Origin: a virus
Strand: one strand, 5' to 3'
Length of the DNA stretch: 64,000 bases
IMG/VR virus record: IMGVR_UViG_3300029305_003918
Shown here: positions 1 to 64,000 of the stretch, piece after piece
Position numbering within the stretch: the stretch's first letter is position 1
Layout of the letters: each line of letters opens with the position of its first letter
Position numbers and translations under genes: made by a program
Notes under the pieces: generated by a model
The model's database searches: none
What the model was told of the DNA's origin: nothing
Seen by the model: only the letters and a program-made list of their open reading frames with translations

Positions 1-467
1 TCGCACCACTTGCGGTAAGTGGGCATCGGGGCGACCACATCACGAGCCATTGCCAGCGTGTCCCAAATTTCAACGCCCTTCGGGAAGAAGTAGCGATACT
101 TGGAGCAGGTTTCGTAACGCTGGGTCATCGTGCAGGAGCGATAGTCGAATCGGGCATTGTGGGCGATAACTGCCTTGATGTTGTACTTTTCGCAACAGTC
201 GCGGAACGCCTTGCGGATTTCGTACCACGTTGCAACCTTGATTTCGCCGCGTTCAATCTGTTCAAGATACTGCGGAATCTTGTGGGCGTAGTATGCGGAC
301 TGCATGAGTTCGGGACGGTCAAAGAAAATGTCGCGGTTGATGAAATTGAAGTTTTCGTAGGTGTTGCCGTGCTGGTCAATTACAGACCATGCGGTATTGT
401 AGTTGATGGGGCAATCCAGACCGTTGGCAGTTTCAGTATCCATCAGAATGTAGAAGTGGCGATTCAT
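1..467 (-). CDS. DnaQ-like DEDDh 3'-5' exonuclease, N-terminal part (the C-terminus runs off the left edge of the window)
   Basis: Minus-strand ATG at ~467, 9 nt after the conserved SD AAAGAGGTAA. The translation MNRHFYILMDTETANGLD... contains an Exo I motif (DTE) and an Exo II motif (AHNARFDY). The gene is not in the ORF track because it is truncated by the window edge. Confidence 0.65.
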   Translation of the reverse strand, partial: MNRHFYILMDTETANGLDCPINYNTAWSVIDQHGNTYENFNFINRDIFFDRPELMQSAYYAHKIPQYLEQIERGEIKVATWYEIRKAFRDCCEKYNIKAVIAHNARFDYRSCTMTQRYETCSKYRYFFPKGVEIWDTLAMARDVVAPMPTYRKWC

Positions 468-511
468 TTTGCATTACCTCTTTCTTGTTCTATTGCCTTT
501 CGACATTATCT

Positions 512-540
512 ATTATAGCAGATGTTGGGCTGTTTGTCAA
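512..540 (-). promoter_or_regulatory. Consensus sigma-70/sigma-A promoter for the exonuclease gene
   Basis: On the minus strand: TTGACA, then 17 bp, then TATAAT. An UP-like A-tract (AAAAAAAGTTTCAAAAAGG) lies upstream. Confidence 0.7.
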
Positions 541-570
541 TACCTTTTTGAAACTTTTTTTCGGGAAGAT

Positions 571-594
571 GGGGCAGGGTTTTACCCCTGCCCC
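571..594 (-). terminator. Intrinsic terminator hairpin after the 601-954 gene
   Basis: The palindrome GGGGCAGGG-TTTT-ACCCCTGCCCC lies directly 3' of the stop on the minus strand. Confidence 0.5.
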
Positions 595-600
595 GCAAGG

Positions 601-954
601 TCACTTCACCAGAGTGAAGTAAGCCTTGCGCTTCTCTTCCAGTCGCTGAACCTTGCCAGCTTCCACCAGCTGGCGAACCAGCGAAGCGACCTTCTGATTG
701 GAGAGCTGGGACAGCTCTTCATCAGCCTGCATCAGTTCAGACACAGTCACAGGCTGGGCGCAGGAAGCCAGCACTTCCAGCACATGGGACTTCACGCCCT
801 CATTCGCCTGCTGGGTCTTGGTGGGCTTCTTCTCCGCAGAGTTACGCTTGACCTGCTGGTCACGCAGAGCAGACAGCTTCTCACGCACTTCGGCAGACAG
901 AGCTTCGCAGTTCAGAGCAACTTCCAGAGCCTTCACATAAGTCATCTTTTCCAT
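601..954 (-). CDS. Hypothetical small protein (117 aa). It is a paralogue of the gene at 4142-4510 and has a possible winged-helix C-terminus.
   Basis: Track ORF with a consensus promoter plus SD upstream and a hairpin terminator downstream. Shares the motif SNQKVASLVRQLVE.GK..R.EEKRKAYF with the 4142-4510 product. Confidence 0.6.
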   Translation of the reverse strand: MEKMTYVKALEVALNCEALSAEVREKLSALRDQQVKRNSAEKKPTKTQQANEGVKSHVLEVLASCAQPVTVSELMQADEELSQLSNQKVASLVRQLVEAGKVQRLEEKRKAYFTLVK

Positions 955-1035
955 GATTCATTACCTCTTTCTTTCTTGTCGATTGGTGTTAGTGACTGTC
1001 GAGTGGGGCTGGCGCCTTGCCCTTTCGACATCCTT

Positions 1036-1064
1036 ATTGTACCACACCTTGCGGTGTTTGTCAA
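1036..1064 (-). promoter_or_regulatory. Promoter for the 601-954 gene
   Basis: TTGACA-N17-TACAAT with a TGG extended -10. The shared UP element and GTCGAAAGGG initial transcribed sequence are present. Confidence 0.65.
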
Positions 1065-1156
1065 GGGGTTTTTGAAACTTTTTTTTTGAGTTTTTATCCT
1101 GTGCGCTTCAGCGCCGAAGGGTTCCTCTTGCAGTTCCTTGCCCTCTTGACACTATC

Positions 1157-1185
1157 AGTATATCACATCTTGGCGGCTTTGTCAA
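1157..1185 (-). promoter_or_regulatory. Tandem promoter copy with no ORF of its own
   Basis: TTGACA-N17-TATACT with the UP element. Only ~60 nt separate it from the next promoter copy. Confidence 0.5.
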
Positions 1186-1266
1186 GGGTTTTTCAAAACT
1201 TTTTTTGAAGAAGTTTTGTCGACCAGCTTCACTCGGCATCACCTCAGTGCCCTCCTGACATTATCT

Positions 1267-1295
1267 ATTATACAGTATCAGACCCCAAATGTCTA
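1267..1295 (-). promoter_or_regulatory. Degenerate third tandem promoter copy
   Basis: TAGACA-N17-TATAAT. The same flanking CGACATTATCTATTATA context as the promoter at 512-540. Confidence 0.35.
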
Positions 1296-1344
1296 TTGAC
1301 AGATTGCACAAAGTTTCGGGAAAAAGTTTGTGCAGTTTGCCTAT

Positions 1345-1373
1345 TGACAAATTGCTCGAAAAATGGTATAATG
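1345..1373 (+). promoter_or_regulatory. Plus-strand consensus promoter convergent on (antisense to) the AbrB-like gene
   Basis: TTGACA-N17-TATAAT on the plus strand. It is preceded by a direct repeat of CTATTGACAnATTGC and an 8-bp inverted repeat TGCACAAA/TTTGTGCA. Confidence 0.55.
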
Positions 1374-1420
1374 GAAGGATACGCGGGAAAACCGGCGCCC
1401 ACGCTCGTGGGCGCGCGGGC

Positions 1421-1449
1421 GAAAAAAGAGTGACCTTGCGGTCACTCTT
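1421..1449 (-). terminator. Intrinsic terminator after the AbrB-like gene
   Basis: 9-bp stem AGAGTGACC/GGTCACTCT followed on the minus strand by TTTTTT. A second GC hairpin lies at 1394-1414. Confidence 0.6.
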
Positions 1450-1714
1450 CACAGCGGATGGGGTCATCGAGGTGGTTCACCATTTCGCAGATCAGTTCCT
1501 GCCGCTTTGCGGTGCTCAGGCTTTCCCACTCAGACTGCAGGCGGTCAAAGCTCAGATGCTCTTCATGGTAGGGCTTCATCACAAGCCCGTATTCCTTGTC
1601 CAGATACATCTCAAGGGGATCGCCCTCTTTGATGTTCAGGTTCCTGCGGATTTCCTTGGGGATAACAATGCGACCCAGTTCATCGACTCTTCTTACAATA
1701 CCAGTTGCTCTCAT
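1442..1714 (-). CDS. AbrB/SpoVT-family (swapped-hairpin) DNA-binding regulator, ~90 aa
   Basis: N-terminus MRATGIVRRVDELGRIVIPKEIRRNLNIKEGDPLEMY closely resembles AbrB/MazE N-domains. The start was chosen by SD spacing; the track's longer N-terminal extension overlaps the promoter. Confidence 0.65.
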   Translation of the reverse strand: MRATGIVRRVDELGRIVIPKEIRRNLNIKEGDPLEMYLDKEYGLVMKPYHEEHLSFDRLQSEWESLSTAKRQELICEMVNHLDDPIRCEE

Positions 1715-1744
1715 GTTCATTACCTCTTTCCTTTTGATGTACTT

Positions 1745-1773
1745 ATTATACCACATGTGAGAGGGGTTGTCAA
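1745..1773 (-). promoter_or_regulatory. Promoter for the AbrB-like gene
   Basis: TTGACA-N17(..TGG)-TATAAT. The -35 hexamer sits at the centre of the palindrome GGGGTTGTCAACCCC. Confidence 0.65.
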
Positions 1774-1781
1774 CCCCTTTC

Positions 1782-2255
1782 TCACAAATTTTTGCTTTCA
1801 GTCACAAAGTATTTTGCATCATAGCTCTGTAACAGTTTCTTAACATTCAGACTGTCCTGCTGAGTGGGACAATAGAAGTTAAACAAGAAATACTTTTCGA
1901 TGTTCACATAGTTGTAAGTGAATCCATAGTATTTGCAATCTTCAATCATCTGTTCTGCTTGTTCGGCAGGAATGGTGACTTCGACTTTCCAGAGTTTGTC
2001 TTTTCTTGCCTTTTCTTCAAAATACTTGACCACATACACACCCACAAGGTTACAGCCTGCGACAATCAGCGCCTTGGTGGCAAGAGGCAAATCGCACATC
2101 ATGTAGACAGTGACCACAGTGTAGAGTCCGAAGGCAACAGCGTTAACAATCGCGGCGACCCCTTTTCCGCATTTGATGGTTGCAATGCTCTTGACGGTCT
2201 GAATGATAACATTGGCGATGTTCAGCAGGATGAAGGTGAGAAGCAGAGTGTTCAT
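1782..2255 (-). CDS. Hypothetical membrane protein (157 aa; N-terminal transmembrane helices)
   Basis: Track ORF with hydrophobic N-terminal segments, an SD, and a consensus promoter at 2288-2316. Confidence 0.55.
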   Translation of the reverse strand: MNTLLLTFILLNIANVIIQTVKSIATIKCGKGVAAIVNAVAFGLYTVVTVYMMCDLPLATKALIVAGCNLVGVYVVKYFEEKARKDKLWKVEVTIPAEQAEQMIEDCKYYGFTYNYVNIEKYFLFNFYCPTQQDSLNVKKLLQSYDAKYFVTESKNL

Positions 2256-2287
2256 TGTGTTACTTCCTTTCGTCTTTCGTTGTACTT

Positions 2288-2316
2288 ATTATACCATAGG
2301 TTCGGCAGGTTGTCAA
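2288..2316 (-). promoter_or_regulatory. Promoter for the 1782-2255 gene
   Basis: TTGACA-N17(..TGG)-TATAAT plus the UP element. Confidence 0.65.
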
Positions 2317-2340
2317 TACCTTTTTGAAAATTTTTTTCTT

Positions 2341-2372
2341 GCAAAGGGCTGTCACACAGGACAGCCCTTTGC
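2341..2372 (-). terminator. Hairpin, possibly a terminator, after the 2352-2666 gene
   Basis: 12-bp stem GCAAAGGGCTGT/ACAGCCCTTTGC overlapping the stop codon. No clean U-tract follows; it abuts the next UP element. Confidence 0.35.
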
Positions 2373-2666
2373 ATACTTCTGATTCTTCTTGATTTTCTGT
2401 GCCATCCAGTTCGGCATGTGCAAGCCTGCGGACTTGTAAATCATGCCAGCCTGTTCAAGAGTGGGAATGTAAGCAGTCACCATGGTTTCGCTTTCCGGCA
2501 TCTTGACAATCAGCACACCAGTTTCGGACAGGCACTGCCGAGTGCCCTTGTCTCTGCGGAAACCTTCGCACACAATCTTGTCACCGAAGCCAATCTTCTG
2601 TGCAATGTACACACAGCGGTCAATGCGGTCTACCATAGCGTGTTTGGTCATTTCGATCTTCATCAT
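2352..2666 (-). CDS. Hypothetical protein (104 aa)
   Basis: Track ORF. Promoter at 2708-2736. A 12-bp-stem hairpin overlaps the stop codon. Confidence 0.55.
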   Translation of the reverse strand: MMKIEMTKHAMVDRIDRCVYIAQKIGFGDKIVCEGFRRDKGTRQCLSETGVLIVKMPESETMVTAYIPTLEQAGMIYKSAGLHMPNWMAQKIKKNQKYAKGCPV

Positions 2667-2836
2667 TTTTGTTTACCTTCCTTTCTGTTGTCCCTTTCGA
2701 CATTATTAGTATAGCACACTTTGGGCTGTTTGTCAACAGCTTTTTTCTGATTTTCCAGATTTTTTTTCATGGCATTCATTGCCGCCACTCTCATAGCGGT
2801 CTGACTTGCAACAATAGCACCGATCATGATACCCAT
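2663..2836 (-). CDS. Small hydrophobic protein (57 aa), uncertain
   Basis: SD AAGGAGTGA then ATG at ~2836. Its TGA stop overlaps the downstream gene's ATG (ATGA overlap). Its coding sequence runs across the promoter of the next gene. Confidence 0.35.
   Translation of the reverse strand: MGIMIGAIVASQTAMRVAAMNAMKKNLENQKKAVDKQPKVCYTNNVERDNRKEGKQK
2708..2736 (-). promoter_or_regulatory. Promoter for the 2352-2666 gene
   Basis: TTGACA-N17-TATACT. The spacer shares AACAGCCCAA with the promoters at 512 and 5092. Confidence 0.6.
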
Positions 2837-2865
2837 GTTTATCACTCCTTCATTTGATACATTTA

Positions 2866-2894
2866 TTATACCACAGGGGAAAGGCTTTGTCAAG
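2866..2894 (-). promoter_or_regulatory. Promoter for the 2663-2836 and 2352-2666 genes
   Basis: TTGACA-N17(..TGG)-TATAAT. The -35 is flanked by the inverted repeat GGGAAAGGC/GCCTTTTCCC. Confidence 0.6.
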
Positions 2895-3228
2895 CCTTTT
2901 CCCAAATTTCTTTTGCCATCTGATAGCGTCCGCTGTTGTCGCCATGTGCAGTGATGTAATCATGCCCAATGTGGCGACTTGCAATTTCAAATTCTTTCAA
3001 GCCGCCATCCCACAGGCACACCAGCAACTGAAGTAGATGCACAGGCAGGAACAGGAGCAGATACACAGGCCAGCTAATCTTGCAATCGCGGCGATAGTCG
3101 GGGTTGCCATCTGCAGAATAGGCACCAGCTTCGGTCAGAGAGTAGGAGCAGAGGGGACGAAGCCACTTGGCCGCAGGATTGTACTTGCCGATGTAGGTCC
3201 AGTCATTCAGAGAAATCTTCTTAGTCAT
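2890..3228 (-). CDS. Hypothetical protein (112 aa) with a hydrophobic central segment
   Basis: In-frame ATG at 3228 after an SD. The track's 199-aa version extends across the promoter and is rejected. The TGA stop is embedded in the -35 TTGACA of the next promoter. Confidence 0.55.
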   Translation of the reverse strand: MTKKISLNDWTYIGKYNPAAKWLRPLCSYSLTEAGAYSADGNPDYRRDCKISWPVYLLLFLPVHLLQLLVCLWDGGLKEFEIASRHIGHDYITAHGDNSGRYQMAKEIWEKA

Positions 3229-3265
3229 TGTAGTTACTTCCTTTCTTGTTCCTTTTGATGTACTT

Positions 3266-3294
3266 ATTATACCATGCTCAGAGGGATTTGTCAA
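3266..3294 (-). promoter_or_regulatory. Promoter for the 2890-3228 gene
   Basis: TTGACA-N17(..TGG)-TATAAT. A perfect 10-bp inverted repeat GCTCAGAGGG/CCCTCTGAGC brackets the -35. Confidence 0.65.
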
Positions 3295-3313
3295 CCCCTC
3301 TGAGCAACTTTTT

Positions 3314-3565
3314 TTAGGCATCTGCCCAGCTGATGTGCAGGCTGGATTCACACCAACGAACCTTGTAACCTGCTTCAACCATAGTGTTGTATACCTTGGA
3401 CTGGATGCGAGGGTCGGCACCGCTGAGACCATTGCTGTAATACATGGAGGTGTTGCCCTTGCTGGCATAGATCTGAATGGTGTCTTCAATCTTCTGCAGG
3501 TGCTTGTCAGCTTCGGCGGTCAGGTAGTTGGTGGTCATGGTCTTAGCTTCTTTGGCAGTCATCAT
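3314..3565 (-). CDS. Hypothetical protein (83 aa)
   Basis: Track ORF with promoter at 3616-3644 and an SD. Confidence 0.5.
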   Translation of the reverse strand: MMTAKEAKTMTTNYLTAEADKHLQKIEDTIQIYASKGNTSMYYSNGLSGADPRIQSKVYNTMVEAGYKVRWCESSLHISWADA

Positions 3566-3615
3566 AGTAGTAACTTCCTTTCTGTTGGGACTCTGTGTTC
3601 CCTTTCGATGGTTTA

Positions 3616-3644
3616 ATTATAGCAGATTCGGGATGATTTGTCAA
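3616..3644 (-). promoter_or_regulatory. Promoter for the 3314-3565 gene
   Basis: TTGACA-N17-TATAAT plus the UP element. Confidence 0.65.
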
Positions 3645-3743
3645 TACCTTTTTTGCAAGTTTTTCAAATTATTTTTTGCTGGCTGGTGCTCCTCGCGGAA
3701 ATTCGGCGAGTGGGCAAGCGCAGCGCCCGCCCACGCGCCGGCG

Positions 3744-3783
3744 AATAAAAAAAGAGTGGGGCTCAGGCTCTGAGCACCCACTC
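3744..3783 (-). terminator. Intrinsic terminator after the 3763-4020 gene
   Basis: Stem GAGTGGGGCTCAG/CTGAGCACCCACTC followed on the minus strand by TTTTTTTATT. Confidence 0.6.
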
Positions 3784-4020
3784 GGGGAGGTTCTCCCACA
3801 GTCGGGAGAGGTGGCAGGTGACCACCGTGGAGCGTTCCCACTCCACATCACCGCCATCCCAGAAGAAGCGGTAGTGGTCGATGGTGACCATGTCACCGTG
3901 GAAGGTGACCTTGACGGTCTCGTGAGAGGCCAGCCAAGAGCCCTTGCCAGTGAACAGGCAGTTGGACTGGGCTTCGAAACCGTAGTTGGCGATCAGGGTG
4001 GCAGCGATGGTGTTCTTCAT
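3763..4020 (-). CDS. Hypothetical protein (85 aa)
   Basis: ATG at 4020 after SD GAGGAGG. The start is trimmed from the track ORF, whose N-terminus overlaps the promoter. A terminator hairpin overlaps the stop. Confidence 0.5.
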   Translation of the reverse strand: MKNTIAATLIANYGFEAQSNCLFTGKGSWLASHETVKVTFHGDMVTIDHYRFFWDGGDVEWERSTVVTCHLSRLWENLPEWVLRA

Positions 4021-4065
4021 GGGGATCCTCCTCGTTGTTCGGGCTCTTGCCCTTTCGTTGATACT

Positions 4066-4094
4066 ATTATAGCACAGGATAGGCAGGTTGTCAA
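4066..4094 (-). promoter_or_regulatory. Promoter for the 3763-4020 gene
   Basis: TTGACA-N17-TATAAT. Directly abutted upstream by a 13-bp-stem hairpin. Confidence 0.65.
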
Positions 4095-4104
4095 GGGGTT
4101 TTTT

Positions 4105-4137
4105 CGGGGTGGTGAAAGTTTTTTTCACCACCCCGCG
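4105..4137 (-). terminator. Hairpin, possibly a terminator, after the 4142-4510 gene
   Basis: 13-bp stem CGGGGTGGTGAAA/TTTCACCACCCCG. The A-tract that follows doubles as the next UP element. Confidence 0.35.
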
Positions 4138-4141
4138 AGGG

Positions 4142-4510
4142 TCAGGCAAGGCGGAAATACGCCTTGCGCTTCTCCTCGATTCGGGTCAGCTTGCCCTCTT
4201 CCACAAGCTGACGGACAAGGCTTGCAACCTTCTGATTGCTCAGCTCGCCCAGCTCGGGAGCAAGGGTCTGAATCTCGCTTACGGTCTTGGCTTCCTGACC
4301 CTCAAGGGCAGTCAGGATAACCTGCTTGATGCCAACGTTGGCTTCCTGAACCTTGGTCGGCTTCTTCTCACCGCTGTTACGCTTCTCCTGCTGAGTACGC
4401 AGGGCAATCAGCTTTTCCGCGATCTCGGTGGGCAGGTTGCCGTTCTCAATGGCGTAGGTCAGGGCGGTCACGTAGGTCAGCTTCTCATTCTTCACATTGA
4501 TAGTAGTCAT
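4142..4510 (-). CDS. Hypothetical protein (122 aa), paralogue of the 601-954 product
   Basis: ATG at 4510 after AAAGAGGTAA. The C-terminal 60 aa are nearly identical in pattern to the 601-954 product. Confidence 0.6.
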   Translation of the reverse strand: MTTINVKNEKLTYVTALTYAIENGNLPTEIAEKLIALRTQQEKRNSGEKKPTKVQEANVGIKQVILTALEGQEAKTVSEIQTLAPELGELSNQKVASLVRQLVEEGKLTRIEEKRKAYFRLA

Positions 4511-4581
4511 AGCGATTACCTCTTTCTTTCCGCGCTCTTGGCGCTGTCGTTTTGTTTTGTTCCTTCCCTTGGAACATCTTA

Positions 4582-4610
4582 AGTATACCACAGGTCGGTC
4601 GGTTTGTCAA
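4582..4610 (-). promoter_or_regulatory. Promoter for the 4142-4510 gene
   Basis: TTGACA-N17(..TGG)-TATACT plus the UP element. Confidence 0.6.
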
Positions 4611-4661
4611 GCCCTTTTTGAAACTTTTTTCAAGTTTTTTTTCGGGGCTTGGGGAAGGGTA

Positions 4662-5066
4662 TCAGCCCTTCCCCTTGTCCTTGGGGGGTCGGTGGGCGGT
4701 CAGCGTAACCGAATAGGAAACGCCGTTCAGCACAAAGTCCACTTGACGCTCGGGGTTGACAACCTCGCAGTTGTCAAAGTCCTTCAATGCGTCGTGCAGG
4801 CAGTCCACCAATAGTCGCTTGTCCTCGTTGGGCTTGCGTTCTCGGGTTCGGGTCTTGCCTGCAGGGTCAACCACCTTGTGAGCCTTGGGTCGGTTCGCCT
4901 TGCGTGCTTCCTTCTCTTGCTCGGGTGGCAAGTCCCATGGGGTAGGGTTGCCCTTGTCGATCTGCTTGTCCCACCATGCCATTTCGGCTTCTTCCAGTGA
5001 GCAACCAGTCTTATCGACCATGGCGTCCAACCACTCAGGGGTAGGATACTGAAGTTCCTTAGCCAT
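4662..5066 (-). CDS. Hypothetical protein (134 aa)
   Basis: ATG at 5066 after SD AAAGGAGG. Promoter at 5092-5120. Confidence 0.5.
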   Translation of the reverse strand: MAKELQYPTPEWLDAMVDKTGCSLEEAEMAWWDKQIDKGNPTPWDLPPEQEKEARKANRPKAHKVVDPAGKTRTRERKPNEDKRLLVDCLHDALKDFDNCEVVNPERQVDFVLNGVSYSVTLTAHRPPKDKGKG

Positions 5067-5091
5067 GTTCTTGACCTCCTTTACATTAACT

Positions 5092-5120
5092 ATTATACAG
5101 CATCTTGGGCTGTTTGTCAA
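5092..5120 (-). promoter_or_regulatory. Promoter for the 4662-5066 gene
   Basis: TTGACA-N17-TATAAT. The -35 lies inside the 10-bp inverted repeat TTGTCAAGGG...CCCTTGACAA. Confidence 0.65.
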
Positions 5121-5151
5121 GGGGTTTTTACGCCCTTGACAAACTTTTTTT

Positions 5152-5721
5152 TCAATCGTTCAGATAGAAGTCAACCCACTTTTCAGCCTGTTCCAGATCA
5201 AACTCAACTTGATAGAAACGATCATTTTTCTGGAAAGTGTTCGGATGCTTGCGGATGTACTTGGAACGCAGGAAACTTTCCAAACCTTCTGCGTCAACTT
5301 CTCCGCAATCCCAAACTTTAGTAACTTCGATCGTTTTGATACCATACTTGCGATAGTAGCGCAGGTGTTCGCTCATGCGTTCTTCAATGGTTCGGGTGGT
5401 CGTGCCGACCTTTGACCAAACCAGATTGCCCTCTTCATTAAGCAGCCGCAGGAGATACACAAGCTGATTGCCCTCTACCTTGTCGCAGGAGTAAACCACG
5501 TTTGCGGTCGGCTTAAAGAAAGACTTTACCTTGTCAACAACGCCCTTGACAAACCGATCAACGATGAAATAGGCATCCTTGACAAAAGTCCAAACCGCAC
5601 GAACAACTTCATTTTCTTCCCACAGAGCAAGCATCTTTTTGAAGTTGTTGTTGCGTCCAGAAGTGGAAGTGCAAGCGCACATGCGGTCGTAGTAGAGATC
5701 CATCAGTTCCAGTGCATTCAT
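5152..5721 (-). CDS. Hypothetical protein (189 aa)
   Basis: ATG at 5721 after SD AAGGTGG. Promoter at 5779-5807. A faint GIY-YIG-like pattern is present but not claimed. Confidence 0.5.
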   Translation of the reverse strand: MNALELMDLYYDRMCACTSTSGRNNNFKKMLALWEENEVVRAVWTFVKDAYFIVDRFVKGVVDKVKSFFKPTANVVYSCDKVEGNQLVYLLRLLNEEGNLVWSKVGTTTRTIEERMSEHLRYYRKYGIKTIEVTKVWDCGEVDAEGLESFLRSKYIRKHPNTFQKNDRFYQVEFDLEQAEKWVDFYLND

Positions 5722-5778
5722 TGTGATTACCACCTTTGTCATTTTGTCTTGTCGGTGTTTCCCTCACCAACTGAGACT

Positions 5779-5807
5779 ATTATAGCATAGGTGGGCAGGA
5801 ATGTCAA
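5779..5807 (-). promoter_or_regulatory. Promoter for the 5152-5721 gene
   Basis: TTGACA-N17-TATAAT. Confidence 0.6.
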
Positions 5808-5842
5808 TAGGTTTTTGAAAAAAACTTTTTTTTCTTTTTCTG

Positions 5843-5871
5843 CAAAAAGGTATTGACATTTGATCCCTCTT
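5843..5871 (+). promoter_or_regulatory. Plus-strand consensus promoter that drives no identifiable ORF
   Basis: TTGACA-N17-TATAAT on the plus strand. It is back-to-back with the promoter at 5779-5807 and is transcribed into the 5878-6290 non-coding region. Confidence 0.6.
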
Positions 5872-5877
5872 GTAGTA

Positions 5878-6290
5878 TAATACTATCAGAGGTTGAGGGA
5901 AGCACAACCACTACGGGCACTGAGGATTCGCGATTACTCGGTGGCAAAACTCTCGCAGGTATCAAGAGCTTCCAGATCGCGGCGAACGGGTAGTGTCAGC
6001 TCGGTTAGCACGCTACGCAAGTAGAAGAGACGTTCAAATCGTCCCCCTAGCCTACGCGATCACTCCACCCCATACATCCACGGCGGTGAAATTCCGCCCG
6101 CGCAAGCGAAGACGAGAGTGGCTCTGTTTTGGGATGGGGCTTGTTTTTGTATGTTTATGCATTGTCGATGAATAATTATGCATGGCCTATGCGTGCGGGA
6201 ATACGGCTGGTGCACAGACTTGGCGCCCGTGCACCAGCCGGCCAGAGGGAAAAGAAATGCAGGATGTGTGGAGTCATCCTGCATTTCATT
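5878..6290 (+). ncRNA. Candidate structured non-coding RNA (~400 nt) driven by the plus-strand promoter at 5843-5871
   Basis: No ORF with an SD is present. Two GNRA-type tetraloop hairpins occur (CTAC-GCAA-GTAG near 6003-6014 and CGC-GCAA-GCG near 6089-6098). A T-loop-like GACG-TTCAAAT-CGTC lies at 6019-6033. Further stems are at 6072-6088 and 6197-6228. The region ends at the bidirectional hairpin at 6255-6286. Confidence 0.3.
6255..6286 (-). terminator. Intrinsic terminator after the nucleotidase and membrane-protein operon
   Basis: 12-bp stem AAATGCAGGATG/CATCCTGCATTT followed on the minus strand by CTTTTCCCTCT. Confidence 0.55.
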
Positions 6291-6292
6291 TA

Positions 6293-6532
6293 TCACTTGC
6301 TCTTACTGGAAACATTGGTCTTGAAGATAACCTGCAATGCATTGGTAGCCCAGAAGAACTGCCAGTAGTTCAGGTCAGGCAGGTTGAAGTCCAGCTTTAC
6401 TGCATTGTATCCCATCTGCACAACCCATGGCCCAGCGAAGATGACCAGCGCCAGCACAATCAGCGCCGCAATCACAGTCGCGCATCCAGAGTTATCACTA
6501 TTATAACTATTATAACTGAATCCCATAGTCAT
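6293..6532 (-). CDS. Small membrane protein (79 aa)
   Basis: Track ORF with a hydrophobic core and SD AAGAAAGAGAGG. Likely co-transcribed with the 6562-6999 gene. A strong terminator follows it. Confidence 0.5.
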   Translation of the reverse strand: MTMGFSYNSYNSDNSGCATVIAALIVLALVIFAGPWVVQMGYNAVKLDFNLPDLNYWQFFWATNALQVIFKTNVSSKSK

Positions 6533-6561
6533 TTACCTCTCTTTCTTGTTGCTCTCTGCAC

Positions 6562-6999
6562 TCAGCGAGTGAGTGCAGAGAGAGTGGCGAAGATAGTTTC
6601 GGGAGTGAACGCCTTGCCCTGTTCCCATGCGTTGCGGTTGCGCTCTTCATCATCGAAGAGAATGCCGCTCTTGCAGGTGTCCCACTTGTTCTGCCCATAG
6701 GGAACGATCTCCACCACATCCCAATGAACAGAAGGCAGATGCTTGGCGAGCCATGCGAGCTTGGCGGCTCGGACTGCTTCATCATAGGCAAGAGTGCTTT
6801 CCTTGCTACACCAGCTGATGATGCAGAGTTCGTGTCCCTGTGCCTGTGCCCTGTTGAGCATCCTTGCCAGCGTTGCCATGTGGTGCATGGGCTTTGCCAT
6901 TGCGTAGGGTGCAGGGTCGTAAGCTCGGAGCATCTGAAGCCATCCATCAACCGCATACAGGTCAGCAATCGTACCATCCATATCGAACCAGATCTTCAT
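6562..6999 (-). CDS. HAD-superfamily 5'(3')-deoxyribonucleotidase-like protein (NT5C family)
   Basis: N-terminus MKIWFDMDGTIADLY matches HAD motif I (DxDGT). A downstream DD motif is present. Size is ~145 aa. Confidence 0.6.
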   Translation of the reverse strand: MKIWFDMDGTIADLYAVDGWLQMLRAYDPAPYAMAKPMHHMATLARMLNRAQAQGHELCIISWCSKESTLAYDEAVRAAKLAWLAKHLPSVHWDVVEIVPYGQNKWDTCKSGILFDDEERNRNAWEQGKAFTPETIFATLSALTR

Positions 7000-7046
7000 T
7001 CTCATTACCTCTTTCTGTGTTTTGTCTTGTCCCTTTCGACACTATT

Positions 7047-7075
7047 AGTATAGCACGTCTTAGGGTATTTGTCAA
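7047..7075 (-). promoter_or_regulatory. Promoter for the nucleotidase and small membrane protein operon
   Basis: TTGACA-N17-TATACT plus the UP element and the GTCGAAAGGG initial transcribed sequence. Confidence 0.6.
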
Positions 7076-7190
7076 GCCTTTTCCGCAAACTTTTTTATCT
7101 TTTTTTTCGAGGGGGAAGATCGCTCTTCCCTCCTCTGTGCATAGACTTGCTTTTCTTTCCTCTTGACGAGCTTCTTAAACCTTGCGCTGT

Positions 7191-7499
7191 TCATCCTCTT
7201 GCCCTCCTCATGGCTTCGAGCTTCTGCTGGATGCGGTCGAACTTCGCCAACAGTTTGGCATAGCGGCGATCCTGCCAACCCCAGTACATCTGTGCAACAG
7301 CATCCCAGAATGCGCGGGTACTGTAATAGCACTCATGTTCCACCTTGAAAGTGGCAGGTACAGGCTTCTTTTTTTCTGCTTCCAGAAGCCTTGCCATCAC
7401 TCTGTTTGCACCTTTGCGAGTGCGGAACAGACCTACTCTGTGTGCGGCGGTGCGAGTGCGAGTACTTTCTACCTTCGAATACTTCATGAGGATAAACAT
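7191..7499 (-). CDS. Hypothetical basic protein (102 aa)
   Basis: ATG at 7499 after SD GAAAGGAG. Promoter at 7538-7566. Confidence 0.5.
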   Translation of the reverse strand: MFILMKYSKVESTRTRTAAHRVGLFRTRKGANRVMARLLEAEKKKPVPATFKVEHECYYSTRAFWDAVAQMYWGWQDRRYAKLLAKFDRIQQKLEAMRRARG

Positions 7500-7537
7500 T
7501 GCTTTGATCTCCTTTCGTTGTTCCCTTGACACTACCT

Positions 7538-7566
7538 ATTATAGCAGGTTTCAGGATGTTTGTCAA
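7538..7566 (-). promoter_or_regulatory. Promoter for the 7191-7499 gene
   Basis: TTGACA-N17-TATAAT. Confidence 0.6.
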
Positions 7567-7647
7567 TAGGTTTATACAGATTATTTTTGTTAATTATTTG
7601 TTGTGTCTCTTGTTTGTTGGCTAGCTAGGCCCGTGCTCGGTGACCTC

Positions 7648-7926
7648 TTAGATGTCGTAAGAGGTACAACCGAACATGAAGCCCACACCATCAAGCACCA
7701 CTTCATGGTAGAAGTCACCAGTGCCCAGCTCGTCGATGATGTCCTGCACCTGCTCAACCAGCTCAGGCATGGTATAGTCACGGAACTGCTCACACCAGTC
7801 ATCATCGAAGCCGATGAAGTCGATGAAATCCACACAGATTTCAGTGTCGGATTCGCGACGGATTTCAACATCGCCAGCCTGTTCGAGGGTTTCCAGCATG
7901 GTCATCAGCATTTCAGCAGTCATCAT
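7648..7926 (-). CDS. Hypothetical acidic protein (92 aa)
   Basis: Track ORF. Promoter at 7978-8006. SD GAAAGGAAG. Confidence 0.5.
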   Translation of the reverse strand: MMTAEMLMTMLETLEQAGDVEIRRESDTEICVDFIDFIGFDDDWCEQFRDYTMPELVEQVQDIIDELGTGDFYHEVVLDGVGFMFGCTSYDI

Positions 7927-7977
7927 TGTAGTTACTTCCTTTCTTTCAGCTGGGCTCTTGTCCCTTGCTGTGATTAT

Positions 7978-8006
7978 AGTATACTACAACTGACCGCGTT
8001 TGTCAA
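7978..8006 (-). promoter_or_regulatory. Promoter for the 7648-7926 gene (the right-most unit of the array)
   Basis: TTGACA-N17-TATACT plus the UP element. Confidence 0.6.
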
Positions 8007-8282
8007 TAGGTTTTTACAATTTTTTTTATTAAGTTTTAGGATAACACTTAACATGATGCATTCAATGCATTCGCGACGCTTTTGTTGCATGACAGGTTTA
8101 TTGCGCAAACTCGGGGCGTGCCGACCATGCACGCCCCGACGAGCGTTCCAGATGCTGGCAGTACTCTTGTATTTTTTTCTGGTATGTAAATCCATTCAAC
8201 ATTCACCCTCCGGGCACCCTTTCGGGAAAAAAATTATTTTGAAAGAGAAAAGGGGTTATACCTGGTCACAATTCCCACTAAA

Positions 8283-9059
8283 TCAAATTTGAAATCTGGA
8301 AGACGGAGATATATCATCAAAAGTGAGATTGGAAAGTTTAACGGTATAGGGAATTCTAATTAAAGGGATCCCTTGCTCTTTACAGTATACGTTCTTGCGC
8401 TCATCCCGCTCTTTTTGAATTTGTAATTTTTCTTCTCCGCCCCATGCTTCAACAGCCTTAAAATGCTGCTCTCCATCATATTCAATTAAATAAGATAACT
8501 GTCTATTTGAATCAAAAACCGCAAAATCAAACTTTAAACCTGTAGACAGCTCTTCAATGGAATATTGCTCTTCAAATATTACATCAAGATCTTGCAGCAT
8601 TGTCCGCACGTATAGTTCACCAGCAGATACTTGAGAACAGCCACACGATACAGTATATTTATATCCATCTCTATCGCTACCGCGCTTATATCCAGTTAAA
8701 TGGTCTTTTCGCACTGAAACCACATTGCCGCAATCACATTGACATTTAACATAAGAAGTATATCTTCCACCCGCGGTTTTATAAGGTAAATCATATTCAA
8801 TCACTGTTAATTTACCAAACCTATCTCCCATTTTTAAGGCTTGATGACCTCTACCACCTGAAATTTCTCCTGCGGCGATTCTGCAATCAACACAACCCTT
8901 TTCAACATCTTCTTTCCGCAAAATAGCTTCCTTGCCGCATTGATTGCATTTACATAGCAGTGGTGTCGAATGACTCTTCCAAGGTGTCTCTTCTTTAGAA
9001 GGACGCCGAATAACAGTTAATGTCTTAAAAGTTTGACCAATCATTTCTTGCCATTTCAT
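8283..9059 (-). CDS. Zinc-ribbon-rich protein with a C-terminal Vsr/DUF559-like (PD-(D/E)xK) endonuclease domain; possible homing endonuclease
   Basis: Several CxxC pairs. The C-terminal segment LKFDFAVFD...LIEYDGEQH...IPLIRIPY is paralogous to the 13919-14275 product. The start was chosen at a TAATG overlap with the upstream gene. Confidence 0.45.
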   Translation of the reverse strand: MKWQEMIGQTFKTLTVIRRPSKEETPWKSHSTPLLCKCNQCGKEAILRKEDVEKGCVDCRIAAGEISGGRGHQALKMGDRFGKLTVIEYDLPYKTAGGRYTSYVKCQCDCGNVVSVRKDHLTGYKRGSDRDGYKYTVSCGCSQVSAGELYVRTMLQDLDVIFEEQYSIEELSTGLKFDFAVFDSNRQLSYLIEYDGEQHFKAVEAWGGEEKLQIQKERDERKNVYCKEQGIPLIRIPYTVKLSNLTFDDISPSSRFQI

Positions 9060-9457
9060 TATAGATGACATTCTCCTCTCATATAACAATCCATGTGACA
9101 TTGACCACTCTCTGCTTCACAGGGCAGTAAACTTTTCAACACTTCTTCCACATGTCGGCTTTCCGCAAATTTCTGTAGTTCCACCCATCCATGGCGAAGC
9201 AATACTTGCTTCGCCACATAGTGGTTTTTTTCTCTTTCCCAATGCGCGCACTCTTCTTCTGTAGGATAGTCGCTCCAATCTAATTTTTCATCTGGGACTC
9301 TTTTGTACTGGCCAGTATTTACCTCTTTAAACATACTCGCTAGTACTTTATGTTTACGCTTAAAGGGATTTTCTAGTCCCATCGTCGGTGCAACCTCTCG
9401 CATAAATTTTTCTTCTGCGCGCAGAATCGTGCTACCGACGGAGTTAAGGATGAACAT
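9059..9457 (-). CDS. Hypothetical Cys/His-containing protein (132 aa)
   Basis: Track ORF in the leftward operon driven by the promoter at 9821-9849. Confidence 0.4.
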   Translation of the reverse strand: MFILNSVGSTILRAEEKFMREVAPTMGLENPFKRKHKVLASMFKEVNTGQYKRVPDEKLDWSDYPTEEECAHWEREKNHYVAKQVLLRHGWVELQKFAESRHVEEVLKSLLPCEAESGQCHMDCYMRGECHL

Positions 9458-9798
9458 CAGTGTACCCCATCCAAGTGACGAGCAATGCTGTCATCACCTT
9501 CATAAGTAATAAAATTCTCAATTGGTCCGCCGTATCGCTCACCTACAGAATAGCGGTACCAAGAATTTGGACTCACAAATACAGTAATGCTCTCCATCTT
9601 GCCACTCTGGTCACCCAACACAAACCAGAATACATCATCGTGTACAAATGCATATTCATCGATATAGCTCAATGCGTACCCCTTATCCACGATGTAATAA
9701 CTTGTGCCTTTGGTTGCTCCAATTGCAACAAACAATAGACCGACCGCAATTGCCACAATTAAAATCAGACTAATGATCTTCTGTACCATTGAAGTCAT
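9457..9798 (-). CDS. Membrane-anchored hypothetical protein (~113 aa)
   Basis: SD AAAGGAG then ATG at ~9798. The track's longer start falls inside the -10 element. A transmembrane helix is present near the N-terminus. Confidence 0.45.
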   Translation of the reverse strand: MTSMVQKIISLILIVAIAVGLLFVAIGATKGTSYYIVDKGYALSYIDEYAFVHDDVFWFVLGDQSGKMESITVFVSPNSWYRYSVGERYGGPIENFITYEGDDSIARHLDGVH

Positions 9799-9820
9799 CT
9801 CCTTTATCATTTCTATATAC

Positions 9821-9849
9821 ATTATATCAAATTTTTTTTAAATTTTCAA
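9821..9849 (-). promoter_or_regulatory. Leftward promoter for the 9798-8283 operon
   Basis: On the minus strand: TTGAAA-N17-TATAAT. It is divergent from the rightward promoter ~20 bp away. Confidence 0.5.
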
Positions 9850-9867
9850 ATGGGCGATCTTTTTTAC

Positions 9868-9896
9868 TTGACTCATGAAAATTTTTGTGGTATAAT
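9868..9896 (+). promoter_or_regulatory. Rightward promoter at the start of the late or structural module
   Basis: TTGACT-N17-TATAAT, followed by SD GAAGGAGG. Confidence 0.55.
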
Positions 9897-9913
9897 AGAG
9901 GCATAGAAGGAGG

Positions 9914-10984
9914 TTGATTATTATAATCAAGCTAGATTATACGATTGAATCTCCTCAAGAGCGAAATGAATTGGTGAAATAGATTTTAACAGAGACTCCC
10001 GACCCAAGCGAGCAATATCTGGAAATCCTTGCTGATTATTTGGTTCTTTGTATGGAGAAACAAGAGAAGAAGGAGCGAAAGATTCTCACCGACAACCGTA
10101 TGGCGACTGTCAATAAACGAGAAACATCTTTCGAGGGTCTTGTTGGCCAGTTGGAGAATGGCGAAGATGGTATATATAATTTAGTAACGAACGATAAGAA
10201 TGTAATATTTTAGCCGAAAGTAACAATTACGAAAAAAGATTTAGAAGAAATTGAGCCATTACGTCAGTTGCGCGACAGCATAGCATATTGGGAAAAGCTG
10301 TCTAAAACTGCGACTGGGCGAGCAGCCTATATTATCAAATCAACTATTATCGAATTGCGGAAGGATCAATATCTTATTAAAAACGCCTACCGCCAACCAA
10401 TTGTTGCGCGAAATATTACAAGAAATATCGGACACTATATTAAACTCCCATGGGATGAATGGGTAGATGAAAATGGAGAAATCCAGTATGAAGGTGTGTC
10501 CTTTATCAATCCCGTTGTTATTAGCACTATTTTATGCAATTATTCTAAACTAAAAGAAGGATGCTATGGCAGGTTCGAGGGTGATACCTGGTATATGATG
10601 GAAGACTTTGATAGATTAGTAGATAATTCACTTGCCGGCTATCCTTTATACCGTCGTATTGTAGAATATAAAATTGACGGGCAATCTAATGTTGATATCA
10701 AGGAAATGATTGAAAAGGAATTCGGCTTCACTCATTCGCTCGAATATATTTCTTCGTTATGGCGTAATAAAATTCCAAAGCTCATTGCCTCTTATTATAC
10801 AGATGAATGGCTGACCTGGTATTATACTGAAAAAGAATATGGGAAGTGGAAGAAATGTACTAGGTGTGGGCAAATTAAGTTAGCCCATTCAAGATTTTTT
10901 TCCATAAACAAAGGTTCAAGAGATGGATGGTATTCTTTGTGTAAGTGTTGCCGGAATGCCAAGAACAAGAAGGCAAAGGAGTAA
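9914..10984 (+). CDS. Hypothetical protein (~355 aa) with a C-terminal zinc ribbon; contains 2 in-frame TAG codons; the start codon is uncertain
   Basis: The frame of track ORF 10268-10984 continues upstream through TAGs at ~9980 and ~10211 with no TAA or TGA. It begins right after the SD GAAGGAGG with a TTG/ATT/ATA candidate start. The first in-frame ATG is at 10052. The protein ends in CTRCGQ...CKCCRN. Confidence 0.4.
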
Positions 10985-10989
10985 TGTGA

Positions 10990-12162
10990 ATGGCAGACTT
11001 AAATAAAACTTATTATTGTAAGGTCTGCGGTCGAACGATGGATACTGATCAATTTTACACATCTAATCGGTTGGATAGATACCCCGACGATGGTAAATTA
11101 CCTGAATGTAAGAAATGCATCACTCGACATGTAGACAATTGGAATCCGAAAACTTATTTATGGATTTTGGAAGAGATCAATGTTCCTTATATTGAAGAGG
11201 AATGGAATACTCTACTTGAACGTTATGGCAAGGACCGCACCAAGGTTACTGGTATGACCATCTTGGGTCGTTACCTTTCCAAAATGAAATTGAATCAATA
11301 CAAAAATTATTCATGGGAAGATACTGAAAAGATTAAGGCTGAAATGGATGCGCGGAAGCGAGACGTTATGGCTCGACAAGGCTATACTGGAGAAGAGATT
11401 GAGGAAGCTCTCGCCGCAAACAGGACACCTGAAAGACCCGCTGAACTAGAAGCAACACGAGAGGAGCCTGCTCCGATTGATGCCTTTGAGCCAGTGGGAT
11501 TCGAAGATGATCTAACTGAAGAAGATAAAACTTACTTGGCGATTAAGTGGGGCAAGACCTACAAACCGTATGAATGGGTTCAGTTAGAGAAGTATTATCA
11601 AGAGATGATGCAATCGTTCGATATTCAGACTCCATCTCATGAAGACTATTTAAAGCTTATTTGTAAAACTTCAATCAAGGCTCATCAACTGATTGACTTG
11701 GGCGACATCGAAGGTTTCCAAAAGATGTCTAAGGTTTATGACGCTTTGATGAAATCCGCTAAATTTACTGCGGTTCAGAATAAGGCTGAGGCTGGCGAGT
11801 TTGTTAACTCAATTTCTGAACTGGTTTTATTATGTGAAAAAGAAGAGGGATTTATTCCTCGTTTCTATACCGACAAGCCGAAGGATAGAGTTGATGAAAC
11901 TCTTGCGGACTTGCGTGGCTACACTAACACTCTTGTTACTGAAGAGATGAATCTTGGTAATCTTATCGAATCTGCGGTTAAGGCATTGCAGCGCGAAGCC
12001 GAACGCGAAGAAGATGAAGATATTGATGATGAAGATGAAATTATGGATATGGATTCTCTTGATGAATTGAAAGATGATGACTTTGCCGAACACTATGAAT
12101 TCTTAGAACAAGAGGCTGAAGATGATGCCTTAACGATGATGGAAATGTTAAAGGAGGAATAA
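10990..12162 (+). CDS. Hypothetical protein (390 aa) with an N-terminal zinc ribbon and an acidic C-terminus; possibly the terminase small subunit by position
   Basis: Intact track ORF with SD AAGGAG. Immediately upstream of the large terminase gene. Has a CxxC...CxxC motif and a D/E-rich tail. Confidence 0.3.
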   Translation: MADLNKTYYCKVCGRTMDTDQFYTSNRLDRYPDDGKLPECKKCITRHVDNWNPKTYLWILEEINVPYIEEEWNTLLERYGKDRTKVTGMTILGRYLSKMKLNQYKNYSWEDTEKIKAEMDARKRDVMARQGYTGEEIEEALAANRTPERPAELEATREEPAPIDAFEPVGFEDDLTEEDKTYLAIKWGKTYKPYEWVQLEKYYQEMMQSFDIQTPSHEDYLKLICKTSIKAHQLIDLGDIEGFQKMSKVYDALMKSAKFTAVQNKAEAGEFVNSISELVLLCEKEEGFIPRFYTDKPKDRVDETLADLRGYTNTLVTEEMNLGNLIESAVKALQREAEREEDEDIDDEDEIMDMDSLDELKDDDFAEHYEFLEQEAEDDALTMMEMLKEE

Positions 12163-12163
12163 T

Positions 12164-13906
12164 ATGGCTTTACAAGACTTATTAAACCTCTCAAACGACC
12201 GATAGAAAATTGGTTTATCTGAAGAGCGTGTGCGGGCCGTTATTCCGGTCGCACGTTAGTATATTGCCTATTGGCGCGAATACCCTGACATGTTTGTTGA
12301 CTTCATGGCAGGTAAATGGCAGCCAAATCCTCCAAAGGAAACGCTTAACTTATTCTTTTATCAACGAGTATTTTTGCGGGCCGCTATGCGTTACAAATAC
12401 GTGTATGCGGTCTTTCCGCGTGCTTATTCAAAATCATTCCTTGCGGTTTTGATTTTGATGACTCGTGCAGTACTATATGCGGGATCTAAACTATTTGTTA
12501 CTTCTGGTGGTAAGGAACAGGCTTCTGGTATTTTGAAAGAAAAAGTCCAGGAAATCTGTACTCTTGTGCCGGGCTTCGCAAAAGAGATTGACTGGGGCCG
12601 TGGTAAAACATTAGAAGGTAAAGACTATTGTAAATATATTTTCCGAAGTGGTTCTTATATTGATAACTTGGGTGCTAGCGAAAAATCAAGAGGTAAGCGC
12701 CGACATGGCGGACTTGTTGAGGAGTGCGTTGGCGTAGATGGAACTATCCTAAACGAAGTTATTATTCCAGTTATGAACGTTTCTCGCAGATTGCCGGATG
12801 GTACTTCTGATGATCAAGAGGTTCTGAATAAAAGTCAGATCTTTGTTACAACTGCGGGCTGGAAGAATACTTTCGCTTATGATAAGTTGATTCAAATGCT
12901 TGTTGGACAGATTACGCAACCGGAGAAGTTTTGTATTATGGGTGGTACTTGGAGAATTCCTGTTCTTATGAAATTACTTGATAAGAACTTTGTGCGCGAC
13001 TTGAAATTGGACGGTACATTTAATGAGTCCTCTTTTGACCGTGAGTATGAATCTAAATGGTCTGGCACTATTGAAGATGCGTTCTTCCGTGCTGAGCAAT
13101 TTGATCGTAATAGAATCTTAAAGCAGCCTGAATACGAGTATTCTGGTAGATCTATGAAGTCTGCGTATTATGTACTTGCGGTTGACGTAGGTCGTAAAGG
13201 TTGCGATACTGTAGTTTGTGTATTTAAGGTAACACCACAGACTGCGGGTGTATCATTAAAGACTTTGGTAAATATTTATACTTTACATGATGAACACTTT
13301 GAAGATCAAGCTATTGCATTGAAGAAGTTGTTCTATAAATACAAGGCTCGTCGTATTGTTATCGACGGTAATGGTCTTGGTATTGGTCTTGTTGACTATA
13401 TGGTAAAAACTCAAATTGATCCGGATACTAATGAAACTTATCCTGACTTTGGTGTTGAGAACGATGAAGAAAATTATTATAAGAAGTTCCGCACTGATGC
13501 CTGTGAGTTTGATGCTATGTATATTATTAAGGCCAATGCACCTATTAACACTGAAGCTCACGCGAATGCGCAAACTCAGTTATCTTCTGGTAAAGTAAAG
13601 ATGCTGATTGATGAACGTGTGGCAAAAGTTAAGTTAATGGGAACTAAGCGTGGACAAGATATGAAACCTGAAGAGAGGGCGGAATATCTTAAACCGTTTA
13701 CTCTAACTTCCATATTGAAGGAAGAGATGATGAATCTTCGTGAAGAAAACGAAGGTGTTAACATCATTTTAAAGCAAGCTAATAAGTCAATTAAGAAAGA
13801 TAAGTTCTCTGCTTTTGAATATGGCTTGTACTATATTAAACAAGAGGAAGATAGTAAAAAGCGTAAACGCAAAGGCAGAATTTCTGAAATGATGTTTATG
13901 AACTAA
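12164..13906 (+). CDS. terL: Terminase large subunit (~580 aa; 2 in-frame TAG codons)
   Basis: ATG at 12164 after SD AAGGAGG. Reads through TAGs at ~12203 and ~12257 into track ORF 12290-13906. The C-terminal RNaseH-like nuclease motifs (AVDVGRKG...IVIDGNGLGIG) are typical of the large terminase. Confidence 0.65.
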
Positions 13907-13918
13907 GGGAGGTCCATT

Positions 13919-14275
13919 ATGAGAGCGTCTCGTGGAGAAATCAAGATTCAAGAGATTCTGGAAGAGGCGGGATTGCGGTTCACAATGGAACAATCATTTG
14001 AGGGTTTAAATAGCCCGAATGGTCGTCCTTTGCGGTTTGACTTTTGTGTATTTGACGATGATGGAAATATTGATTTCCTTATTGAATATCAAGGTAAACA
14101 ACATTATGAACCATCAAGTAAATTTGGTGGAACAAAAGGTTTTTATCAACAGTAGTTCAATGATAACAAGAAACGTCGTTTTTGTGCATTAAAGGAAATC
14201 CCATTAGTTGAAATTCCGTATACAGAAGAGAATCTTATTACTTATGATTATATTATGACAAAGGCTGGCTATTAA
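13919..14275 (+). CDS. Free-standing Vsr/DUF559-like (PD-(D/E)xK) endonuclease, a likely homing endonuclease (118 aa; 1 TAG)
   Basis: The segment RFDFCVFDDDGNIDFLIEYQGKQHY...IPLVEIPY continues through the TAG at ~14153 to a TAA at 14273. Inserted between the terminase and portal genes. Paralogous to the C-terminal domain of the 8283-9059 product. Confidence 0.5.
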
Positions 14276-14288
14276 GGAGGTGTGACGG

Positions 14289-15896
14289 TTGCGAAGAAGA
14301 TAGGATGAAATCCGTGCTAAAGGTTTTGCATTAACTCCGCCTCGCAGGGATATTGATTATATTGATCCGGAAAATAATGAGCCACTTGATTTTAGCAAGA
14401 TTCGTATTGGTCTACAAACCCTTGATGATGCTATTTTAGATTTGGGTGCTTTAAAAAAGACCAATCGTACATATGGTGACAAGAATGCGGTTTTACGCGC
14501 ATTAGCTACTAAGGATTATAACACCTTGCGTGAAATATCAAATTACTTCTATGAGGTAAGTGGTATCTATGAACGTCTATGCAAATATTTTGCATTTTTG
14601 TATAGATATGACTGGTATGTTGTTCCATATGTTGAAGATGATTCTATCAAGGAAGAAAAAATTCTAAGTGAGTTTTCTAAGGTTCTTAATTATTTAGATA
14701 ACTCAAATATTAAATACATGTGCGGCAATGTAGCCCTTTAGGTTATTAAGAATGGTTGCTACTATGGTTATATTGTAGATACCACTAATGGCATGACCTT
14801 GCAGGAATTGCCAGTTGCTTATTGTCGCAGTCGTTATATGGTTGGCGATTCGCCGGCCGTTGAGTTCAATATGAAGTTCTTTGATGATAAGTTCCCAACT
14901 ATTGAACAGCGACTTAGAATTTTAAAGATGTTCCCAGAAGAGTTTGCCAAAGGTTATGTTTTATACAAGAAAGGCAAACTTAAAGATGAATCTGGCTCTC
15001 AAGCTGGGTGGTATTTACTTGATCCCGCTTGTGCGATTAAATTAAATCTGAATGGTAGTGACTATCCAATTCTTGCAAATGCGATTCCCGCGATTTTGGA
15101 TTTGGATGCAGCGCAGGATTTAGACCGTCGCAAGACCATGCAGAAATTGTTGAAAATTGTAATTCAGAAACTTCCTCTTGATAAGAATGGTGATTTGATT
15201 TTTGACGTTGATGAAGCAAAAGATATTCACAACAATGCGGTTCAGATGTTGAAGCGTGCGGTTGGTGTAGACGTTATGACTACATTTGCGGATACCTCTG
15301 TTGCGGACTTGGCGGATAAAAATACTACAACCTCTACCGATGATTTGGAAAAGGTTGAAAGAACTTTGTATAACCAATTTGGTGTTTCTTAGAACTTGTT
15401 TAATACAGATGGTAATATTGCTCTTGAAAAGTCTATCTTAAATGATGAGGCTTCAATGCGCAATTTGATTCTACAGTTTGGTAATATGTTAAACAAGATC
15501 GTTCGTCACAAGTTCCCCGGTAAGAAGAAGTATAACTTTAGAGTGTATATGTTGGAGACGACAGTCTACAACTACATCGAGCTTGCGAAGATGTATAAGG
15601 AACAAGTGCAGATTGGTTACTCCAAGATGCTACCGCAGATTGCGATGGGTCATTCTCAAAGTGCTATTATTGCTACTGCACACTTTGAAAATGAAGTATT
15701 GCACTTGTATGAAATTATGATCCCACCGATTATGAGTTCTACAATGAATGGTGAGGACATCTTAGGATAGAAGGCTTAGAAGAAAGCTCAAAGTTCTTAG
15801 ACAGGTTCTTCCTCTGAAAATAAAGGCGGTCGTCCTGAAAAACCAGATGGACAGAAATCTGAAAAAACTATTTAGAATAAGGAATCTGCTAATTAA
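14289..15896 (+). CDS. Portal protein candidate (~535 aa; about 7 in-frame TAGs; TTG start)
   Basis: Track ORFs 14442-14741, 14793-15392 and 15396-15770 share one frame and are joined only by TAG codons. The frame continues to a TAA at 15894. The assignment is by size and position after the terminase. The start TTG lies 8 nt after AAGGAGG, and its coordinate may be off by 1. Confidence 0.5.
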
Positions 15897-15911
15897 GGAG
15901 GAAGTTAAATA

Positions 15912-17321
15912 ATGCATATTAGTGTTCCAGTTGAAGCTACTGTTGAATTGCTTAACTTCACTCCTGTTAACCCTTTAATCTCTAAGTGTCAGATTAAAGT
16001 GTGTTATGTGGGAGAAGATCCCAATAGAAACCACAGTGTAATTACCAAGGCTGTTGCCACTGATATGGCGAAGTCATTGCCAGGTTGCCCTATTGTTGGT
16101 TTTTTTAATGAGGCTACTGGTGATTTTGAAGAGCATAATCGTATGATTGATGTTTCAAATGGTAAGTTTGATATTATTGATACCACTCGACCATATGGTT
16201 TCGTTGATTTGGGAGCAAAAGTCTGGTTCCAGAAATTCTTAGATGATGGTGTTGAGCATGAGTACCTTATGACTGAAGGTTATATTTGGGATGATGTGTA
16301 CCCAGAGGCTAAGCGTATCATTGAGAAGGGGAATAATCAGTCCATGGAACTTCATAATAAACTTACAAAAGGGAAGTGGACAACAGACGATAATGGAATG
16401 CCTAAGTTTTTCATTATCAATGAAGCAATTATCCAAAAATTGTGTATTCTTGGAGAGAACGTCGAACCTTGCTTTGAGGGAGCGGGTATCGCTTCGCAGT
16501 TCTCTATTGATGGAGAGTTCAAGGAACAATTGTTCTCCATGATTAAAGAATTACAAACAGCTTTACAAGAAGGAGGAAAAACTCAAATGAATGAGGATAT
16601 TAAGACCCCTATGACTGAGGAGGAGCAGAATATCGAGAATTCAGCCGAAGAGACTGAGTTCAAGAAGAAGCCCGACGAGGAAGAGGAAAAGAAAGAAGAG
16701 AAAAAGCCTCCATTCCCTCCAAAGAAGGACGAAGATGATTCAGAGGATAAGAAGGAATCTGAAGAGTCTGAGGAGGATGAAGACGAAGACGAGGACAAGA
16801 AGAAGAAGGGTAAGAAGAAGTTCGCCAAGTCCGATGATGAAGAAGAGGACGAGGATGACAAGAAGTGCCCGAAGTGCGGAAAACCTGCGTCTGAATGCTC
16901 TTGCAATAAAGAAAAGAAGTATAATCTTGAAGAGATTCCAGAATATGTTGAGCTCGCCAAGAATTATGCTGCTCTCGAAGTAAAGTGTGCTTCTCTTGAG
17001 AAGGAAATCGCTCCACTTCGTGAGTTTAAGGCCACTGCTGATCGTAAGGAAAAGCAGGCTATGATTGATGGCTTCTATATGTTGACTGAAACTGACAAGG
17101 CTGATGTTGTTGCTAATATTGACAACTATTCCTTGGATGATATTGAAGCCAAGCTTTCTATTATTTGTGTTCGTAACAAGGTTAATTTCAGCCTTGATAA
17201 CGATAAACAAGAACCCGAAAAACAGGATCCAATGGTTTATTCCCTTGGTGACAACGACGATGGCAATGACAATGCACCAGCCTGGATTAAGGCCGTGCGT
17301 GAGACTGCCAAAACTATGTAA
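15912..17321 (+). CDS. Head protein (469 aa) with an N-terminal globular domain, a long acidic/lysine low-complexity linker and a coiled-coil C-terminus; a possible prohead protease or scaffold fusion
   Basis: Intact ORF with no TAG. The linker reads EEEKKEEKKPPFPP...EDEDEDEDKKKKGKKK and is followed by a coiled coil. Confidence 0.3.
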   Translation: MHISVPVEATVELLNFTPVNPLISKCQIKVCYVGEDPNRNHSVITKAVATDMAKSLPGCPIVGFFNEATGDFEEHNRMIDVSNGKFDIIDTTRPYGFVDLGAKVWFQKFLDDGVEHEYLMTEGYIWDDVYPEAKRIIEKGNNQSMELHNKLTKGKWTTDDNGMPKFFIINEAIIQKLCILGENVEPCFEGAGIASQFSIDGEFKEQLFSMIKELQTALQEGGKTQMNEDIKTPMTEEEQNIENSAEETEFKKKPDEEEEKKEEKKPPFPPKKDEDDSEDKKESEESEEDEDEDEDKKKKGKKKFAKSDDEEEDEDDKKCPKCGKPASECSCNKEKKYNLEEIPEYVELAKNYAALEVKCASLEKEIAPLREFKATADRKEKQAMIDGFYMLTETDKADVVANIDNYSLDDIEAKLSIICVRNKVNFSLDNDKQEPEKQDPMVYSLGDNDDGNDNAPAWIKAVRETAKTM

Positions 17322-17347
17322 TTAGATATCAAAGGAGGAGCTAAAAA

Positions 17348-18052
17348 ATGGCTTTTAAAAGATTATCTCCTGAAGCTAAGTATGTAACTTATGGCTTCGG
17401 TCAGGTTGAGCCTAACCATCTCTCCGCACAGCGCACTGGTGAAATTTATGCTCAGTTGCCTGCTCATAAGGATATCAAGATCCTAGAGAATGGTCAGTTT
17501 GCTAAGTACAACTATGTAAATGGTACTGTTGATTTTGAAGGTAAGGGCGAATGGATGCTTATCTTCAATGAAGTTAAGGTCTATGCTCCATGGGAGACCG
17601 ACCAGGACTTCGCTATGATCGCTCGTGACTACAATGGTTATGTTTATAGCCCAGTTGGCGCTAAGGGCGATGTTGACAACCAGATGAAGACTATCGGTGC
17701 TGAGACCGATGTTTATGCTGCTGGTTATACTGATGAGGGTGCTGCTGATGACTTTGGTCGTATGCATTTGAAGATTGGTCAGTCCTATGAGATTGAGAAT
17801 CTAAATCAGCCTCAGCTACTTTCTGATGTTCAGGGTATGATGACTCCTCGTCTATTCAAGACTCATGAGGGCGACATCTTTACTACTAACTGTGTTGCAG
17901 AGGAAACTCTTGCTCTTGGTGACATTCTTGCTCCTAATGCAAAGGGCTACTTGGCTAAGACCGAGGCTGAGTCCGGCATGTTGTGGCAGGTTGTTAAGGT
18001 ATACAATTTAGGCGATATGCAGAAGGCCGTTAAGGTCATGCGTATTCAGTAA
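17348..18052 (+). CDS. Head protein (234 aa); a scaffold or decoration candidate
   Basis: Intact ORF with no TAG. Lies between the portal or protease region and the putative capsid gene. Confidence 0.3.
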   Translation: MAFKRLSPEAKYVTYGFGQVEPNHLSAQRTGEIYAQLPAHKDIKILENGQFAKYNYVNGTVDFEGKGEWMLIFNEVKVYAPWETDQDFAMIARDYNGYVYSPVGAKGDVDNQMKTIGAETDVYAAGYTDEGAADDFGRMHLKIGQSYEIENLNQPQLLSDVQGMMTPRLFKTHEGDIFTTNCVAEETLALGDILAPNAKGYLAKTEAESGMLWQVVKVYNLGDMQKAVKVMRIQ

Positions 18053-18075
18053 TTCGGAAAGGAGAGAAACTAGCT

Positions 18076-19122
18076 ATGTTAGAAAGAAATGAACTTTTGA
18101 AGCTTATGAAGGCTACTGCTAAAGCTGATCGCTCCGCTCCGGTTGCTTACAGCTTTAACGGCGAGAATTTGACTTATGATGCTCTTAATGAGACTCTTCG
18201 CCGTGAACTCAACGAGTATGCTGGCACTTTCGCTCAGTATCGTGAGAATAAGAATTTGATTTTTGCTCTAATTGAGCAGACTATGGATGAAGTACTTCCT
18301 AAGAAGGTTATGGAAAACTATGGTCAGTTTGCTGAGATCAAGACCATTGGTCAGGGCGATAAGGCTATCTTCCATCGTCACCATGATCGTCAGCGTGCTA
18401 AGCAGTTTATTACCAAGGTCGGACTTGCAGGTATCTACGAAGTCTTTAAGCTTGGTAAGGATACTGCTATCGAAATGCAGACCAGCGCTATTGGTGGCGC
18501 AGCTCAGATCGGTCTTGAGGAGTTCCTTGATGGTCGTGCTGATTTTGCTGAAGTTACCAAGATCGTTATGGACGGCATGGACGAGCTTATTTACTGGGAG
18601 ATCGGTCAGGCTCTTAAGACTGGTTTGAATCAGCTTCCAACCATGAATAAGGTTGAGGCTTCTGCTTTCGACGAGAAGGCATTCGATCGTCTTATTTCTA
18701 TTGCTGCAGCTTATGGTACTCCTACCATCTACTGCACTGAGGAGTTTGCTAGCACCATTCGTCCTGAGAATGCTAATATGTGGTCTGACAACATGAAGGA
18801 TGTTATCTGGAATAATGGTCGCTTTGCTTCTTATAAGAATCATCCTGTTGTTATTCTTCCACAAGGTTTCACTGATGCTACTCATACCGAGAAGGTTATT
18901 GATCCTTCCCATTGCTACATCCTACCTGGTTCTGTAAAGCCAGCTAAGGTTGTTATGGAAGGTGCTACCATTGTTGACGAGTATGTTAACAAGGATCGTA
19001 GCCGTGAAATCCAGGTTTACAAGAAGGTTGGCGTTGGCGTCGTTATGACTCCTGACATTTGCGTTTATGTAAACAACTCCTTGGATACCAAGGTTTATGA
19101 TGGTGACAAGGTTTCTGGTTAA
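18076..19122 (+). CDS. Major capsid protein candidate (348 aa)
   Basis: Size and position fit. No TAG. Strong SD. Followed by a strong intrinsic terminator, as expected of a highly expressed gene. Confidence 0.45.
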   Translation: MLERNELLKLMKATAKADRSAPVAYSFNGENLTYDALNETLRRELNEYAGTFAQYRENKNLIFALIEQTMDEVLPKKVMENYGQFAEIKTIGQGDKAIFHRHHDRQRAKQFITKVGLAGIYEVFKLGKDTAIEMQTSAIGGAAQIGLEEFLDGRADFAEVTKIVMDGMDELIYWEIGQALKTGLNQLPTMNKVEASAFDEKAFDRLISIAAAYGTPTIYCTEEFASTIRPENANMWSDNMKDVIWNNGRFASYKNHPVVILPQGFTDATHTEKVIDPSHCYILPGSVKPAKVVMEGATIVDEYVNKDRSREIQVYKKVGVGVVMTPDICVYVNNSLDTKVYDGDKVSG

Positions 19123-19137
19123 TTAAATAAATATATC

Positions 19138-19166
19138 GGGGAGGGATCACTCCCTCCCCATTTTTG
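19138..19166 (+). terminator. Intrinsic terminator after the putative major capsid gene
   Basis: GGGGAGGGA-TCAC-TCCCTCCCC followed by ATTTTT. Confidence 0.6.
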
Positions 19167-19186
19167 AGTAAAAGGAGTTTTAAAAT

Positions 19187-19777
19187 ATGAGTGATAAGAA
19201 AGTTTCTGTAAAGAATAGAAGTAGTTCTATGGTTGTATACAGTGTGCCGGAAATGGGTGTTCGTCGCGAGTTTGCTCCCAACGAAGTAAAAACCATTTCT
19301 ATGGACGAACTAAATGCTCTGTCTTATTTGCCCGGCGGCATGAATCTAATTCGCAAGCATCTATTTGTTCAGGATGAGTCCGCTCTACAAGAAATGTCTG
19401 TAAAAGTTGAGCCTGAATATTATTTGGATGAAAAGGGTGTTATTGATCTACTTGAAAAAGGTTCTATTGATGCATTCTTAGATTGTTTGGATTTTGCTCC
19501 CGAAGGCGTGCTTGATTTAATTAAGAAGCACGCTGTGGCACTTCCAGTAAATGATAATCGTAAGCGTGAAGCTATCAAAGAAAAGATGGGCTTCGACGTA
19601 ACCGCAGCGATTAAGCATTTGGAAGAAGCTCGCAAGGCAGAGGAAGAAGAGTCTGGCGTGAAAGCCGAAGCAATTACTCCTGTGCGTCGTGTGAAGACTG
19701 AGGAAGCACAGCCTGCTACTGGCCGTCGTACCGCAGTCCCGCAGTATAAGGTAGTCACTCCAAAGCAGGAGGCGTAA
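19187..19777 (+). CDS. Hypothetical head-tail joining or head-completion protein (196 aa)
   Basis: Intact ORF with SD AAAAGGAG. Confidence 0.35.
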   Translation: MSDKKVSVKNRSSSMVVYSVPEMGVRREFAPNEVKTISMDELNALSYLPGGMNLIRKHLFVQDESALQEMSVKVEPEYYLDEKGVIDLLEKGSIDAFLDCLDFAPEGVLDLIKKHAVALPVNDNRKREAIKEKMGFDVTAAIKHLEEARKAEEEESGVKAEAITPVRRVKTEEAQPATGRRTAVPQYKVVTPKQEA

Positions 19778-19780
19778 TCA

Positions 19781-20419
19781 ATGGCAACATCCTTTGAAAC
19801 TATCTATAATAGATTCTTCGGCAAGATTACAGATGATATGTATCTTGAGTTGACCTATGAAGATACTTTGCGTGATGTAAAACAGTTTCTATTGGATGCC
19901 ATCCCATTTTTTGAATTTCCTCGTTTTCAATTGTATAACTACGACGAAGAGCTGGAACAGTATAATGTCGATCTAACGATTGAAGAAATTCATATTTTAG
20001 CTCTTTTGATGAAAACTGCTTGGCTTGAGCGATAGATCAATTCTATTGAGAATACTCGAATGAAGTATTCTGGTTCAGACTTCAAAATGACTTCTCAAGC
20101 CAATCATTTATCTAAACTATTACAATTAAAATCAGAGAATGTGCGTGAGTCAACTCACGCACAACGTTTATATAAACGTCGTAGAAATACCAGTGATGGT
20201 AGAATTGAATCTAATTGGAGTATCTTCAGACAAAGTGTATTTGATGGAGGTGCTACCACTTCCACAACAGTGGGTACTGGTACTGGTTCTAATGTAAATG
20301 GCAATATTAATTGCGATTGCGATGATCCAGACTGGATCCCAATCACTAGTGATAAAACTTCTAACACAGAAGATTGTAACTGTGATGATATGTGGGGATG
20401 GGAGGCAATTGGAAAATGA
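19781..20419 (+). CDS. Hypothetical protein (212 aa; 1 TAG) with a Cys/Asp-rich C-terminus
   Basis: Track ORFs 19781-20035 and 20060-20419 are in the same frame and joined through the TAG at 20033. The protein ends NCDCDDPDW...CNCDDMWGW. Confidence 0.45.
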
Positions 20420-20706
20420 TTTTTTCTAATGAAACTCTCAATAAAGATTTAAGACGTTTAATAAACCAAGTTTGGAAATTGCTACCAATGCGAGAAAATA
20501 ATGAGGATTGGCAAAAGCAATTAGGCTCTGTTTTGAATGAATTGTATGGTCTATAGGCAATGTTTGGCGATCAATTGAATCTTTTAATTCTTTTATCGAA
20601 ATTAGAAGGTTTGCCGCAGACCACAGATTTTATGACATATAGAGTAGCTGTATTTAGTTCTATTTCTTTATTAACTGAATTAGCTAACTCTTTATTGGAT
20701 GGATAA
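20416..20706 (+). CDS. Hypothetical protein (96 aa; 1 TAG)
   Basis: Its ATG overlaps the upstream TGA as ATGA. It reads through the TAG at ~20557 to a TAA at 20704. Confidence 0.4.
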
Positions 20707-21643
20707 TTTAGATAGAATGCGAATTCGTGCGATTTACGCGAATAATGATCGCCAGCGTGAGCGCATGATTCGAGATAAAGAACGCTCTTTTCATCGTGCA
20801 CTTTTGTATTCTTATCAATCTGGTTGGATTAGAAAAGATGCAGAAGATGCTGAATGGTGTAGGGCATTAATCAATCCGGATAAAGTGAAATTTGACTATG
20901 ATGAAAAAATTGTATCGGTCGATTGGAAACATGACTTTAAGCCGGGTGATACTTTTGAATGGCCAAAGGATTCTCATATCCATTGGATTATTCTTAAACA
21001 AGAGTTAACGGAGTTAGCCTACTTTAGGGGCAATATTAGACGATGCCAAGAGATTGAAGTAGAAGATCCAGACACTGGAGATAAATTAACAATCTATGGC
21101 TCAATTAGAGGACCAGTTGAAACTAAAATTAATACAATTCAAAAGGCTGGTATTGTTGCAGATGTGCCGAATATGTCATTAGTTTTTTATGTACCAAATA
21201 CAGAAAAAAATCGACAATTATTTGAGCGCTACTGTAGATTTTCATTTGCGGGACGCACTTGGATGGTGCAAGCTCCTGATGCTATTAGTACACCAGGAGT
21301 ATTGGAAGTGACTGCAGAAGAAGATTATGATTGTCATCATGATGAATTGCTTGTAGAGGTTGTTGATCCCAATAAAGAGGTTGAGGCACCATTGGCGCCG
21401 CAAATTTCTGGAGAAACATTTATTAAACCTTTGCAAAGTGTATCTTATACCTCTAATCTTATTGATCCCGATTGCTATTGGTATATTACGTTAGCTTCTG
21501 ATAATAAAGAGGTTGCTGATGTATTAACTTGGAGCACAGATAAAAATGTGTTAACTGTTCAATGGACCGCGATGGTTAGTGGACAATTTGAAATTCATTA
21601 TGGACCTCTTGTAAAAACAGTTGTTGTTGAATCGCTGTTTTAA
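20699..21643 (+). CDS. Hypothetical protein (314 aa)
   Basis: Intact track ORF that overlaps the upstream stop. Confidence 0.45.
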   Translation: MDNLDRMRIRAIYANNDRQRERMIRDKERSFHRALLYSYQSGWIRKDAEDAEWCRALINPDKVKFDYDEKIVSVDWKHDFKPGDTFEWPKDSHIHWIILKQELTELAYFRGNIRRCQEIEVEDPDTGDKLTIYGSIRGPVETKINTIQKAGIVADVPNMSLVFYVPNTEKNRQLFERYCRFSFAGRTWMVQAPDAISTPGVLEVTAEEDYDCHHDELLVEVVDPNKEVEAPLAPQISGETFIKPLQSVSYTSNLIDPDCYWYITLASDNKEVADVLTWSTDKNVLTVQWTAMVSGQFEIHYGPLVKTVVVESLF

Positions 21644-21658
21644 GAGGGAGGGGTATGC

Positions 21659-22405
21659 ATGTTGCAGTTAATGGCTGGAACCGATATCCCAATTCCAGAA
21701 TTAGGTACAAGTTTACATTAGCCAACTATTAGAGAAATTTCTTTCTTAGGCGAAGAATAGTATTTTTCATCGTTACAAATACTATGCTTCAATAAATAGA
21801 TAATCATAGCTGCAAACCCATAGGGCAGTTCTGCTCTATAGGCTATGAATAATTTTTAGATATTTATGACGTTGGTAACAGACCCAGAAATGAAAAACGT
21901 AAATGAAAAACGAAATGCAATGATTTCAATGTTTGTATTACTTTTTCCTGGGTATACCGCTCAATTTCTTCCTCATAGCATCTATTTTAATAATGCTGAA
22001 ACTTAGCACCACTTTGTTTTAGATGAAAATAATTTTGATGCTTTTTAGGCTGTATTAACAAATATGGCTGGTATGAATAATACTGCGGGTGGATAGAATT
22101 CTAATTTCAACCCTGCTAATGAGCGAGCCGCTCAAATTGCGGCCAAGCTAATGAAAGGTCGTTAGAGAGCAGCCCAGCTACGAGGAGAAGGGGAAGGAAG
22201 CGTGTTAGCTCGTTATGTATCTATTCTTACTATTGGATTAAATTCAATGAGTCTAGATAAGTGTTTAGATCTAACTGTTTATTAGCTATATGATTTAATT
22301 GAACGATATGGCTTATGGATTAGTTGGGATTTAGACATACGGTCTCGCTTGGCCGGAGGTAAACCCGATGGCAAGCCCAATGATTGGATGAAAAATATCC
22401 ATTAA
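21659..22405 (+). CDS. Hypothetical protein (~248 aa) carrying about 14 in-frame TAG codons
   Basis: SD GAGGGAGGGG then ATG at 21659. A single frame runs to a TAA at 22403 with 14 TAGs and no TAA or TGA. It is invisible to the ORF track. With TAG read as Q the translation is protein-like (for example NPQGSSALQAMNNFQIF and VYQLYDLIERYGLW). Confidence 0.5.
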
Positions 22406-22430
22406 TTGAATTTTAAGGAGGAAAAAACCT

Positions 22431-23363
22431 ATGAAATTTGGTGTACGCGAAATTTGTGACGTTGTGCTAAAGAAGAAGGCCGGCGGTTATTTCGGTAAGC
22501 TTTATTTGGATAAGAACATGCCTGTTCTTTATTTCGATACCTTGAAGACTTCCAGTCTTGAAGGTACTGCTACTACTGTTTATGCTCAGGGTGGTAAAGG
22601 TAATCCTCGCTTGGTAGCTTGGGAAGGCGACCGCGTTGTAACCTTTACTATGGAAGATGCTTTGATTTCTCCTGAGAGCTTCTCCATTCTTTCTGGTGCT
22701 GGTTTCATGGATGCTTCTGATGATGAGAAGATTTATGTTCATGCTACCGAACAGTTGGAAGTTGTTAATGATGGTGGCGCTCTAAAGGTTAAGCTTGAGA
22801 AGAAGCCTTCTAATCAGGGTGAAATGTATATCATGCTCATGACTGAGGACGGCTCTATTGATGCTTCTAAGCTACCTATGCAGATTGCTTCTACTGATAT
22901 TGGTGCAGAAATGGTTATTCAGGATGTTCTTGATAACTGGGCTACCGCTTACAATCAGGATGCTCGTCATATTGAATTGAAGCTACCCACTCAGAACGCT
23001 CCTACTGTTGCAGAAGGCGACATTCTTTATGTTGACTACTACATCGAAGCTGCTAAGGGCGTAAAGCAGATTGATATTGAAGCTGGTAAGTTCGGTGGTT
23101 CTTACTATCTTGAAGCTTCTACCTTGTTCCGTGATCAGGCAACTGGTGATGACTTCCCTGCAGAGTTCATTATTCCAAACTGCAAGGTTCAGTCTAACTT
23201 CACCTTCACCATGGCTCCTACCGGTGATCCTTCCACCTTCACCTTTACCATGGATGCTTTCCCGGATTATACCAAGTTTGACAAGACCAAGAAGGTTATT
23301 GCTGCTCTTCAGATCGTTGAAGATGCTGGTATCTTCGGTCAGTTGGATGAAGCACAAGAATAA
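22431..23363 (+). CDS. Major tail (tube) protein candidate (310 aa)
   Basis: Intact ORF with strong SD TAAGGAGG and a strong terminator downstream. Positioned upstream of the chaperone-like and tape measure genes. Confidence 0.4.
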   Translation: MKFGVREICDVVLKKKAGGYFGKLYLDKNMPVLYFDTLKTSSLEGTATTVYAQGGKGNPRLVAWEGDRVVTFTMEDALISPESFSILSGAGFMDASDDEKIYVHATEQLEVVNDGGALKVKLEKKPSNQGEMYIMLMTEDGSIDASKLPMQIASTDIGAEMVIQDVLDNWATAYNQDARHIELKLPTQNAPTVAEGDILYVDYYIEAAKGVKQIDIEAGKFGGSYYLEASTLFRDQATGDDFPAEFIIPNCKVQSNFTFTMAPTGDPSTFTFTMDAFPDYTKFDKTKKVIAALQIVEDAGIFGQLDEAQE

Positions 23364-23383
23364 TTTAATACTATGACAATATA

Positions 23384-23421
23384 GGGAGATACTAACTTCG
23401 GTTAGTATCTCCCTTTTTTTT
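23384..23421 (+). terminator. Intrinsic terminator after the putative major tail gene
   Basis: GGGAGATACTAAC-TTCG-GTTAGTATCTCCC followed by TTTTTTTT. Confidence 0.65.
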
Positions 23422-23445
23422 ATTTGCGAAAAAGGAGAATGATAT

Positions 23446-23979
23446 ATGAAAGTCGGACAAAATTTTTTCCCAAAATCCAGTTTTTTATCTGTAGATAAAG
23501 ATTTATCGATCATTATTAATAAAATTCTAAACAATGATAGATTATGTAAACTGCTTTATTATACTGAAAAAGATTGTTTAAAAGCAGAAAATTTAACCAT
23601 GGCACAAAAATTGTCTATGATCAATAAGCAAATTAAAATTGTGCCTTGGATTTTTATTGATAAAGAATGTCCTAATTATATTATTGTATCTATGACTGAT
23701 TTTATGCCAAATGACACTAATCCTGAATTTAGAGATTGTGCAATTGAAATTAAAGTTTTATGTCATCCAGATCACTGGAATCTTGGTGATTTTGCTTTAC
23801 GTCCTTATAAAATTATGGGCGAAATTGATGCTATGTTAAATGGTCAAAAGCTAACTGGAATTGGAGAAGTTACATTAAGAATTTGTTCTGGTTTAAATAT
23901 GAATAGTGAATTATGCGGATTGTCTGCAACTTATGATGCCGTACATGGAGTAGAAGATCAAATTAAGCCTTTGTCTTAA
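23446..23979 (+). CDS. Hypothetical tail protein (177 aa)
   Basis: Intact ORF with SD AAAAGGAG. Confidence 0.35.
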   Translation: MKVGQNFFPKSSFLSVDKDLSIIINKILNNDRLCKLLYYTEKDCLKAENLTMAQKLSMINKQIKIVPWIFIDKECPNYIIVSMTDFMPNDTNPEFRDCAIEIKVLCHPDHWNLGDFALRPYKIMGEIDAMLNGQKLTGIGEVTLRICSGLNMNSELCGLSATYDAVHGVEDQIKPLS

Positions 23980-23992
23980 GGAGTAATTGACT

Positions 23993-25270
23993 ATGGGAAA
24001 ATATAGTTTTATAACAGAAGCAGCCCAAAAAGCGGCAGATGATATTATTGATATTTTATCAAAAGCTTCTGACGCTTTAGTAGATGAAAATAATATACAA
24101 GGATAGGTATTACGCGAAAAAGCTAAATTATTTGTAGATGCTTATCAGGTATTAGATGCAGCTGTGAGTGAATATAATGCTATAGCTTCTAAATATATGA
24201 CACAATTAACAGAAACTTAGAAGCGCACTGGTATAGCAAAAATCCGTATTAATACAATTAGAGCATATTAGTCTGGTGAGTTATCTTTGGATGATTCTGG
24301 CAGAGAAGCTATGGAACAATTATTAAATATAAAAAAAGAAGCAGAAGCACAGCGACAAAAGTTACGTGTATTAGAAGGCAAACAAAGAACAATTGATAAA
24401 CTATTATTAACTGCTGAATAGGCACGTAATGAGTTTCAAAATGCACTATTAGATTTAGTGAATAGACGTATTGAATATTTGTATGTTGTTAAAGGTAAAA
24501 AAGGCACTGTGGATATTCGTTTATTGGGTAATGCAAAAGAATTTAGTGAAAAATATTTATATACAGACTTTGCTTCTTTGAGTCATGGTGGTCGTGCAAC
24601 CGCTCGTGTTAAAACTATTAAAGATTCAGATGGCAAACATTTTACTTTAATAGATAAAGCTTTAGAAACTATTGGGACTCAATTAACCGCATTTTATGAT
24701 GAGTTATCTCGTAGAATGGAAATTGCGCAAGATAAAGGCACTAATCTTTTAATGTGGAAAATTGGCGGAGAATGGAATAAAGTAGAAATCAGCTCTTTAG
24801 GTGATTTAGCAGAAACTTATGCAAATATTTTAGTAACTTTTAGCACAAGGCTTATGAATAATCCCAATTTAAAAAATCCAGTTGACATTATGCCAGATTT
24901 TTTAAAACCTAATCATGGCAATTGGGATGAGCGCATTGATGATTTTGTACGAGGATGGTTACATCAAGTAGATAATGCTCCAGGTTTCTTATCAGAAGAT
25001 ATTGAAGGCGGAGTAGATATTAATGGTAAAACTATTTATTATGGCGTAAAGAGTAATGGCGCATCCGCGGCGGGTATGGAAACTGTATATAAATTTGCAT
25101 TACGTATCAAAGATTTTGAAGCCAAAATGGATTTAGAAGAAAAGTAGTATTGGGCTCGACAATTTTCAGCAACAATAATAGGACCTAAACGAAATTAGAT
25201 TGTATAGCTTATTGAATCTGAATTAGCAGATTTAGAAAGTATATTAGATTAGATTGGACGAACGCGATGA
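23993..25270 (+). CDS. Hypothetical protein (~425 aa; at least 8 TAGs)
   Basis: ATG at 23993. The frame of track ORF 24458-25147 extends both upstream and downstream through TAGs to a TGA at 25268. Confidence 0.45.
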
Positions 25271-25276
25271 TTTAAC

Positions 25277-25305
25277 TTGACAAACAAAAAATTTTCTGGT
25301 ATAAT
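25277..25305 (+). promoter_or_regulatory. Internal consensus promoter upstream of the chaperone-like and tape-measure genes
   Basis: TTGACA-N17(..TGG)-TATAAT on the plus strand, immediately after the TGA stop of the preceding gene. Confidence 0.5.
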
Positions 25306-25338
25306 ATATACATAAAATGAGAAAAAGGAGAGATTAGC

Positions 25339-25863
25339 ATGGCTAAAGTTTCTTTGAAAGCGGTCACCCCTATTAAGAAGGTTGATCCACAGACTATTAA
25401 GATTGGTGAACAGGAAGTTGAAGTCATTCAGTATCTTCCTGTAAATGATAAGCTTGCTCTTGTTGAGCGAGTATTGAATTTGACTATTGACGATACTGGA
25501 TTTTTGAATCCTGTTCGTTTAGAAGTTTATGCAATTCTTGAAATTGTAAAAACTTATACAAATATTTCTATTACTGATAAGATGATAGAAAATGCTCCGA
25601 ATACTTATGATCTATTAATGATTAATGAAGTTCTTGATCATGTTATTGCTGCAATTCCCGAAGATGAATATGATGCTATTTTTGATGCGATTGAAGATTG
25701 TGCGGAGCATACTGTTAAGTATTTGAATTCTTTTGTTGGAATGATGAAAACTGTAACTAATGATTATGATGCTACTAAATTGAATGTTGAAGAGATTATG
25801 AAAACACTTGATCAACCTGATAAGATTGGATTAGTGAAGGATATTCTTGATAAGATTGGTTAA
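25339..25863 (+). CDS. Acidic protein (174 aa); a tail assembly chaperone candidate
   Basis: Intact ORF immediately upstream of the tape measure gene, with an acidic composition. A terminator follows it. Confidence 0.35.
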   Translation: MAKVSLKAVTPIKKVDPQTIKIGEQEVEVIQYLPVNDKLALVERVLNLTIDDTGFLNPVRLEVYAILEIVKTYTNISITDKMIENAPNTYDLLMINEVLDHVIAAIPEDEYDAIFDAIEDCAEHTVKYLNSFVGMMKTVTNDYDATKLNVEEIMKTLDQPDKIGLVKDILDKIG

Positions 25864-25897
25864 TTTATTTAAATAAACTTTGATAGAGATTAGGAGA

Positions 25898-25931
25898 AAA
25901 GCCTGACACAATATTTGTGTCAGGCTTTTTT
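25898..25931 (+). terminator. Intrinsic terminator before the tape measure gene
   Basis: AAAGCCTGACACA...TGTGTCAGGCTTT followed by TTTTT. Confidence 0.6.
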
Positions 25932-25952
25932 GAGAGAAAGGAGATTGTGTAA

Positions 25953-28900
25953 ATGGCTGGAAACAGATAGTTTACATTACAATTTAATGCTGACACCTCT
26001 TAGGCTAAAAAAGCTTTAAGTGAATTACAAAAAAGCTTAAATAAAGTGTCAACTGTGGATTTGGAAGTAGCAATTTCAGATTCAGCACTTAAAAAAGCTT
26101 CTGAAGCTGCGCAAGATTTAAAAAAGCATTTACAAGAGGCTACTAATGTAAATACTGGTGAATTAAATCTTAACACATTTGTTAATAGTTTAAATAAAGC
26201 TGGCACATCTGTTACTCAATTAGGCAATGCTTTATTAGATGCAGGACAAACTGGTCAAGCAGCTTTTTCACAATTGGCTTCTGTTATTGCCAGTGCAGAA
26301 GTACCAATTAAGCGCATGAATAGCACATTAGCTGCATGGGGACAGACTTTAAAAAATACAGTAAAATGGGAATTATCTTCTACAATGGTACATGGTTTAG
26401 AAAGTGCATTATCTGGAGCTGTGTCCTATGTAAAAGATTTAAATAGTTCTTTAACAAATATTCGTATTGTTACTGGACAAAGTGCAGAAGATATGTCTCG
26501 ATTTGCTGTATAGGCTAATCGCGCGGCGAGAGAATTATCTACAACCACTAAAGCATATGCTGATGCATCTTTGATTTATTTTCAATAGGGCGATAGTGCA
26601 GAATAGGTAGCTAAAAAAGCAGCAATTACAATTAAGGCAGCTAATTCAAGTTTTAATACTTCTGCACAAGAAATGTCAGAATATTTAACTGCAGTATGGA
26701 ACTCTTATCAAGTCGGTGCTGATGAACTTGAACGATATGTAGATATTATGGCAGCCCTTGGTGCAAAAACCGCCACTAGCTTAGAAGAAATTGCAACTTC
26801 TATGCAAAAAGTAGCTGCAACTTCTAATACAGTTGGTGTATCAATGGAGCAAGTTTCTTCCATTATTGCTACAGTTAGTTCTGTTACTCGTGAATCCGCA
26901 GAATCTATTGGTACTGCATTTAAAACAATTTTTGCTCGTATTGGTGATTTGAAACTTGGAGAGACATTAGAAGACGGGGTAAATCTTGGACAAGTATCTT
27001 CTCAATTAGAAAAAGTTGGTGTATCTATTTTAGATGCTAACGGCGAATTGAGAGATATGGGAACAATTATTGAAGATTTAATGGCCAAATGGGGAGAAAT
27101 GGGACGAGCAGAGCAAACTGCTATAGCACAAGTGATTGCCGGTAAACGACAATATACTCAATGGATGGCCTTAATGGAAAATTCTTCTATGTATAAGTCC
27201 AATATGTCTATTGCAACAAATGCGGAAGGTTCTTTACAAGAAATGGCAGATATTGCAGCAGAATCTTGGGAGGCAGCATCCAGAAGAGTTCAAGCAGCCT
27301 GGGAAAAAATTTTTAGTAGTTTAATTAATGATAAAGCTTTGGTCGGAGTGACTAATGCAATTGAAAAAATTGTAACTACTCTTGGCGGCTTAATTGATGG
27401 TATGGGCGGTGTCGCTGGTATTATCGGAACTGTTGGTGGTGCATTAACTCAAGCTTTTAGTGATGATATTGCAAACGGTATTACAAAAATTACTACAAAA
27501 ATTAAAGACGCATTTACTGGAATGAATGAACAAACTAGATTTTTACAAAATTCAGCGCAGATGCGTCAAGAGTTACAAAAAATTTAGAAAGATAGTTCAG
27601 TATTAGATCCATCACAAGATATGCAAATTAATGCAGCTTTAAAAGTTTCTGAGAAAAAAGATCAATTATTAGTTGCATCAAAAAATATGTCAGAAGGACA
27701 AATTGCGCAAGCTAAAGCAGTAATTTCAGCTTATCAAGAACAAATTGCTGCATTAAATGAGTTAATGCAATTAGAGCAAAAACGTCAGACTAACATGAAA
27801 AAAGAAAAATCTTCATTAGTAGATGAAGTAGTAAGTCAAGAAGCTAAAGCTAGAGCTCATAAATAGAATAAGGATTATGCTTATTTAAATGCGCGAGAAA
27901 AGAAAAAATTTACAGAAGAAGCAAATAAAAAATTTTTAGTGGATGCGGCTGATATTAAAGTTAAGTTTACAACAGATGCTACTTCCACTAAAGAACTTGA
28001 AAAAACCGTATCTTAGCTTGCACAAGAGCTTGGTTCTAGTTTTACTAAATTAGGTTTTAAGGATTTAGAAAATTTAACATTTGATTAGGCGGTTTCTTCT
28101 GCTTAGACATTGGTTACAGCTTTTGGAGATGTTAAAAATATGGGAAAACAAATTGAACAAACTTTTGGAACAATTGAAGCACCAGAATTATTTGCATCTA
28201 ATCGTAGTGATGCTGAAATTCTAAAAGATCTATTGCAATATGCTAAAGAATTAGAACGAATTGGACAAGAAACAGGTAGTAAATTAATTAATGGTCAAGT
28301 TGCGAAAATTAAAGGCAACGCTGGATCATTAGAAGAAGCTTTTGCTGGGGATAAAACAAAAGCAGAAATTGAACAATTATTTAATTTAATTTCTGAAGGT
28401 ATGTCTAAGGCTGAAGCGAAATTATCTAAAAATGTACCAAAAATTAAAGCGATTATTTTAAATATGGTACCACCAGAATTAAAAAGCCGTTTTGAAGAGT
28501 TATTCCAAGAATGGGAAAAAGGTGGATCTAAATTAGATAAACTGGGTAAAGATGCAGAAGAAGCTGGCGAAAAGATGGAACAAGCTTTTGCTCAAGCCGC
28601 ACAAAAAACATCTAAAAATTTAAATGCAGTTTTAGATATTGCAGGAAGTCTTGAATCAATTTATGGTTTAATTAATTCTTTTAAGGGTTTAGTTGACACA
28701 TTAAAAGATCCTGAAGTGTCTGGCTGGGAAAAATTCGATGCAATTTTAGGATTTGTTATTACAACTGTAATGACTCTTGTTTCTATCAGTCAAGGCTTAA
28801 TCGGCGTAATGTCACTATTGCCTGCTGCTGGAGCTGCTGGCGCGGCAGGAACGGCTGCGGTTGGAGCAGGCGCGGCTGGTGCAACACATGCAGTCACAGG

Positions 28901-31900
28901 TTTTGGTGTTGCATTAAATACTGCAATTTGGCCATTAACTTTAATTGTAGGAGCATTGGCTTTAGTTGTAGGTGCATTCGTTGCTTTTAGAAAAGAAGTC
29001 GAAAAGCCTATGAGTGTAGATGAAAATTTGCAAAATTTAAAATCTTAGGTTGAAGAGTTAAGCACAGCAATTACCAATACTAAAAATAAAATATCTTCTT
29101 TAGAAGATGATTTTGATTCTTATACAAGTGTTAGAGAAGCATTAGATAATTGCACTGAAGGAACTTCAGCATGGTATCAAGCATTAAGTAATGTTTAGTC
29201 TGCGACTTTAGAATTATTAAGTGCATATCCTTTATTGGGGAAGATATTAAAAGATCCAATAAAATATTTTGGAGATAATTTTGATTTAAGTTCTTTATAT
29301 GATGATAATGGCTTGATTAATATGGATCTATTGGTCTCTAGAGCCTTAGAAGTTGAACAACGTAATTTAGGTATGCAGTATGCTTGGTCAGCGTTAGGAG
29401 AATCATCCATGCGTCAATTGGAAATTGCGCAAGAAAGACGTGCTGAAATGGCGGGAGCTTCAGGAAATGTTTTAACTAATACTGAAACAAAAACTACTAA
29501 GCATTCTATGTTATTTGGAGCTATTAAGTGGGAAACTACTTCAGAAATAATTCCTGAAATTTTACAAGAAGCTTTTCCGGGATTAGAGGCACTTGGATCA
29601 CGAGAAAGTTCTTTGCCATATATATTAGGTTGGGCAAATCCATATGGTACCGCTTTTAAGCCTGAATATGCTACAACTTTTACTAGTCCATCGGGAGAAA
29701 CTAGACATAATTTAACTCCTGAGGATGCACAAGAGGTTGGTTATGACACAACACAAGGCTGGTCTGTTGAAAATTATGAAGCGATTCAATGGTTATTAAA
29801 CAGCGCAGATGGCGACAAGTTTTTTAAGACTCTTAGTGGCGATGATTATGAATATGATCAAAGAGCGTTAATTAATACTGTTGTTACTGAAGCTTTAACT
29901 TGGGCAAGTACACAATATGATAAAACATATAAAAATGCCGGAGAAGCAGTTTTAGATTATTTAAACAATGGACATTTACCTTACGCATTAGAGCAATAGC
30001 TTCATTTATGGATGGATCCATCTGCTCAATATGGCAGTGTTTTTGATCCAAACGCTTTTGTAGGAGCTTTAACAGATACAGGTGTTTTAACTGTAAATAC
30101 AGATACTGTGTTTGCACAAGGGGCAGCTAAAGCAAGGGCTGATGCTCTTTGGTAGCCTGCACAATATGGCATTTTAGCTAATTATTTATTAAATGACAAT
30201 AATAAAACTGCTAAATATGATGCAGATACAATGAAATGGCTATAGACTGCTCTCCCATATAAATTAGAAGAAATTTTAGTAAATTCTTTACCTGAGAATT
30301 GGGTGCCTGATGCAGAAGCACAAGATTGGGCTCAAATGGGTGGTTATTTATTATCATATCGAGATTATCTCGCAACCAATAGCGATTATGATATTAGTCA
30401 ATATGATTGGACAACAGACAAATTAATGGATAATTATGATAAAGAGTCTGGTATGATTACAATTAAATCTTTGTCAGAAGACGTCGAAGATTTATTAATT
30501 CCTATTACGTCATTATTATCTATGCCTACTCTTACTGATATTATGAATAATCCAGAGTAGTATATAAGTCCTTTAATTTCTAGTTACGCAACTGCAGATC
30601 CTGTATTATAGAAATTATATTTATCAAAAGGTAATATGGATGTCCTTACAGGAGAAGAGTTAGCATATTACCAAACCGAAGAAGGGCAAGCTGTGTTTGC
30701 ACAGCATTAGAGTGCATTGGCAGATATTTATGGCGGTGACATTTTAGGCATTTTTTCAGAAGGTAATTTGGCAACTTTATTGGAAGATTCTACTGCATGG
30801 GTTTCAGAATGGGGCGAATTTGGCAATTAGTTAACTAGAAGATAGCAAAAAATGTTATCAGAACTTAGTGGTTACGAATAGCAATTAATTAAAGATTGGG
30901 CTAATGGGGATATAAATAAAATTTTAAGCCTTTTTACAAAAGGTGGAACTTTAGATTTATCACAAGTTGATGGATTAAACAATTATCATTAGACACAATC
31001 ATCTCGTTCAACCGATAATTTATTAAATTTTAAAAATGCTATTCCTGCATTGTCTGAAATTTTAGCAACAATTCAAGAGGGTGGATTGATCTCACAAGAA
31101 GAGTTAGATTTATTAGAATAGTATGGTATTTTAACTCAAGATCAATTTGCAAAAATTGGTGAAGAATGGCAATATATCGCAAATTCACAAGACAATGCAT
31201 TGTCTAAATCAATTTTATTTTCAAATACATTATATGAAATTTTAAATAAATTCGCAAATACAGAAGATGCTTTAATTGATTTTGATAATTTAACGTCAGA
31301 AGATCGCAAATTATTATCTCTGCTTTTAGGGTTAGATGATATTACCAAAGATACAGCAGGCAAAACTGCTTTGGATAAGTGGTTAGAATCATCTACTGAT
31401 ACAGAAAAATAGGATGTTAATAGTCGAATTGGAACTTTATGGGCTAGTCGAGATACCTTATAGGTTACATCAGAAGATTTAAATAGTTGGTACGCAACAG
31501 TTACTTCATTTACAGATTTAATTAATGCAGGTTTTACGAAAGATGGTAAAGCAGATTTTTCTACCATCCCAGCTTGGGCAAGAGATTCAATTTTATCTAA
31601 TATCGCTAGTGCGAATGGTTATGACTTAGAAGAATTAAAATTATATAATTCTAATGCAGCAATTACAACATAGCAAGCTTATGAAGATGCAGTAATTAAA
31701 TCAAATCGAGCCAAAGGATTTAATTCTTTAATTGGTATGTTGTCAGATTTTACTGCATTAAATCAAGATATGGCAGATTCCACTATTACTGAAGCAAATT
31801 TGGAAAAATTTAAAGCTTTAGCTGATATTTTAACTTTAATTTTTGGGACAGAAGTAACTACAGATTGGCTATAGAATGCAGATAATTGGAAATTGGTTTC

Positions 31901-34900
31901 TGCATTATTTGATAGTGATGGAACTGGTGGTTCTGAGGCTTTAGCTGCTGTAGAAACGGCATTATACAAAGATGTTGAAGGGTATACAAATAGAAATTGG
32001 TCTCAAGAGGGTATTTATATTGATGCAGCTTTTAAGCAAGACCCGGAGCAAATTGCTAAAGTATTAGGTATAGATCCTGCAACGGCTTATATTTTATCCT
32101 AGGCAAATTTAGCAGAAGGATATTTTGATGTTGGTCGTAATGCATGGGCAGAAAACAAAAACACTTTGGCGATGGGACTGGGACTTTCTTTAAAAGACGG
32201 AAAATATGCTTTACCAACTGATACCACTTTAATGAAAAATTGGGGTATTCAAGCAGGATATTTAACCGAAGATGAAGAAGGTAATCTTAGTTTAACGCAA
32301 TAGGGTGCAGCAATTGCTAAAGATGTAGATGGATTTTATGCAGCCATTATTACCGCGGTAAATAATGGAGCTAAGACTTTTGATATTGCTAATGGTAAGT
32401 TTTCTCAGAGAGTTAAATCTGCTTATGAAGAAATGATTAGTGATAACTACATTTTTGATACTGCCGAAGATCAAGAGACTGCGGCAAATATTTTGGCCAA
32501 TGCCGAAGCTTCTGCTGGACAAATTGGTATTGATCGAATGAAAGCAATGTTAAAAGCAGTTCCGGTAGAAAGATTAGATGAATTTTCCAATGCTCTTTCT
32601 GGTGTTGATTGGGGAGATCCTGCTTCTGTACAAGCTTTTGAAGATCGATTAAAGGCTGCAGGATTTACTTTAGAGGGACCTCTGCAAACTGCGATTAATG
32701 CAGTTGCAACTGCGGCTCAAGCCGCAGCGGAAGCACTTATGTCTTTGGCAGGTGCAGCAAATATTTATAAAACTCGTACAGATATTGCTGATAAAGTCCG
32801 AGAAGGTGAAGCATTAACAGCAGAAGAATATGCAGAAGTTATTGCTGCATATGCAGAATAGGAAAAAACTAAAGCTAAAGCAAACGGAGAAGAGATTTCT
32901 GATGCAGAAGCTTATAAAAGGGCTGAGATTAGAGCTAGAGGTGAATTTGAAGCCAATCGTTGGGGAGAATATGAATTAAGTGATAGCGTTAATCCTGAAA
33001 CTTGGGCAGCGAACTTGGAATCTGTTGCTATGGCAGGTTTTGATACAATTTTAAAATCAATTGAAGTTGCTACGACAAATAAAGAAGGAGAAACTCGTGA
33101 TTTTACAGATGATAAATATACCGATCAAGAAGCTGCGATTGCGGGCCTTATTGCAGGTAACACAGAAAAATTTTCTCCTTATGGTATAGAATTTTCTGAA
33201 GCAGAGCAAAAGGCGTTATTAAGATTATCTTCTGCAACTACTGATCAAGATAAAGCATCGGCGATGGCAGACTTAACTGCTCTTGGATGGGATCCATAGA
33301 AATGGTTAGATGTACTTTCAGCATTTGATCAAATTATTGGAGGGGTAAAAGAAGAGACACAAGAAGCTAAAGATGATGCTACAACTGGTACTGGAGAGGA
33401 TAATTTTGAAGCTTCCCTTGATGATTTGGCAACTAAAGCTGGTTTTGGTAGTGTTGAAGAATTAAAAGAATATACAGAATATCTAAAAGAATTAGGCGAA
33501 ATTAATGGAGAAACAGAAGAAGATAATATCAAATTGGCAGCTTCATATGCAAGAGTTCAAAAGGGTTTAAAATCTGTTTAGTCCAATTTAAAAACATATT
33601 CTAAAACATTAAAAGAGGCATAGAAGGGCACTGTTGAACATAAAAAAGCTCTTGATGACATGAAAGAAATGTATGGTGATGTTCTCGATTTGGATGATAA
33701 GGGAATTGAAGCATTAACAGAAGACTTTATGTTACAAGATGACGTATTAAAAGATTTGTAGGATGCTGCCGATGGTGTCGATGGAGCTTACGATAGATTG
33801 CAAGAAAAAGCTTCTAAGCATATTTTAGATCAATTAACAGGTAATGCTGATATTTCATCTATGACGGATGAGCTTGAAGCCTTATCAACAGCAGTTAATG
33901 GTTTACCAGAAGGTAAAGCTCTTAATTGGAGTGAATTGTTAGGAGAAGGCGAAATGGGTCAAGTGGTTGCGAATAACTTAACTTCATTGGCTGGTTTTGT
34001 CTCTGGTTTAGCCTCTAATGCGAATGAAGCAGCAAGTATTATGCAAGCTTTGGCTGCGGCATTGGGAATGGATATGCAGGTTGAAACTAAAGAATTTCCA
34101 GTGGAACAAACAGAGTGGTCTGCAAAAGCAGGTAGTTATATCGCCCATGGTGAAAATGGTCAAGACTTTTATATTCCTTTAAGTGTTCATGCCAATCCTG
34201 TTGATGGTATGGTTAAAGGTTTTGCTATTAAAACTATCACTAACAAAGGCACCTATGGTGGAGGTATCACCGGTGGTGGCGGCGGAGGTGGAGGTGGCGG
34301 AGGTGGCGGAAAGCCAAAGAAGCTTGATAAAAAGAAGCCAGAAGATCATAAACAGCGCTATTTCCAAGTAGATAATGCATTAGAGCGTATGGCGGATGCA
34401 TTAGAAAAAGTAGATAAAGTTAAAAAGCGTGTTTATGGAGAATCTTATTTAAAAAATTTAGAAGCAGAAATTTCTTTAATTGAACAAGAAATTGGCTTAT
34501 AGGAAGAATATGTCAGATAGGCTCAAGAGTGGTTAGCAGTTGATAAATAGAGAGTTGCTTCTCTTGGTGCTACTTTTGATGGCGAAGGGAATATTTCTAA
34601 TTATGATGCTTTAATGGATTCTATTTTAGCTAAATACAATGCATTTATTGATAAATACAACGCTGCTGATGCTTCTGCTCAAGAAAATATGGAAGAAGAA
34701 AAAGAGCAAATGGACGAATGGTTTGAAGAAGCCTTGGAATGGATTGATCAATATCAAGAAACTTTAAACCTTATTGGTGACAAACAAAATGAAATTCTTG
34801 AATTGCAGAATCAAATTTCTGAAAAGACTCTTGAAAAGATTCAATATAAAGTCGAATACAAAGTTGAAATTAATGAAGCTGAAAAAGATTATCTTGATTA

Positions 34901-37328
34901 TATTAATGATAAATATGATGAAGTTCTTGAAAAACAAGATCTTCTTATGGATAATTATATTCGTCAAGGACAAATCGCAGAATAGAATTTAAGTTATCTT
35001 GCCACAGCTCGTCAAGAACTTGAAGCTGCATTCGCGGCGGGAGATCTTAATCAAGCTGATTACGTTGCAGGTCTACAGGATATTCAATCTCAAATTCTTG
35101 ATAATCTTGAGGCAATTCAAGAAGCTAAAAAAGCAATTGAAGAACTTTATGGTAAGACTCTTGAACTTGCTAGTGAAGAACTTGACAAGCATACTGCAAA
35201 AATTGATGCTGCTTCTGAAGCTATGGGCTCTTATATGTCTATTCTTCAGCTTATGGGTAAAGGACAAACATTTGAAGATTTGTTATTCTTCTATGAAAAG
35301 CAATATGATTATAATATGGCTTCTCTTGAATCTCAAATGTCCTATCTTAATGTACTTAAAGAAGAAGAGCAATATTATCTTGCGCGCATGAACTCTGCGG
35401 AAGGATTAACTGAAACAGAACGAATTCAATATGAGGCATTGCAAGAGACAATGAATGAAGTACAAGCAAATATTCTATCTAAGACTGAAGAAACTCTTCA
35501 AGCCTTAAAAGATATGTACGATACTACAATCGAAGATATTATGAAAGATCTTGAAGAATCAATGGTTGGTGTGGGTAATGATCTTGCTTGGCTCACTGAG
35601 GAATATGGTTTCTACATGGAAGAAATGGAGCAATATGTTTCTTCTCAGCGTGAACTATATGAAATTAGTAAGTTAAATCGTAATATCCAACAGTCAATCA
35701 ACGACACAACTTCTAGTGTACATAAAAAGCAATTAAAAGCATTACAAGATGAAATTAATGCTCAAAGTGAATTAAAAGAATTAAGCGAATATGAAATTGA
35801 AATGATGAATCTTAAATATGAACTTCTTCTTAAGTAGATTGCTCTTGAAGAGGCTCAAAACGCTAAGAGTACTGTACGCTTAACTCGTGATAGCGAAGGC
35901 AACATGGTATATCAATATACCGCTGATGAAGATGCTATTAATCAAGCCCAGCAAGAATATGAAGATGTACTTCAGCAAATGGCTGATACCAATTGGGAAT
36001 ACGAACAAGATATTTATAATCAAACTTTACAATTACGCCAAGACACGCTTGAAGCTATTAAAGAAATTGCTATGGATGAAACTTTAACAGAAGAACAAAA
36101 ACAACAAAGAATCAATGAGATTTTAGATCATTATTATGAACGCTCTCGTTATTTACAAGAGCAATATAATATTGTTAGTGAAAATACAATGACAACCAAT
36201 GAATTAATTGCTGATCATTATGGTATTGCAGTTGAAGAAATTACAGATAGAACAAAAGGTACTGTTGCTGAAATTATTGGTGAAATGATTAATGATACTG
36301 ATAATTATCGAGATGAAATGGAAACCGCTTATGATCGTATTAAACAGGCCATGTCAGATTATGCAACTAAAATTGCAGAAGTAACTATATTAACAAATAC
36401 TAGTTATGGTAGTATGGTCGAATCTGTAAATACTTATGATAAAGTAACAGAAGATGCAAAAAATGAAACTGTAAAAATGACAGATTCACTGCGTCAAGAG
36501 GTAAGTCAAATTCATACTACTACAACAGCTTGGGATAATTATATTTCTAAATTAAATAGTGTTATTGGTACTTATGAATCAATGTATTTAGAAATTTAGA
36601 AAGTTATTTAGGCCTAGGCAAAATTGGCCGGCGCGAGTGTTGGCAGTACTACAACAACTACCACTAAAACTACTACAACTACGACCAAAAAAGATACCAC
36701 CACCACTAAAAACAATGATAAAACTGGAGATACAGGTGGTAAAACTGGCGGCACTGGTGGAACCGGTACACAAGATAAATCTTCTGGATTAAATATTGGT
36801 GCCGTTCTAGGCGCAGTTGTTGGTGGAGTTGTTGGTGGAGGCGTAGGTTCTAAAGTTGGTGGCACAGTTGGTGCGATCATTGGATCTGGTGTCACTAGCG
36901 TAGCAGGAGCTATTGTTGGCAATAAGCTTGGTGATCTAATTAAAGATAAAACTGGCAAGAAATATGCCACTGGTGGCCTCGCTGATTATACTGGCCCCGC
37001 TTGGGTTGATGGCACTAAGAGTAGACCGGAATTAGTATTAAATCAAAATGATACACAAAAATTGCTTGATACAGTTAAAGTAGTAAATAAACTTGATCAA
37101 GCCACATTAACTATGATGGATGAATATATTAATTTGGCAACCGCAGCTTCAAGAGCTAATATGTATAATTTACATGCAGAAACTACCCAAACCACCAAGG
37201 AAACTGAATTGCAACAACAAGTTCATATTACCGCAGAATTCCCGAACGTACAAGATAGTAATGAAATCCAAGATGCTTTTGATAATCTTATTAATCGCGC
37301 GGCTCAGTACATTGGTTCAAAACGCTAA
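25953..37328 (+). CDS. Tail tape measure protein of ~3790 aa, with about 40 in-frame TAG codons
   Basis: SD GAAAGGAG then ATG at 25953. Fifteen consecutive track ORFs (26046 through 37328) all lie in frame 0 and are joined only by TAG codons. All gaps were inspected and contain no TAA or TGA. The N-terminal ~500 aa match the phage tape-measure (TP901-type) domain (GETLEDGVNLGQ...ILDANGELRDMGTIIEDLMAKWGEM...AEQTAIAQVIAGKRQ). The protein has a hydrophobic Gly/Ala-rich transmembrane-like block, coiled coils, a poly-Gly run and a poly-Thr run. Confidence 0.8.
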
Positions 37329-37335
37329 TAAATAT

Positions 37336-37366
37336 AAGGGGTCTCTTCGGAGACCCCTTCTTTTTG
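37336..37366 (+). terminator. Intrinsic terminator after the tape measure gene
   Basis: AAGGGGTCTC-TTCG-GAGACCCCTT followed by CTTTTT. Confidence 0.6.
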
Positions 37367-37448
37367 GTTGGTCTATTTCGGCTAATATATCACACGATTT
37401 TTCTATAAAAAGATAGAAGTGTTTTGAGTAAAAGGAGATGAAACATGG

Positions 37449-40400
37449 ATGGCAGAATAGAAAAATGGTAATTTGCAAAACGATTTATTTGATGCGATTT
37501 ATACAATTGTAACTGGAGTCGTATCAAAGCAAAATTTTGATATTACCAAAGAGTGTAAAATCATTGAGGTTTATCTTGATGATAAAGGTGCTCGCACTGG
37601 TGTCTATAAAGTAAAAAGCCAAGACGCAGTTTTTGATGCTTATGCTAAATAGGGAGAAGTATATAGTGCAGGTCAGCAAGTTTATGTACAAATCCCAAAT
37701 GGTGATTTTAATCTTCAAAAATTTATTATTGGTTTAAAAATTAATACTGAAGATGAATAGAGCATATATAATCTCAAACTTCCTTTTGATGATTTTGTGG
37801 GATTATATAATTTATCATATAATACGCCAATGTAGGAAGTTGGTTATTGGGCTAATTGTCCTTATCATGGAGAAGAACAAACGCTTATTATGGATGTTGC
37901 GAATGAAACATTCCCAATATCCGAAGATCATGTATGGCATTGGGAAAACATTGAAAAACGTCCTATTTGTGCCACAAAATTGGGTTTAGAAGTTGATGTT
38001 ACTACACTTCTACATACTTTTAGACCTCAATCTGGTGAATATGGATTACGTATTTGTGTAAGAGGTCAAGGCACTGAAGATAAAACTTCTGGTGCTATTG
38101 AAACTTTAACACAAGAATATTACTTTACTAACAATAATATGTACGGTAATCCATATGCTTATACTTTAGCCTCAACACAACAAATCGTTGTGGACATCTC
38201 TAAATTTACCAATTCTATTGATAGTATTGACGTATGGTTTTGGCAAGATCATAAATTTATTGATGAATATGGTAATCCAATCCCTTGGGGATCTCAAGAC
38301 ATAGAAACTATTAAAGAAGATTTTATGGCTTAGATTAAAGCCGTAGAAGATGATACAAGTCTTTCAGAAGAAGAAAAAAAGATTCGTATTAACGAAATCT
38401 ATGTTTAGTTTGGAGAAGCCACTGGTCGAAGTGCAGAGTTAAAAAATATTATTTTTAATAATTTACATTGTTTGCTTGGACTTTCTGTTGAGGAAATGCA
38501 AGAGGAAACAATTACATTATATACATATGATGTAGTTACATATGGCGCAGACCCTGAGAATGAGGCAGTGCGTAAACCTGATCGTACTCTTTATGCCGCA
38601 TGGGTTCATAAAGTAGATAACACTCTTGAACTAATTGATACATATTCAAGATTAGAAGAATTAGAAGCAAAAACATATTGGTATAGATATGATCCTGAAT
38701 GGGCGCCAGAGCATCCCGAGTATAATTCAGAAATTCCATCTCATCGTTTCGGTGGTAATTATTGGCGCCCTATTGGAACAGATGCTGATGTAGAATATGA
38801 TGAAAATACTCCAATTAATTTTGTTGTTACTCCCGATATAAATAAAGCAAAAGAGCGCTACAAGGTTGTAATTCATTTTAATAATACATATACTACAAGT
38901 AATGTATTTATTTTTTAGAATTATAACACAACGATTGAGAGCGATATTGCCAATTTGGCGCGCAATGATAAAGTTGTATTACGTTGTGCGTTATTGAAAC
39001 CATCTGGCTATGACGTATATGATTCTCGTGGAAACTTGGTTGGTTCCTGTTCAGAAAAATTACCTACTGGTAAAGGTTATTTCTTTACAACTACAACAGG
39101 TAAAATGGAACTTTTAACTGATACTCATAGATTAGCGCCAAGAGAATCTGAAACTCTTGTTCCCGATGACACTGTTGGTAATTTCTTTGTATATAATGAA
39201 AATAATAATGTATTAGCTAATGATGATAATATTTTATTCTCAGATGTGCAATACTATATTGAACCTTGGATCAAAGTTGAAGAGGATCGTAGAAATCTTG
39301 CTTCAGATTACGTATATGCAGACAAAGATGCCGCTTATGTTCGTTTAAGCGAGTACACTGATCGAGATGGTAATAAACCGAATTTTAATATTACTTGGCA
39401 ATTCCCAGAAAGTTTTACTATGATTAGAGCATGGGGAATGCTTGATGATAACGCACGAGATATTGCATATTGGAATCATCGTTCAGATCATTTATTTGAA
39501 TTAGATAAAAAAGCAACTCGCTATTTTTATATTGATGCTATTCATAATGTGCGATATAATGACAATGAAATTAGTGCTACAATTGATATTGATGGTATGG
39601 GTTCTTTTTCTATTAAGAAAGAACTAATTTTTGGACGAGCAGGAGCTTTTGGTTGTGAATATACTCCTGTTATTACCATTAGTGAACCTGCTGGCAATTA
39701 TTATGTTGATACCGCAAGTGAATTTGAAATCTACTGTTTAGTATATGATCGTAAAGGTCAATTATTACCATTGGATGAAAGAGCAAAGTGCGAATTCACT
39801 TGGAAATATTATGGTACTGCATATAAACCAAAAGATGATAGAGACCATCTAAATTATAAAGATTTTATTGGCAATGTTATCCGTGGCCGCATTACACAAC
39901 CTTATCCTTTTGTTGTTGAGGTTACGGTATCTGGTGCGGCAGAATATGATATTACAGTCCGAAAAGGTATTTTAGTAAGTAACAGTGCTCAATATATGCA
40001 AACGCATGATATTGTGTGTCCAGATCGTGTAGAATTTAGATCTGACGGTCAAGCACCAATTTATGCATCAAATGTATTTGAAGTACAAAAAATTATTACT
40101 GGATCTGATACTTCTGAAGAAACCGGCGAAACATATGATTATATGAATGAATTGATTTATCCAACATGGTAGATCAATCAAACAAAAGTATTACGCTTAA
40201 TTGAAAAAGAGGCTGAATATCCAGTATTTACTTTACCAAATGGAACTTCTGTAAGTAAAGCAAATCAAACTTCTTATGCGTTAGGTTTTTCCGCGCAACA
40301 ATTAAATACTCATGTAGCAGATCCTTCGGCTTATGCACAACAATGGACAGAAGATTTATTAACAGATGAGTATTTTACTTATATATATTTTATGGATGGT

Positions 40401-43400
40401 ACCACAACAGTCGCGCAGGGTATCGCATTTGCGCAGAACCTTTATCCTTCTTCTCTTGTTAATGAGTGGGATGGTTAGAGTCTATCTCTTGATTATGAGA
40501 ACAGTGCGATTATTGCAAAAATGATTGCAGCAGGCACAAAAGATCAGCGCAATCGTTTTACCGGTGTTATGATGGGTGACTGGCATGAAAAAGGCGATGA
40601 ATCATTAGATACTCCTGGCCTATACGGATTCAATGCAGGACAACAGTCTTTTGGATTTAAAACTGATGGCACTGGTTTTATTGGTCCATCTGGTGAAGGA
40701 CGTATCCATTTTGATGGACGAAACGCTTTAATTAGTAATTCAACTTAGACTTGTTATATTAATTTAAATCCTCGTCGTTTATTGGATTATCTGACAGAAG
40801 ATGAAAATGGTGGTTATGTAATTAGTAATCAAGCATGGGATGCTATTGGTAATCAAAGTATTTCACAATTTTTCTTATATACATAGACACCAAGACGTAT
40901 TTCAACATTTTGCGATGAATTGGCGGATAAAACATTAAGTTGGATGCAAGATTGGAGTCATCATGAAGAACTACTATGGGTAGATGAATTTATGAATGAT
41001 GAAGATCATGATTATTTCTTAGTAGACCCAAATTATGGCGTAGTTACAACTGGTGGTATTTTTGCTAGATATGGTCGTATCGGTAAAGATTATCCATGGG
41101 TTATTAGTGACTATGGCTTGACATAGAAGAATATTTTTGGTAGAATATTTTTAGGAAATCCAGAAAAGAACTTGTCAAATGGTTCTTTTATTCCAAATCC
41201 TACATATACTTTAAATGGAGAAGAAGTTACTTCTTATACCAAAGAATATAAAGATGGAACCACTGAAGTTTTACCTGTTCCAGAGAATTTCTTTACTGCA
41301 TCTTTTGCAAATGAAGATAATGTTATTTAGACAGGTATTAGATCTGATGGTTATCTATACACCAAATATGCAACCATTGGTAATTGGTATATTAATGATT
41401 ATGAAATTTATGCAACCGATAGAAATTTTGGTGGAGGCCAAGCTCAAGGTTATCGTAAATTTTATGATGATTTTACTGATGAAAATGGAATGCCTTCTGG
41501 TTTTAGAGATCAAGGAGATGGCGAGCATAATGGTGACTGGATTAACTTAAATGGTCATGATTCATTTATTGCCTTTATGAAAGGTAAAATGATTATTAGT
41601 GGCCGATATGGTTGGATGGGTTTATCTACTGAAGATGAAGGTATTGAGTTAATTGCTGAACCAACATATTATAATATGTTAATCAATTTTACTACAGGTG
41701 ATATTGGTTTTGGTTTAGAAAAAGCAACAGGAGAAGATCCATTCCCAATTCCAAAAAGCTTTATCAGTGGCAATAATGGTAGTGCTTATTTCTCTAAAGG
41801 TCAAGTTCAAATTGATGGAGAAACTGCTTCTATTTATTGTGGTATTTCGACTGAAAGTCAGGGTGTTTTTACTGATCTTTCGGAAGATATTGCAGTAACA
41901 GAAGAGTTGGTTGAAGGTAATTTATATCTTGCAGCAATTCATTTACAAGGTTTGACTTATAAAGAAGATACAAATACTAATTTCATTATGCCACGTGCAT
42001 ATGAAATGGGTGAAGAATATAAACGAACCACTGAATTTACAAAAGGTAGTAAAGATGATAATTATGCCGCAGAAGGAACAATTATTCCTTTTGATTTAAG
42101 TGGTTTCCCAGATTTTTCTCAAGATGACTCAGATATTGTAACTCCTCCAGACAGTGATGGTTTGGTTTGGTTAACTAATTTTACTGGTACATTCCACACT
42201 TCAGTAGAATTAACAGATGCGCAATCAGATGAAACTTTACAGCTTGGTGGAGCGGGTTTATTTGCTGTGTATCATGATGCTAAAGGTATGGGATTTAATG
42301 TCTATCTTGGTTCTGGCGGAGAATCTATTGGCAGCAATGTTACAATTGTTCCTCGTGGAGCCGATTTAGGTTATCTTTATTAGTGGAATATTTATGGTGA
42401 ATCTGCTAGATTTACTAAAAATCTTGATGTTGATGGCTCCATTTATGGAGGAGTAATTTTTATGCTTGATGATAATAATGAATCAAGAACACCTACTCCT
42501 TCATTGGTTGCAACTCAAGCTTGGGTAAATAGAATTCTTTGTGAAGAAGTTTATCCAAAAATTGTTGCTGCTAACAACTTAGCTGCTGCGGCAATGAATA
42601 AAGCAATTGAAGCTTTAAAGAAAGCTAAAAATGCTTTAGCTAAGGCTGTTGGTCAAGCAAATTTACGTGTTGACCCTGCTGGAGGAGATGGCTCTGCGAT
42701 TATTTCCATTGAATTATAGAGTATTTATGGAAAAATGTTGCAGGAGAGTTTTAACGGCAATGGTAATACTCCTGGCGCAACTGTCGGTGAAGGTACCGCT
42801 CTTGCTTTAGCGGAGCATGGACACGTATTAAATTATGAAATTTCAGAAGGTAAATTAAAAGCTTCCGTATAGATTGGTACAGTTGGTGCTGATACTTCTA
42901 TGGGAGAAGATGCTGGACAACCCATTTTTGAAGATGGGGCTTGGACTATGGGTACAAGCAGTGGAAAATTAACTGGCTCTTTGACAATCGCAGGAAAATA
43001 GGTTGACTTAACAGATGAGCCTGAAATTTTTGGTGAGGGCGGTTTTACAATGAGTGCAGAGGGCGGATCTATTGTTTATTCTTTAACTATCGCGGGGGCA
43101 ACAGTATCCGATTCTTTTAATATTGCCGCCACGAAATATCATATGGACCAAATCGCGGCGGCATATAAAGCTGGTTATAGTGCGGGTTTTGCTCAATGTG
43201 AAGCAGACACTCAATATACTGCTTCTTCATATACTCAAGAGTCACATAGTTATACGGCAGCAAGCCATTATTATAAAGCTTCTTCACATAGCAAAAATGC
43301 AGATGGAACTTGTAATTATACAGCTTCATCACATTCATATACCCCAGCCTCTCATTCATATTCGCCATCAAGTTATACTGCTAGTACATTCTTTCCTGCT

Positions 43401-43442
43401 TAGGAATCAACTCCCTCTTCAGGATGGGAATCTTACTATTAA
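37449..43442 (+). CDS. Giant distal-tail or tail-associated protein (~1997 aa; more than 20 TAGs), probably a Dit/Tal-like baseplate hub
   Basis: ATG at 37449 after SD AAAGGAG. Track ORFs 37890, 38472, 38955, 40521, 40920, 41490, 42462 and 43050 are all in frame 0 and joined by TAGs only. No internal SD+ATG was seen at the junctions. The C-terminus carries SHSYT-like repeats. Confidence 0.6.
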
Positions 43443-43467
43443 TCATATATAAAGGAGAAAAAGGATT

Positions 43468-43854
43468 ATGACACTTAATTATACTCAAATTGATACTCTT
43501 ATGCGAGGTCTTGAAGAACTTCAAGATTCTAAAGTTCCTTTTAAGCTTGGTATGATTATTGCAAAGAATCTTACTGCGCTTAAGAAAGAAGAAGAGTTTT
43601 ATATTGACCAAGAGCGCAAGTTTGCTCTTGAATATTTGAAGTTTGATGCTGAAAAGCAAGAATTTGTTCAGAATGCTCCTGGCGTTTTTGCTATTCAAGA
43701 AGGCAAGGAAGAAGAATGTCGTAAAGCTCGTCAAGATCTAAATGATTTTACTGCAGATCTTGAGCTTCGTAAGATTCCTCTTGCACTTATTGAAAATATG
43801 GAATTTACCCCCAAACAATTACTTGCTTTGGAAATGCTTATTGAGGAGGAGTAA
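43468..43854 (+). CDS. Hypothetical protein (128 aa)
   Basis: Intact ORF with SD AAAGGAG. Confidence 0.45.
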   Translation: MTLNYTQIDTLMRGLEELQDSKVPFKLGMIIAKNLTALKKEEEFYIDQERKFALEYLKFDAEKQEFVQNAPGVFAIQEGKEEECRKARQDLNDFTADLELRKIPLALIENMEFTPKQLLALEMLIEEE

Positions 43855-43856
43855 GA

Positions 43857-46800
43857 ATGGCCGCAATTAACCGCTTATATCCACCAAATATAGCGGGCAC
43901 CATTCCCTCATTTTATACTACGAACACGGGGACCTCATTAGAGGTCCCTTTTTCTATGAATGTTACAGTAAGTAACGCCGCAGTTAAGGGAATGCGACTT
44001 CGCTTAAAAACAACATCTACAGATATTGTTATTGCAAATCTTTTCTCTCAAAAATATGGAGATGACGCCCAAAATCGTTCTGTAATTTATGACTTGACAG
44101 AGGACATTGTGGCAAAACTTGTTGTAGGTAATTTTTATAAAGTTCAATTAGCATATGTTGATCAAGCAGGTAATGATGGATATTATTCTACTGTTGCTAT
44201 TGTAAAATATACATCAAAGCCAATCGTAGAAATTGCTGGTTTAAATATGCAATCAATTACTGCAATTTCACACACATCTTTTATTGGCACTTATCAGAAT
44301 GAGGATGAATCAGAAAAAGTATATCAATATCGTTTTATTTTTTCTAATAGTGAAGGTGCAGAATTACAAAATACTGGATGGTTAATTCATAATACTCAAA
44401 CTGATACCGATTTAGATGCTTCTTCAGATGAATGTATTTTAACATTTAATTTAACAGAAGGCGAAATTTATCGAGTATAGTACAGCATTATTACTAATAA
44501 TGGATTAGTAGTAAATACTGTTAATTATGAAATTACCCAAACCACAGTCACTATTAGTACATTAAATGTATATTTAGCTACAGAGGTAGATAATGAAAAT
44601 GCTCGTGTAATTCTACATATTTATCCTGAATCAAAATATTTAATAGAAAATAAAATAGAAGAATATCCTCTAATTGGTAATTTTGTTATTTGTAGACAAG
44701 ACTTTTAGAGCGAAAATCGACTTTGGGAAACGATTGCAGAACTTCCTATTAATATGGCATTATCAAAAACTCGTAGTTATCAGTATATTGATTATGCTAT
44801 TGAATCTGGTGCAAAGTATATGTATTCTTTGCAAAAAGTAAATTCACGCAATATTTATTCTAAGAGAGTATCTACTGCTAATTTAACAATTCCAGTATTT
44901 GAAGATGCTTTTCTGTATGATGGTGACAAACAATTGCGTATTCGTTTTAATCCAAAAATTTCTTCTTTTAAGTCAGTTTTATCTGAAACTAAAAAAACTA
45001 CGCTTGGTAGACAATATCCTTTTATTTTACGAAATGGTATTTTAAATTATAAAGAGTTTCCAATTAATGGTTTAATTTCATATCATATGGATAATGATCA
45101 ATTATTTATGAAAAAAACTGATCTTGATAAAAGTTGGATTCTTACTGGCGATGACCTTGAATGGTTTGGAACTAAAGAAGATAAGACTCTTATCCGCAGT
45201 GCATTCATTGAACCTGGTACTGCCCTTACAGACGAAAATTTCACTTATGAGCGGAAATTTAAGTTAGCCGTTTTAGAATGGCTAAATAATGGTAAGATTA
45301 AATTATTTAAATCTCCACAAGAAGGTAGTTATATTGTTCGATTAACCAACGTTAGTCTGACTCCTAATGATACCATAAGTAGAATGTTACATAGCTTTTC
45401 TTGTACTGCATCAGAGGTAGATAAATTTAATATTAGTACACTTGCGAATTATTCTTTATTAAATGCTCAAGACGAAATCGTTCATATTGATATGAAAAAA
45501 ACAATTTCTTTAAGCGATCTTGCAAGAGTAATGAAAAATTCAAAAGAATTTTCTGAATATGATTTAACAGAAGGTGCTGGATGTCGCAAGATTGAATTTA
45601 TTTATGATTTAGATCCTACAAATACAATAAATAAAGCAAGCACATATGGTATGAGCTTTGAGTGGGGAGAATATAATTTTGCCATTAATAAAACTGGCAC
45701 TTATGAATTAGAACTAGATACTTATTCAACCGCGCCATTACGATATATTAATCCTCCAGATATTTTAAGTTTGGTAAAAGGATATTTAATTTTAACAGTT
45801 GAAAATATAGACGAAGATAATCTTGAAGCCATTCAAGATATTCATGCTCAGACTTATGTAGGATATGGATTATATGGTCTAACTGAAAAACAAGAACTAT
45901 ATACTTATGATATTGATGAATATAAGTTAGAGGCAGATGGTTCATACGCCTTAGATCCTATTACAAAAGAAAAAATTTATGAAACTAAATCTGGTGTTTT
46001 TAGTCGAAATCTATTTGAAGGCTGGAATGGCTTAAAAGCAACTATTCCAAGTATTGTATATATTCAATATCGCTCAATTCCAATTTACGAATGTGGCGTA
46101 AAGAAATTATCTTATGTTTGGAATAATGATTTAAATTATGGTAATTGGCCTGCAGCATTACAATATGGTAATAGTATTTTATTGCGTAAAAGTGATAATA
46201 CTTATTGGAGATATATTCCAAATCCTGCACATGGTATTGTGGATCCTACAACAGGACAATATCCAGCTGTTACAGACGCGGATTTTGAAGAGATTGAATA
46301 TGGTACTTATGTACTGTTTGGTTCAACAGCTTTTGATGCAGAAGCATTATTTACAGATAATAATGAGGATAATGGTTTAGCTCATTATTTCTATAATTTA
46401 CCATTGAATGTTCATGGAGATTTAGATTTAAGAGTTCAATCTGGTATTTAGGTATATGTTTATTGCAAAGCTGAAACTAGAACTTATACATTAGAAGAAC
46501 AATATGGTGATAAAGATAATTTAACAAAGCTTGAGTTACGAGCTTATGAAGATTATTTGGCAGCTCGCTTTAATTTTACTGTAATAGCAGACCCAGAAAA
46601 CATTAATAAACCATTGGGTGATATTGAGAATTATAATTTCTTCTATATATTTAATAATCGACAAATGATTGAAATTAATGCAATTCAAGTGGAAAACTAT
46701 TATCAAGGTGGATATAGAATTTATGTTTAGGCTTATCCACAAATTATTTCTGAGAATGATGTTGAAACATTGCGGTTAAATTGGCTTGTTAATCGTGACC

Positions 46801-46865
46801 GTTTGAATAATTATTTACGACAAGTCCTTGAAGAGGAAGAAAAAGAAGTGGAGGTAGTTAGATAA
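43857..46865 (+). CDS. Large tail or baseplate protein (~1002 aa; about 6 TAGs)
   Basis: Track ORFs 43857-44480 and 44754-46451 are in one frame joined by TAGs. The frame ends at a TAA at 46863 that overlaps the next ATG. Confidence 0.55.
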
Positions 46866-49564
46866 TGTTTATTGGTACTTCTCAAGCTTCTTTAGATAAT
46901 GTCTTTTTAAAGCAGTTAGATAATTATACTCAACGTGAAGTATTTGCTAAATTAATTTCATTAGACTGGGATGAACGAGCCATCGCAGAAATTACCGGTA
47001 ATATTGTATCTGGCAATATTTCTGTGGATGGCTCTTCAGCCACCCGCCGCACTTGCAGCCTCAATATTACAACAGATAATACCAATTCAGAATTAAATGA
47101 AATTTATTGGGGATTACATACTAAATTTGCGGTTTTAATTGGATTACGAAACTACATTGATACAATTCATGATGAAATTATTTGGTTTCAACAGGGAGTA
47201 TTTATTATTACTTCTTTCTCTTAGACCTCCAATACATCTGGATTATCAATTTCTATTTAGGGAAAAGATAAAATGTGCATGTTAGATGGTTCAATTGGAG
47301 GAAGTTTATTTGCCGATCACAGCTTTAGTGATATTGAAATTATTAATGGTGATGGCACCACTTACCGCAAAGAAATTGCTATCAAAGAAATTGTCAGAGA
47401 CGCCGTACACACTTATGCTCTTGAATCTTACGAAAATATTATAATTGCAGATTTAGATGATTGCGCAGTAGAATTATTAGATTATAAAGTAGCTGATAAA
47501 GGCTTATTTATTTATGATATTTCTACATCATCTGATTTTAAGTTTTATACTAGTCAAATGGTATTTGAAGGATCTGCTTTGGCTAATGATTTTATTCAAG
47601 CTGCACCCAAAAAAGAAGGCGCTACAGAAGATGATCCTGATTACTATATTCCTTATGAGCCATTTGAACTAAATGGAATTTATTATCGTATTATTAAATT
47701 TGTAGAATATGGTGATACTGCAGGATATCGTGAAACAGAACTTACTTATCCAGGTGAATTAATTGTAAATGCTGGTAGTCCAGTCACACAAGCTCTTGAT
47801 GCTATTGTAAATATGCTTGGTGAATTTGAATATTTCTATGATATTTGGGGTAGATTTGTTTTTCAAAGAAAGCGTATTTATCATAATATTGCTTGGCATG
47901 GTGCAATTACAAATGAAGGTGAAAGTACTTATTATGATAGTTTAAATAGTACTTAGACTCAATATGAATTTATTAATGGTTTTTTGATTAACTCATTTGC
48001 AAATAAGCCTTTATTAAGTAATATTCGTAATGATTTTGTTGTATGGGGCACAACTTCAACTGATGCACCAATACATTTACGTTATGCTATTGATAATAAA
48101 CCGCAAGAATATTTCTGTTTATTTAATGGTATCACTTATTATACAGAAGATAATTGGCGTTTTGGCGAAATTGGGAAAAAGATTTATTTTGAGCCAGGTC
48201 GCAATAACGGTCTTAATTGTCATGATGTTATTGTTAATGAAGAGAATTTCTTATCTGCAATGACAGAAACTCTTGGCACAACTGAGTTGAATGGTTATTA
48301 TTCTTTTCATTGGGTATATGTCGACAATGGAGATGGAACTTATTCTAATAAATGGCAATATTTCTTGGCTGATGGTCGTAGCCGATATTCTGATTATTTT
48401 GGTATTACTATCCCAGAAAAGCCTGAATATATTAATCAAACAGTTATAGTTACTGTGAATTTAGATGCTTTACAGTGGGATACTAATAATTTTTAGATTG
48501 TGGACTGGCGAGAAATTTTATACCGTATGGCCTATGATAATTCAAGAGCTTCTGCATATATAGAACAATTAACGTTAGCCATGAATAAAGGATATTATCC
48601 ATATAAAACAGGTGCTAAATTAAATGTTCCCGCAAAATGTTATTATTATGATGCTGATGAAAAATCTTGGAAACATCCAGTTTTAGAAATGACAGACAAA
48701 AACACTGGAAAGTCTATTGAATATTTACAAGAAAAAGGCTCAATGATTTTTGGAATTCCGGCTGCTGATGGTAGCGATGCTGATTTATTTATGAGTAGTA
48801 CTCATATTGAATTAATTGATAAATGGCAAAATACTTGGAATACTGGTTATGATTATTGTTATGCTGATATGTTAGCCTTTTGGCGATTGGTATATGATAA
48901 TCGTTCAATTAGTGAAATTGAAAAAGATAATTCTTTAACTGATTCAGAAAAAGAAGATCGTATTAAACGACATAATGAGTGGTTTGAGAATAAATATTGG
49001 CATCCCGATATTATTTACTGTTAGGCTGAACTTGATAGTGAAGGACATAATTTACCACATACTTTATATTTTAAAGATCCAGGTAAATTGTTGTTTTGGA
49101 TTGATTTTATTGGCGAGGGTAGCGAATTAGAGAAATACCGTATGGATAAAATCGGTAGACGGCCGAAAGTTGTTAATGATAACGATGTAAAAGCGATATT
49201 TTTTAGAGATACTCCTGAAATATTGTTTATTGATCCTACAGACACTCAACCAACTGAATCTACATTGAATTATGTAAAATTAAATTTGGTGGGTGGATTA
49301 CTTAATTATTTTACTTTAAGTGGCTAGGGAAAAAGTGCTAAAGAAGTTTTAGATAATATGGTATATCAATATACTTATTATCAAGAAACTATTACTTTAA
49401 ATTCTTTGCCAGTTTATTATTTTGAACCAAATGTGCGCATATCTGTTTCAGATGATATAACTGGAATTCGAGGAGAATATTTTGTAAAATCTTTTAGTTA
49501 TTCTTTCTCTCATGATGGAACTATGAATATCACTGCTACGAAAGCAGAAGATAGAATCTTCTAA
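46865..49564 (+). CDS. Large tail or baseplate protein (~899 aa; about 6 TAGs)
   Basis: Track ORFs 46865, 47273, 47984, 48500, 49088 and 49358 are all in one frame joined by TAGs. The frame ends at a TAA at 49562. Confidence 0.55.
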
Positions 49565-49575
49565 GGAGGGATATT

Positions 49576-49965
49576 ATGGCAACAAAAACAAAACAAATGC
49601 GATATGTTAAAGATGGAGATAGTCGTAATTATCCTGCCAATTTAACTGCAGAAATGTTAATTAGTGGTTCTATGTTTGATAGTTCCATTCGTATTTCAGC
49701 TTTAACTATCTCTGGAGGAGTATTTGGAATTAAATTTTATTTAAATGACACTCCTACTCCATTAAGCACGCGCGTGAATGGTCTATATAAAGAAGATACT
49801 CGAGGCAAGTGGTCTTTTGATACCACTAATGTAATGCAAGTACCTATTTATAGCTTACGCTTTGATGCTAACTCAATTTAGAATTTTCTAAATGCAAACC
49901 GCATTTTAGATAATGACGATCCTCTTTATCTATTCATTGATTATACTTATGATACAGCTGCATAA
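49576..49965 (+). CDS. Hypothetical protein (129 aa; 1 TAG)
   Basis: SD AAGGAGGG then ATG. Reads through the TAG at 49879 to a TAA at 49963. Confidence 0.4.
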
Positions 49966-50055
49966 ATGGGTTGTATTAGATAATTGAATTAGTCATAATT
50001 TGATAGAAAAAAGAGCGTAGCTCAACATTTTATTTATAATAAAGAAGGGGGTAAA

Positions 50056-51273
50056 TTGCTTATGGCAACTAATAGTCCCGTACTCTTTAAATTTGGTACG
50101 CGAGCAGAATATAATGCTTTAGCTTCTAAACAAAGTAATGCATTATACTTCTTAACAGATACCGGAGAATTGCTTCGAGGAGAAAAAAATTTAGCTCAAG
50201 CTAATTTTTATGAAGGCGTACGCCTTCAAGAAAATGGCGTGTTTACTGAGTCTAAGGAAGAAGCAATTGCAAGAGTTACTGCTGGTGCCACACTCATTAA
50301 AAATGATGTATGTGTAATTAAGGAATTACTTTTTGGTGATTCTTATAGTCATACAGCTTATGTTTATGACGGCATTCACTGGAAAGCCATGGATGGCAAT
50401 TATAACGCTGAAAACGTTTATTTTGACCAGAATTTAACATTTACTACTGACGTAGGATATGTTGAGATTGGTGCTTCTGGTTCTGAGGTTGTACAAACAC
50501 AAGGCAAAAATGTTAAAGAAGTTTTTGAAATGTTGTTCTCTCAACCAGAAAATCCTGATGTTACTCAGCCAGGTTTAAGTATCGCCGCAGCACAAAACAA
50601 AGCCTATGAAGTTGGCAGTACTGTGACCCCAAGCTATACTTTGACTTTTAATCCAGGCTCTTATGAATATGGTCCTAGTCCAACTGGTGTCACTGCAACT
50701 TATTCTGTCACTGATACCATTGGCAATACTGCTCAGACAGCAACTACTGGTACATTCCCAGCTTTGACTGTAACTGATGATACTGCTTATTACATTAATG
50801 CTACTGCAGAATATACTCAAGGTGACATTCCTGTTAATAATTTGGGTAATGCAGTTGCAGGCTATCGCATTAAAGAAGGAACTGCAACAGCTAAGAGCGG
50901 TAAGCTTTATGGCTATCGTCAATTTTTCTATGGTGCAATGACTGCAGGTACAGCCTTAAATTCTGCCAATATTAGAAAATTAACAAATAGTAATGCAGCA
51001 GTTTCCGCAAAAACATTGCCTCAATATGAGGCAAGTTCAGTGGCGAATGCCGCGAAGGTAGTTGTTGCAATTCCTGCGACAAGCTCTATTGGTGTTAAGA
51101 AAGTTACTATGCCTGTCAGTCAGAACGCAGATATTACTTCTGAGTTCAAACTTCAAGAGGATTACGTACAAGTTGAAGGCAAGAGCGGTTACCAGGCAGT
51201 AGACTATAAAGTTTGGGTATATGAGCCAGCAGCTCTCGATCCAACTGAAAACTACGTAATTACTTTAGGATAA
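50056..51273 (+). CDS. Tail fibre or receptor-binding-like protein (405 aa), TAG-free
   Basis: Intact ORF with SD AGAAGGGGG and a T/A/G/S-rich composition. Confidence 0.4.
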   Translation: MLMATNSPVLFKFGTRAEYNALASKQSNALYFLTDTGELLRGEKNLAQANFYEGVRLQENGVFTESKEEAIARVTAGATLIKNDVCVIKELLFGDSYSHTAYVYDGIHWKAMDGNYNAENVYFDQNLTFTTDVGYVEIGASGSEVVQTQGKNVKEVFEMLFSQPENPDVTQPGLSIAAAQNKAYEVGSTVTPSYTLTFNPGSYEYGPSPTGVTATYSVTDTIGNTAQTATTGTFPALTVTDDTAYYINATAEYTQGDIPVNNLGNAVAGYRIKEGTATAKSGKLYGYRQFFYGAMTAGTALNSANIRKLTNSNAAVSAKTLPQYEASSVANAAKVVVAIPATSSIGVKKVTMPVSQNADITSEFKLQEDYVQVEGKSGYQAVDYKVWVYEPAALDPTENYVITLG

Positions 51274-51287
51274 GGAGGAGAAAAGAA

Positions 51288-52643
51288 ATGGCTGTAATTA
51301 AAAAAGACGGCGGATTTATGCCTCTTCCGATTAATATCAAGCGTGGTAACCCTATTCCATTAGATTCCACTTCTATTTGGTATGATTATGACGCTCTTGT
51401 AACATATGCAAGCACAAGCACAGTTGCTTATGTTGGTCAAATTGTTACTTATGTTAATGAAACAGATAACACCTCTACGGTATATGTAATTTCCGATACT
51501 GCTGGCACTTTACTTGAAGTTGGTTCTGGAGCAGGTGGAGACGCAGTTAATGTAGACGAAAATACTATTGTTCTTGATGATCAGGGTCTTTTGACTTTAC
51601 GAGATTTTGGATCTAAGTATTATCGTTATGTTGCTGCTCATGAAGATGAGTCTGGGGCAGAAGTTCCTGCCGCTTACGTGCTTCAAGAAGTTAATGATGA
51701 GTACCCTTGGAAAGCAGGATTAATTCCTCAGGTTACTCTTGATGAAGATGGTACAACTTTCGTTTTAGGTTGGTATGAACCAAATCCAACTACTGTAGAT
51801 GGACTTCAAACCGCAATTACTGCATTGCAAACTGAGGTCGCAGGTGTTAAATCCAATCTAACCAATAATTATTATACTAAGGAAGAGGCTCAAGCGGAAT
51901 TCGCTGGAGCAACTCATTATCGCGGTTCTGTTGAAACAGAAGATGATCTTCCAGAAACAGCAGAATCTGGCGATATTTATATCGTAAAAGAAACTTCAAC
52001 AGAATATATCTACGATGGACAAAAATGGGAAGAGTTGGGTAGCCCAGTTGATCTTTCTAGTTTTGAAACTCGTATAGGAACACTTGAGACAGATGTTTCT
52101 GGTTTAAAAACAACTGTTGGGACATTAAATACATCTATTGCCAATTTAGAGTCTCGTACTGGCACATTAGAAAGTTCTGTTAAAATTGCACAAACTAATA
52201 TTGGTACGTTACGTACTGATGTAGATGGTTTAGCCTCAATTATCGGAACTGCTTCCGGTACTGATGCAGAAGGCAATCCAATTATTGCCTCAGGCATTCT
52301 TGGCTCCTTAGAAAATCTACAAAATCAAATTGGCGGATTAGATTATATTAATGGTGTTCGTATTAATGGTACAGATGTTCCTGAGTCTGACGGTAAAGCT
52401 TTACTTTATGATTTTACTAAGAGTCAAGGCTTAGCTGGTTTAGTGCCTGTTCCATCAGCTGGTGTTGTTGCCGATACAGATAATATGTATGTATTAACTG
52501 CTCAAGGCAATTGGGCTCAACCGATGGATAGTCGCATTGGAAATCTTACTTTTGATGGAGTTACTTATACTACTGTTACCGAGTATGTCGATGCTCGTTC
52601 TTCTAGCATGACTATGACTTGGTCTGCAATTTCTGATAATTAA
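51288..52643 (+). CDS. Tail fibre-like protein (451 aa) with short coiled-coil repeats, TAG-free
   Basis: Carries the repeats TLETDVSGLKTTVGTLNTSIANLESRTGTLESSV, which are typical of a fibre shaft. Confidence 0.45.
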   Translation: MAVIKKDGGFMPLPINIKRGNPIPLDSTSIWYDYDALVTYASTSTVAYVGQIVTYVNETDNTSTVYVISDTAGTLLEVGSGAGGDAVNVDENTIVLDDQGLLTLRDFGSKYYRYVAAHEDESGAEVPAAYVLQEVNDEYPWKAGLIPQVTLDEDGTTFVLGWYEPNPTTVDGLQTAITALQTEVAGVKSNLTNNYYTKEEAQAEFAGATHYRGSVETEDDLPETAESGDIYIVKETSTEYIYDGQKWEELGSPVDLSSFETRIGTLETDVSGLKTTVGTLNTSIANLESRTGTLESSVKIAQTNIGTLRTDVDGLASIIGTASGTDAEGNPIIASGILGSLENLQNQIGGLDYINGVRINGTDVPESDGKALLYDFTKSQGLAGLVPVPSAGVVADTDNMYVLTAQGNWAQPMDSRIGNLTFDGVTYTTVTEYVDARSSSMTMTWSAISDN

Positions 52644-52662
52644 AAATAGGAGGGACTAACTT

Positions 52663-54309
52663 ATGGCGATTAATGCAACAGATAACAAACTTCGCTTTTT
52701 AAGTGGTTTATCTACTAATCTAAGTAAGGTTGACATTACTAATGGTAATGTGTATGTTACGACCGATGAGCATATTATGTATGCTGACTTGGGTGGCAAG
52801 AGACTTCGTTTAAGTGATATTGTTATGGTAAATACCACTGCGGATTTGCCTACTTATCCACCTGAGGAGCGTAAGACTGCTCTTTACTATGTCCGCAAGG
52901 ATAACATTTTGTGTTGCTATAATACAACTGAAAACAATTCTCAATGGGTACAAATTAATGCTGCTCCTGTTCTTGAGAATATTATTGCCAGCAGCGAAAC
53001 TGTATATTCAGAAGTAACTGATGGCGAGAAGGCTAAGGCTAAGCTTTCTTTGTATGACAAGAATGGCACAGATGTAACCGATGGATTTAGCTTAATTATT
53101 GCAAGTGGTAATACCGCGACTACCAATGTTAATGCTGATAGCAATGGTATTGTCATCACTTCTGCAGATACTATTACCAGCAATAGCTTGGGCGCAAGCG
53201 TTGCAAGTAATGTGGCTACTATCACCTTGGGTGAAATCAAGAGTGGTTATAATGCAGATGGTACTGCAAAAACTGCAAGCACTACCAACCATACCTTAAA
53301 GTTAAATAATGGTGGCGGTGTTGCGATTACTGCAACTGGCACAAATCAAATTAATTTGAATGTTGCCCCTCAGAGCATTACCAATGCTTTTGATAATAAT
53401 GGTGCCTTTAAGACTACTATTCAGCTTGCTGATGGTGAGGAAGTTGCTAGCACCGGTATCACTCCGATTATTAAGTATGGTTATGGCGCAGCAAAGGCGA
53501 CTGCTCAGTTTGTAAATGGTACTGCAACTCTTGCTGATCTTTACACTAAGACTGAAGTTGATGCTGCAATTACCGCACAGCTAAAGACTGCGAATGCAAT
53601 GACATTTATTGGCGCGGTTGGCGGAACTACCAATCTTCCAGTTGCTAATTCTGGTGTTGCAGTTGGTGATACTTACATTGTAAGTACCGCTGGCGATATC
53701 AAGAATACTTCTGGTGCTTTGGTACAAGCTGGCGCCAAGGTCGGTGATTTGTTCATTGCAACTGGTACTGAGACCGACGGTAAGATTACTGCTGCTCTTG
53801 AGTGGAAGTACGTACCTGCAGGCAATGATGATTTGTATCAGTATACAGCTGCTGTTTCTGATTCTGAATTCACTCTTGTTCAGAGCTTTGCAAGTGAAGA
53901 GTCTAATGTTGGTTCTATTGCAGTTGGTAGTGGCTTAACTGGCAGCGCTAGTGGTACTACTTTAACTATTGCTCACCCAACTAAGACCGTACAGGCAAAG
54001 ACCAGTACTGCAAATCTTACTACTGCTGGTACCACTCAAACCTTCGCTGCGATTAGTGGCGTAACTTATGATGAGTATGGCCATGTAACTGCTATCACCA
54101 CTGGTACTTATTCTGTAGCCAATCACACTCTTAGCAGTATTGCTTATTCTGCATCCGCTGCAAGCAATACCGCGACTGTTAAGACTGTCGTGGCTCAGCA
54201 GTCTGGTGAGGAAGTAGAAGGCTCCTTCTCCGTTAAGAGTAATAACTTAACTGTAACCGCTTCTGGTTCTGCAGTTACTATTGATCTTGTCTGGGGAGAA
54301 TTCGCCTAA
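52663..54309 (+). CDS. Tail fibre-like protein (548 aa), TAG-free
   Basis: Intact ORF. T/S/A/G/N-rich beta-type composition. A terminator follows it. Confidence 0.4.
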   Translation: MAINATDNKLRFLSGLSTNLSKVDITNGNVYVTTDEHIMYADLGGKRLRLSDIVMVNTTADLPTYPPEERKTALYYVRKDNILCCYNTTENNSQWVQINAAPVLENIIASSETVYSEVTDGEKAKAKLSLYDKNGTDVTDGFSLIIASGNTATTNVNADSNGIVITSADTITSNSLGASVASNVATITLGEIKSGYNADGTAKTASTTNHTLKLNNGGGVAITATGTNQINLNVAPQSITNAFDNNGAFKTTIQLADGEEVASTGITPIIKYGYGAAKATAQFVNGTATLADLYTKTEVDAAITAQLKTANAMTFIGAVGGTTNLPVANSGVAVGDTYIVSTAGDIKNTSGALVQAGAKVGDLFIATGTETDGKITAALEWKYVPAGNDDLYQYTAAVSDSEFTLVQSFASEESNVGSIAVGSGLTGSASGTTLTIAHPTKTVQAKTSTANLTTAGTTQTFAAISGVTYDEYGHVTAITTGTYSVANHTLSSIAYSASAASNTATVKTVVAQQSGEEVEGSFSVKSNNLTVTASGSAVTIDLVWGEFA

Positions 54310-54328
54310 TTTATAAATTTTACTACAC

Positions 54329-54372
54329 AGGGCAAAGTGACACTGCACTTTGCCCTTTTTATTTTTTGAGAG
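54329..54372 (+). terminator. Intrinsic terminator after the 52663-54309 fibre-like gene
   Basis: GGGCAAAGTG...CACTTTGCCC followed by TTTTTATTTTTT. Confidence 0.6.
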
Positions 54373-54390
54373 GAAGGAGAAAATCGTTTT

Positions 54391-57300
54391 ATGAATGTAT
54401 CTGAAAGAATCTCTACTGATGCTTTTAGTCCTTATCATGGTACAGAAGAAATGGTTAATGCCGCGATTAAAAGAAACGGCGCCGTTTATTTTGCTTATGA
54501 TAATAGAAAAATCTTCTTCGATGTAAATGGTAACCGTTATCAAATGAGCGGAAATGGTATCCTTTTCGTTTATGGTGACACTCCACCCGAAGAGCTTGTT
54601 TTAGATCCTGAAACAGCACTATATCCATTTCCTCGTGAGAATATTTTAGAAGATCACTATCTTGTTGGTAGTATTATTATTAATTCTGATAATACGTTCT
54701 ATAAGATTGTGCAGATGGATGATGTTCTTGCTTATTGCGAAAAGCTTCTCATTGCCGGTGGCGGTGGTGGTGGAATCGGCGATGGAGATGGAGATGAAAT
54801 CTTCGATTCCAGCATTTTGCTTTCTATTGATTTTCCTAAATATCATCCATATGGAACAAAGTTAATTGGTAAAGGTAAAGTTACTGATGCCCGCGGAGGT
54901 CAATCTGGTACTTTTACTTTGCAAATTTATAATAACGTTGGAGAATATAAAGAAGGTATTGCTCCTCGTTTTACAAAGAGTTTTACCGTTGATGTTGGAG
55001 ATTGGTTTGATATTGAGCTAAATGCCGATGATGTGGTTGCTGGTGATCAGAACTATTTCCTTTTCCAAGTAGAAGTAGATCTCCGCTATAGCTCTCCAGT
55101 AACTCGTCAAGTTACTTGTGTTGATGTTCACTATGAGCCAACAAATCAATGGAATCCAATTGCACTCTTAAAACCAGAAGAACAAGATGTGCAATATTAT
55201 TATAAAGTTTATGCCGGACAAGGATCTAAGCTTCCTGACGACTGGAGTATTAATGTTGTTTATACGCTCACTGATGGATTAAGCGGACTTAGCTATGAAG
55301 TAAGCGATGTTGTTACTTCTCAAAGTGGCGCCTTTAAATTAAATGATTTATTGTCTAACGTAGATCAAGGTGGTCATACATTAGATGTTCACGCGACAAT
55401 GATGATCGGCACGAGTGAAGTTGTTGTTGGTGATTATCATTACGGTATTGGTGTATTTAGAAATATCACTTCTGGTGAAAAAGCTGTACCAATTATTTGG
55501 TCTCCATATAATAAGACAGAAGAGGAAAATTATACAATTATTAAGATTCCTTATAATGTATATGATCCAACTCGTAATGATGGTAAAGCGTATGTTGAAT
55601 ATTACATCAATGGTGAAGAACAAATTGGTGTTACTGTAACTTATTCTGAAACCGAATGGCAACCATGGACTATCGCTACTTATAATGTAAATGAAATGAA
55701 CTCTTTCATTTTACAGTGCGGTTTAACTTATAAAGAATTCCAAGTGTTCATTGTTCCAAATTATAAGATGGACCTTGACGCTACAAAAGGTGCAGTTTTA
55801 TATTTGAATGCTCTTGGACGTTCTAATCTAGAAACCCCAAATAAACGTCAACAATGGCCAAACAAAGCAGAAACTCAAGATGATACTATTGGTCTTGGAG
55901 AAATTAAATTTAATAATTTTAACTGGGCTAATAATGGTTGGATTGAGGATGAATCTGAAGGTACTTGTTTAAGAGTTAGCAATGGTGCTTCTGTTGAAAT
56001 TCCTTTAGCAGCGATGTCTACTGTCAAAGCGGCTTCTCGTACTTATGAATTTGATTTTAAAGTTCGTAATGCTGTTGATTACTCTCGCTTAATTATTGAA
56101 AAAGCAGTACAAAAGATTGATGCTAATGGCAACCCAATGTTCGACGAAGATGGAACTCCAGAAACTGAACAGGTAAAAACTGTATCTAGTGGCGAAGGAG
56201 CATTTTTAACATATTTTAATCCTAGCAACTATCGTGGTTTTATGCTTGGTACTCAAGAGGCTTTCTTCAGTCTTTCTAAAACTAAAGTTGTTAATGCTCG
56301 TTATACCGATGATGAAAGAGTAAAAATTTCTATCGTAGTAGATGCAGCTGGTAAATTTACTCAGATTTATAATACAGAAACTGGTGCTCCAACTTCAAAT
56401 ACTATTCCATTAATTTATTTATATGTTAATGGTGTTTTGACCAATATTATGAAATTTACTTCTAATGATGACTTTAGCGCTTCCGTTGATAAGATTGTTA
56501 TTAACTCTGATTATTGTGATGTTGATATTTTTAATATTCGTGTTTACACAAATGCATTAAATTATTCTGCGATTACTCAAAACTGGATTGGTGATGCTCC
56601 AACTCTTGATGAGAGACATAATCGTTATAATCGCAATGGTTCTATTGTTGAAAGTAATAAAATTGATTATGCTAAAGTGCGTCAAGCAGATATTATCCCA
56701 ACAATGGTTATTACAACTTATAAAAATTCTGATGTAGGTGCTACGGCTGACAATAAACTTCCTTACGCAAAAGGAAACAAGAAAGCTGTTGGTATTCGTT
56801 TCTGGAATCCAGCTAAACCAAGTCAAGGCTTCCATTGTCAGAATGTTGAATTGGACGTGCAAGGAACTTCTTCTCAGGGTTATCCACGTCGTAATTATAA
56901 GTTAAAGACCCAAGAAAAAGTTTCTGGTATTACAAGTTGGGACAAACCTTTCCGCTTTGAAACTTGGGATGGCGACGAAAACAAGAAAGATTACTGGTAT
57001 CAAGATCATAATGACGAAAGTAAAATGATTTCTAAAATTGATATTGGTAATGGTATCGCCGCGAAGACTTTCTGTTTAAAAGCTGACTATATGGAAAGTT
57101 CAAGTACACATAATACGCAATTTGCCAATTTGATCCAGACTATTGCAAATCAAACTGGCAGTGACAAGAGTGCAGACTTGAGACATCCATTAAAGAAATA
57201 TTTTGGTCAAACCAAAGATTATAGAACCACTGTTTTCGGATTCCCAATTTTGGTATTCTGGGAAGACATTGATGGTAATATTGAGTATGTTGGTAAGTAC

Positions 57301-60300
57301 AATTTTAATCTTGATAAGGGTGCTACCAATACATTTGGCTTTGACTTTGGATGGGATTTAGACCCAACAAAACGTGTATATAATCCATATTCCGTAGAAA
57401 AGATTCATACCTCTTGGCAGAAGGTCGATGAATTAAGCGATGATGAAGAGCTAAGAGAAGAAACTACGCCTCGTAAGAGTACTTTTGGCGAGTTAGCCGA
57501 ATGTTGGGAATTCTGCCAGAACCAGTCTGGTCTTGGTAAATTCCAAAGCGATGATGTGAATGGTTTCTACGAATTAATTCCTAACACTGAAGAAAATGCT
57601 GGTCGTCTACAAATTTATAATCATTTCGAGCCTCGTTATACTTATGAAGACTGGGATATCGGAGATGTTTATAAAGATAATGAGATTGGTGTAGCAAATC
57701 AGTATATTAAAGATCATACCAAGAATTTTAAGGTAATGTGGGATTGGGTACATAGCACAGATACCACAAAGTTCACTGGTAGTGCATTAGATGCGACCAA
57801 ATATTATTTAACCTTATCTTCTCAATATGAGCATGGTGTTACTTATTATACTCTTGGCGCAGATCAGACTTATACAAAAGCAAATATTACTCCTACCATT
57901 CAAGCTGCTTATCAGACTTTGAATGAAACAGATAATGCAAATAGCGTAATTGTTAATAATCTTAAGACATTTACTGATTTCTTAGTAGCTGTAAATGGCA
58001 CTCTGACTGAAGAAGATAAAGCTAATGGTATGACTCATGATTATGAGAAATACGTTGGACCTTATACTTTTGTAAAACATGAAGATGGATTATTCTATTA
58101 CGAAATGCCTGAAGGTAGTGACCAAGAGGCAGTTGCAAATTGTGGATTAGAGATTAGTGAAAACTATGCTCGTGATGAATTTACTATTGAAGTAAATTTG
58201 GTCTGGGAAGGTTTTAGCGCAGATCTTTATGAGAAATTTGATACTGACTCTATCCGCTATAGAAAAGCTAAGTTCAGAAATGAATTTACTGAGCACTTTG
58301 ATCTTGATTATTGTGCAATCTATTTCATTATGACTGAATTGCTTTTGTGCTATGACTCTCGTCAAAAGAATATGATGATTGCAACATGGGGTCCAACTGC
58401 TAAGTCTAATGCTAACGGTGATTTTATTTGGTTCCCAATTTTCTACGATATTGATACTCAGTTAGGTGTAAACAATTCCGGACATGTTTCTTGGGACTAC
58501 AACACTGATGCAACATTAGTATCTGAAGATCCTGATATTTATGACGACACAGGTCATGCATTTAAAGATGCTTCCATCTTCTCTGGTGCTGGTTCAGTTT
58601 TATGGATCAACTTCGCTGGATTAATGATGGACAAAATTTTAGCAATTTATCGCGGCTTACGCAATGAAGGTGCGATTGAACTCGATACACTTAATGAACA
58701 TTATAATACCAATGGTTCTGACAAGTGGAGCGAAATTATGAAGAACATTGACGCTGATTATAAATATATCTCTCCTGCAACTACAGGATATACCGATCAA
58801 GAAGGAACTATTTCTCAAACTGAAGGTTATTTCTACTGCTTGCAAGGTGATAGAACTTTAAATCGTCAAGCATTCTTCCGCAATCGTTTGAATTATCTTG
58901 ACTCTCAGTGGTTAGGTGGTTCTTATAATCCTGAATTTATTAAGAAGCAAATTAAATTGCGTTATAATGCAAACGACCTTGCTCGTACTTCTGATGATAC
59001 TAAAGATGAAGAAGGTAACTTAGTAGAAGGTTTGCAGGCAAGTGCATCATTCAATCTACATGGATACTTATCTCAGTATCTATCTGTAGTATATGATGAA
59101 ACTGCTACCACGCCTAAGCCTTATGTTGCCGGTCAAGACGATCCTGTTCTTATTGACCCACCATCTTCTATTAAAAACCGCTTAGACGATGGCGTTCCAT
59201 TGTCTCAACAGTTGGCTTATATTCGCGGTCCAGAATATATCGCGGATCTTGGCAACTTAAGTGACAAGTACCTTAATGAAATTGACTATTCTCAAGCAAT
59301 TCGTTTGCGTACTTTCACACTTGGTTCTTTGATAGATGGCTATCGCAATGATGGTATCACAGATAAATTTATTGATGCTTTGGCTATCACTGCTACAAGT
59401 CCAAAAGGACTTTTGACATATATGGACCTATCTAATTTAACTAAGTTGGCTGGTTCTCTTCAATTAACTGGTGCTGAAAAAATTAATACTTTTATGGCAA
59501 CAGGTACACAATTAAGTTCTGTCGAGTTTACTGAAGGTAACTTGTTAAAGACCTTGTACTTGCCAGAAACAATTACCTCCTTTGTTTTGAAACAACCTCT
59601 TGAATTAAGGGGTATTGTAGAAACAGCTCCAACCATTGATAATACTCCAACTGGTTTATATATTAAGAATTTAACAGATAAATATACCACTACTCCTAAT
59701 GCTAATACAACTTGTAATATTGAGACATTTGTATTAGACAGAAGTAAAATGGGTATTGATTCTTATCGTTTGTTAGATTACTTATATAAAGTAAAAGAAG
59801 CTAAACACAATGGCATTATTACTGATGGAAATACCACACCTATTTTAAAGTGTGACTTTACCGATGTGGAATGGTCTCCATATAAATTAGTTGAAATTGG
59901 TACATCTTTCGATCGTGCAACAAAGTATTATGAATTAAAAAATCAAACCACTTACGAAGTATACCATGATCCTAACGGAGCTACTGGTTATTATGAGGAA
60001 GGCTGGATCAATAAACTTAATGATGGTGTAATTTATACTTTTGATGATGCTTTTGATACAAACGTCATTAAAAATCTTGATATTGTAACAGCTTTCTTAG
60101 ATATGTATGAGGATAAAACCGCAACTGTGGAAACTGATACTTATCGTTACCGCTCTTTCTTAACTTATAATGAACTTTTACCAAATACTAAAATTCTTCC
60201 AGGCTTAACTGGTCGTATGCACGTGAACAATCAGGAAGAGGGAGATGCATTAGACGAATATACTTTGTGGAAACGTTATAATGCACTTTATCCAGATCTT

Positions 60301-61704
60301 GAAATTACTGGTGACAAAGTAAATCCTGCTTATTCTGTTCATTTTGTTGAATATAATGCAGAAGGTGTTCAAAAGACACTTGGATGGTTAAAGTATCCTT
60401 ATGGATATGCTGAGTCCCCAGTAGTTTACGAAGGAGAAGAACCTTCTAGATTGCATTATGACTTTGTTGGTTGGGCAATTGAAGATGGCACATTTGATTT
60501 TAGAGCGGCACATTCCGTAATTACCGATAATGATAAAGTTACACTTTATGCAACTAATGAATTAAATACTCACGTCTTATCTGCTATTGATGGTGGACGC
60601 GTAACTGTTGTTGCAGTATATAAAGTGCATGGTTATACTATGAGCTTTTATAATTATGATGGCTCTTTGTTTGAAGAAATTGAAACTCCTGCTGGTAAGC
60701 CAATTATTACTCCTACTAGAATTCCTCAAAGAGATAGCACCTCTTTGGCTTTGACTTCTTGTTATAAATTTATTGGTTGGCATACTTCTCTTACTTCTTC
60801 TACTGACACCACCGATTTAAATCGTATTTTAGCAGGTAGCGACATGAACTTCTATGCGGTTTACATGGAAAGTAGTGTTTATGACAATATAATTGATCAG
60901 CAGTATTTAAATATTACTTATAAAACAGACGCCGTTCTTGGCAATTATGCTATTGTTGGTCTTGATCCTACTTATGGCATTGGTGGAAAAGTTTGTTTCC
61001 CAATTACCGTATTTGATGAACAAGGTGTCGAATGGCCGATCTTAGAAATTGCTGCAGGTACTTCTGCAACAGGCTCTGTATCTAATGGTATGTGTCAAAA
61101 TACTGATCTGTACGCTGTGTTCTTCTTAGGTTGTCAAGAAAATGCAGAGAATTTAAGTAAGATTTATAAATTTAATGATTTTGCATTTGATAAAGCAACC
61201 AGCTTAGTTCATGTTGATTTCCCTGACTCACTAACTACTATTGGAACTTTCTGCTTCAGAAATTGTACTAATTTAGTGGTTGACAATACTAACAATGTTA
61301 GCTATTTTGGCAATAGTGCATTTGCAAATGCATGCCGAAATAAGGATTGTGTTGTTCTTACTGTTCCTTATAATGAGTACAGTCTTGGAGACACTAACAA
61401 TGATGGTATTGAAGATTTTGGTGCTGCTTATGGTAATAAGACATTCCAAAACTGTGGTTGGTCTATTATTAATTTTGGCACCGCTCAAAGACCAATTAAT
61501 GCAAACGCTTTAACTTGGTTGTCAACAAATGCCATGTTTGGTGCAAGCTCTCAAGAATATTTATCTTTAAGTAGTTTTGTTGTTACTTACGATAATAACA
61601 GTACTTCATATGATGAAATTCTTTCCTATGTAGATGATTGGATTACTAACTATGATCTTCATATTACAGCTAATCCAAATCTTGTCCAAATTATGCAAGC
61701 TTAA
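54391..61704 (+). CDS. Giant tail fibre or host-recognition protein (2437 aa) with BspA-type leucine-rich repeats at its C-terminus, TAG-free
   Basis: A single intact 7.3-kb ORF with SD GAGGAAGGAG. The C-terminal ~250 aa show BspA-like LRR (LRR_5) periodicity (...TSLVHVDFPDSLTTIGTFCFRNCTNLVV...VSYFGNSAFANAC...). Confidence 0.5.
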   Translation: MNVSERISTDAFSPYHGTEEMVNAAIKRNGAVYFAYDNRKIFFDVNGNRYQMSGNGILFVYGDTPPEELVLDPETALYPFPRENILEDHYLVGSIIINSDNTFYKIVQMDDVLAYCEKLLIAGGGGGGIGDGDGDEIFDSSILLSIDFPKYHPYGTKLIGKGKVTDARGGQSGTFTLQIYNNVGEYKEGIAPRFTKSFTVDVGDWFDIELNADDVVAGDQNYFLFQVEVDLRYSSPVTRQVTCVDVHYEPTNQWNPIALLKPEEQDVQYYYKVYAGQGSKLPDDWSINVVYTLTDGLSGLSYEVSDVVTSQSGAFKLNDLLSNVDQGGHTLDVHATMMIGTSEVVVGDYHYGIGVFRNITSGEKAVPIIWSPYNKTEEENYTIIKIPYNVYDPTRNDGKAYVEYYINGEEQIGVTVTYSETEWQPWTIATYNVNEMNSFILQCGLTYKEFQVFIVPNYKMDLDATKGAVLYLNALGRSNLETPNKRQQWPNKAETQDDTIGLGEIKFNNFNWANNGWIEDESEGTCLRVSNGASVEIPLAAMSTVKAASRTYEFDFKVRNAVDYSRLIIEKAVQKIDANGNPMFDEDGTPETEQVKTVSSGEGAFLTYFNPSNYRGFMLGTQEAFFSLSKTKVVNARYTDDERVKISIVVDAAGKFTQIYNTETGAPTSNTIPLIYLYVNGVLTNIMKFTSNDDFSASVDKIVINSDYCDVDIFNIRVYTNALNYSAITQNWIGDAPTLDERHNRYNRNGSIVESNKIDYAKVRQADIIPTMVITTYKNSDVGATADNKLPYAKGNKKAVGIRFWNPAKPSQGFHCQNVELDVQGTSSQGYPRRNYKLKTQEKVSGITSWDKPFRFETWDGDENKKDYWYQDHNDESKMISKIDIGNGIAAKTFCLKADYMESSSTHNTQFANLIQTIANQTGSDKSADLRHPLKKYFGQTKDYRTTVFGFPILVFWEDIDGNIEYVGKYNFNLDKGATNTFGFDFGWDLDPTKRVYNPYSVEKIHTSWQKVDELSDDEELREETTPRKSTFGELAECWEFCQNQSGLGKFQSDDVNGFYELIPNTEENAGRLQIYNHFEPRYTYEDWDIGDVYKDNEIGVANQYIKDHTKNFKVMWDWVHSTDTTKFTGSALDATKYYLTLSSQYEHGVTYYTLGADQTYTKANITPTIQAAYQTLNETDNANSVIVNNLKTFTDFLVAVNGTLTEEDKANGMTHDYEKYVGPYTFVKHEDGLFYYEMPEGSDQEAVANCGLEISENYARDEFTIEVNLVWEGFSADLYEKFDTDSIRYRKAKFRNEFTEHFDLDYCAIYFIMTELLLCYDSRQKNMMIATWGPTAKSNANGDFIWFPIFYDIDTQLGVNNSGHVSWDYNTDATLVSEDPDIYDDTGHAFKDASIFSGAGSVLWINFAGLMMDKILAIYRGLRNEGAIELDTLNEHYNTNGSDKWSEIMKNIDADYKYISPATTGYTDQEGTISQTEGYFYCLQGDRTLNRQAFFRNRLNYLDSQWLGGSYNPEFIKKQIKLRYNANDLARTSDDTKDEEGNLVEGLQASASFNLHGYLSQYLSVVYDETATTPKPYVAGQDDPVLIDPPSSIKNRLDDGVPLSQQLAYIRGPEYIADLGNLSDKYLNEIDYSQAIRLRTFTLGSLIDGYRNDGITDKFIDALAITATSPKGLLTYMDLSNLTKLAGSLQLTGAEKINTFMATGTQLSSVEFTEGNLLKTLYLPETITSFVLKQPLELRGIVETAPTIDNTPTGLYIKNLTDKYTTTPNANTTCNIETFVLDRSKMGIDSYRLLDYLYKVKEAKHNGIITDGNTTPILKCDFTDVEWSPYKLVEIGTSFDRATKYYELKNQTTYEVYHDPNGATGYYEEGWINKLNDGVIYTFDDAFDTNVIKNLDIVTAFLDMYEDKTATVETDTYRYRSFLTYNELLPNTKILPGLTGRMHVNNQEEGDALDEYTLWKRYNALYPDLEITGDKVNPAYSVHFVEYNAEGVQKTLGWLKYPYGYAESPVVYEGEEPSRLHYDFVGWAIEDGTFDFRAAHSVITDNDKVTLYATNELNTHVLSAIDGGRVTVVAVYKVHGYTMSFYNYDGSLFEEIETPAGKPIITPTRIPQRDSTSLALTSCYKFIGWHTSLTSSTDTTDLNRILAGSDMNFYAVYMESSVYDNIIDQQYLNITYKTDAVLGNYAIVGLDPTYGIGGKVCFPITVFDEQGVEWPILEIAAGTSATGSVSNGMCQNTDLYAVFFLGCQENAENLSKIYKFNDFAFDKATSLVHVDFPDSLTTIGTFCFRNCTNLVVDNTNNVSYFGNSAFANACRNKDCVVLTVPYNEYSLGDTNNDGIEDFGAAYGNKTFQNCGWSIINFGTAQRPINANALTWLSTNAMFGASSQEYLSLSSFVVTYDNNSTSYDEILSYVDDWITNYDLHITANPNLVQIMQA

Positions 61705-61722
61705 TAAAAGGAGAATAGGGAT

Positions 61723-61944
61723 ATGAAAAAAACAGTTTTATATCGTTATTTAGGTACGAATGGGGTGCTCGACACCCCCATTCACCTTGAAGACGTTTAC
61801 CATGTCCGTTTATTGAGATTAATTGCTGATTCAGGTAAAACTCTCACCAATGGAGTACTTACAAAAAAAGTTGTCACTATTCCAGAGGATGAGTTGGATC
61901 AGTGGACTGAAATTGGATGGACAGATTCTAGTAAAAAGTCTTGA
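61723..61944 (+). CDS. Hypothetical small protein (73 aa)
   Basis: Intact ORF with SD AAAAGGAG. A terminator follows it. Confidence 0.4.
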   Translation: MKKTVLYRYLGTNGVLDTPIHLEDVYHVRLLRLIADSGKTLTNGVLTKKVVTIPEDELDQWTEIGWTDSSKKS

Positions 61945-61968
61945 TAATTTTTAATATAATCTAGAATG

Positions 61969-62004
61969 TGGGAGAACTTTCAAATAAAGTTCTCCCATTA
62001 TTTT
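61969..62004 (+). terminator. Intrinsic terminator after the 61723-61944 gene
   Basis: GGGAGAACTTT-CAAATA-AAGTTCTCCC followed by ATTATTTT. Confidence 0.5.
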
Positions 62005-62019
62005 AGGAGGATAACAACT

Positions 62020-62487
62020 ATGGCCGCAATTATGTATTTTGATAGACTTGACAAATTAAATCCTGCAAGAGGTTTTGCTTCAGGAACTGATTTGGTTGAT
62101 ATTGAATTTCATGTATCTAAAAATAAGAATCCGAGAATTCTTGATCAAGTCTTTTTAATTATGACAGATGATAAGGGGATGCGGGATGTAGTTGAGTTGG
62201 AATTTAAGCAGCCAGCCGCAGATACAGCTTACAACATTTACAGAGTGTCTTTGCGGCAACCGGTCCGTTTAATTTCTGGAAAAACGACTCTTCAGCTTAT
62301 GACTTTGGCTCCAGGGACATCAGATTATCGGTTGTCTTCTGAGTTTACTATTGATTTAAAAGCGACTAATTTTGAAATTACTCGTTAGATTTATTTAACT
62401 CAGGCTCTTGGTGCTCAAGTTCAAAGCTATTACACTGAAATTGTTGAATTATTCCAACAATTGGTTAAAATTGAGAAAGGGGAATAA
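62020..62487 (+). CDS. Hypothetical protein (~155 aa; 1 TAG)
   Basis: SD TTAGGAGG then ATG at 62020. The track ORF 61966-62388 frame reads through the TAG at 62386 to a TAA at 62485. Confidence 0.4.
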
Positions 62488-62492
62488 TCTTA

Positions 62493-64000
62493 ATGAAAGT
62501 AGTAATTACTAAGAAATTCAAGGAAGAATATAAGAAACTCTTTGATGATTTACAGATTGATGTAGCTCAATATGGTGTTTCTCTTCAAGAGGGTGAATTA
62601 GCTACTTATTTTAACGCCTTACAGGTTGCAAGAGAGCATGGTAAGAACTTAAGTAATAAGTTTTATCGTCTCCCATTAGAGGAGCCACCTTTTGAAGTTG
62701 ACATGGATGCCCGTACAATTACCGTACCCAACGAATTCAAAAATGTTGGTGTTGGTGTTAAGGGCGATACCAATGCTGAAATTATTTTCTTTAAAGTCCC
62801 TCGTTGGTTTGATGCAATGGACTTAAATGAAACTCTATGCGTGGTACAGTGGTACAATGCAAATAACAAGAAGGTAAAGCAGGGCAACTCTCCTGTTATT
62901 TTAACTGACGTTTATTCAGAGGAAGTTGTAATTAACGCTGAGACTGGTGAGACCGAGTCTCATGACTTTGTTCTTCTTGGTTGGGTTATTACTAATGAGA
63001 TGACTGAGCAGAGCGGCTCTATCGAATTTGCTCTTCGTTTCTACGCTCTTGACTATGGTACCGATCCTGCAACAATCACTTATAGTGTTGCTACTCAGAA
63101 GAGCTCTTGCGCAATTAAGGGTACTCTTGATCTTGATGTGGTTGGTGCCGAATTAGATACTGACTTGGAGAACTTGATTCGTACTCGTCCAGTATACTCT
63201 GGTGTAATTAACTCTCTTGATGGTGCTGCACCTACTATTGTTCTTGATTTGGATAATACCGTTGAATATGAACTTAGTACTGATGTTGAGGGTTATGAAG
63301 ATTATGCCGAATTAAAGGATGAAGATGGTAATCTATTGTACCCAGATGGTATTCTTCGTTTAGCTGTTAAAGGCGAATCTCCAAACAAGGATCAGGGCGG
63401 TGAAGTTGTATATCGCTGGTATCGTGGTAAAGAACAACTTTATGACGTTCTTGAGAATGTTGTAGAAGAAGATGAGGAATATGTAGTTACCACTGCTGGT
63501 ACTTATTTCGCACAAATTGGTAATAAGACTGCAGCTTCCGGTACTCGTTGGATTAACACTAAGACCGCAACAATTCCTGCTGCCGCAGAATTGAAGCATG
63601 GTGATATTAGTAAGTTCCCAATTAAAATGTATTCCTTGGGTGAGACTCCATCCGCAGAAGAAGGACAAACTACTTATACCAATAAGTTAATCTTTGATGT
63701 CACTGGCTACAATAAGCCTGCAGATGTGAAGTATACTTGGACTCTTGACGATGTAGAAGTAACTGATGGCGTAGACGGAAATACTTATATTCCTCCAAAG
63801 GATACAGAAGGTATTGTTTCTTGCCATGCAATTAATTATCGCAACAATACAAAGTCTGAGCCATTGGCAGTTGGCACCCCTTGCGTTTTGCGCGCTTGGC
63901 CAGATAAGCCAACTGAAGTTAAGTTGACTTATAATGATTCTAAGATTACTGCAGAGCCTATTTTCCCATTAGATAGTAAATCTGCAATCCATCCAGAAGA
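62493..64000 (+). CDS. Large structural or Ig-like protein, partial (at least 502 aa; continues past the right edge of the window)
   Basis: ATG at 62493 after SD GAAAGGGG. The open frame runs to the end of the window with no stop, and it is absent from the track because it is truncated. Confidence 0.5.
   Translation, partial: MKVVITKKFKEEYKKLFDDLQIDVAQYGVSLQEGELATYFNALQVAREHGKNLSNKFYRLPLEEPPFEVDMDARTITVPNEFKNVGVGVKGDTNAEIIFFKVPRWFDAMDLNETLCVVQWYNANNKKVKQGNSPVILTDVYSEEVVINAETGETESHDFVLLGWVITNEMTEQSGSIEFALRFYALDYGTDPATITYSVATQKSSCAIKGTLDLDVVGAELDTDLENLIRTRPVYSGVINSLDGAAPTIVLDLDNTVEYELSTDVEGYEDYAELKDEDGNLLYPDGILRLAVKGESPNKDQGGEVVYRWYRGKEQLYDVLENVVEEDEEYVVTTAGTYFAQIGNKTAASGTRWINTKTATIPAAAELKHGDISKFPIKMYSLGETPSAEEGQTTYTNKLIFDVTGYNKPADVKYTWTLDDVEVTDGVDGNTYIPPKDTEGIVSCHAINYRNNTKSEPLAVGTPCVLRAWPDKPTEVKLTYNDSKITAEPIFPLDSKSAIHPE

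What the first reader, a model, noticed from the sequence alone, without database searches (positions are those of the whole stretch)
1..8030. Tandem array of at least 16 maximal-strength promoter-gene-terminator units (moron-like cassettes) on one strand
In 8 kb, 16 minus-strand genes of 57-190 aa each carry a private promoter. Each promoter has the same five elements:

- an UP-like A-tract (AAAAAAAGTTTCAAAAAGG);
- a -35 TTGACA;
- an exactly 17-bp spacer that usually ends in an extended -10 TGn;
- a -10 TATAAT or TATACT;
- a conserved initial transcribed sequence (A)TGTCGAAAGGG, followed by the SD AAAGAGGTAA.

The spacers fall into subfamilies (AACAGCCCAA in three promoters, ACCTGCC in two), implying repeated duplication of a promoter module. 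The array resembles the host-takeover region of large virulent Firmicutes phages. The uniformity and density (18 consensus promoters in 8 kb) are extraordinary.
Basis: seen in the sequence. Interest (0 to 1): 0.8.

Follow-up and report, generated by a model that had tools for sequence, protein, structure and literature searches.

The report
Early-gene promoter array of recoded gut phage
The first 8 kb of the window is the early gene region of a large gut-bacterial phage, in which almost every small gene has its own near-perfect host-type promoter; this kind of region is known from classic phages, but here it is also a codon-usage island in a genome whose late genes read the stop codon TAG as an amino acid.

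Summary
Window 1-8030 holds 19 near-consensus sigma-A/sigma-70 promoters (17 on the minus strand, 2 on the plus strand). About 1 is expected by chance in the whole 64 kb. Fifteen small minus-strand genes have a private promoter.

The "terminator" part holds only in part. Only 3 canonical hairpin-plus-U terminators exist. Most other cassettes end in strong hairpins without a U tract, and several of these enclose the next promoter's -35 box.

It is not an artefact. The same array sits at the same place, upstream of a sigma-like gene and the terminase, in dozens of independent metagenome contigs. It is also present in the published phAss-1 genome and in the isolated Enterococcus phage VRE9_4. The promoters are conserved, while the genes they drive are hypervariable and shuffled.

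The best reading is a host-RNA-polymerase-driven early ("host-takeover"/accessory) module, analogous to the SPO1 module.

- The phage reads TAG as sense, most often aligned with Gln, in its late genes.
- Array genes have no in-frame TAG and a GC3 of 64%, against 27% in late genes.
- The sigma-like gene carries in-frame TAGs in every recoded relative examined.

I rate this a new variant of a known kind, of moderate interest.

The parts
7978..8006 (-). Promoter P1, 11/12 (TTGACA-17-TATACT). First promoter of the array.
7648..7926 (-). Gene, 92 aa, very acidic (pI 4.1; 24 D+E against 3 K+R). Orphan.
7538..7566 (-). Promoter P2, 12/12 plus TG
7191..7499 (-). Gene, 102 aa, basic (pI 10.7). Orphan. 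A possible 40-aa ORF follows at 7072-7194.
7047..7075 (-). Promoter P3, 11/12 plus TG. The leader carries a 5' GAAAGGG element and a second, real SD.
6562..7005 (-). Gene, 147 aa, NT5C-type 5'(3')-deoxyribonucleotidase-like. The most widespread window cargo gene (19 loci).
   Evidence: PF06941, E 1.7e-5; phrog_2643, 7e-11
6293..6532 (-). Gene, 79 aa, membrane protein. It has its own SD but no private promoter (second gene of unit P3).
6254..6287 (-). Canonical intrinsic terminator (13-bp stem plus TTTTCCCTCT). A second GC-rich hairpin follows at 6204-6240.
5853..5881 (+). Plus-strand promoter, 12/12, convergent with the upstream block
5889..6150 (+). Candidate structured non-coding RNA of about 260 nt. 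It has a tRNA-like T-arm and D-loop segment and a 42-nt three-way-junction core. No Rfam family and no tRNA call.
   Evidence: 9 compensatory pairs against L001; found only in window, L001 and L003/L004
5779..5807 (-). Promoter P4, 12/12 plus TG
5152..5721 (-). Gene, 189 aa, T5orf172 domain
   Evidence: PF10544, E 7.6e-6
5092..5120 (-). Promoter P5, 12/12. Its -35 box forms the 3' arm of hairpin 5112-5144.
4662..5066 (-). Gene, 134 aa, orphan. Followed by a U-less hairpin at 4646-4680.
4582..4610 (-). Promoter P6, 11/12 plus TG. The transcript's 5' end can form GUUCC-AAGGGAA-GGAAC.
4142..4510 (-). Gene, 122 aa. Weak winged-helix-like hit. Paralogue of 601-954 (60% identity). Followed by a U-less hairpin at 4105-4135.
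4066..4094 (-). Promoter P7, 12/12 plus TG
3763..4020 (-). Gene, 85 aa, orphan, GC3 84%
3747..3783 (-). Canonical terminator (hairpin plus TTTTTTT). A second GC-rich hairpin follows at 3693-3744.
   Evidence: (sequence)
3616..3644 (-). Promoter P8, 12/12 plus TG
3314..3565 (-). Gene, 83 aa (phrog_5321, function unknown)
3266..3294 (-). Promoter P9, 12/12 plus TG. Its -35 box lies in the loop of hairpin 3270-3320 (-25.6 kcal/mol).
2890..3228 (-). Gene, 112 aa, one hydrophobic segment. Its TGA stop lies inside the next -35 hexamer.
2865..2893 (-). Promoter P10, 12/12 plus TG. Its -35 box lies in the loop of hairpin 2876-2903.
2663..2836 (-). Doubtful 57-aa ORF that reads through promoter P11
2708..2736 (-). 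Promoter P11, 11/12 plus TG. Spacer AACAGCCCAA is shared with P5 and P17.
2352..2666 (-). Gene, 104 aa, orphan (family seen in 9 loci). Followed by a U-less hairpin at 2341-2372.
2288..2316 (-). Promoter P12, 12/12 plus TG. The module occurs at a different cassette in L001.
1782..2255 (-). Gene, 157 aa, membrane protein (7 loci)
1745..1773 (-). Promoter P13, 12/12 plus TG. Its -35 box lies in the loop of hairpin 1753-1789.
1442..1717 (-). Gene, about 91 aa, AbrB/MazE/SpoVT-type DNA-binding domain
   Evidence: PF04014, 1.5e-12
1422..1447 (-). Canonical terminator (GAGTGAC-CGCAA-GGTCACTC plus TTTTTT). A second GC-rich hairpin follows at 1382-1421.
   Evidence: (sequence)
1344..1372 (+). Plus-strand promoter, 12/12 plus TG, with the TTTGTGCAG half-site 8 nt upstream of its -35 box
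1304..1335 (.). Operator-like palindrome TTGCACAAAG-N13-TTTGTGCAG between the divergent promoters 1295(-) and 1344(+). Conserved across the clade.
1267..1295 (-). Promoter P14, 11/12 (TAGACA). The operator half-site replaces the A-tract. No convincing ORF.
1157..1185 (-). Promoter P15, 11/12 plus TG. No ORF follows, only about 70 nt of non-coding sequence. The positional equivalent in L086 drives tRNA-Asn(GTT).
1036..1064 (-). Promoter P16, 11/12 plus TG, with a long (about 80-nt) leader
601..954 (-). Gene, 117 aa, paralogue of 4142-4510. Followed by a U-less hairpin at 562-611.
512..540 (-). Promoter P17, 12/12 plus TG
1..467 (-). Gene, at least 155 aa, cut by the window edge. DEDDh exonuclease-like. 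Same PHROG as two genes of the VRE9_4 array.
   Evidence: phrog_20187, 1.7e-22; DEDDh, 2.6e-5
9868..10984 (+). Context: a sigma-A-type promoter (9868-9896) and a sigma-factor-like gene with two in-frame TAG codons (9980, 10211). The start codon is uncertain (TTG 9914, ATT 9920 or ATA 9923).
   Evidence: phrog_5767, 2e-37
9821..9849 (-). Context: an AT-spacer ("class II") promoter driving three low-GC3 minus-strand genes (9457-9822, 9059-9457, and the HNH endonuclease gene 8283-9101). These lie between the array and the sigma gene.

Best explanation
Window 1-8030 is the host-RNA-polymerase-dependent early gene array of a large (probably 135-200 kb) siphovirus-type phage of gut Bacillota, most likely Clostridia. 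The array continues beyond the left edge of the window. It corresponds functionally to a host-takeover / early accessory region.

**How it most likely works.**
1. On DNA entry, the host sigma-A holoenzyme finds about 19 promoters that combine every known strength determinant: an A-tract UP element, TTGACA, a 17-bp spacer, the TRTG extended -10, and TATAAT. This is shown at sequence level; promoter activity is inferred.
2. Each small gene is therefore transcribed on its own, at maximal rate, without depending on upstream units.
3. Leaders are purine-rich with a strong SD. Across the clade the module has a fixed geometry, with a leader of about 25 nt. In this phage many leaders are longer and keep a 5'-proximal SD-like GAAAGGG without a start codon. 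I infer that this element acts like a STAB-SD or polypurine 5' stabiliser, or else is a relic of the module.
4. Units are separated by GC-rich hairpins that mostly lack a U tract. Several are fused to the next promoter, with the -35 box in the loop or in an arm. Three canonical double terminators cut the array into four blocks.
5. The array genes are written for the unmodified host: no in-frame TAG, TGA or TAA stops, and GC3 of 64%. The late genes have GC3 of 27%, end in TAA and contain about 105 in-frame TAG codons, which align mostly with Gln in non-recoded relatives.
6. The sigma-like gene next to the array has in-frame TAGs. The switch from early to late expression is therefore probably gated by a suppressor tRNA that was not found in the window. 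This step is inferred.
7. The cargo genes turn over and are shuffled rapidly, while the promoter modules are conserved. I infer that the repeated modules act as recombination joints.
For: **Promoters.** They are statistically far above chance and carry all the strength elements.

**Conservation of the array.**
- In IMG/VR it sits at the same place in 47 of 47 loci that have a full 10-kb upstream flank. Thirty-six of these have at least 10 promoters, and 581 of 719 hits are on the array strand.
- It is also present in GTDB MAG contigs, in Enterococcus phage VRE9_4 and in phAss-1.

**Cargo against promoters.**
- The cargo is hypervariable: 594 promoter-proximal ORFs fall into 233 clusters.
- Cassettes are in a different order in a relative whose terminase is 94% identical.

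**Gene content is typical of early regions.** It includes a 5'-deoxynucleotidase-like protein, a T5orf172 protein, an AbrB-type binder, a DEDDh exonuclease-like protein, a very acidic 92-aa protein, small membrane proteins and orphans.

**Phage context.** A sigma-like gene, terminase, structural genes and a tape-measure-sized ORF follow.

**Code and codon split**.
- The GC3 of NT5C orthologues ranges from 31 to 83% and tracks lineage, with GC1 and GC2 stable.
- Array GC3 is equal to or higher than late-gene GC3 in every locus tested.
- The sigma-like gene has 1-10 in-frame TAGs in all recoded relatives and 0 in non-recoded ones.

**RNA-level features.**
- An SD-like element persists at +9 to +15 in long leaders: 28-36% of promoters, against under 5% at other positions.
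- The -35 box is enclosed by a perfect stem of at least 8 bp in 10% of 447 clade promoters, against 1.5% in permuted controls. The stems differ in sequence between promoters.

**Closest precedent.** SPO1 host-takeover genes are small, early, and carry promoters and ribosome-binding sites typical of highly expressed genes (PMC6873191).
Against: - No transcript, timing or protein-function data exist for this phage or any relative I could find. "Early" is inferred from promoter type, position and analogy.
- The host is unknown. MAG bin labels are mixed, mostly Lachnospiraceae, Oscillospiraceae and other Bacillota, so "host-like codons" is untested.
- Non-coding promoter spacers also track the GC3 of the array (Spearman 0.67). 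Part of the GC island may therefore be a regional composition effect and not codon selection.
- No array protein matches a characterised host-shut-off or anti-defence protein.
- Most hairpins lack U tracts, so independent termination of each unit is doubtful.
- The suppressor tRNA was not found.
- The 5' hairpin and the TGTCGAA motif are features of this lineage only, not of the clade.
Confidence: 0.78

Rival explanations
1. The cassettes are true morons: lysogenic-conversion cassettes of a temperate phage. Each would be an autonomous promoter-gene-terminator unit acquired by horizontal transfer and expressed from the prophage for the benefit of the host.
For: - Each unit has its own promoter.
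- The region's GC content differs from the rest of the genome.
- The cargo is hypervariable.
- PHROG places three products in its "moron, auxiliary metabolic gene and host takeover" category.
Against: - The units are not scattered insertions between conserved genes. They form one dedicated block at a fixed position across the whole clade.
- No integrase or repressor was seen in 64 kb.
- The cultured relatives that share the array were isolated as phages plated on Enterococcus.
- The GC3 of orthologous cargo tracks each phage lineage and does not reflect a single foreign donor.
- Only 3 canonical terminators exist.
Confidence: 0.05
2. The high-GC array is a block recently acquired from a GC-richer phage or host, or an assembly chimera or synthetic construct. 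On this reading its promoters simply reflect the donor.
For: - GC content steps sharply at about 8.0-8.3 kb, from 45-54% to 30-40%.
- The codon usage looks "optimised": CTG 57% against 2%, CAG 94% against 38%.
- There is no megablast match to known phages.
Against: - The same junction and the same GC step recur in dozens of independent assemblies from rumen, human gut and other samples, in two collections.
- The size of the GC3 excess varies continuously, from 0 to +55 points, among lineages that share orthologous cargo.
- The promoter family is the same in low-GC arrays (L038-L042, VRE9_4) and in high-GC arrays.
Confidence: 0.03
3. The promoter copies matter mainly as DNA or RNAP-binding sites and not for expressing their cargo. 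They could be a sink that titrates host RNA polymerase away from host genes, or repeated recombination or packaging signals. The small ORFs would be largely incidental.
For: - The promoters are much better conserved than the genes.
- Two promoters (1295 and 1185) have no ORF.
- The density of consensus sites is extreme.
- Promoter modules sit at cassette junctions in rearranged relatives.
Against: - Nearly every promoter is followed at a fixed distance by a strong SD and an ORF with coding-type GC1/GC2/GC3 structure.
- Several cargo families are conserved across many lineages at protein level, for example NT5C in 19 loci and the lipoprotein-like family in 26 loci.
- Codon usage in the array is strongly biased, which is expected only for translated genes.
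Confidence: 0.08
4. The conserved start-region motif TGTCGAA is a Spo0A box. On this reading the early promoters are shut down by Spo0A~P in sporulating hosts, as I recall for phi29 from my own knowledge (not checked in a paper here).
For: Four of the six TGTCGAA copies in the window sit at the same position, +6 after the -10 box, in promoters 7075, 2736, 1064 and 540. The probable hosts are Clostridia, many of which sporulate.
Against: - Only about 6 of 447 clade promoters have TGNCGAA at that position.
- The four copies belong to one duplicated promoter subfamily, so their shared position can be explained by descent.
- The motif overlaps the SD-like GAAAGG element.
Confidence: 0.07

Closest known systems
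Host-takeover module of Bacillus phage SPO1 (genes 37-60 in the terminal redundancy)
   Same: - A cluster of small genes, mostly of unknown function.
- The genes are driven by promoters and ribosome-binding sites typical of highly expressed genes.
- The promoters are read by the host polymerase early in infection, in a large virulent Firmicutes phage (PMC6873191).
   Different: - SPO1 is an unrelated lineage (myovirus, Herelleviridae). No sequence homology of the cargo was detected.
- By my recollection of Stewart et al. 1998, SPO1 has about 12 promoters for 24-26 genes arranged in operons. Here the ratio is close to one promoter per gene.
- Terminal redundancy could not be tested here.
- The codon-usage island, the TAG recoding of the rest of the genome, and the -35 box inside hairpins are not features I know from SPO1.
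Pre-early/early promoters of coliphage T5 and early promoters of T4 (from my own knowledge, not checked in a paper here)
   Same: - Very strong sigma-70 promoters with A/T-rich upstream regions and conserved initially transcribed sequences.
- Many small early genes.
- The T5 pre-early region encodes a 5'-deoxyribonucleotidase. The most widespread window cargo gene is NT5C-like.
   Different: - These are Gram-negative hosts.
- Homology between the T5 enzyme and the NT5C-like protein was not shown. A tblastn search found only phAss-1 and two gut contigs.
- Two-step DNA transfer is untestable here.
TAG-recoded (code 15) gut phages, including phAss-1 (OQ749652)
   Same: - Late, structural genes carry in-frame TAG, while other genes are compatible with the standard code (PMC10607447; PMC10879173).
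- phAss-1 shares the terminase lineage (45% identity), the NT5C cargo gene and the promoter array at its right end.
   Different: - The phAss-1 paper does not mention promoters at all (0 occurrences).
- I did not find the strong GC3 split, or the link between a host-type promoter array, the standard code and a recoded sigma-like gene, described in the papers I could search.
- The key paper on this topic (Borges et al. 2022) is not in the library.
STAB-SD / polypurine 5' mRNA stabilisers of Bacillus (Agaisse & Lereclus 1996; Hue, Cohen & Bechhofer 1995; cited in PMC3997798)
   Same: An SD-like purine element lies a few nucleotides from the 5' end of the transcript. It is not followed by a start codon and sits upstream of the real SD. 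This is seen in at least 9 window promoters and is enriched at +9 to +15 in long-leader clade promoters.
   Different: Stabilisation has not been tested. The element could equally be a relic of the fixed-geometry promoter-SD module.
Morons of temperate phages (promoter-gene-terminator insertions with atypical composition)
   Same: Autonomous promoters and a composition that differs from the flanking sequence.
   Different: The block is arrayed, lies at a fixed position and is conserved across the clade. There is no evidence of lysogeny. Most units lack canonical terminators.

Membership tests
Sigma-70/sigma-A housekeeping promoter (strong class: UP element plus extended -10) | -35 TTGACA and -10 TATAAT separated by 17 +/- 1 bp | tested here: met
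   19 sites with at most 1 mismatch in 8 kb, 12 of them perfect. All have an exact 17-bp spacer.
Sigma-70/sigma-A housekeeping promoter (strong class: UP element plus extended -10) | TG (TRTG) immediately upstream of the -10 box, and an A/T-rich UP region at -40 to -60 | tested here: met
   TG is present in 15 of 19 promoters. The A-tract consensus AAAAAAGTTTCAAAAA appears in the window and in the clade logo.
Sigma-70/sigma-A housekeeping promoter (strong class: UP element plus extended -10) | Correct position and orientation relative to a gene | tested here: met
   15 of the 17 minus-strand promoters are followed by an SD and a start codon. The clade median leader is about 25 nt.
Sigma-70/sigma-A housekeeping promoter (strong class: UP element plus extended -10) | Transcription initiates there with host holoenzyme | not testable with these tools
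   This needs dRNA-seq or in vitro transcription.
Phage host-takeover / early gene module (SPO1 type) | Cluster of small genes with strong host-type promoters and strong ribosome-binding sites | tested here: met
   definition from PMC6873191
Phage host-takeover / early gene module (SPO1 type) | Expressed early in infection | not testable with these tools
   No transcript data are available. Early timing is inferred from promoter type and from the absence of TAG codons in a recoded genome.
Phage host-takeover / early gene module (SPO1 type) | Products inhibit or redirect host processes | not testable with these tools
   Only generic domains were found (NT5C, T5orf172, AbrB-type, DEDDh), and the rest are orphans.
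Phage host-takeover / early gene module (SPO1 type) | Location in a terminal redundancy / first-entering DNA | not testable with these tools
   The array lies 2-4 kb from the terminase, transcribed divergently. The physical genome ends are unknown.
Moron | Autonomous unit with its own promoter AND its own terminator | tested here: not met
   Promoters are present, but only 3 canonical terminators serve about 16 units.
Moron | Inserted between genes that are adjacent in related phages; carried by a temperate phage | tested here: not met
   The block is a dedicated one at a conserved position in all relatives. No lysogeny genes were seen in the window. The full genome was not available.
Intrinsic (Rho-independent) terminator | GC-rich hairpin directly followed by a U tract | tested here: inconclusive
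   The feature is met at 6287-6254, 3783-3747 and 1447-1422. At 9-10 other gene ends the hairpin is followed by 0-4 U in 10 nt. Late-region terminators in the same window are canonical.
Genetic code 15 (TAG read as Gln) phage | In-frame TAG in conserved genes; coding density restored when TAG is read as sense | tested here: met
   Plus-strand ORF coverage rises from 80% to 96%. There are 105 in-frame TAGs in 24 late ORFs.
Genetic code 15 (TAG read as Gln) phage | TAG positions correspond to Gln in relatives | tested here: met
   113 of 245 aligned TAG positions are Q, against 26 for the next residue, K.
Genetic code 15 (TAG read as Gln) phage | Suppressor tRNA(CUA) encoded by the phage | tested here: inconclusive
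   None was found in the 64-kb window or in any fetched locus. The rest of the genome was not available.
STAB-SD / polypurine 5' stabiliser | SD-like sequence near the 5' end with no start codon downstream of it | tested here: met
   GAAAGGG lies about 5-12 nt from the predicted +1 in promoters 7075, 3644, 2736, 1064, 540 and others, with the real SD 20-60 nt further on.
STAB-SD / polypurine 5' stabiliser | Increases mRNA half-life through 30S binding | not testable with these tools
   This needs half-life measurements with mutated elements.
Y RNA-like (YrlA, RF02553), considered for the plus-strand RNA 5889-6150 | Score at or above the Rfam gathering threshold | tested here: not met
   There is no hit for the window copy. 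The L003 copy scores 24.3 bits against a threshold of 69.

The most novel reading that the evidence does not exclude
The array is one half of a two-dialect genome.

- **Early module, written for the naive host.** It uses sigma-A consensus promoters, the standard genetic code, and GC-rich codon usage that differs by lineage and is presumably matched to the host.
- **Rest of the genome, written for a reprogrammed cell.** It uses AT-rich codons, reads TAG as Gln, and depends on a phage sigma-like factor.
- **The switch between the two is hard-wired.** The sigma-like gene itself needs TAG suppression.
- **The early module is built from standard parts.** Each expression part is UP element, -35 box inside the previous unit's hairpin, TRTG -10, and an SD at fixed distance. 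These parts double as recombination joints, which makes the array a rapidly shuffling cassette platform for host-takeover or anti-defence genes across a whole, largely uncultured phage family.
Probability: 0.4. Interest if true: 0.7.

Novelty: new variant of a known kind. Interest (0 to 1): 0.55.

Why it matters
- **A regulatory map for an unannotated family.** The array gives a concrete, sequence-level map for a widespread but almost unannotated family of large gut and rumen phages. In phAss-1 and VRE9_4 these genes are all annotated as "hypothetical".
- **A shortlist for function testing.** Hundreds of small, strongly expressed, rapidly exchanged early genes are the natural place to look for host shut-off and anti-defence functions in Clostridia.
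- **Testable predictions for recoded phages.** These concern how they order their programme: array genes free of in-frame TAG and rich in GC3, a TAG-containing sigma-like gene, and TAG-rich late genes.
- **Possible genetic tools.** The promoters are compact candidates for very strong, portable parts in Bacillota.
- **An open question.** The size of the within-genome GC3 split (up to about 55 points in relatives) is unusual and unexplained.

Tried and rejected
- **Megablast of 1-8030 against 50,697 phage records:** no match.
- **Exact search for the AACAGCCCAA promoter subfamily in IMG/VR:** none found.
- **Rfam, at gathering threshold and at E-value thresholds up to 10:** no family for any RNA in the array. 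The only hit is a sub-threshold YrlA match for the L003 copy of the plus-strand RNA.
- **ARAGORN, default and relaxed:** no consistent tRNA or tmRNA in 5800-6300 or 1000-1300.
- **Theta (HDV-like) ribozyme idea for the conserved 3' domain of the plus-strand RNA.** I considered it because these ribozymes flank tRNAs in recoded gut phages (PMC10879173). The descriptor was not available, so it could not be tested, and no obvious HDV-like fold was seen.
- **A 5'-terminal stem-loop as a general feature of the clade:** rejected (9.6% against 6.7% in shuffles).
- **Spo0A-box reading of TGTCGAA:** kept only as a low-probability rival.
- **Suppressor tRNA inside or next to arrays:** not found in about 80 loci. 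Only tRNA-Asn and tRNA-Arg appear in two loci, and Lys, Met, Gln(UUG) and Tyr in phAss-1.
- **Searches of array proteins.** PDB sequence search on six array proteins, and PADLOC and NCBIfam searches on ten, gave nothing informative beyond DEDDh.
- **Host identification from MAG bin labels:** the labels are too mixed to use.
- **A late-promoter motif:** too few intergenic gaps to find one.
- **Pure codon selection as the cause of the GC island:** weakened, because non-coding spacers co-vary with GC3.

Full report
**1. The observation**

I read 1-9000 on the minus strand and searched for TTGACA-N17-TATAAT allowing one mismatch. That gave 25 matches in the window against 1.08 expected (maximum 5 in 100 dinucleotide shuffles).

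Nineteen matches lie in 1-8030:
- Seventeen are on the minus strand.
- Two are on the plus strand (1344-1372 and 5853-5881).
- Twelve are perfect 12/12 matches, and 15 carry the extended -10 TG.

Aligned, the promoters share four features:
- an A-tract upstream region (AAAAAAGTTTCAAAAA-GG/CC);
- TTGACAAA;
- a 17-bp spacer ending in TGTGn;
- a conserved start region, either ...ATGTCGAAAGGG(A)C or ...ACATCAAAAGGA.

- Fifteen genes, not 16, have a private promoter.
- Two promoters (1295 and 1185) have no convincing ORF.
- One 57-aa ORF is doubtful.
- The array is cut by the left edge of the window.

**2. Terminators**

Strong hairpins follow 12-13 of the 15 genes (-16 to -34 kcal/mol). Only three are canonical hairpin-plus-U terminators: 6287-6254, 3783-3747 and 1447-1422. 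Each of these is followed by a second, very GC-rich hairpin. Together they divide the array into four blocks.

The other hairpins are followed by the A-tract of the next promoter and not by a U tract. Late-region terminators in the same window are canonical, with long U tracts. The U-less design therefore looks specific to the array.

In four cases the hairpin is fused to the next promoter:
- The -35 hexamer lies in the loop at 3294, 2893 and 1773.
- The -35 hexamer forms the 3' arm at 5120.
- The TGA stop of gene 2890-3228 lies inside the next TTGACA.

**3. Not an artefact: conservation across a clade**

The rest of the window is a phage structural module. The terminase (12290-13906) is 47-48% identical to those of Geobacillus virus E3 and several 134-142 kb Enterococcus phages, and 45% identical to phAss-1.

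A terminase-based search of IMG/VR returned 80 loci with 70-94% identity. Every locus with a full 10-kb upstream flank has consensus promoters concentrated in the first 6-8 kb. That is the same position and the same strand as in the window. Thirty-six of 47 such loci have at least 10 promoters, and 581 of 719 hits are on the array strand.

The same pattern holds in three other sources:
- GTDB MAG contigs.
- The isolated Enterococcus phage VRE9_4, with 17 promoters in 7.1 kb.
- The right end of the published phAss-1 genome. The phAss-1 paper never mentions promoters.

The logo built from 447 distinct clade promoters shows the UP A-tracts, TTGACAAa, tgTGnTATAAT, a Y-A start 6-7 nt after the -10 box, and then a purine-rich leader.

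**4. Conserved promoters, fluid cargo**

The 594 promoter-proximal ORFs fall into 233 clusters. Of the window's genes:
- Only the NT5C-like nucleotidase is widespread (19 loci).
- Other genes occur in 2-9 loci.
- Six ORFs are singletons, five of them in the array.

The closest relative (L001/L088/L089, terminase 94% identical) shares only five pieces of the array, and they are in a different order. In some cases a promoter module is attached to a different gene. Spacer subfamilies within the window (AACAGCCCAA three times, ACCTGCC twice) fit duplication or exchange of modules.

**5. Module anatomy across the clade**

- **Leader geometry.** The median leader is about 25 nt, so the SD sits at a fixed distance from the -10 box. 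In the 78 promoters with long or undetermined leaders, an SD-like element is still enriched at +9 to +15. There, 28-36% have an anti-SD duplex of -6 kcal/mol or stronger, against under 5% at other positions.
- **The window phage.** It has many of these dual-SD leaders. This resembles the STAB-SD and polypurine stabilisers of Bacillus (references in PMC3997798). It could also be a relic of the module.
- **Hairpins enclosing the -35 box.** These are enriched: 10% of promoters have a perfect stem of at least 8 bp, against 1.5% in permuted controls. The stem sequences differ from promoter to promoter, which argues for a hairpin and against a protein operator.
- **A 5'-terminal stem-loop.** It is not general to the clade.

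**6. Gene content**

Identified domains:
- NT5C-type 5'-deoxynucleotidase-like protein;
- T5orf172 protein;
- AbrB/MazE-type DNA binder;
- DEDDh exonuclease-like protein, in the same PHROG as two VRE9_4 array genes.

Other products:
- two 117/122-aa paralogues;
- small membrane proteins;
- a 92-aa very acidic protein encoded by the first gene;
- orphans.

The PDB, PADLOC and NCBIfam searches, run on subsets of the array proteins, added only the DEDDh hit. This content is typical of early phage regions, but no function is proven.

**7.

GC content is 45-54% in 1-8000 and 30-40% elsewhere. The difference is almost entirely at third codon positions. GC1/GC2/GC3 is 53/37/64 in array genes and 49/37/27 in late genes. 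For example, CTG is 57% against 2%, TTA 1% against 39%, and CAG 94% against 38%.

The sigma-like gene next to the array (phrog_5767) has two in-frame TAGs. Reading TAG as sense has these effects:
- Plus-strand ORF coverage of 10-64 kb rises from 80% to 96%.
- ORFs fuse into a 3792-codon ORF containing 42 TAGs and a 2005-codon ORF containing 18 TAGs.

TAG positions align mostly with Gln in non-recoded relatives (113 of 245).

| | Array genes | Late ORFs |
|---|---|---|
| In-frame TAG | 0 in 1841 codons | 105 |
| Stop codons | TGA 13, TAA 2 | TAA 22, TGA 2 |

(All figures.)

Many relatives are recoded and some are not, but all of them have the array. The sigma-like gene carries 1-10 in-frame TAGs in every recoded relative and none in the non-recoded ones.

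Array GC3 is equal to or higher than late-gene GC3 in every locus. The excess ranges from 0 in VRE9_4 to +55 points. NT5C orthologues range from 31 to 83% GC3 with stable GC1 and GC2. This argues against a single foreign origin and for lineage-specific adjustment.

One caveat applies. Non-coding promoter spacers co-vary with GC3 (Spearman 0.67 over 53 loci that are not independent). Codon selection alone is therefore not sufficient.

In phAss-1, tRNAs for AAA (Lys-UUU) and CAA (Gln-UUG) lie downstream of the array. These are the A-ending codons that late genes prefer. This is suggestive only.

**8. Other features inside the coordinates**

- **A plus-strand RNA.** The perfect plus-strand promoter at 5853 drives an ORF-free RNA of about 260 nt (5889-6150). 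A homologue in L001 has its own promoter. Comparison with it shows 9 compensatory pairs. The RNA has a tRNA-like T-arm and D-loop segment whose "anticodon" arm is a tetraloop hairpin. It also has a 42-nt three-way-junction core that recurs, with a covarying closing stem, in L003/L004. It matches no Rfam family. A sub-threshold YrlA hit appears for the L003 copy only.
- **An operator-like palindrome.** TTGCACAAAG-N-CTTTGTGCAA sits between divergent promoters at 1295(-) and 1344(+). Its half-site, exactly 8 nt upstream of a -35 box, defines a promoter subclass present across the clade. In relatives this subclass often drives a small lipoprotein-like protein, the largest cargo family with 26 loci. 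The window lacks that gene.
- **An empty promoter.** Promoter 1185 has no ORF. Its positional equivalent in L086 drives tRNA-Asn.

**9. Interpretation**

The best explanation is an early, host-polymerase-driven gene array, functionally analogous to the SPO1 host-takeover module (PMC6873191).

What is shown at sequence level:
- the promoter anatomy;
- the conservation of the array;
- the cargo turnover;
- the split in code and codon usage.

What is inferred:
- promoter activity;
- early timing;
- the stabiliser role of the 5' SD-like element;
- the function of the hairpins;
- TAG gating of the sigma-like factor;
- recombination at promoter modules.

The rival readings are unlikely for the reasons given under each: morons, a foreign or chimeric block, an RNAP sink without real cargo, and Spo0A control.

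**10. Novelty**

Arrays of strong early promoters are classic in phages such as SPO1, and in T4 and T5 from my own knowledge. The finding is therefore not categorically new.

What I did not find described in the searchable literature is:
- this family-wide array;
- the fused hairpin/-35 design;
- the large GC3 island;
- the coupling of these features with a TAG-recoded sigma-like gene.

I rate the finding a new variant of a known kind, with an interest score of about 0.55.

Noticed in passing
window 9900-64000 (+ strand): The phage reads TAG as a sense codon. ORF coverage rises from 80% to 96% when TAG is read through. There are 105 in-frame TAGs in 24 late ORFs, aligned mostly with Gln in non-recoded relatives. 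Late genes end in TAA.
   Followed up: yes
window 9868-10984 (+); the same gene in about 90 loci: A sigma-factor-like gene sits behind a sigma-A-type promoter and has 2 in-frame TAGs (9980, 10211). It may start with a non-ATG codon. Every recoded relative has 1-10 TAGs in this gene, and non-recoded relatives have none.
   Followed up: yes
window 1-8030 against 10000-64000; loci L001-L114: GC3 is 64% in array genes and 27% in late genes, with equal GC1 and GC2. The excess ranges from 0 to +55 points among relatives, and non-coding promoter spacers track it too. The cause is unresolved.
   Followed up: yes
window 5853-6150 (+); L001 3200-3490; L003 3970-4260: A conserved structured RNA has its own perfect promoter and is antisense to the array. 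It contains a tRNA-like T-arm and D-loop with a tetraloop in place of an anticodon loop, and a 42-nt three-way-junction core. It matches no known family.
   Followed up: partly
window 1296-1349; many loci: A palindrome TTGCACAAAG/CTTTGTGCAA lies with its half-site exactly 8 nt upstream of a -35 box, replacing the UP A-tract. It defines a regulated promoter subclass across the clade. The binding protein is unknown.
   Followed up: partly
window 1100-1185; L086 8160-8277: Promoter 1185 drives no ORF. The homologous position in L086 holds a tRNA-Asn(GTT) directly behind an array promoter.
   Followed up: partly
window 9821-9849 (-), 25277-25305 (+); L115 (phAss-1) 998-13810: There is a second class of sigma-A-like promoters with a nearly invariant AT-rich spacer (TTGACAcAAAAAAATTTTTgTGATATAAT). 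Each is preceded by a canonical terminator. They lie outside the GC-rich array and may be a different temporal class.
   Followed up: partly
window 8283-9101 (-): An HNH/homing-endonuclease-like gene (phrog_559; DUF2726) with low GC3 lies between the array and the divergent promoter region. It is probably a mobile insertion.
   Followed up: no
window 25953-37328, 37428-43442, 54391-61704 (+): These are giant ORFs. The first has 3792 codons with 42 TAGs and is tape-measure-sized, comparable to the 3149-aa tape measure protein of phAss-1. The second has 2005 codons with 18 TAGs. The third encodes a 2437-aa protein with a BspA-type leucine-rich repeat and has no TAG.
   Followed up: no
L018, minus strand near locus position 7570: A TAG-recoded relative encodes a release-factor-2-like protein (SPF and GGQ motifs) behind a consensus promoter close to the array.
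   Followed up: no
window 505, 1030, 2702, 7041 (-): TGTCGAA, identical to the Spo0A-box consensus I recall from my own knowledge, lies at +6 after the -10 box in four promoters of one subfamily. It is not conserved in the clade.
   Followed up: partly
window 2890-2893: The TGA stop codon of gene 2890-3228 lies inside the -35 hexamer TTGACA of the next promoter. Likewise, the stop codon of 1782-2255 is part of the hairpin stem that encloses the next -35 box.
   Followed up: yes
L115 (phAss-1 record 112256-114595): tRNA-Lys(UUU), tRNA-Met, tRNA-Gln(UUG) and tRNA-Tyr lie downstream of the phAss-1 array. Lys-UUU and Gln-UUG decode the A-ending codons that late genes prefer.
   Followed up: no

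What the first reader, a model, noticed from the sequence alone, without database searches (positions are those of the whole stretch)
1..9913. Early module avoids TAG entirely and has markedly higher GC than the recoded late module
All 19 leftward genes (1-9798) are intact under the standard code, use only TGA or TAA as stops, and contain no in-frame TAG. The downstream module is rich in TAG sense codons.

GC is roughly mid-50s % in 1-8030 versus mid-30s % from about 8280 onward, estimated by eye on sampled 60-nt stretches. This pattern fits a temporal programme in which early genes are translatable before a suppressor system is active and late genes are not. The GC step suggests the early array was acquired separately or is tuned to the host's composition.
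Basis: partly seen in the sequence, partly recalled or inferred. Interest (0 to 1): 0.7.

Follow-up and report, generated by a model that had tools for sequence, protein, structure and literature searches.

The report
GC-rich early-gene island in recoded phage
The left end of this window is the immediate-early "host-takeover" region of an uncultivated gut phage that reads TAG as glutamine in its late genes. It is a stretch packed with textbook host promoters and small TAG-free genes whose codon usage (about 62% G/C at third codon positions) is quite unlike the rest of the genome (24%). The split in genetic code is already known; the sharp compositional island is the new detail.

Summary
Positions 1-8030 are 48.9% GC, not mid-50s; 9914-64000 is 36.0%. 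All 19 leftward genes are intact, end in TGA or TAA, and have no in-frame TAG. The rightward module has 105 in-frame TAGs.

The phage belongs to a large gut and rumen family related to phAss-1 and to Enterococcus and Geobacillus siphophages.

The GC-rich part is a discrete island of about 11.8 kb, 8 kb of it inside the window. It coincides exactly with an array of 26 near-consensus sigma-A promoters, 17 of them in the window. [quoted passage not shown] The array is conserved upstream of the late module in 47 of 47 distinct relatives, and early GC3 exceeds late GC3 in all of them, recoded or not. Orthologous early genes range from 23% to 80% GC3, so one-off foreign acquisition is excluded.

The cause of the island is unresolved. 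It could be host-like tuning, or recombination at the promoter repeats.

The temporal code partition is established knowledge. The island is a new variant.

The parts
1..8030 (-). In-window part of a GC-rich island (48.9% GC; gene GC3 about 62-63%). It continues about 3.8 kb beyond the left edge of the window.
   Evidence: The extent beyond the window comes from L113: the island totals about 11.8 kb, holds 26 promoters, and has 35-43% GC on both flanks.
3..467 (-). 5' part of an exonuclease-like early gene, cut by the window edge. It is 218 aa in L113, with GC3 of 69% and a TGA stop.
   Evidence: Sequence read. Full gene in L113. A homologue in the Enterococcus phage VRE9_4 array has GC3 of 25%. 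There is no Pfam hit; the exonuclease label rests only on motifs read by eye.
512..540 (-). Early promoter, TTGACA-17-TGcTATAAT (12 of 12 matches)
601..954 (-). Early gene, 117 aa, TGA stop. Paralogue of the gene at 4142-4510.
   Evidence: (repeats D7/D8). The identical protein occurs on 22 public contigs.
1036..1064 (-). Early promoter (11 of 12)
1157..1185 (-). Early promoter (11 of 12)
1267..1295 (-). Early promoter (11 of 12, TAGACA)
1344..1372 (+). Perfect consensus promoter on the opposite strand, antisense to the 3' end of the gene at 1442-1720
1442..1720 (-). Early gene, 92 aa, AbrB/MazE-type DNA-binding domain, TGA stop
   Evidence: Pfam PF04014, E 1.5e-12
1745..1773 (-). Early promoter (12 of 12) with a palindrome centred on the -35 element
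1782..2255 (-). Early gene, 157 aa, membrane-like N-terminal half, TGA stop
   Evidence: Homologues have GC3 from 36% to 59%.
2288..2316 (-). Early promoter (12 of 12)
2352..2666 (-). Early gene, 104 aa, TGA stop
2663..2836 (-). Early gene, 57 aa, TGA stop
2708..2736 (-). Early promoter (11 of 12), lying inside the 3' part of the 57-aa gene
2865..2893 (-). Early promoter (12 of 12)
2890..3228 (-). Early gene, 112 aa, TGA stop
3266..3294 (-). Early promoter (12 of 12)
3314..3565 (-). Early gene, 83 aa, TAA stop
3616..3644 (-). Early promoter (12 of 12)
3763..4020 (-). Early gene, 85 aa, GC3 of 85%, TGA stop
4066..4094 (-). Early promoter (12 of 12)
4142..4510 (-). Early gene, 122 aa, TGA stop. 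Paralogue of the gene at 601-954.
4582..4610 (-). Early promoter (11 of 12)
4662..5066 (-). Early gene, 134 aa, TGA stop
5092..5120 (-). Early promoter (12 of 12)
5152..5721 (-). Early gene, 189 aa, T5orf172 domain, TGA stop
   Evidence: Pfam PF10544, E 8.4e-6
5779..5807 (-). Early promoter (12 of 12)
5853..6290 (+). Perfect consensus promoter (5853-5881) on the opposite strand, followed by about 400 nt with no convincing ORF. Candidate non-coding RNA with a tRNA-like T-arm.
   Evidence: It is 81% conserved over 160 nt in L001. No Rfam family matches and ARAGORN finds nothing.
6293..6526 (-). Early gene, 77 aa, membrane-like, TGA stop
6562..6999 (-). Early gene, 145 aa, HAD/NT5C-like nucleotidase, TGA stop
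   Evidence: Pfam NT5C, E 3.5e-5, just under the curated cut-off. Homologues occur in 28 loci with GC3 from 26% to 80%.
7047..7075 (-). Early promoter (11 of 12)
7191..7499 (-). Early gene, 102 aa, TGA stop
7538..7566 (-). Early promoter (12 of 12)
7648..7926 (-). Early gene, 92 aa, TAA stop
7978..8006 (-). Rightmost promoter of the island (11 of 12)
8030..8282 (.). Right boundary of the island. GC falls from about 47-53% to about 39%.
   Evidence: 200-nt profile
8283..9789 (-). Low-GC leftward operon of three genes: 258 aa PD-(D/E)XK/DUF2726, homing-endonuclease-like; 132 aa; 110 aa. GC3 is 33% and there is no TAG.
9821..9849 (-). Promoter of the low-GC leftward operon (TTGAAA-17-TGaTATAAT), with an AT-rich spacer
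9868..9896 (+). Sigma-A-type promoter (TTGACT-17-TGgTATAAT) heading the rightward module. It is conserved in nearly all relatives.
9914..10984 (+). First rightward gene (356 aa if it starts at 9914), in PHROG 5767 'sigma factor'. In-frame TAGs at 9980-9982 and 10211-10213.
   Evidence: Its identity is unresolved.
10990..64000 (+). TAG-recoded packaging, head and tail module: TerL 12164-13906, portal 14289-15896, giant ORFs 25953-37328 and 37449-43442. GC3 is 24%; stops are 26 TAA and 2 TGA.

Best explanation
The GC-rich stretch is the phage's immediate-early host-takeover cassette array.

How the array is built. Host sigma-A RNA polymerase is expected to fire from about 26 near-consensus promoters, 17 of them in the window. 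Each promoter has an A-tract upstream element and a TG-extended -10. Each is followed by a conserved leader, a strong ribosome-binding site and one or two small genes.

The code partition. These genes hold no TAG, so the unmodified host translation system can read them under the standard code. The rightward packaging and structural module holds TAG = Gln codons. It can be completed only once a phage suppressor tRNA is present. Relatives encode that tRNA, but it lies outside this window.

The composition. The island's composition is mainly a codon-usage difference (GC3 about 62% against 24%). I think it is held there because these genes must be expressed at once in a naive cell of a GC-richer Bacillota host. 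The rest of the genome is AT-rich and, in relatives, is served by a near-complete phage tRNA set.

Cassette exchange. Cassettes are exchanged between related phages by recombination at the promoter repeats.

What is shown and what is inferred.
- Shown: the anatomy, the absence of TAG, the codon statistics, the conservation and the mosaicism.
- Inferred: the timing, the polymerase used, the host's composition, and that selection rather than a recombination-linked bias maintains the island.
For: Anatomy.
- 21 sites in 1-10000 match at least 11 of 12 promoter positions. Sites with at least 9 of 12 matches number 40, against 11.9 +/- 3.4 in shuffles.
- The alignment of the promoter regions shows the UP-like tract AAAAAAAGTTTCAAAAA, TGTGnTATAAT, the leader GTCGAAAGGG and an AAAGAGGTAAT-type ribosome-binding site.

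The island coincides with the array.
- L113 is the same phage. Its promoters run from 2949 to 13727 and GC is 45-55% there, falling to 35-43% on both sides.

Code.
- There are no TAG codons and no TAG stops in the 19 leftward genes, against 105 in-frame TAGs in the late module.
- TAG falls at conserved Gln positions in relatives.

Composition.
- GC1/GC2/GC3 are 53.8/36.5/63.3 in early genes and 47.4/36.3/24.2 in late genes.
- The pattern is codon-specific. CTG is 57% of Leu against 1-2% in late genes. NCG codons are avoided. GAA exceeds GAG while AAG exceeds AAA and CAG exceeds CAA.

Conservation.
- The array lies upstream of the late module in the relatives.
- Early GC3 exceeds late GC3 in 47 of 47 distinct loci.
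- phAss-1 shows early 49-56%, middle 42-49% and late 31-41% GC.

In-situ change rather than import.
- The NT5C-like gene has GC3 from 26% to 80% across 28 loci. Others range from 32% to 63% and from 36% to 59%.
- The exonuclease-like gene has GC3 of 69% here and 25% in an Enterococcus phage.

Relatives.
- phAss-1 has 36 tRNA genes, including three with a CUA anticodon and a full U34 set, embedded in the promoter-rich strand (PMC10607447).

Precedents.
- The SPO1 host-takeover module has GC3 of 42.4% against 34.6% in its late genes.
- In lambda, early but not late genes resemble the host's codon preferences, as cited in PMC5683454.
Against: - No expression data exist and the host is unknown. 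MAG bins that hold relatives are scattered over many taxa.
- Non-coding promoter spacers follow the array's GC3 (Spearman 0.68, slope 0.54, 44 arrays). Codon selection alone cannot explain that.
- Enterococcus phage VRE9_4 has the same architecture (17 promoters in 7 kb) but GC3 of 22% against 20%. Geobacillus virus E3 has 25-26% against 20%. Neither approaches its host's composition.
- The strongly expressed head genes of this phage prefer T-ending codons and hardly use CTG. So 'optimal' codons differ between the two gene classes.
- The three leftward genes at 8283-9789 also have a sigma-A-type promoter but low GC3.
- In recoded relatives, about 4.5% of crude early ORFs end in TAG (16 of 357 against 16 of 182 in non-recoded relatives; p = 0.054). 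TAG avoidance is therefore not absolute in the family.
Confidence: 0.55

Rival explanations
1. The island is a by-product of recombination. The promoter repeats make the array a hot spot for exchange between co-infecting relatives. Either GC-biased gene conversion or a steady influx of cassettes from a GC-richer phage and host gene pool then raises GC at all weakly constrained sites, with no selection on translation.
For: - L113 and L114 are near-identical phages. They share blocks of 90-95% identity, interrupted by unrelated cassettes. Block ends lie within about 50 nt of promoter repeats.
- L001 has 93% TerL identity but shares only a few of the island genes.
- Non-coding spacer GC follows GC3.
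- Both A and T fall at third positions, A 31 to 13% and T 47 to 23%. That is what a symmetric weak-to-strong bias would produce.
Against: - The VRE9_4 array has the same repeat architecture and presumably the same recombination, but no GC excess.
- The codon preferences are not a uniform weak-to-strong shift. NCG is avoided, GAA is 70% and GCA 35%, while ACA is 0%.
- Biased gene conversion has not been shown in phages (my knowledge).
Confidence: 0.25
2. DNA-level selection. The first-expressed, and perhaps first-injected, DNA mimics host composition. That lets it escape host proteins or defences that recognise AT-rich foreign DNA, such as xenogeneic silencers or nucleases, until phage countermeasures are made.
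For: - Coding and non-coding positions both shift.
- The island is sharply bounded and coincides with the region that must be used by host RNA polymerase.
- In phAss-1 the promoter-dense region abuts the terminus that its authors set with PhageTerm (PMC10607447).
Against: - Nothing here tests it.
- GC1 and GC2 hardly move, so the shift is concentrated at synonymous sites.
- The promoters and upstream elements themselves remain AT-rich.
- Cultured relatives lack the island.
Confidence: 0.1
3. The GC-rich block is foreign: a single recent horizontal acquisition, host DNA, or an assembly chimera joined to a recoded phage.
For: There is a sharp compositional boundary at about 8030-8280, and stop-codon usage differs (TGA against TAA).
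Against: - The same junction occurs in independent assemblies (L113, L114, L001 and dozens more).
- The array and the GC3 excess are present in 47 of 47 distinct relatives and in phAss-1.
- Array-resident gene families recur with GC3 from 23% to 80%.
- No integrase or flanking repeats were seen.
Confidence: 0.03
4. The absence of TAG from the leftward genes has no regulatory meaning. It follows only from short genes, high GC3 (CAG preferred) and a general rarity of TAG.
For: - The highly expressed late head genes and the 3840-codon block 50056-61704 also lack TAG.
- The 'middle' genes to the left of the island lack TAG too. TAG-free therefore does not by itself mean early.
- TAG stops are depleted only weakly in the early arrays of recoded relatives (p = 0.054).
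Against: - Finding no TAG among 70 Gln-type codons has a chance of about 1e-5 at the late-module rate.
- No gene in the window uses TAG as a stop.
- The TAG-free block coincides with the host-promoter array.
Confidence: 0.07

Closest known systems
Host-takeover module of Bacillus phage SPO1 (genes 37-60, 12.4-kb terminal region; Stewart et al. 1998, as summarised in PMC6873191)
   Same: It is about 12 kb of mostly small early genes, with promoters and ribosome-binding sites typical of highly expressed genes, read by host sigma-A polymerase. Its GC3 is also above that of the late genes (42.4% against 34.6%).
   Different: - No sequence homology to the island proteins.
- SPO1 has about 5 sites with at most one mismatch, against 26 here, and its module is bidirectional.
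- The GC3 excess is 8 points against about 38.
- The SPO1 module lies in a terminal redundancy, which is unknown here.
- SPO1 uses the standard code throughout.
TAG-recoded (code 15) gut phages with recoding confined to late structural and lysis genes (bioRxiv 10.1101/2021.08.26.457843; phAss-1, PMC10607447)
   Same: - In-frame TAG = Gln in structural genes.
- TAG is not used as a stop.
- Early and regulatory genes are readable in the standard code.
- TerL is 43% identical to phAss-1, and the overall layout is the same.
   Different: - Those papers discuss whole-genome low GC, not an internal GC-rich island or a promoter array. The phAss-1 paper contains neither 'early' nor 'promoter'.
- No suppressor tRNA lies in this window or in the 9.4 kb to its left.
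Temporal codon-usage differences in phages (comparison of 14 phages, PMC5683454; lambda early genes resemble the host, as cited there)
   Same: Early and late genes differ in synonymous codon usage and in GC content.
   Different: The difference here is extreme (GC3 about 62% against 24%, with three distinct codon classes). It is spatially a bounded island, and it extends to non-coding promoter spacers.
Leftward small-gene arrays of Enterococcus phage VRE9_4 and relatives, and of Geobacillus virus E3 (cultured relatives, TerL about 47% identical)
   Same: - VRE9_4 has 17 consensus promoters in about 7 kb, on the strand opposite to the late module and just upstream of it.
- It has the same PHROG 5767 gene, with its own sigma-A-type promoter.
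- It has a homologue of the exonuclease-like early gene.
   Different: There is no GC step (GC3 22% against 20%; E3 25-26% against 20%) and no TAG recoding.

Membership tests
TAG-to-Gln recoded phage with late-gene-restricted recoding | Long conserved late ORFs are restored only when TAG is read as sense | tested here: met
   ORF coverage rises from 49.1 to 61.0 kb and the longest ORF from 7.3 to 11.4 kb. TerL, the portal and the giant ORFs carry 2-42 TAGs.
TAG-to-Gln recoded phage with late-gene-restricted recoding | In-frame TAG aligns with glutamine in homologues | tested here: met
   In the PHROG 5767 gene, the window's TAG at codon 100 falls on a consensus Q. Relatives place TAG at the invariant Q152.
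TAG-to-Gln recoded phage with late-gene-restricted recoding | Genome encodes a suppressor tRNA with a CUA anticodon | tested here: inconclusive
   There is none in the 64-kb window or in L113. Three are present in phAss-1. The rest of this genome was not available.
TAG-to-Gln recoded phage with late-gene-restricted recoding | Early and regulatory genes are free of in-frame TAG, and TAG is not used as a stop | tested here: met
   All 19 leftward genes meet this. Among the window's late genes, stops are 26 TAA and 2 TGA.
SPO1-type host-takeover (immediate-early) module | Cluster of mostly small genes with many strong host-type promoters and strong ribosome-binding sites | tested here: met
   There are 17 promoters with at most one mismatch in 8 kb, and 26 in 11.8 kb. 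They have UP-like tracts, TG-extended -10 elements and AAAGAGGT-type Shine-Dalgarno sites. The genes are 57-218 aa.
SPO1-type host-takeover (immediate-early) module | Expressed first after infection and acting on host processes | not testable with these tools
   Only domain hints are available: AbrB/MazE-type, T5orf172 and NT5C-like.
SPO1-type host-takeover (immediate-early) module | Located in the terminal redundancy | not testable with these tools
   Metagenomic contigs carry no terminus data. In phAss-1 the promoter-dense region abuts the PhageTerm cut site (PMC10607447).
SPO1-type host-takeover (immediate-early) module | Sequence homology to SPO1 gp37-gp60 | tested here: not met
   tblastn of the 20 leftward proteins against SPO1 1-50 kb gave no hit at E <= 1e-3. 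The island is analogous to the SPO1 module, not homologous to it.
Phage sigma factor (PHROG 5767) for the gene at 9914-10984 | Match to the family profile | tested here: met
   E 1.7e-50 over 316 residues. Homologues are annotated as 'sigma factor' in VRE9_1-4, Sundance and E3.
Phage sigma factor (PHROG 5767) for the gene at 9914-10984 | Recognisable sigma-70 regions 2 and 4, by sequence or by fold | tested here: inconclusive
   - No Pfam hit at E <= 1.
- No PDB sequence hit.
- The AF2 model has pLDDT 71.9.
Horizontally acquired genomic island | Present in this genome but absent from close relatives, with mobility genes or flanking repeats | tested here: not met
   The array and the GC3 excess occur in 47 of 47 relatives. 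No integrase or flanking repeat was found.

The most novel reading that the evidence does not exclude
The island is a selected 'landing pad' that mimics the host. It is the only part of the genome still bound to the host's tRNA pool and DNA composition, because the phage brings its own tRNAs, including the TAG suppressor, for everything expressed later.

If so, the GC3 and codon profile of the early island would read out the host's composition. That would give a host predictor for uncultivated phages. The escape of late genes from host codon constraints would then be the condition that allowed TAG reassignment.

One observation fits this reading: recoded family members have GC-richer islands (mean early GC3 51.6% against 37.0%).
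Probability: 0.3. Interest if true: 0.65.

Novelty: new variant of a known kind. Interest (0 to 1): 0.45.

Why it matters
Three reasons, in order of weight.

1. It gives a concrete, sequence-level picture of the 'standard-code early, recoded late' programme in a very abundant but uncultivated phage family. The early genes sit in a recognisable array of host promoters. In recoded relatives, the first gene of the late module has a host-type promoter but needs TAG suppression.

2. If host tuning is confirmed, the island's codon profile could be used to infer the host's composition for thousands of metagenomic phages.

3. The island is a natural test case for what sets base composition within one replicon: selection on translation, recombination-linked bias, or defence evasion.

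By itself the TAG-free early module adds nothing to the published model.

Tried and rejected
- **crAss-like identity.** This was my first guess from the GC content and the TAG recoding. It was rejected: TerL matches Enterococcus and Geobacillus siphophages and phAss-1.
- **Nucleotide matches.** Megablast of both modules against 50,697 phage records gave nothing. An exact 47-mer search in IMG/VR gave nothing. BK048656 is not in the collection.
- **Host inference from MAG bins that hold relatives.** The bins are scattered over Bacteroidales, Treponema, Mollicutes and many Bacillota. They were not usable.
- **tRNAs.** There are none in the window or in L113, so the tRNA-supply idea could be examined only in phAss-1. 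The phAss-1 set is near-complete rather than biased towards A/T-ending codons.
- **Rfam.** Scanning 1-10500 gave no credible family.
- **A shared late-promoter motif.** I looked for one in the late intergenic regions by eye. Nothing obvious appeared.
- **Greedy ORF calling on phAss-1 with TAG as sense.** It produces many spurious antisense ORFs in the GC-rich half, so only the broad gradient was used.
- **A frame error.** My first codon table for the truncated gene was out of frame. This was corrected.

Full report
**What the window is**

Reading TAG as a sense codon raises ORF coverage from 49.1 to 61.0 kb and the longest ORF from 7.3 to 11.4 kb. The rightward strand from 9914 then becomes a continuous packaging, head and tail module.

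The large terminase (12164-13906, two TAGs) has these identities:
- 62% to an unannotated human faecal contig
- 47-48% to Enterococcus phages VRE9_4, H1 and EF1 and to Geobacillus virus E3
- 43.5% to phAss-1

The phage is therefore not crAss-like. phAss-1 is a published human-gut phage of 136 kb. It reads TAG as Gln and carries three suppressor tRNAs among 36 tRNA genes (PMC10607447).

IMG/VR holds 233 relatives of TerL. The best 80 are 71-93% identical and lie on contigs of up to 200 kb. A protein search found more than 6,700 homologues of a neighbouring gene. This is a member of a very large, mostly uncultivated gut and rumen phage family.

**Checking the observation**

The GC step is real:
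- 1-8030: 48.9%
- 8281-9913: 39.2%
- 9914-64000: 36.0%

The boundary at about 8030-8280 is right.

A public contig, L113 (ENA ERZ27248457), differs from the window at 17 of 10,954 positions. Its independent gene calls give exactly 18 complete leftward genes plus the truncated one at the window edge. Their stops are 15 TGA and 3 TAA, and the truncated gene ends in TGA in L113. None has an in-frame TAG, and allowing TAG as sense neither extends nor merges them.

The late module has 105 TAG, 157 CAG and 442 CAA codons. At that rate, the 70 Gln-type codons of the early genes would lack TAG with a chance of about 1e-5 (my arithmetic).

**What the GC-rich stretch is**

The repeat search first showed a 45-80-nt element repeated 14 or more times. 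On the coding (minus) strand it reads as a textbook sigma-A promoter.

- In 1-8030 there are 17 leftward sites with at most one mismatch to TTGACA-17-TATAAT, ten of them perfect. Almost all have a TG-extended -10.
- The remaining 54 kb hold about five such sites on both strands.
- The alignment of the promoter regions shows several shared features:
  - a UP-like tract, AAAAAAAGTTTCAAAAA
  - TGTGnTATAAT
  - a conserved leader, GTCGAAAGGG
  - AAAGAGGTAAT-type ribosome-binding sites
  - one or two genes of 57-189 aa per promoter, often followed by a GC-rich hairpin

Domain hints are few: an AbrB/MazE-type DNA-binding protein, a T5orf172 protein, an NT5C/HAD-like nucleotidase and an exonuclease-like protein.

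L113 extends 9.4 kb beyond the window's left edge. The promoter array and the high GC continue for about 3.8 kb, with nine more promoters and genes of GC3 52-76%. GC then drops to 35-43%, over FolD-like and other genes of GC3 20-45% that are all TAG-free.

The feature is therefore a bounded island of about 11.8 kb. It coincides with 26 promoters and is flanked by low-GC DNA on both sides. It is not a genome-wide split.

**Nature of the step**

The step is almost wholly synonymous.

| Gene class | GC1 | GC2 | GC3 |
|---|---|---|---|
| Early | 53.8 | 36.5 | 63.3 |
| Late | 47.4 | 36.3 | 24.2 |

There are three codon classes.

| Class | Preferred codons | Third-position A / C / G / T (%) |
|---|---|---|
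| Early genes | CTG (57% of Leu), CGC, ATC, ACC, CCC, GGC, AAG, CAG; NCG avoided; GAA kept | 13 / 34 / 29 / 23 |
| Head genes (15912-19777, 22431-23363) | T-ending codons plus AAG and CAG; almost no CTG | 14 / 18 / 22 / 45 |
| Remaining late genes | TTA, AAA, CAA and TAG | 31 / 10 / 12 / 47 |

Stop usage follows the same split: TGA in early genes, TAA in late genes.

**Is it foreign?**

No. In 47 distinct loci with enough flanking sequence:
- the promoter array sits upstream of the late module;
- early GC3 exceeds late GC3 in all 47 (mean difference 19.2 points, range 5.9-43.1).

phAss-1 shows the same ordering over its whole genome:
- late module 31-41% GC
- replication and nucleotide-metabolism genes 42-49%
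- tRNA block and promoter-dense region 49-56%

Array-resident gene families recur with very different composition:
- The NT5C-like gene is found in 28 loci with GC3 from 26% to 80%, following each array.
- Two other families span 32-63% and 36-59%.
- The exonuclease-like gene has GC3 of 69% here and 25% in Enterococcus phage VRE9_4.

A single acquisition, host DNA and an assembly chimera are all excluded.

**Is it tied to recoding?**

Only loosely. Non-recoded relatives also show the excess: a mean of 13.2 points against 21.8 in recoded ones (p = 0.003, not corrected for phylogeny). Early and late GC3 are correlated across lineages (rho 0.65).

TAG stops among crude early ORFs are 16 of 357 in recoded relatives and 16 of 182 in non-recoded relatives (p = 0.054). 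TAG avoidance in the early array is a tendency in the family, not a rule.

**Why is the island GC-rich?**

Evidence for tuning to a GC-richer host:
- The codon-specific pattern.
- The logic that these genes must be translated before any phage tRNA is made.
- The near-complete tRNA set of phAss-1.
- The modest shift in the same direction in SPO1, 42.4% against 34.6%.
- Published results that early phage genes resemble host usage (PMC5683454).

Evidence against tuning being the whole story:
- GC in unconstrained promoter-spacer positions follows early GC3 over 44 arrays (rho 0.68, slope 0.54). It is 57% in this island. For the three promoters of this window that lie outside the island, I counted 6-29% GC by hand over their whole 17-nt spacers.
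- Enterococcus phage VRE9_4 has the same architecture but no step (22% against 20%). Geobacillus virus E3 has 25-26% against 20%.
- The host is unknown, and MAG bins are uninformative.

A recombination-based cause is a serious rival. L113 and L114 share blocks of 90-95% identity, interrupted by unrelated cassettes, with breakpoints at the promoter repeats. Gene content also turns over quickly between close relatives.

My confidence is about 0.85 for the functional reading (immediate-early host-takeover array) and about 0.4 for host tuning as the main cause of the composition.

**Comparison with what is known**

- The code partition is the published model for recoded phages (bioRxiv 10.1101/2021.08.26.457843).
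- The phage group is published (PMC10607447). That paper does not mention early genes, promoters or internal GC structure.
- The array works like the SPO1 host-takeover module (PMC6873191) but shares no homology with it. It is denser and unidirectional.
- Early/late differences in codon usage and GC are documented in general (PMC5683454).

What is new is the size of the difference, its island-like bounds, its coincidence with the promoter array, its extension to non-coding sites, and its conservation across a large family.

**Side finding on mechanism**

The first rightward gene (9914-10984) belongs to PHROG 5767, annotated 'sigma factor'.
- It has its own sigma-A-type promoter at 9868-9896, conserved in nearly all relatives.
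- It carries two in-frame TAGs here.
- 45 of about 63 distinct homologues carry 1-11 TAGs, often at conserved Gln positions. Non-recoded relatives carry none.

**Verdict**

The temporal reading is right but already known, 'acquired separately' is wrong, and 'tuned to host' is plausible but untested.

Noticed in passing
[not shown]
   Followed up: partly
window 50056-61704 (+): A TAG-free block inside the recoded late module. Its four genes (405, 451, 548 and 2437 aa) have no TAG against about 123 CAG/CAA codons. Neighbouring giant ORFs have 42 and 18 TAGs. This may reflect recent exchange of tail-fibre genes with a non-recoded relative, or a different expression class.
   Followed up: no
window 15912-19777 and 22431-23363 (+): The head genes form a third codon class: GC3 37-43%, T-ending four-fold codons, CAG far above CAA, no TAG and almost no CTG. 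It differs from both the early island and the other late genes.
   Followed up: partly
window 25277-25305 (+): A perfect sigma-A consensus promoter (TTGACA-17-TGgTATAAT) lies inside the late module. It sits just upstream of 25339-25863 and the 3791-aa ORF that holds 42 TAGs. Host polymerase could therefore transcribe genes that cannot be translated without suppression.
   Followed up: no
window 5853-6290 (+): A perfect promoter on the opposite strand inside the island leads into about 400 nt with no convincing ORF. The stretch contains a tRNA-like T-arm (GACGTTCAAATCGTC) and ends at a strong hairpin. It is 81% conserved over 160 nt in L001, and a 38-nt core is 92% conserved in L003 and L004. 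Neither Rfam nor ARAGORN matches it. It is a candidate small RNA.
   Followed up: partly
window 1344-1372 (+): A second perfect promoter on the opposite strand, pointing antisense into the 3' end of the AbrB/MazE-type gene at 1442-1720.
   Followed up: no
window 512-8006 (-), promoter-proximal regions: A conserved transcribed leader, GTCGAAAGGG, lies about 5-15 nt downstream of the -10 element in most early promoters. Several promoters (1773, 2893, 3294) have palindromes centred on the -35 hexamer. These could be operators, or processing or shut-off sites.
   Followed up: no
L113 vs L114 (ENA contigs carrying the identical 117-aa protein of window 601-954): The two phages are near-identical but differ by whole cassettes. 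Blocks of 90-95% identity end within about 50 nt of promoter repeats, so cassettes appear to be shuffled by recombination at the promoters.
   Followed up: partly
window 8283-9059 (-) and 13919-14275 (+): Two paralogous PD-(D/E)XK/DUF2726-type genes that look like homing endonucleases. One lies in the low-GC leftward operon and one directly after TerL. The C-terminal domain is present after TerL in all 80 related loci.
   Followed up: no
relatives L001-L112: Recoded family members have GC-richer genomes in both modules than non-recoded ones: early GC3 51.6% against 37.0%, and late GC3 29.8% against 23.8%. Within this family that runs against the simple idea that lower GC precedes recoding. The comparison is not corrected for phylogeny.
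   Followed up: partly
L118 (Enterococcus phage VRE9_4, record 119-127 kb): A cultured phage with a known host has the same array: 17 consensus promoters in about 7 kb, upstream of the PHROG 5767 gene. Its deposited annotation does not describe this. It would be a tractable experimental model for the architecture.
   Followed up: partly

What the first reader, a model, noticed from the sequence alone, without database searches (positions are those of the whole stretch)
1293..1450. Convergent consensus promoter antisense to the AbrB-like regulator gene, with operator-like repeats
A plus-strand TTGACA-N17-TATAAT promoter (1345-1373) is aimed into the 3' end of the minus-strand AbrB/SpoVT-like gene (1442-1714). 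It is preceded by a direct repeat CTATTGACAnATTGC (at ~1293 and ~1341) and an 8-bp inverted repeat TGCACAAA...TTTGTGCA (1305-1337).

The plus-strand transcript would pass two hairpins and continue antisense to the regulator gene. This looks like a cis-antisense or transcriptional-interference switch on a transition-state-type regulator. It is reminiscent of type I toxin-antitoxin or immunity switches, but it is not a described arrangement.
Basis: seen in the sequence. Interest (0 to 1): 0.55.

Follow-up and report, generated by a model that had tools for sequence, protein, structure and literature searches.

The report
Antisense promoter in phage boundary cassette
The backward-pointing consensus promoter is real, but it is one half of a mirrored two-promoter cassette that punctuates the early-gene array of a family of uncultured gut Clostridia phages, and it is not a switch dedicated to the AbrB-like gene.

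Summary
It points into two hairpins and the 3' end of the AbrB/SpoVT-like gene (1442-1714, -).

The window is a TAG-recoded phage related to phAss-1. Its first 8 kb is a leftward array of small early genes, almost each with its own consensus promoter.

The 23-mer TTTGTGCANTTTNCCTATTGACA recurs in 86 viral-contig stretches and 24 MAG contigs. About 30 of the modules point against the local array, as here, with a better-kept -10 than the mirrored partner.

The two hairpins are tandem intrinsic terminators for the minus strand only.

The gene facing the antisense promoter differs in every phage. The closest AbrB-syntenic relative (L001) keeps both terminators and the forward promoter but lacks the antisense one.

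Best reading: a position-dependent boundary cassette that launches a non-coding counter-transcript. The mechanism is inferred, not shown.

It resembles the PeSL cassettes of T4-type phages and convergent-promoter or antisense systems. I rate it a new variant of a known kind, of moderate interest.

The parts
1253..1379 (.). Imperfect palindrome of about 125 bp: two mirrored sigma-A promoters set back to back (the cassette core)
   Evidence: The inverted repeats I1, I2 and I4 define it. Window 1255-1410 is 78% identical to L103, L153, L161 and L119, and 1287-1427 is 81% identical to L183, while the flanking genes differ.
1344..1372 (+). Antisense promoter P_right: -35 TTGACA 1344-1349, 17-nt spacer, TGg TATAAT 1364-1372. 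The transcription start near 1379 is inferred.
   Evidence: In 31 homologous modules the -10, which the search pattern did not fix, is TATAAT in 28, and TGn is present in 30.
1327..1349 (+). Class-defining 23-mer TTTGTGCAGTTTGCCTATTGACA: the right TTTGTGCA box plus the -35
   Evidence: The pattern gives 86 stretches in viral contigs and 24 in genome contigs, all of them MAG contigs.
1290..1312 (-). Mirrored, degenerate 23-mer (19 of 23 by my own reading) carrying the left box TGCACAAA (1305-1312) and the -35 TAGACA of P_left (1295-1290)
1267..1295 (-). Forward promoter P_left: TAGACA-N17-TATAAT, 11 of 12, no TGn, with the leader ATAATGTCAGGAGGG
   Evidence: A homologous leader and promoter are present in L001 and L036.
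1392..1418 (-). GC-rich hairpin T2, followed on the minus strand by GGUUUUCC (1385-1393): the second terminator of the abrB unit. It sits 15-20 nt downstream of the inferred P_right start.
   Evidence: Fold. 92.5% identical over 40 nt to a hairpin in L149 that has no antisense promoter. A hairpin of the same size and position follows nearly all promoters of the class.
1420..1449 (-). Hairpin T1 (1426-1449) followed by a run of six T (1425-1420) on the minus strand: the first terminator, overlapping the abrB stop codon. It is not a terminator on the plus strand, where the tail reads CACAGCGG.
   Evidence: The consensus scan missed it because the A-U pairs of the stem absorb part of the T run.
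1442..1714 (-). AbrB/SpoVT/MazE-fold gene of 90 aa, the last gene of the upstream early unit
   Evidence: PF04014 at E = 1.5e-12. phrog_4681. The exact protein is found on at least 23 public contigs.
1745..1773 (-). The abrB gene's own perfect promoter. Its inferred start is about 360 bp from the inferred P_right start, and the two promoters converge.
1036..1185 (-). Two further tandem forward promoters (1185-1157 and 1064-1036) downstream of P_left, with no convincing ORF between them
   Evidence: L103 has the same tandem arrangement.
601..954 (-). First gene of the downstream unit: a 117-aa protein with a C-terminal winged helix-turn-helix
   Evidence: AlphaFold model with pLDDT 83. Foldseek matches to MarR, ArsR, Fur and MecI winged-helix domains at E about 2e-3. 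Homologues hold the same position in L103, L090, L117, L162 and L158.
5853..5881 (+). Second antisense perfect promoter of the array. It is back to back with 5807-5779 (-) and lies behind the minus-strand terminator 6287-6254.

Best explanation
**What it is (shown).**
- The plus-strand promoter is a genuine, conserved host-type (sigma-A) promoter.
- It is the antisense half of a ~125-bp palindromic back-to-back promoter cassette.
- Cassettes of this kind punctuate the one-directional early-gene array of a family of uncultured, TAG-recoded Clostridia phages related to phAss-1.
- Here the cassette sits directly behind a tandem terminator that works in one direction only and ends the upstream unit.

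**How transcription would run (read from the sequence).**
- Leftward transcription of abrB stops at T1 or T2.
- P_left and two tandem promoters restart leftward transcription into the next unit, beginning with a winged-helix gene.
- P_right fires rightward from the foot of T2. The resulting ORF-less RNA starts as the complement of the terminator hairpins.
- T1 and T2 do not terminate in that direction, so the RNA runs antisense into whatever gene ends the upstream unit. Here that gene is abrB-like.

**What it does (inferred).**
- The element acts by position, not by gene.
- RNA polymerase bound at or leaving P_right opposes read-through across the boundary.
- It also damps the 3'-terminal gene of the upstream unit, through polymerase collision and antisense pairing with the mRNA 3' end.
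- The conserved TGCACAAA/TTTGTGCA boxes probably make the pair controllable by a phage DNA-binding protein.
For: **The promoter is real and far beyond chance.**
- It is a 12/12 match with TGn.
- Perfect promoters number 13 in the window against 0.06 expected.

**It belongs to a conserved class.**
- The 23-mer gives 86 viral stretches and 24 MAG contigs.
- A pattern with 21 fixed bases is expected less than once by chance. This is my own estimate: about 0.3 for the 596-Gb genome collection, and the viral collection's size is not known to me.

**The antisense sub-class is coherent.**
- Of 96 matches, 23 point against the local promoter array.
- These share an inverted box, a TTTCGGGAT motif, and a GC hairpin that begins at about the transcription start.

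**Selection acts on the antisense half.**
- The -10 is TATAAT in 28 of 31 modules and TGn is present in 30 of 31.
- The mirrored forward promoter averages only 9.5 of 12.
- The gaps between the two -35 elements cluster at 47-49, 58-61, 65-69 and 80 bp.

**The hairpins terminate leftward transcription only.**
- T or U runs follow them only on the minus strand.
- No consistent same-strand terminator follows P_right in 22 modules.

**It behaves as a cassette.**
- The module is 78-81% identical to L103 and L183, while the genes on both sides differ or are shuffled.

**It recurs as punctuation.**
- The window has two antisense promoters in 8 kb.
- phAss-1 has three in its 8-kb early array.
- Contig 3300031760_000003 carries three modules within 8 kb.

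**The plus-strand RNA looks non-coding and unclassified.**
- No credible ORF is present.
- No Rfam family matches.
Against: - There are no transcript data, so the start site, the length and even the existence of the RNA are inferred.
- No benefit of counter-transcription at boundaries has been shown. The two terminators alone could insulate the units.
- L001 and L149 keep T1 and T2 without the antisense promoter, so the promoter is dispensable in some relatives.
- The forward tandem promoters are constitutive by sequence, which weakens the idea of a tightly regulated downstream unit.
- The search pattern fixed the -35 and the box, so the sampling is biased toward perfect members.
- The hairpins used for the covariation count were chosen by folding, which makes that test partly circular.
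Confidence: 0.45

Rival explanations
1. **A dedicated cis-antisense or transcriptional-interference switch on the AbrB-like regulator.** The plus-strand RNA would specifically set AbrB levels, and AbrB would bind the repeats to close a feedback loop.
For: - The geometry in this window fits. P_right and the abrB promoter are both perfect, lie about 360 bp apart and converge. The terminators stop only abrB transcription.
- AbrB-fold proteins bind DNA (PF04014).
Against: - The facing gene differs in all 21 other modules examined.
- L001/L002 have the order abrB, T1, T2, P_left without the antisense promoter.
- In L158 and L188 the AbrB homologue lies elsewhere relative to the module.
- Of the 80 AbrB-selected loci, the nine whose promoters were listed include one, L007, with a near-consensus convergent promoter nearby.
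- The repeats are class-wide elements, present in phage stretches that show no AbrB homologue: only 10 of 86 box-selected loci carry one.
Confidence: 0.1
2. **A palindromic operator, with the antisense RNA having no function of its own.** The paired TGCACAAA/TTTGTGCA boxes would be the binding site of a phage regulator, for example the winged-helix protein encoded just downstream of P_left. P_right would exist only as the second, co-regulated face of a divergent control region. It might compete with P_left or activate it through supercoiling.
For: - The boxes are conserved and occur in inverted and direct arrays.
- The spacing between the two promoters changes in steps of about 10.5 bp.
- The element is confined to phage contigs, which points to a phage-encoded partner.
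- A winged-helix gene follows P_left in the window, L103, L090, L117, L162 and L158.
- The spacers of the long form of the antisense sub-class carry a conserved GCAAGG motif inside the promoter core.
Against: - No link between box density and presence of the winged-helix gene was seen in promoter-dense loci.
- L183 has the module without that gene next to it.
- P_right is better conserved than P_left. That is unexpected if only the forward side matters.
Confidence: 0.2
3. **An inverted copy of a mobile promoter/stem-loop cassette of the PeSL kind, kept by recombination rather than for regulation.** Its main effect would be to supply homology for shuffling the small early genes.
For: - The array consists of AT-rich upstream tracts, consensus promoters and stem-loops between small orphan genes. 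This matches the PeSL definition (PMC2839356).
- The same module has different neighbours in the window, L103 and L183, and genes change sides of it.
Against: - A functionless inverted promoter should decay. Instead the -10 and TGn are nearly invariant across modules whose spacers, hairpins and flanks have diverged, and they are better kept than in the forward copy.
- The orientation and the position directly behind a terminator are also conserved.
Confidence: 0.15
4. **A promoter for a discrete small RNA or a priming transcript.** The product would be a stable 5'-hairpin RNA acting in trans, or a G-rich transcript that forms an R-loop at a replication origin.
For: - A GC-rich hairpin starts at or near +1 in almost all members.
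- The stem covaries.
- In L090, L117, L154 and L103 the next hairpin has T-rich tails on both sides, which could give an RNA of about 80-100 nt.
- Repeats resembling iterons lie nearby in some phages (L131, L139, L133).
Against: - In the window neither hairpin is followed by a U run on the plus strand.
- The hairpin sequence is not conserved between phages.
- No RNA family matches.
- The hairpin is explained more simply as the terminator of the opposite strand.
Confidence: 0.1

Closest known systems
PeSL (promoter-early stem-loop) regulatory cassettes of T4-type phages (Arbiol et al. 2010, PMC2839356; Comeau et al. 2014, PMC4122927)
   Same: - Both are composite elements: an AT-rich tract, a host consensus promoter and a stem-loop.
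- Both lie between small orphan early genes.
- In both, the stem-loop can overlap the -35, sit in the spacer, or follow the -10.
- In both, the same cassette is found with different neighbouring genes in related phages.
   Different: - The phages here are siphovirus-like and infect Firmicutes, so the lineage is different.
- This cassette is a mirrored pair with a strong antisense promoter.
- It carries a conserved 23-bp class element (TTTGTGCA box plus -35).
- It sits behind a double terminator.
- The mini-circles and recombination described for PeSLs were not tested here.
Lambda OOP RNA / cII (own knowledge)
   Same: - A promoter placed just beyond the end of a regulator gene fires back into it.
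- The RNA is complementary to the 3' end of the mRNA.
   Different: - OOP is a discrete RNA of about 77 nt with its own terminator and a fixed target.
- Here no terminator follows in the window, and the target gene is not conserved between phages.
Face-to-face promoter switches of coliphages P2 (Pe/Pc) and 186 (pR/pL) (own knowledge)
   Same: - Strong promoters converge and interfere with each other.
- Many relatives of this cassette place two perfect promoters face to face across a ~27-nt hairpin (L083, L084, L092, phAss-1 at 130714/130804).
   Different: - In P2 and 186 each promoter drives a regulator-containing operon in a lysis-lysogeny switch.
- Here the antisense side has no gene.
- The arrangement recurs several times in one early array.
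- No lysogeny genes were seen in the region.
Long-terminal-repeat early regions of Staphylococcus Twortvirinae (phage K, Stab23) and the SPO1 host-takeover module
   Same: - Both have arrays of small early genes, each with a consensus sigma-A promoter and an A-tract upstream element (AAAAAAGTTT.AAAAA..TA-TTGACA).
- Stab23 has the sequence 'ttgtgcacaa tatttcgatcg aatttgtgtaaaatttccta TTGACA', which resembles the module.
- Non-coding and antisense RNAs were detected in the phage K repeat by RNA-seq (PMC9241854).
   Different: - The similarity is short, about 80% over 50 nt that include the fixed hexamers.
- No mirrored cassette was shown there.
- The published K RNAs could not be mapped onto an equivalent promoter.

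Membership tests
Sigma-A / sigma-70 housekeeping promoter | -35 TTGACA, spacer of 17±1 nt, -10 TATAAT | tested here: met
   12 of 12 at 1344-1372.
Sigma-A / sigma-70 housekeeping promoter | Extended -10 (TGn), typical of strong Firmicutes promoters | tested here: met
   TGG at 1364-1366. TGn is present in 30 of 31 homologous modules.
Sigma-A / sigma-70 housekeeping promoter | Transcription starts there in vivo or in vitro | not testable with these tools
   No transcript data are available.
Intrinsic (Rho-independent) terminator | GC-rich stem-loop followed directly by a U run on the transcribed strand | tested here: met
   Met on the minus strand. T1 is an 8-11 bp stem followed by UUUUUU. T2 is an 8-11 bp GC stem followed by GGUUUUCC.
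Intrinsic (Rho-independent) terminator | The same feature on the plus strand, which would end the antisense RNA | tested here: not met
   The plus-strand tails are GCGGGCGAAAAAAG and CACAGCGG. No consistent same-strand terminator was found in 22 modules.
PeSL-type composite promoter/stem-loop cassette | Consensus early promoter with an AT-rich upstream tract and an adjacent stem-loop, lying between small orphan genes | tested here: met
   The definition is taken from PMC2839356.
PeSL-type composite promoter/stem-loop cassette | The cassette is shared while the flanking genes are exchanged between related phages | tested here: met
   Comparison of the window with L103 and L183.
PeSL-type composite promoter/stem-loop cassette | Occurs in T4-type myoviruses; recombination between cassettes demonstrated (mini-circles) | tested here: not met
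   The terminase is closest to Geobacillus E3, Enterococcus EF1 and phAss-1, and distantly to SPbeta YonF, so this is an analogue and not a member. Recombination cannot be tested with these tools.
Cis-antisense RNA regulator of a fixed target (lambda OOP/cII type) | Convergent promoter whose RNA overlaps the 3' end of the target mRNA | tested here: met
   By geometry only.
Cis-antisense RNA regulator of a fixed target (lambda OOP/cII type) | The pairing of antisense promoter and target gene is conserved in relatives | tested here: not met
Type I toxin-antitoxin | Small toxic (usually hydrophobic) ORF overlapped by an antisense RNA | tested here: not met
   The overlapped gene is a 90-aa protein of the AbrB/MazE fold. 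No small hydrophobic ORF lies in 1250-1800.
Face-to-face lysis-lysogeny switch (P2/186 type) | Each of the convergent promoters drives a regulator-containing operon | tested here: not met
   No plus-strand gene lies downstream of 1372 within the early array.
AbrB/SpoVT/MazE swapped-hairpin DNA-binding fold (the neighbouring gene) | Match to PF04014 above the curated cut-off | tested here: met
   47.7 bits against a cut-off of 24.7.

The most novel reading that the evidence does not exclude
The TTTGTGCA-box back-to-back or face-to-face promoter cassette would be a previously undescribed punctuation and control element of early transcription in a large family of uncultured, stop-codon-recoded Clostridia phages. 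A phage-encoded DNA-binding protein, for example the winged-helix protein made from the forward side, would bind the paired boxes. It would set the balance between forward restart and counter-transcription, and so time the shut-off of successive early units.
Probability: 0.25. Interest if true: 0.65.

Novelty: new variant of a known kind. Interest (0 to 1): 0.5.

Why it matters
**What it would show if the reading is right.**
- Phages of gut Clostridia would organise their host-takeover genes with a reusable regulatory cassette made of a terminator, an antisense promoter and a forward promoter.
- That would be a Firmicutes counterpart of the T4-type PeSL system, with an added conserved counter-transcription arm.

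**What it offers in practice.**
- A sequence handle, TTTGTGCANTTTNCCTATTGACA, for finding the early regions of these uncultured phages.
- A testable case of natural convergent-promoter insulation.
- A set of very strong, compact promoter and terminator parts for Clostridia.

**A caution for annotators.** Several plus-strand 'genes' annotated inside the early array of phAss-1 may be artefacts of antisense frames.

**For the original claim.** The result is deflationary. This is not a new AbrB circuit.

Tried and rejected
- **Known RNA families.** Rfam at gathering threshold over the whole window found nothing. E-value mode on 900-1500 and 5850-6320 gave only chance-level hits.
- **tRNA and tmRNA.** None found.
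- **Near-identical phages in GenBank.** None found.
- **A plus-strand coding gene behind the promoter.** The candidate ORFs (1458-1571, and the 184-aa frame antisense to abrB) have no ribosome-binding site and are not conserved.
- **A structured RNA behind the second antisense promoter.** Region 5888-6152 folds no better than shuffles, z = +0.74.
- **A host regulon for the box.** The 23-mer is absent from isolate genomes. All 24 genome hits are MAG contigs, five of them 139-182 kb long, which is phage-genome size.
- **Linking the boxes to the winged-helix gene by co-occurrence.** Inconclusive.
- **Spo0A '0A boxes'.**
  - TGTCGAA sits 5-6 nt after the -10 of four early promoters.
  - The heptamer is not enriched in the window, 6 observed against 6.06 expected.
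  - I record it only as part of a conserved polypurine leader.
- **Mapping the phage K non-coding RNAs onto an equivalent promoter.** No convincing match.
- **Literature search for the box sequences.** It returned only unrelated primer sequences.
- **Strain-level variation.** The same phage on other contigs is 99.94% identical, too close to read selection.
Full report

Yes.
- TTGACA lies at 1344-1349, followed by a 17-nt spacer and TGgTATAAT at 1364-1372. This is a 12/12 match with an extended -10.
- Perfect TTGACA-N17-TATAAT occurs 13 times in the window against 0.06 expected from shuffles.
- Ten of the 13 are on the minus strand within 1-8000. Only 1344 and 5853 are on the plus strand there.
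- The direct repeat (1293-1307 and 1341-1355) extends to 23 nt at 83% identity.
- The inverted repeat has 8-bp cores at 1305-1312 and 1327-1334.
- The two hairpins (1395-1414 and 1426-1449) are present.
- The neighbouring gene 1442-1714 (-) is an AbrB/SpoVT/MazE-fold protein: PF04014 at E = 1.5e-12 and phrog_4681.

**2. What is the window?**

It is a phage.
- Positions 1-8000 are 49% GC and carry about 20 small leftward genes. Almost every gene has its own consensus promoter, an A-tract upstream element and a conserved purine-rich leader.
- From about 9.9 kb the sequence is about 35% GC and runs rightward, encoding terminase and structural genes.
- The terminase is closest to a human-faecal phage (63%), then to Geobacillus E3, Enterococcus EF1/VRE9_4 and phAss-1, and distantly to SPbeta YonF.
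- Reading TAG as a sense codon raises long-ORF coverage of the late region from 37.7 to 50.4 of 54.2 kb. The early genes never end in TAG.
- The phage therefore belongs with the code-15 phAss-like phages of Clostridia (PMC10607447). That paper does not mention promoters.

**3. Anatomy of 950-1800, read leftward in the direction of the array**
- The abrB gene's own perfect promoter lies at 1773-1745, followed by the gene.
- T1 is the hairpin at 1449-1426, followed by six T.
- T2 is the GC hairpin at 1418-1392, followed by GGTTTTCC.
- Next comes the reverse complement of P_right.
- Then the paired boxes, and P_left (TAGACA-N17-TATAAT, 1295-1267).
- Two more tandem promoters follow (1185, 1064).
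- Last is a 117-aa gene (954-601) with a C-terminal winged helix-turn-helix.
- On the plus strand neither hairpin is followed by a U run. They are therefore terminators for abrB transcription only.
Its 27-nt arms are 78% complementary, and the symmetry continues to both -10 hexamers. In other words, these are two mirrored promoters back to back.
- The arms also read as a direct repeat because each one is partly self-symmetric around its TTGACA/TGTCAA. This last point is my own reading of the sequence.

**4. The promoter belongs to a conserved class**
- The 23-mer TTTGTGCANTTTNCCTATTGACA gives 86 stretches in IMG/VR.
- It gives 24 stretches in 596 Gb of genome contigs. All are MAG contigs, five of them 139-182 kb long, which is phage-genome size. 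Most are binned with Clostridia such as Oscillospiraceae and Acutalibacteraceae.
- A pattern with 21 fixed bases is expected less than once by chance. This is my own estimate: about 0.3 for the genome collection, and the viral collection's size is not known to me. The box is therefore a phage-specific promoter-class element and not a private operator.
- Nearly all copies continue with N17-TATAAT, followed within a few bases by a GC-rich hairpin.

**5. Two sub-classes**

Members oriented with the local promoter array (39 distinct):
- They usually follow a terminator.
- They carry a hairpin, mostly 27 nt long, starting about 3 nt after the -10 and followed by a T-rich tail.
- Often an opposite-strand promoter sits face to face across the hairpin.

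Members pointing against the array (14 distinct in the first set, about 30 with the MAG contigs; the window is one):
- An inverted copy of the box plus a TTTCGGGAT motif lies upstream, making a mirrored pair.
- The hairpin starts about 7 nt after the -10, which is at the expected transcription start. In the window, L103 and L183 it starts 15-19 nt after.
- GGAAAATT precedes the hairpin. This is the U-tail of the hairpin when read on the other strand.
- No T run follows.

The hairpin stem covaries: 7 of 7 pairs show changes on both sides, and 88% of cells pair against about 40% when the partners are slid. This test is partly circular, because the hairpins were chosen by folding.

**6. Selection acts on the antisense half**
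- The search fixed the -35, but not the -10.
- The -10 is TATAAT in 28 of 31 modules, and TGn is present in 30 of 31.
- The mirrored forward promoter averages only 9.5 of 12.
- The gaps between the two -35 elements cluster at 47-49, 58-61, 65-69 and 80 bp. Steps of about one helical turn suggest that the two faces are physically coupled.

**7. It is not tied to AbrB**
- A convergent ORF ends within 46-138 nt of the -10 in 18 of 22 modules. It is a different small protein in every phage except the window.
- L001/L002 carry the closest AbrB homologue (59%). They keep the order abrB, T1, T2, TGCACAAA box, then a P_left-like promoter with the same GTCAGGAGGG leader, then tandem promoters.
- In L001/L002 the ~45 bp that would hold the antisense -35 and -10 are missing.
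- L149 has a T2/T1 pair 92% identical to the window's, without the antisense promoter.
- In L158 and L188 the AbrB homologue lies kilobases away or on the other side of the module.
- Of the 80 AbrB-selected loci, the nine whose promoters were listed include one, L007, with a near-consensus convergent promoter nearby. It lies behind another gene.

**8. It behaves as a cassette and recurs**
- Window 1255-1410 is 78% identical to L103, L153, L161 and L119, and 1287-1427 is 81% identical to L183.
- The flanking genes differ between these loci. A gene that lies right of the module in the window lies left of it in L103.
- The first gene after P_left is a winged-helix homologue in the window, L103, L090, L117, L162 and L158, but not in L183.
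- The window holds a second antisense perfect promoter (5853). It is back to back with 5807 and lies behind the minus-strand terminator 6287-6254.
- phAss-1 has three antisense promoters in its 8-kb early array. Two are face to face over a GC hairpin and one is back to back.
- One 165-kb contig carries three modules within 8 kb.

**9. What the plus-strand RNA would be (inferred)**
- It would start near 1379.
- It would begin with the complement of T2 and then T1, and continue antisense into abrB.
- No credible ORF is present.
- No Rfam family matches.
- No consistent same-strand terminator was found in 22 modules.

**10. Most likely mechanism**

Shown:
- The promoter is conserved.
- It forms a mirrored pair with a forward promoter.
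- The terminators work in one direction only.
- The module keeps its position and orientation while its neighbours vary.

Inferred:
- The cassette is a boundary element.
- Incoming transcription is stopped by T1 and T2, and the forward promoters restart it.
- P_right supplies polymerase that sits at, and moves away from, the foot of the terminator. This opposes read-through.
- P_right also exposes the last gene of the upstream unit to collision and antisense pairing.
- The terminators shield P_right from the upstream promoters, but nothing shields those promoters from P_right. The interference is therefore one-sided.

I give this reading 0.45. The rivals are:
- a palindromic operator for a phage regulator, with the RNA incidental (0.2);
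- an inverted mobile cassette with no regulatory role (0.15);
- an AbrB-specific switch (0.1);
- a discrete small RNA or priming transcript (0.1).

**11. Comparison with known systems**
- The array as a whole matches the definition of PeSL cassettes of T4-type phages: an AT-rich tract, a consensus promoter and a stem-loop between orphan genes, with shuffled neighbours (PMC2839356). The lineage is unrelated, and the antisense arm and class box are additions.
- From my own knowledge, the antisense geometry resembles lambda OOP/cII. Here, however, there is no discrete terminator and no fixed target.
- Also from my own knowledge, the face-to-face variants resemble the P2 and 186 switches. Here, however, there is no gene on the antisense side.
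- Type I toxin-antitoxin membership fails, because there is no toxin ORF.

**12. Verdict**
- The element is a new variant of a known kind.
- It is of moderate interest as an undescribed, widely conserved regulatory grammar in uncultured gut phages.
- Its function is still untested.

Noticed in passing
window 9800-64000 (+) compared with 1-8000 (-): The late genes appear to read TAG as a sense codon. Long-ORF coverage rises from 37.7 to 50.4 of 54.2 kb when TAG is read through, with up to 42 in-frame TAGs in one merged frame. None of 34 early ORFs ends in TAG. No suppressor tRNA lies in the window. This fits the code-15 phAss-1 clade.
   Followed up: partly
window about 8000: G+C drops sharply from about 49% in the early array (1-8000) to 29-42% in the rest of the window. 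The cause is unexplained.
   Followed up: no
window 500-8010, minus strand: Each early promoter carries an A-tract upstream element (AAAAAAGTTTCAAAAA..TA-TTGACA) and a conserved purine-rich leader starting about 5 nt after the -10 (TGTCGAAAGGGA, or GTCAGGAGGG). Four leaders contain the heptamer TGTCGAA, which is the Spo0A box consensus. The heptamer is not enriched overall. The leader may stabilise the mRNA 5' end or act as an operator; this was not tested.
   Followed up: partly
window 1745-1790, 2865-2900, 3266-3300; L001 1275, 2873, 3940: In many forward promoters the -35 hexamer sits in the loop of a G-run/C-run stem, for example GGGG-TTGACAA-CCCC. These are composite stem-loop/promoter units like PeSLs.
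   Followed up: partly
window 5853-6290 (+): A second antisense perfect promoter is followed by about 260-400 nt with no convincing ORF. The stretch ends at terminator-like sites (6120-6150, or the hairpin at 6254-6287). It has no Rfam match and folds no better than shuffles.
   Followed up: partly
window 9821-9849 (-), 9868-9896 (+), 25277-25305 (+); phAss-1 90-126 kb (L194): A second, very stereotyped promoter class has a conserved AT spacer and leader: TTGACA-tAAAAAAATTTTTgTGn-TATAAT-ATATATAGAAAgTGAG. phAss-1 has about 19 copies ahead of its tRNA and metabolism genes. It may be a temporal (middle) class.
   Followed up: no
window 601-954 (-) and 4142-4519 (-): These are two paralogues (59% identical) of a small early protein. 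Each has a Lys-rich linker (KRNSAEKKPTK) and a C-terminal winged helix-turn-helix. Homologues occur in 49 of the fetched loci, often in several copies.
   Followed up: partly
L007 4600-4960: Near two antisense promoters of another phage lie LexA-type (Cheo-box-like) palindromes CGAACAnnTGTTCG. There are also repeated AATTTGAC motifs and GCAGCT repeats.
   Followed up: no
L168 (Staphylococcus phage Stab23, long terminal repeat) 1985-2051; L169 (phage K) 2463: Early promoters in the Twortvirinae terminal repeat share the A-tract upstream element. One has an upstream sequence resembling the module (ttgtgcacaa..tttcgatcg..tttgtgtaaaatttccta-TTGACA) and fires into an unannotated 500-bp gap.
   Followed up: partly
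L194 (phAss-1) 125970-132788: Several plus-strand CDS are annotated inside the leftward early array of the published phAss-1 genome (for example 130698-131642). They overlap promoter cassettes and may be artefacts of antisense frames.
   Followed up: no
window 8283-9101 (-), 5152-5742 (-), 54391-61704 (+): An HNH or homing-endonuclease-like gene lies at 8283-9101. A T5orf172-domain gene lies at 5152-5742 inside the early array. A 2437-aa ORF lies at 54391-61704 and is probably the tape-measure protein, by analogy with the 3149-aa protein of phAss-1; this was not tested.
   Followed up: no
L195, L196: The same phage, 99.94% identical over 4.7 kb, is present on at least 23 public contigs from several metagenome samples.
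   Followed up: partly
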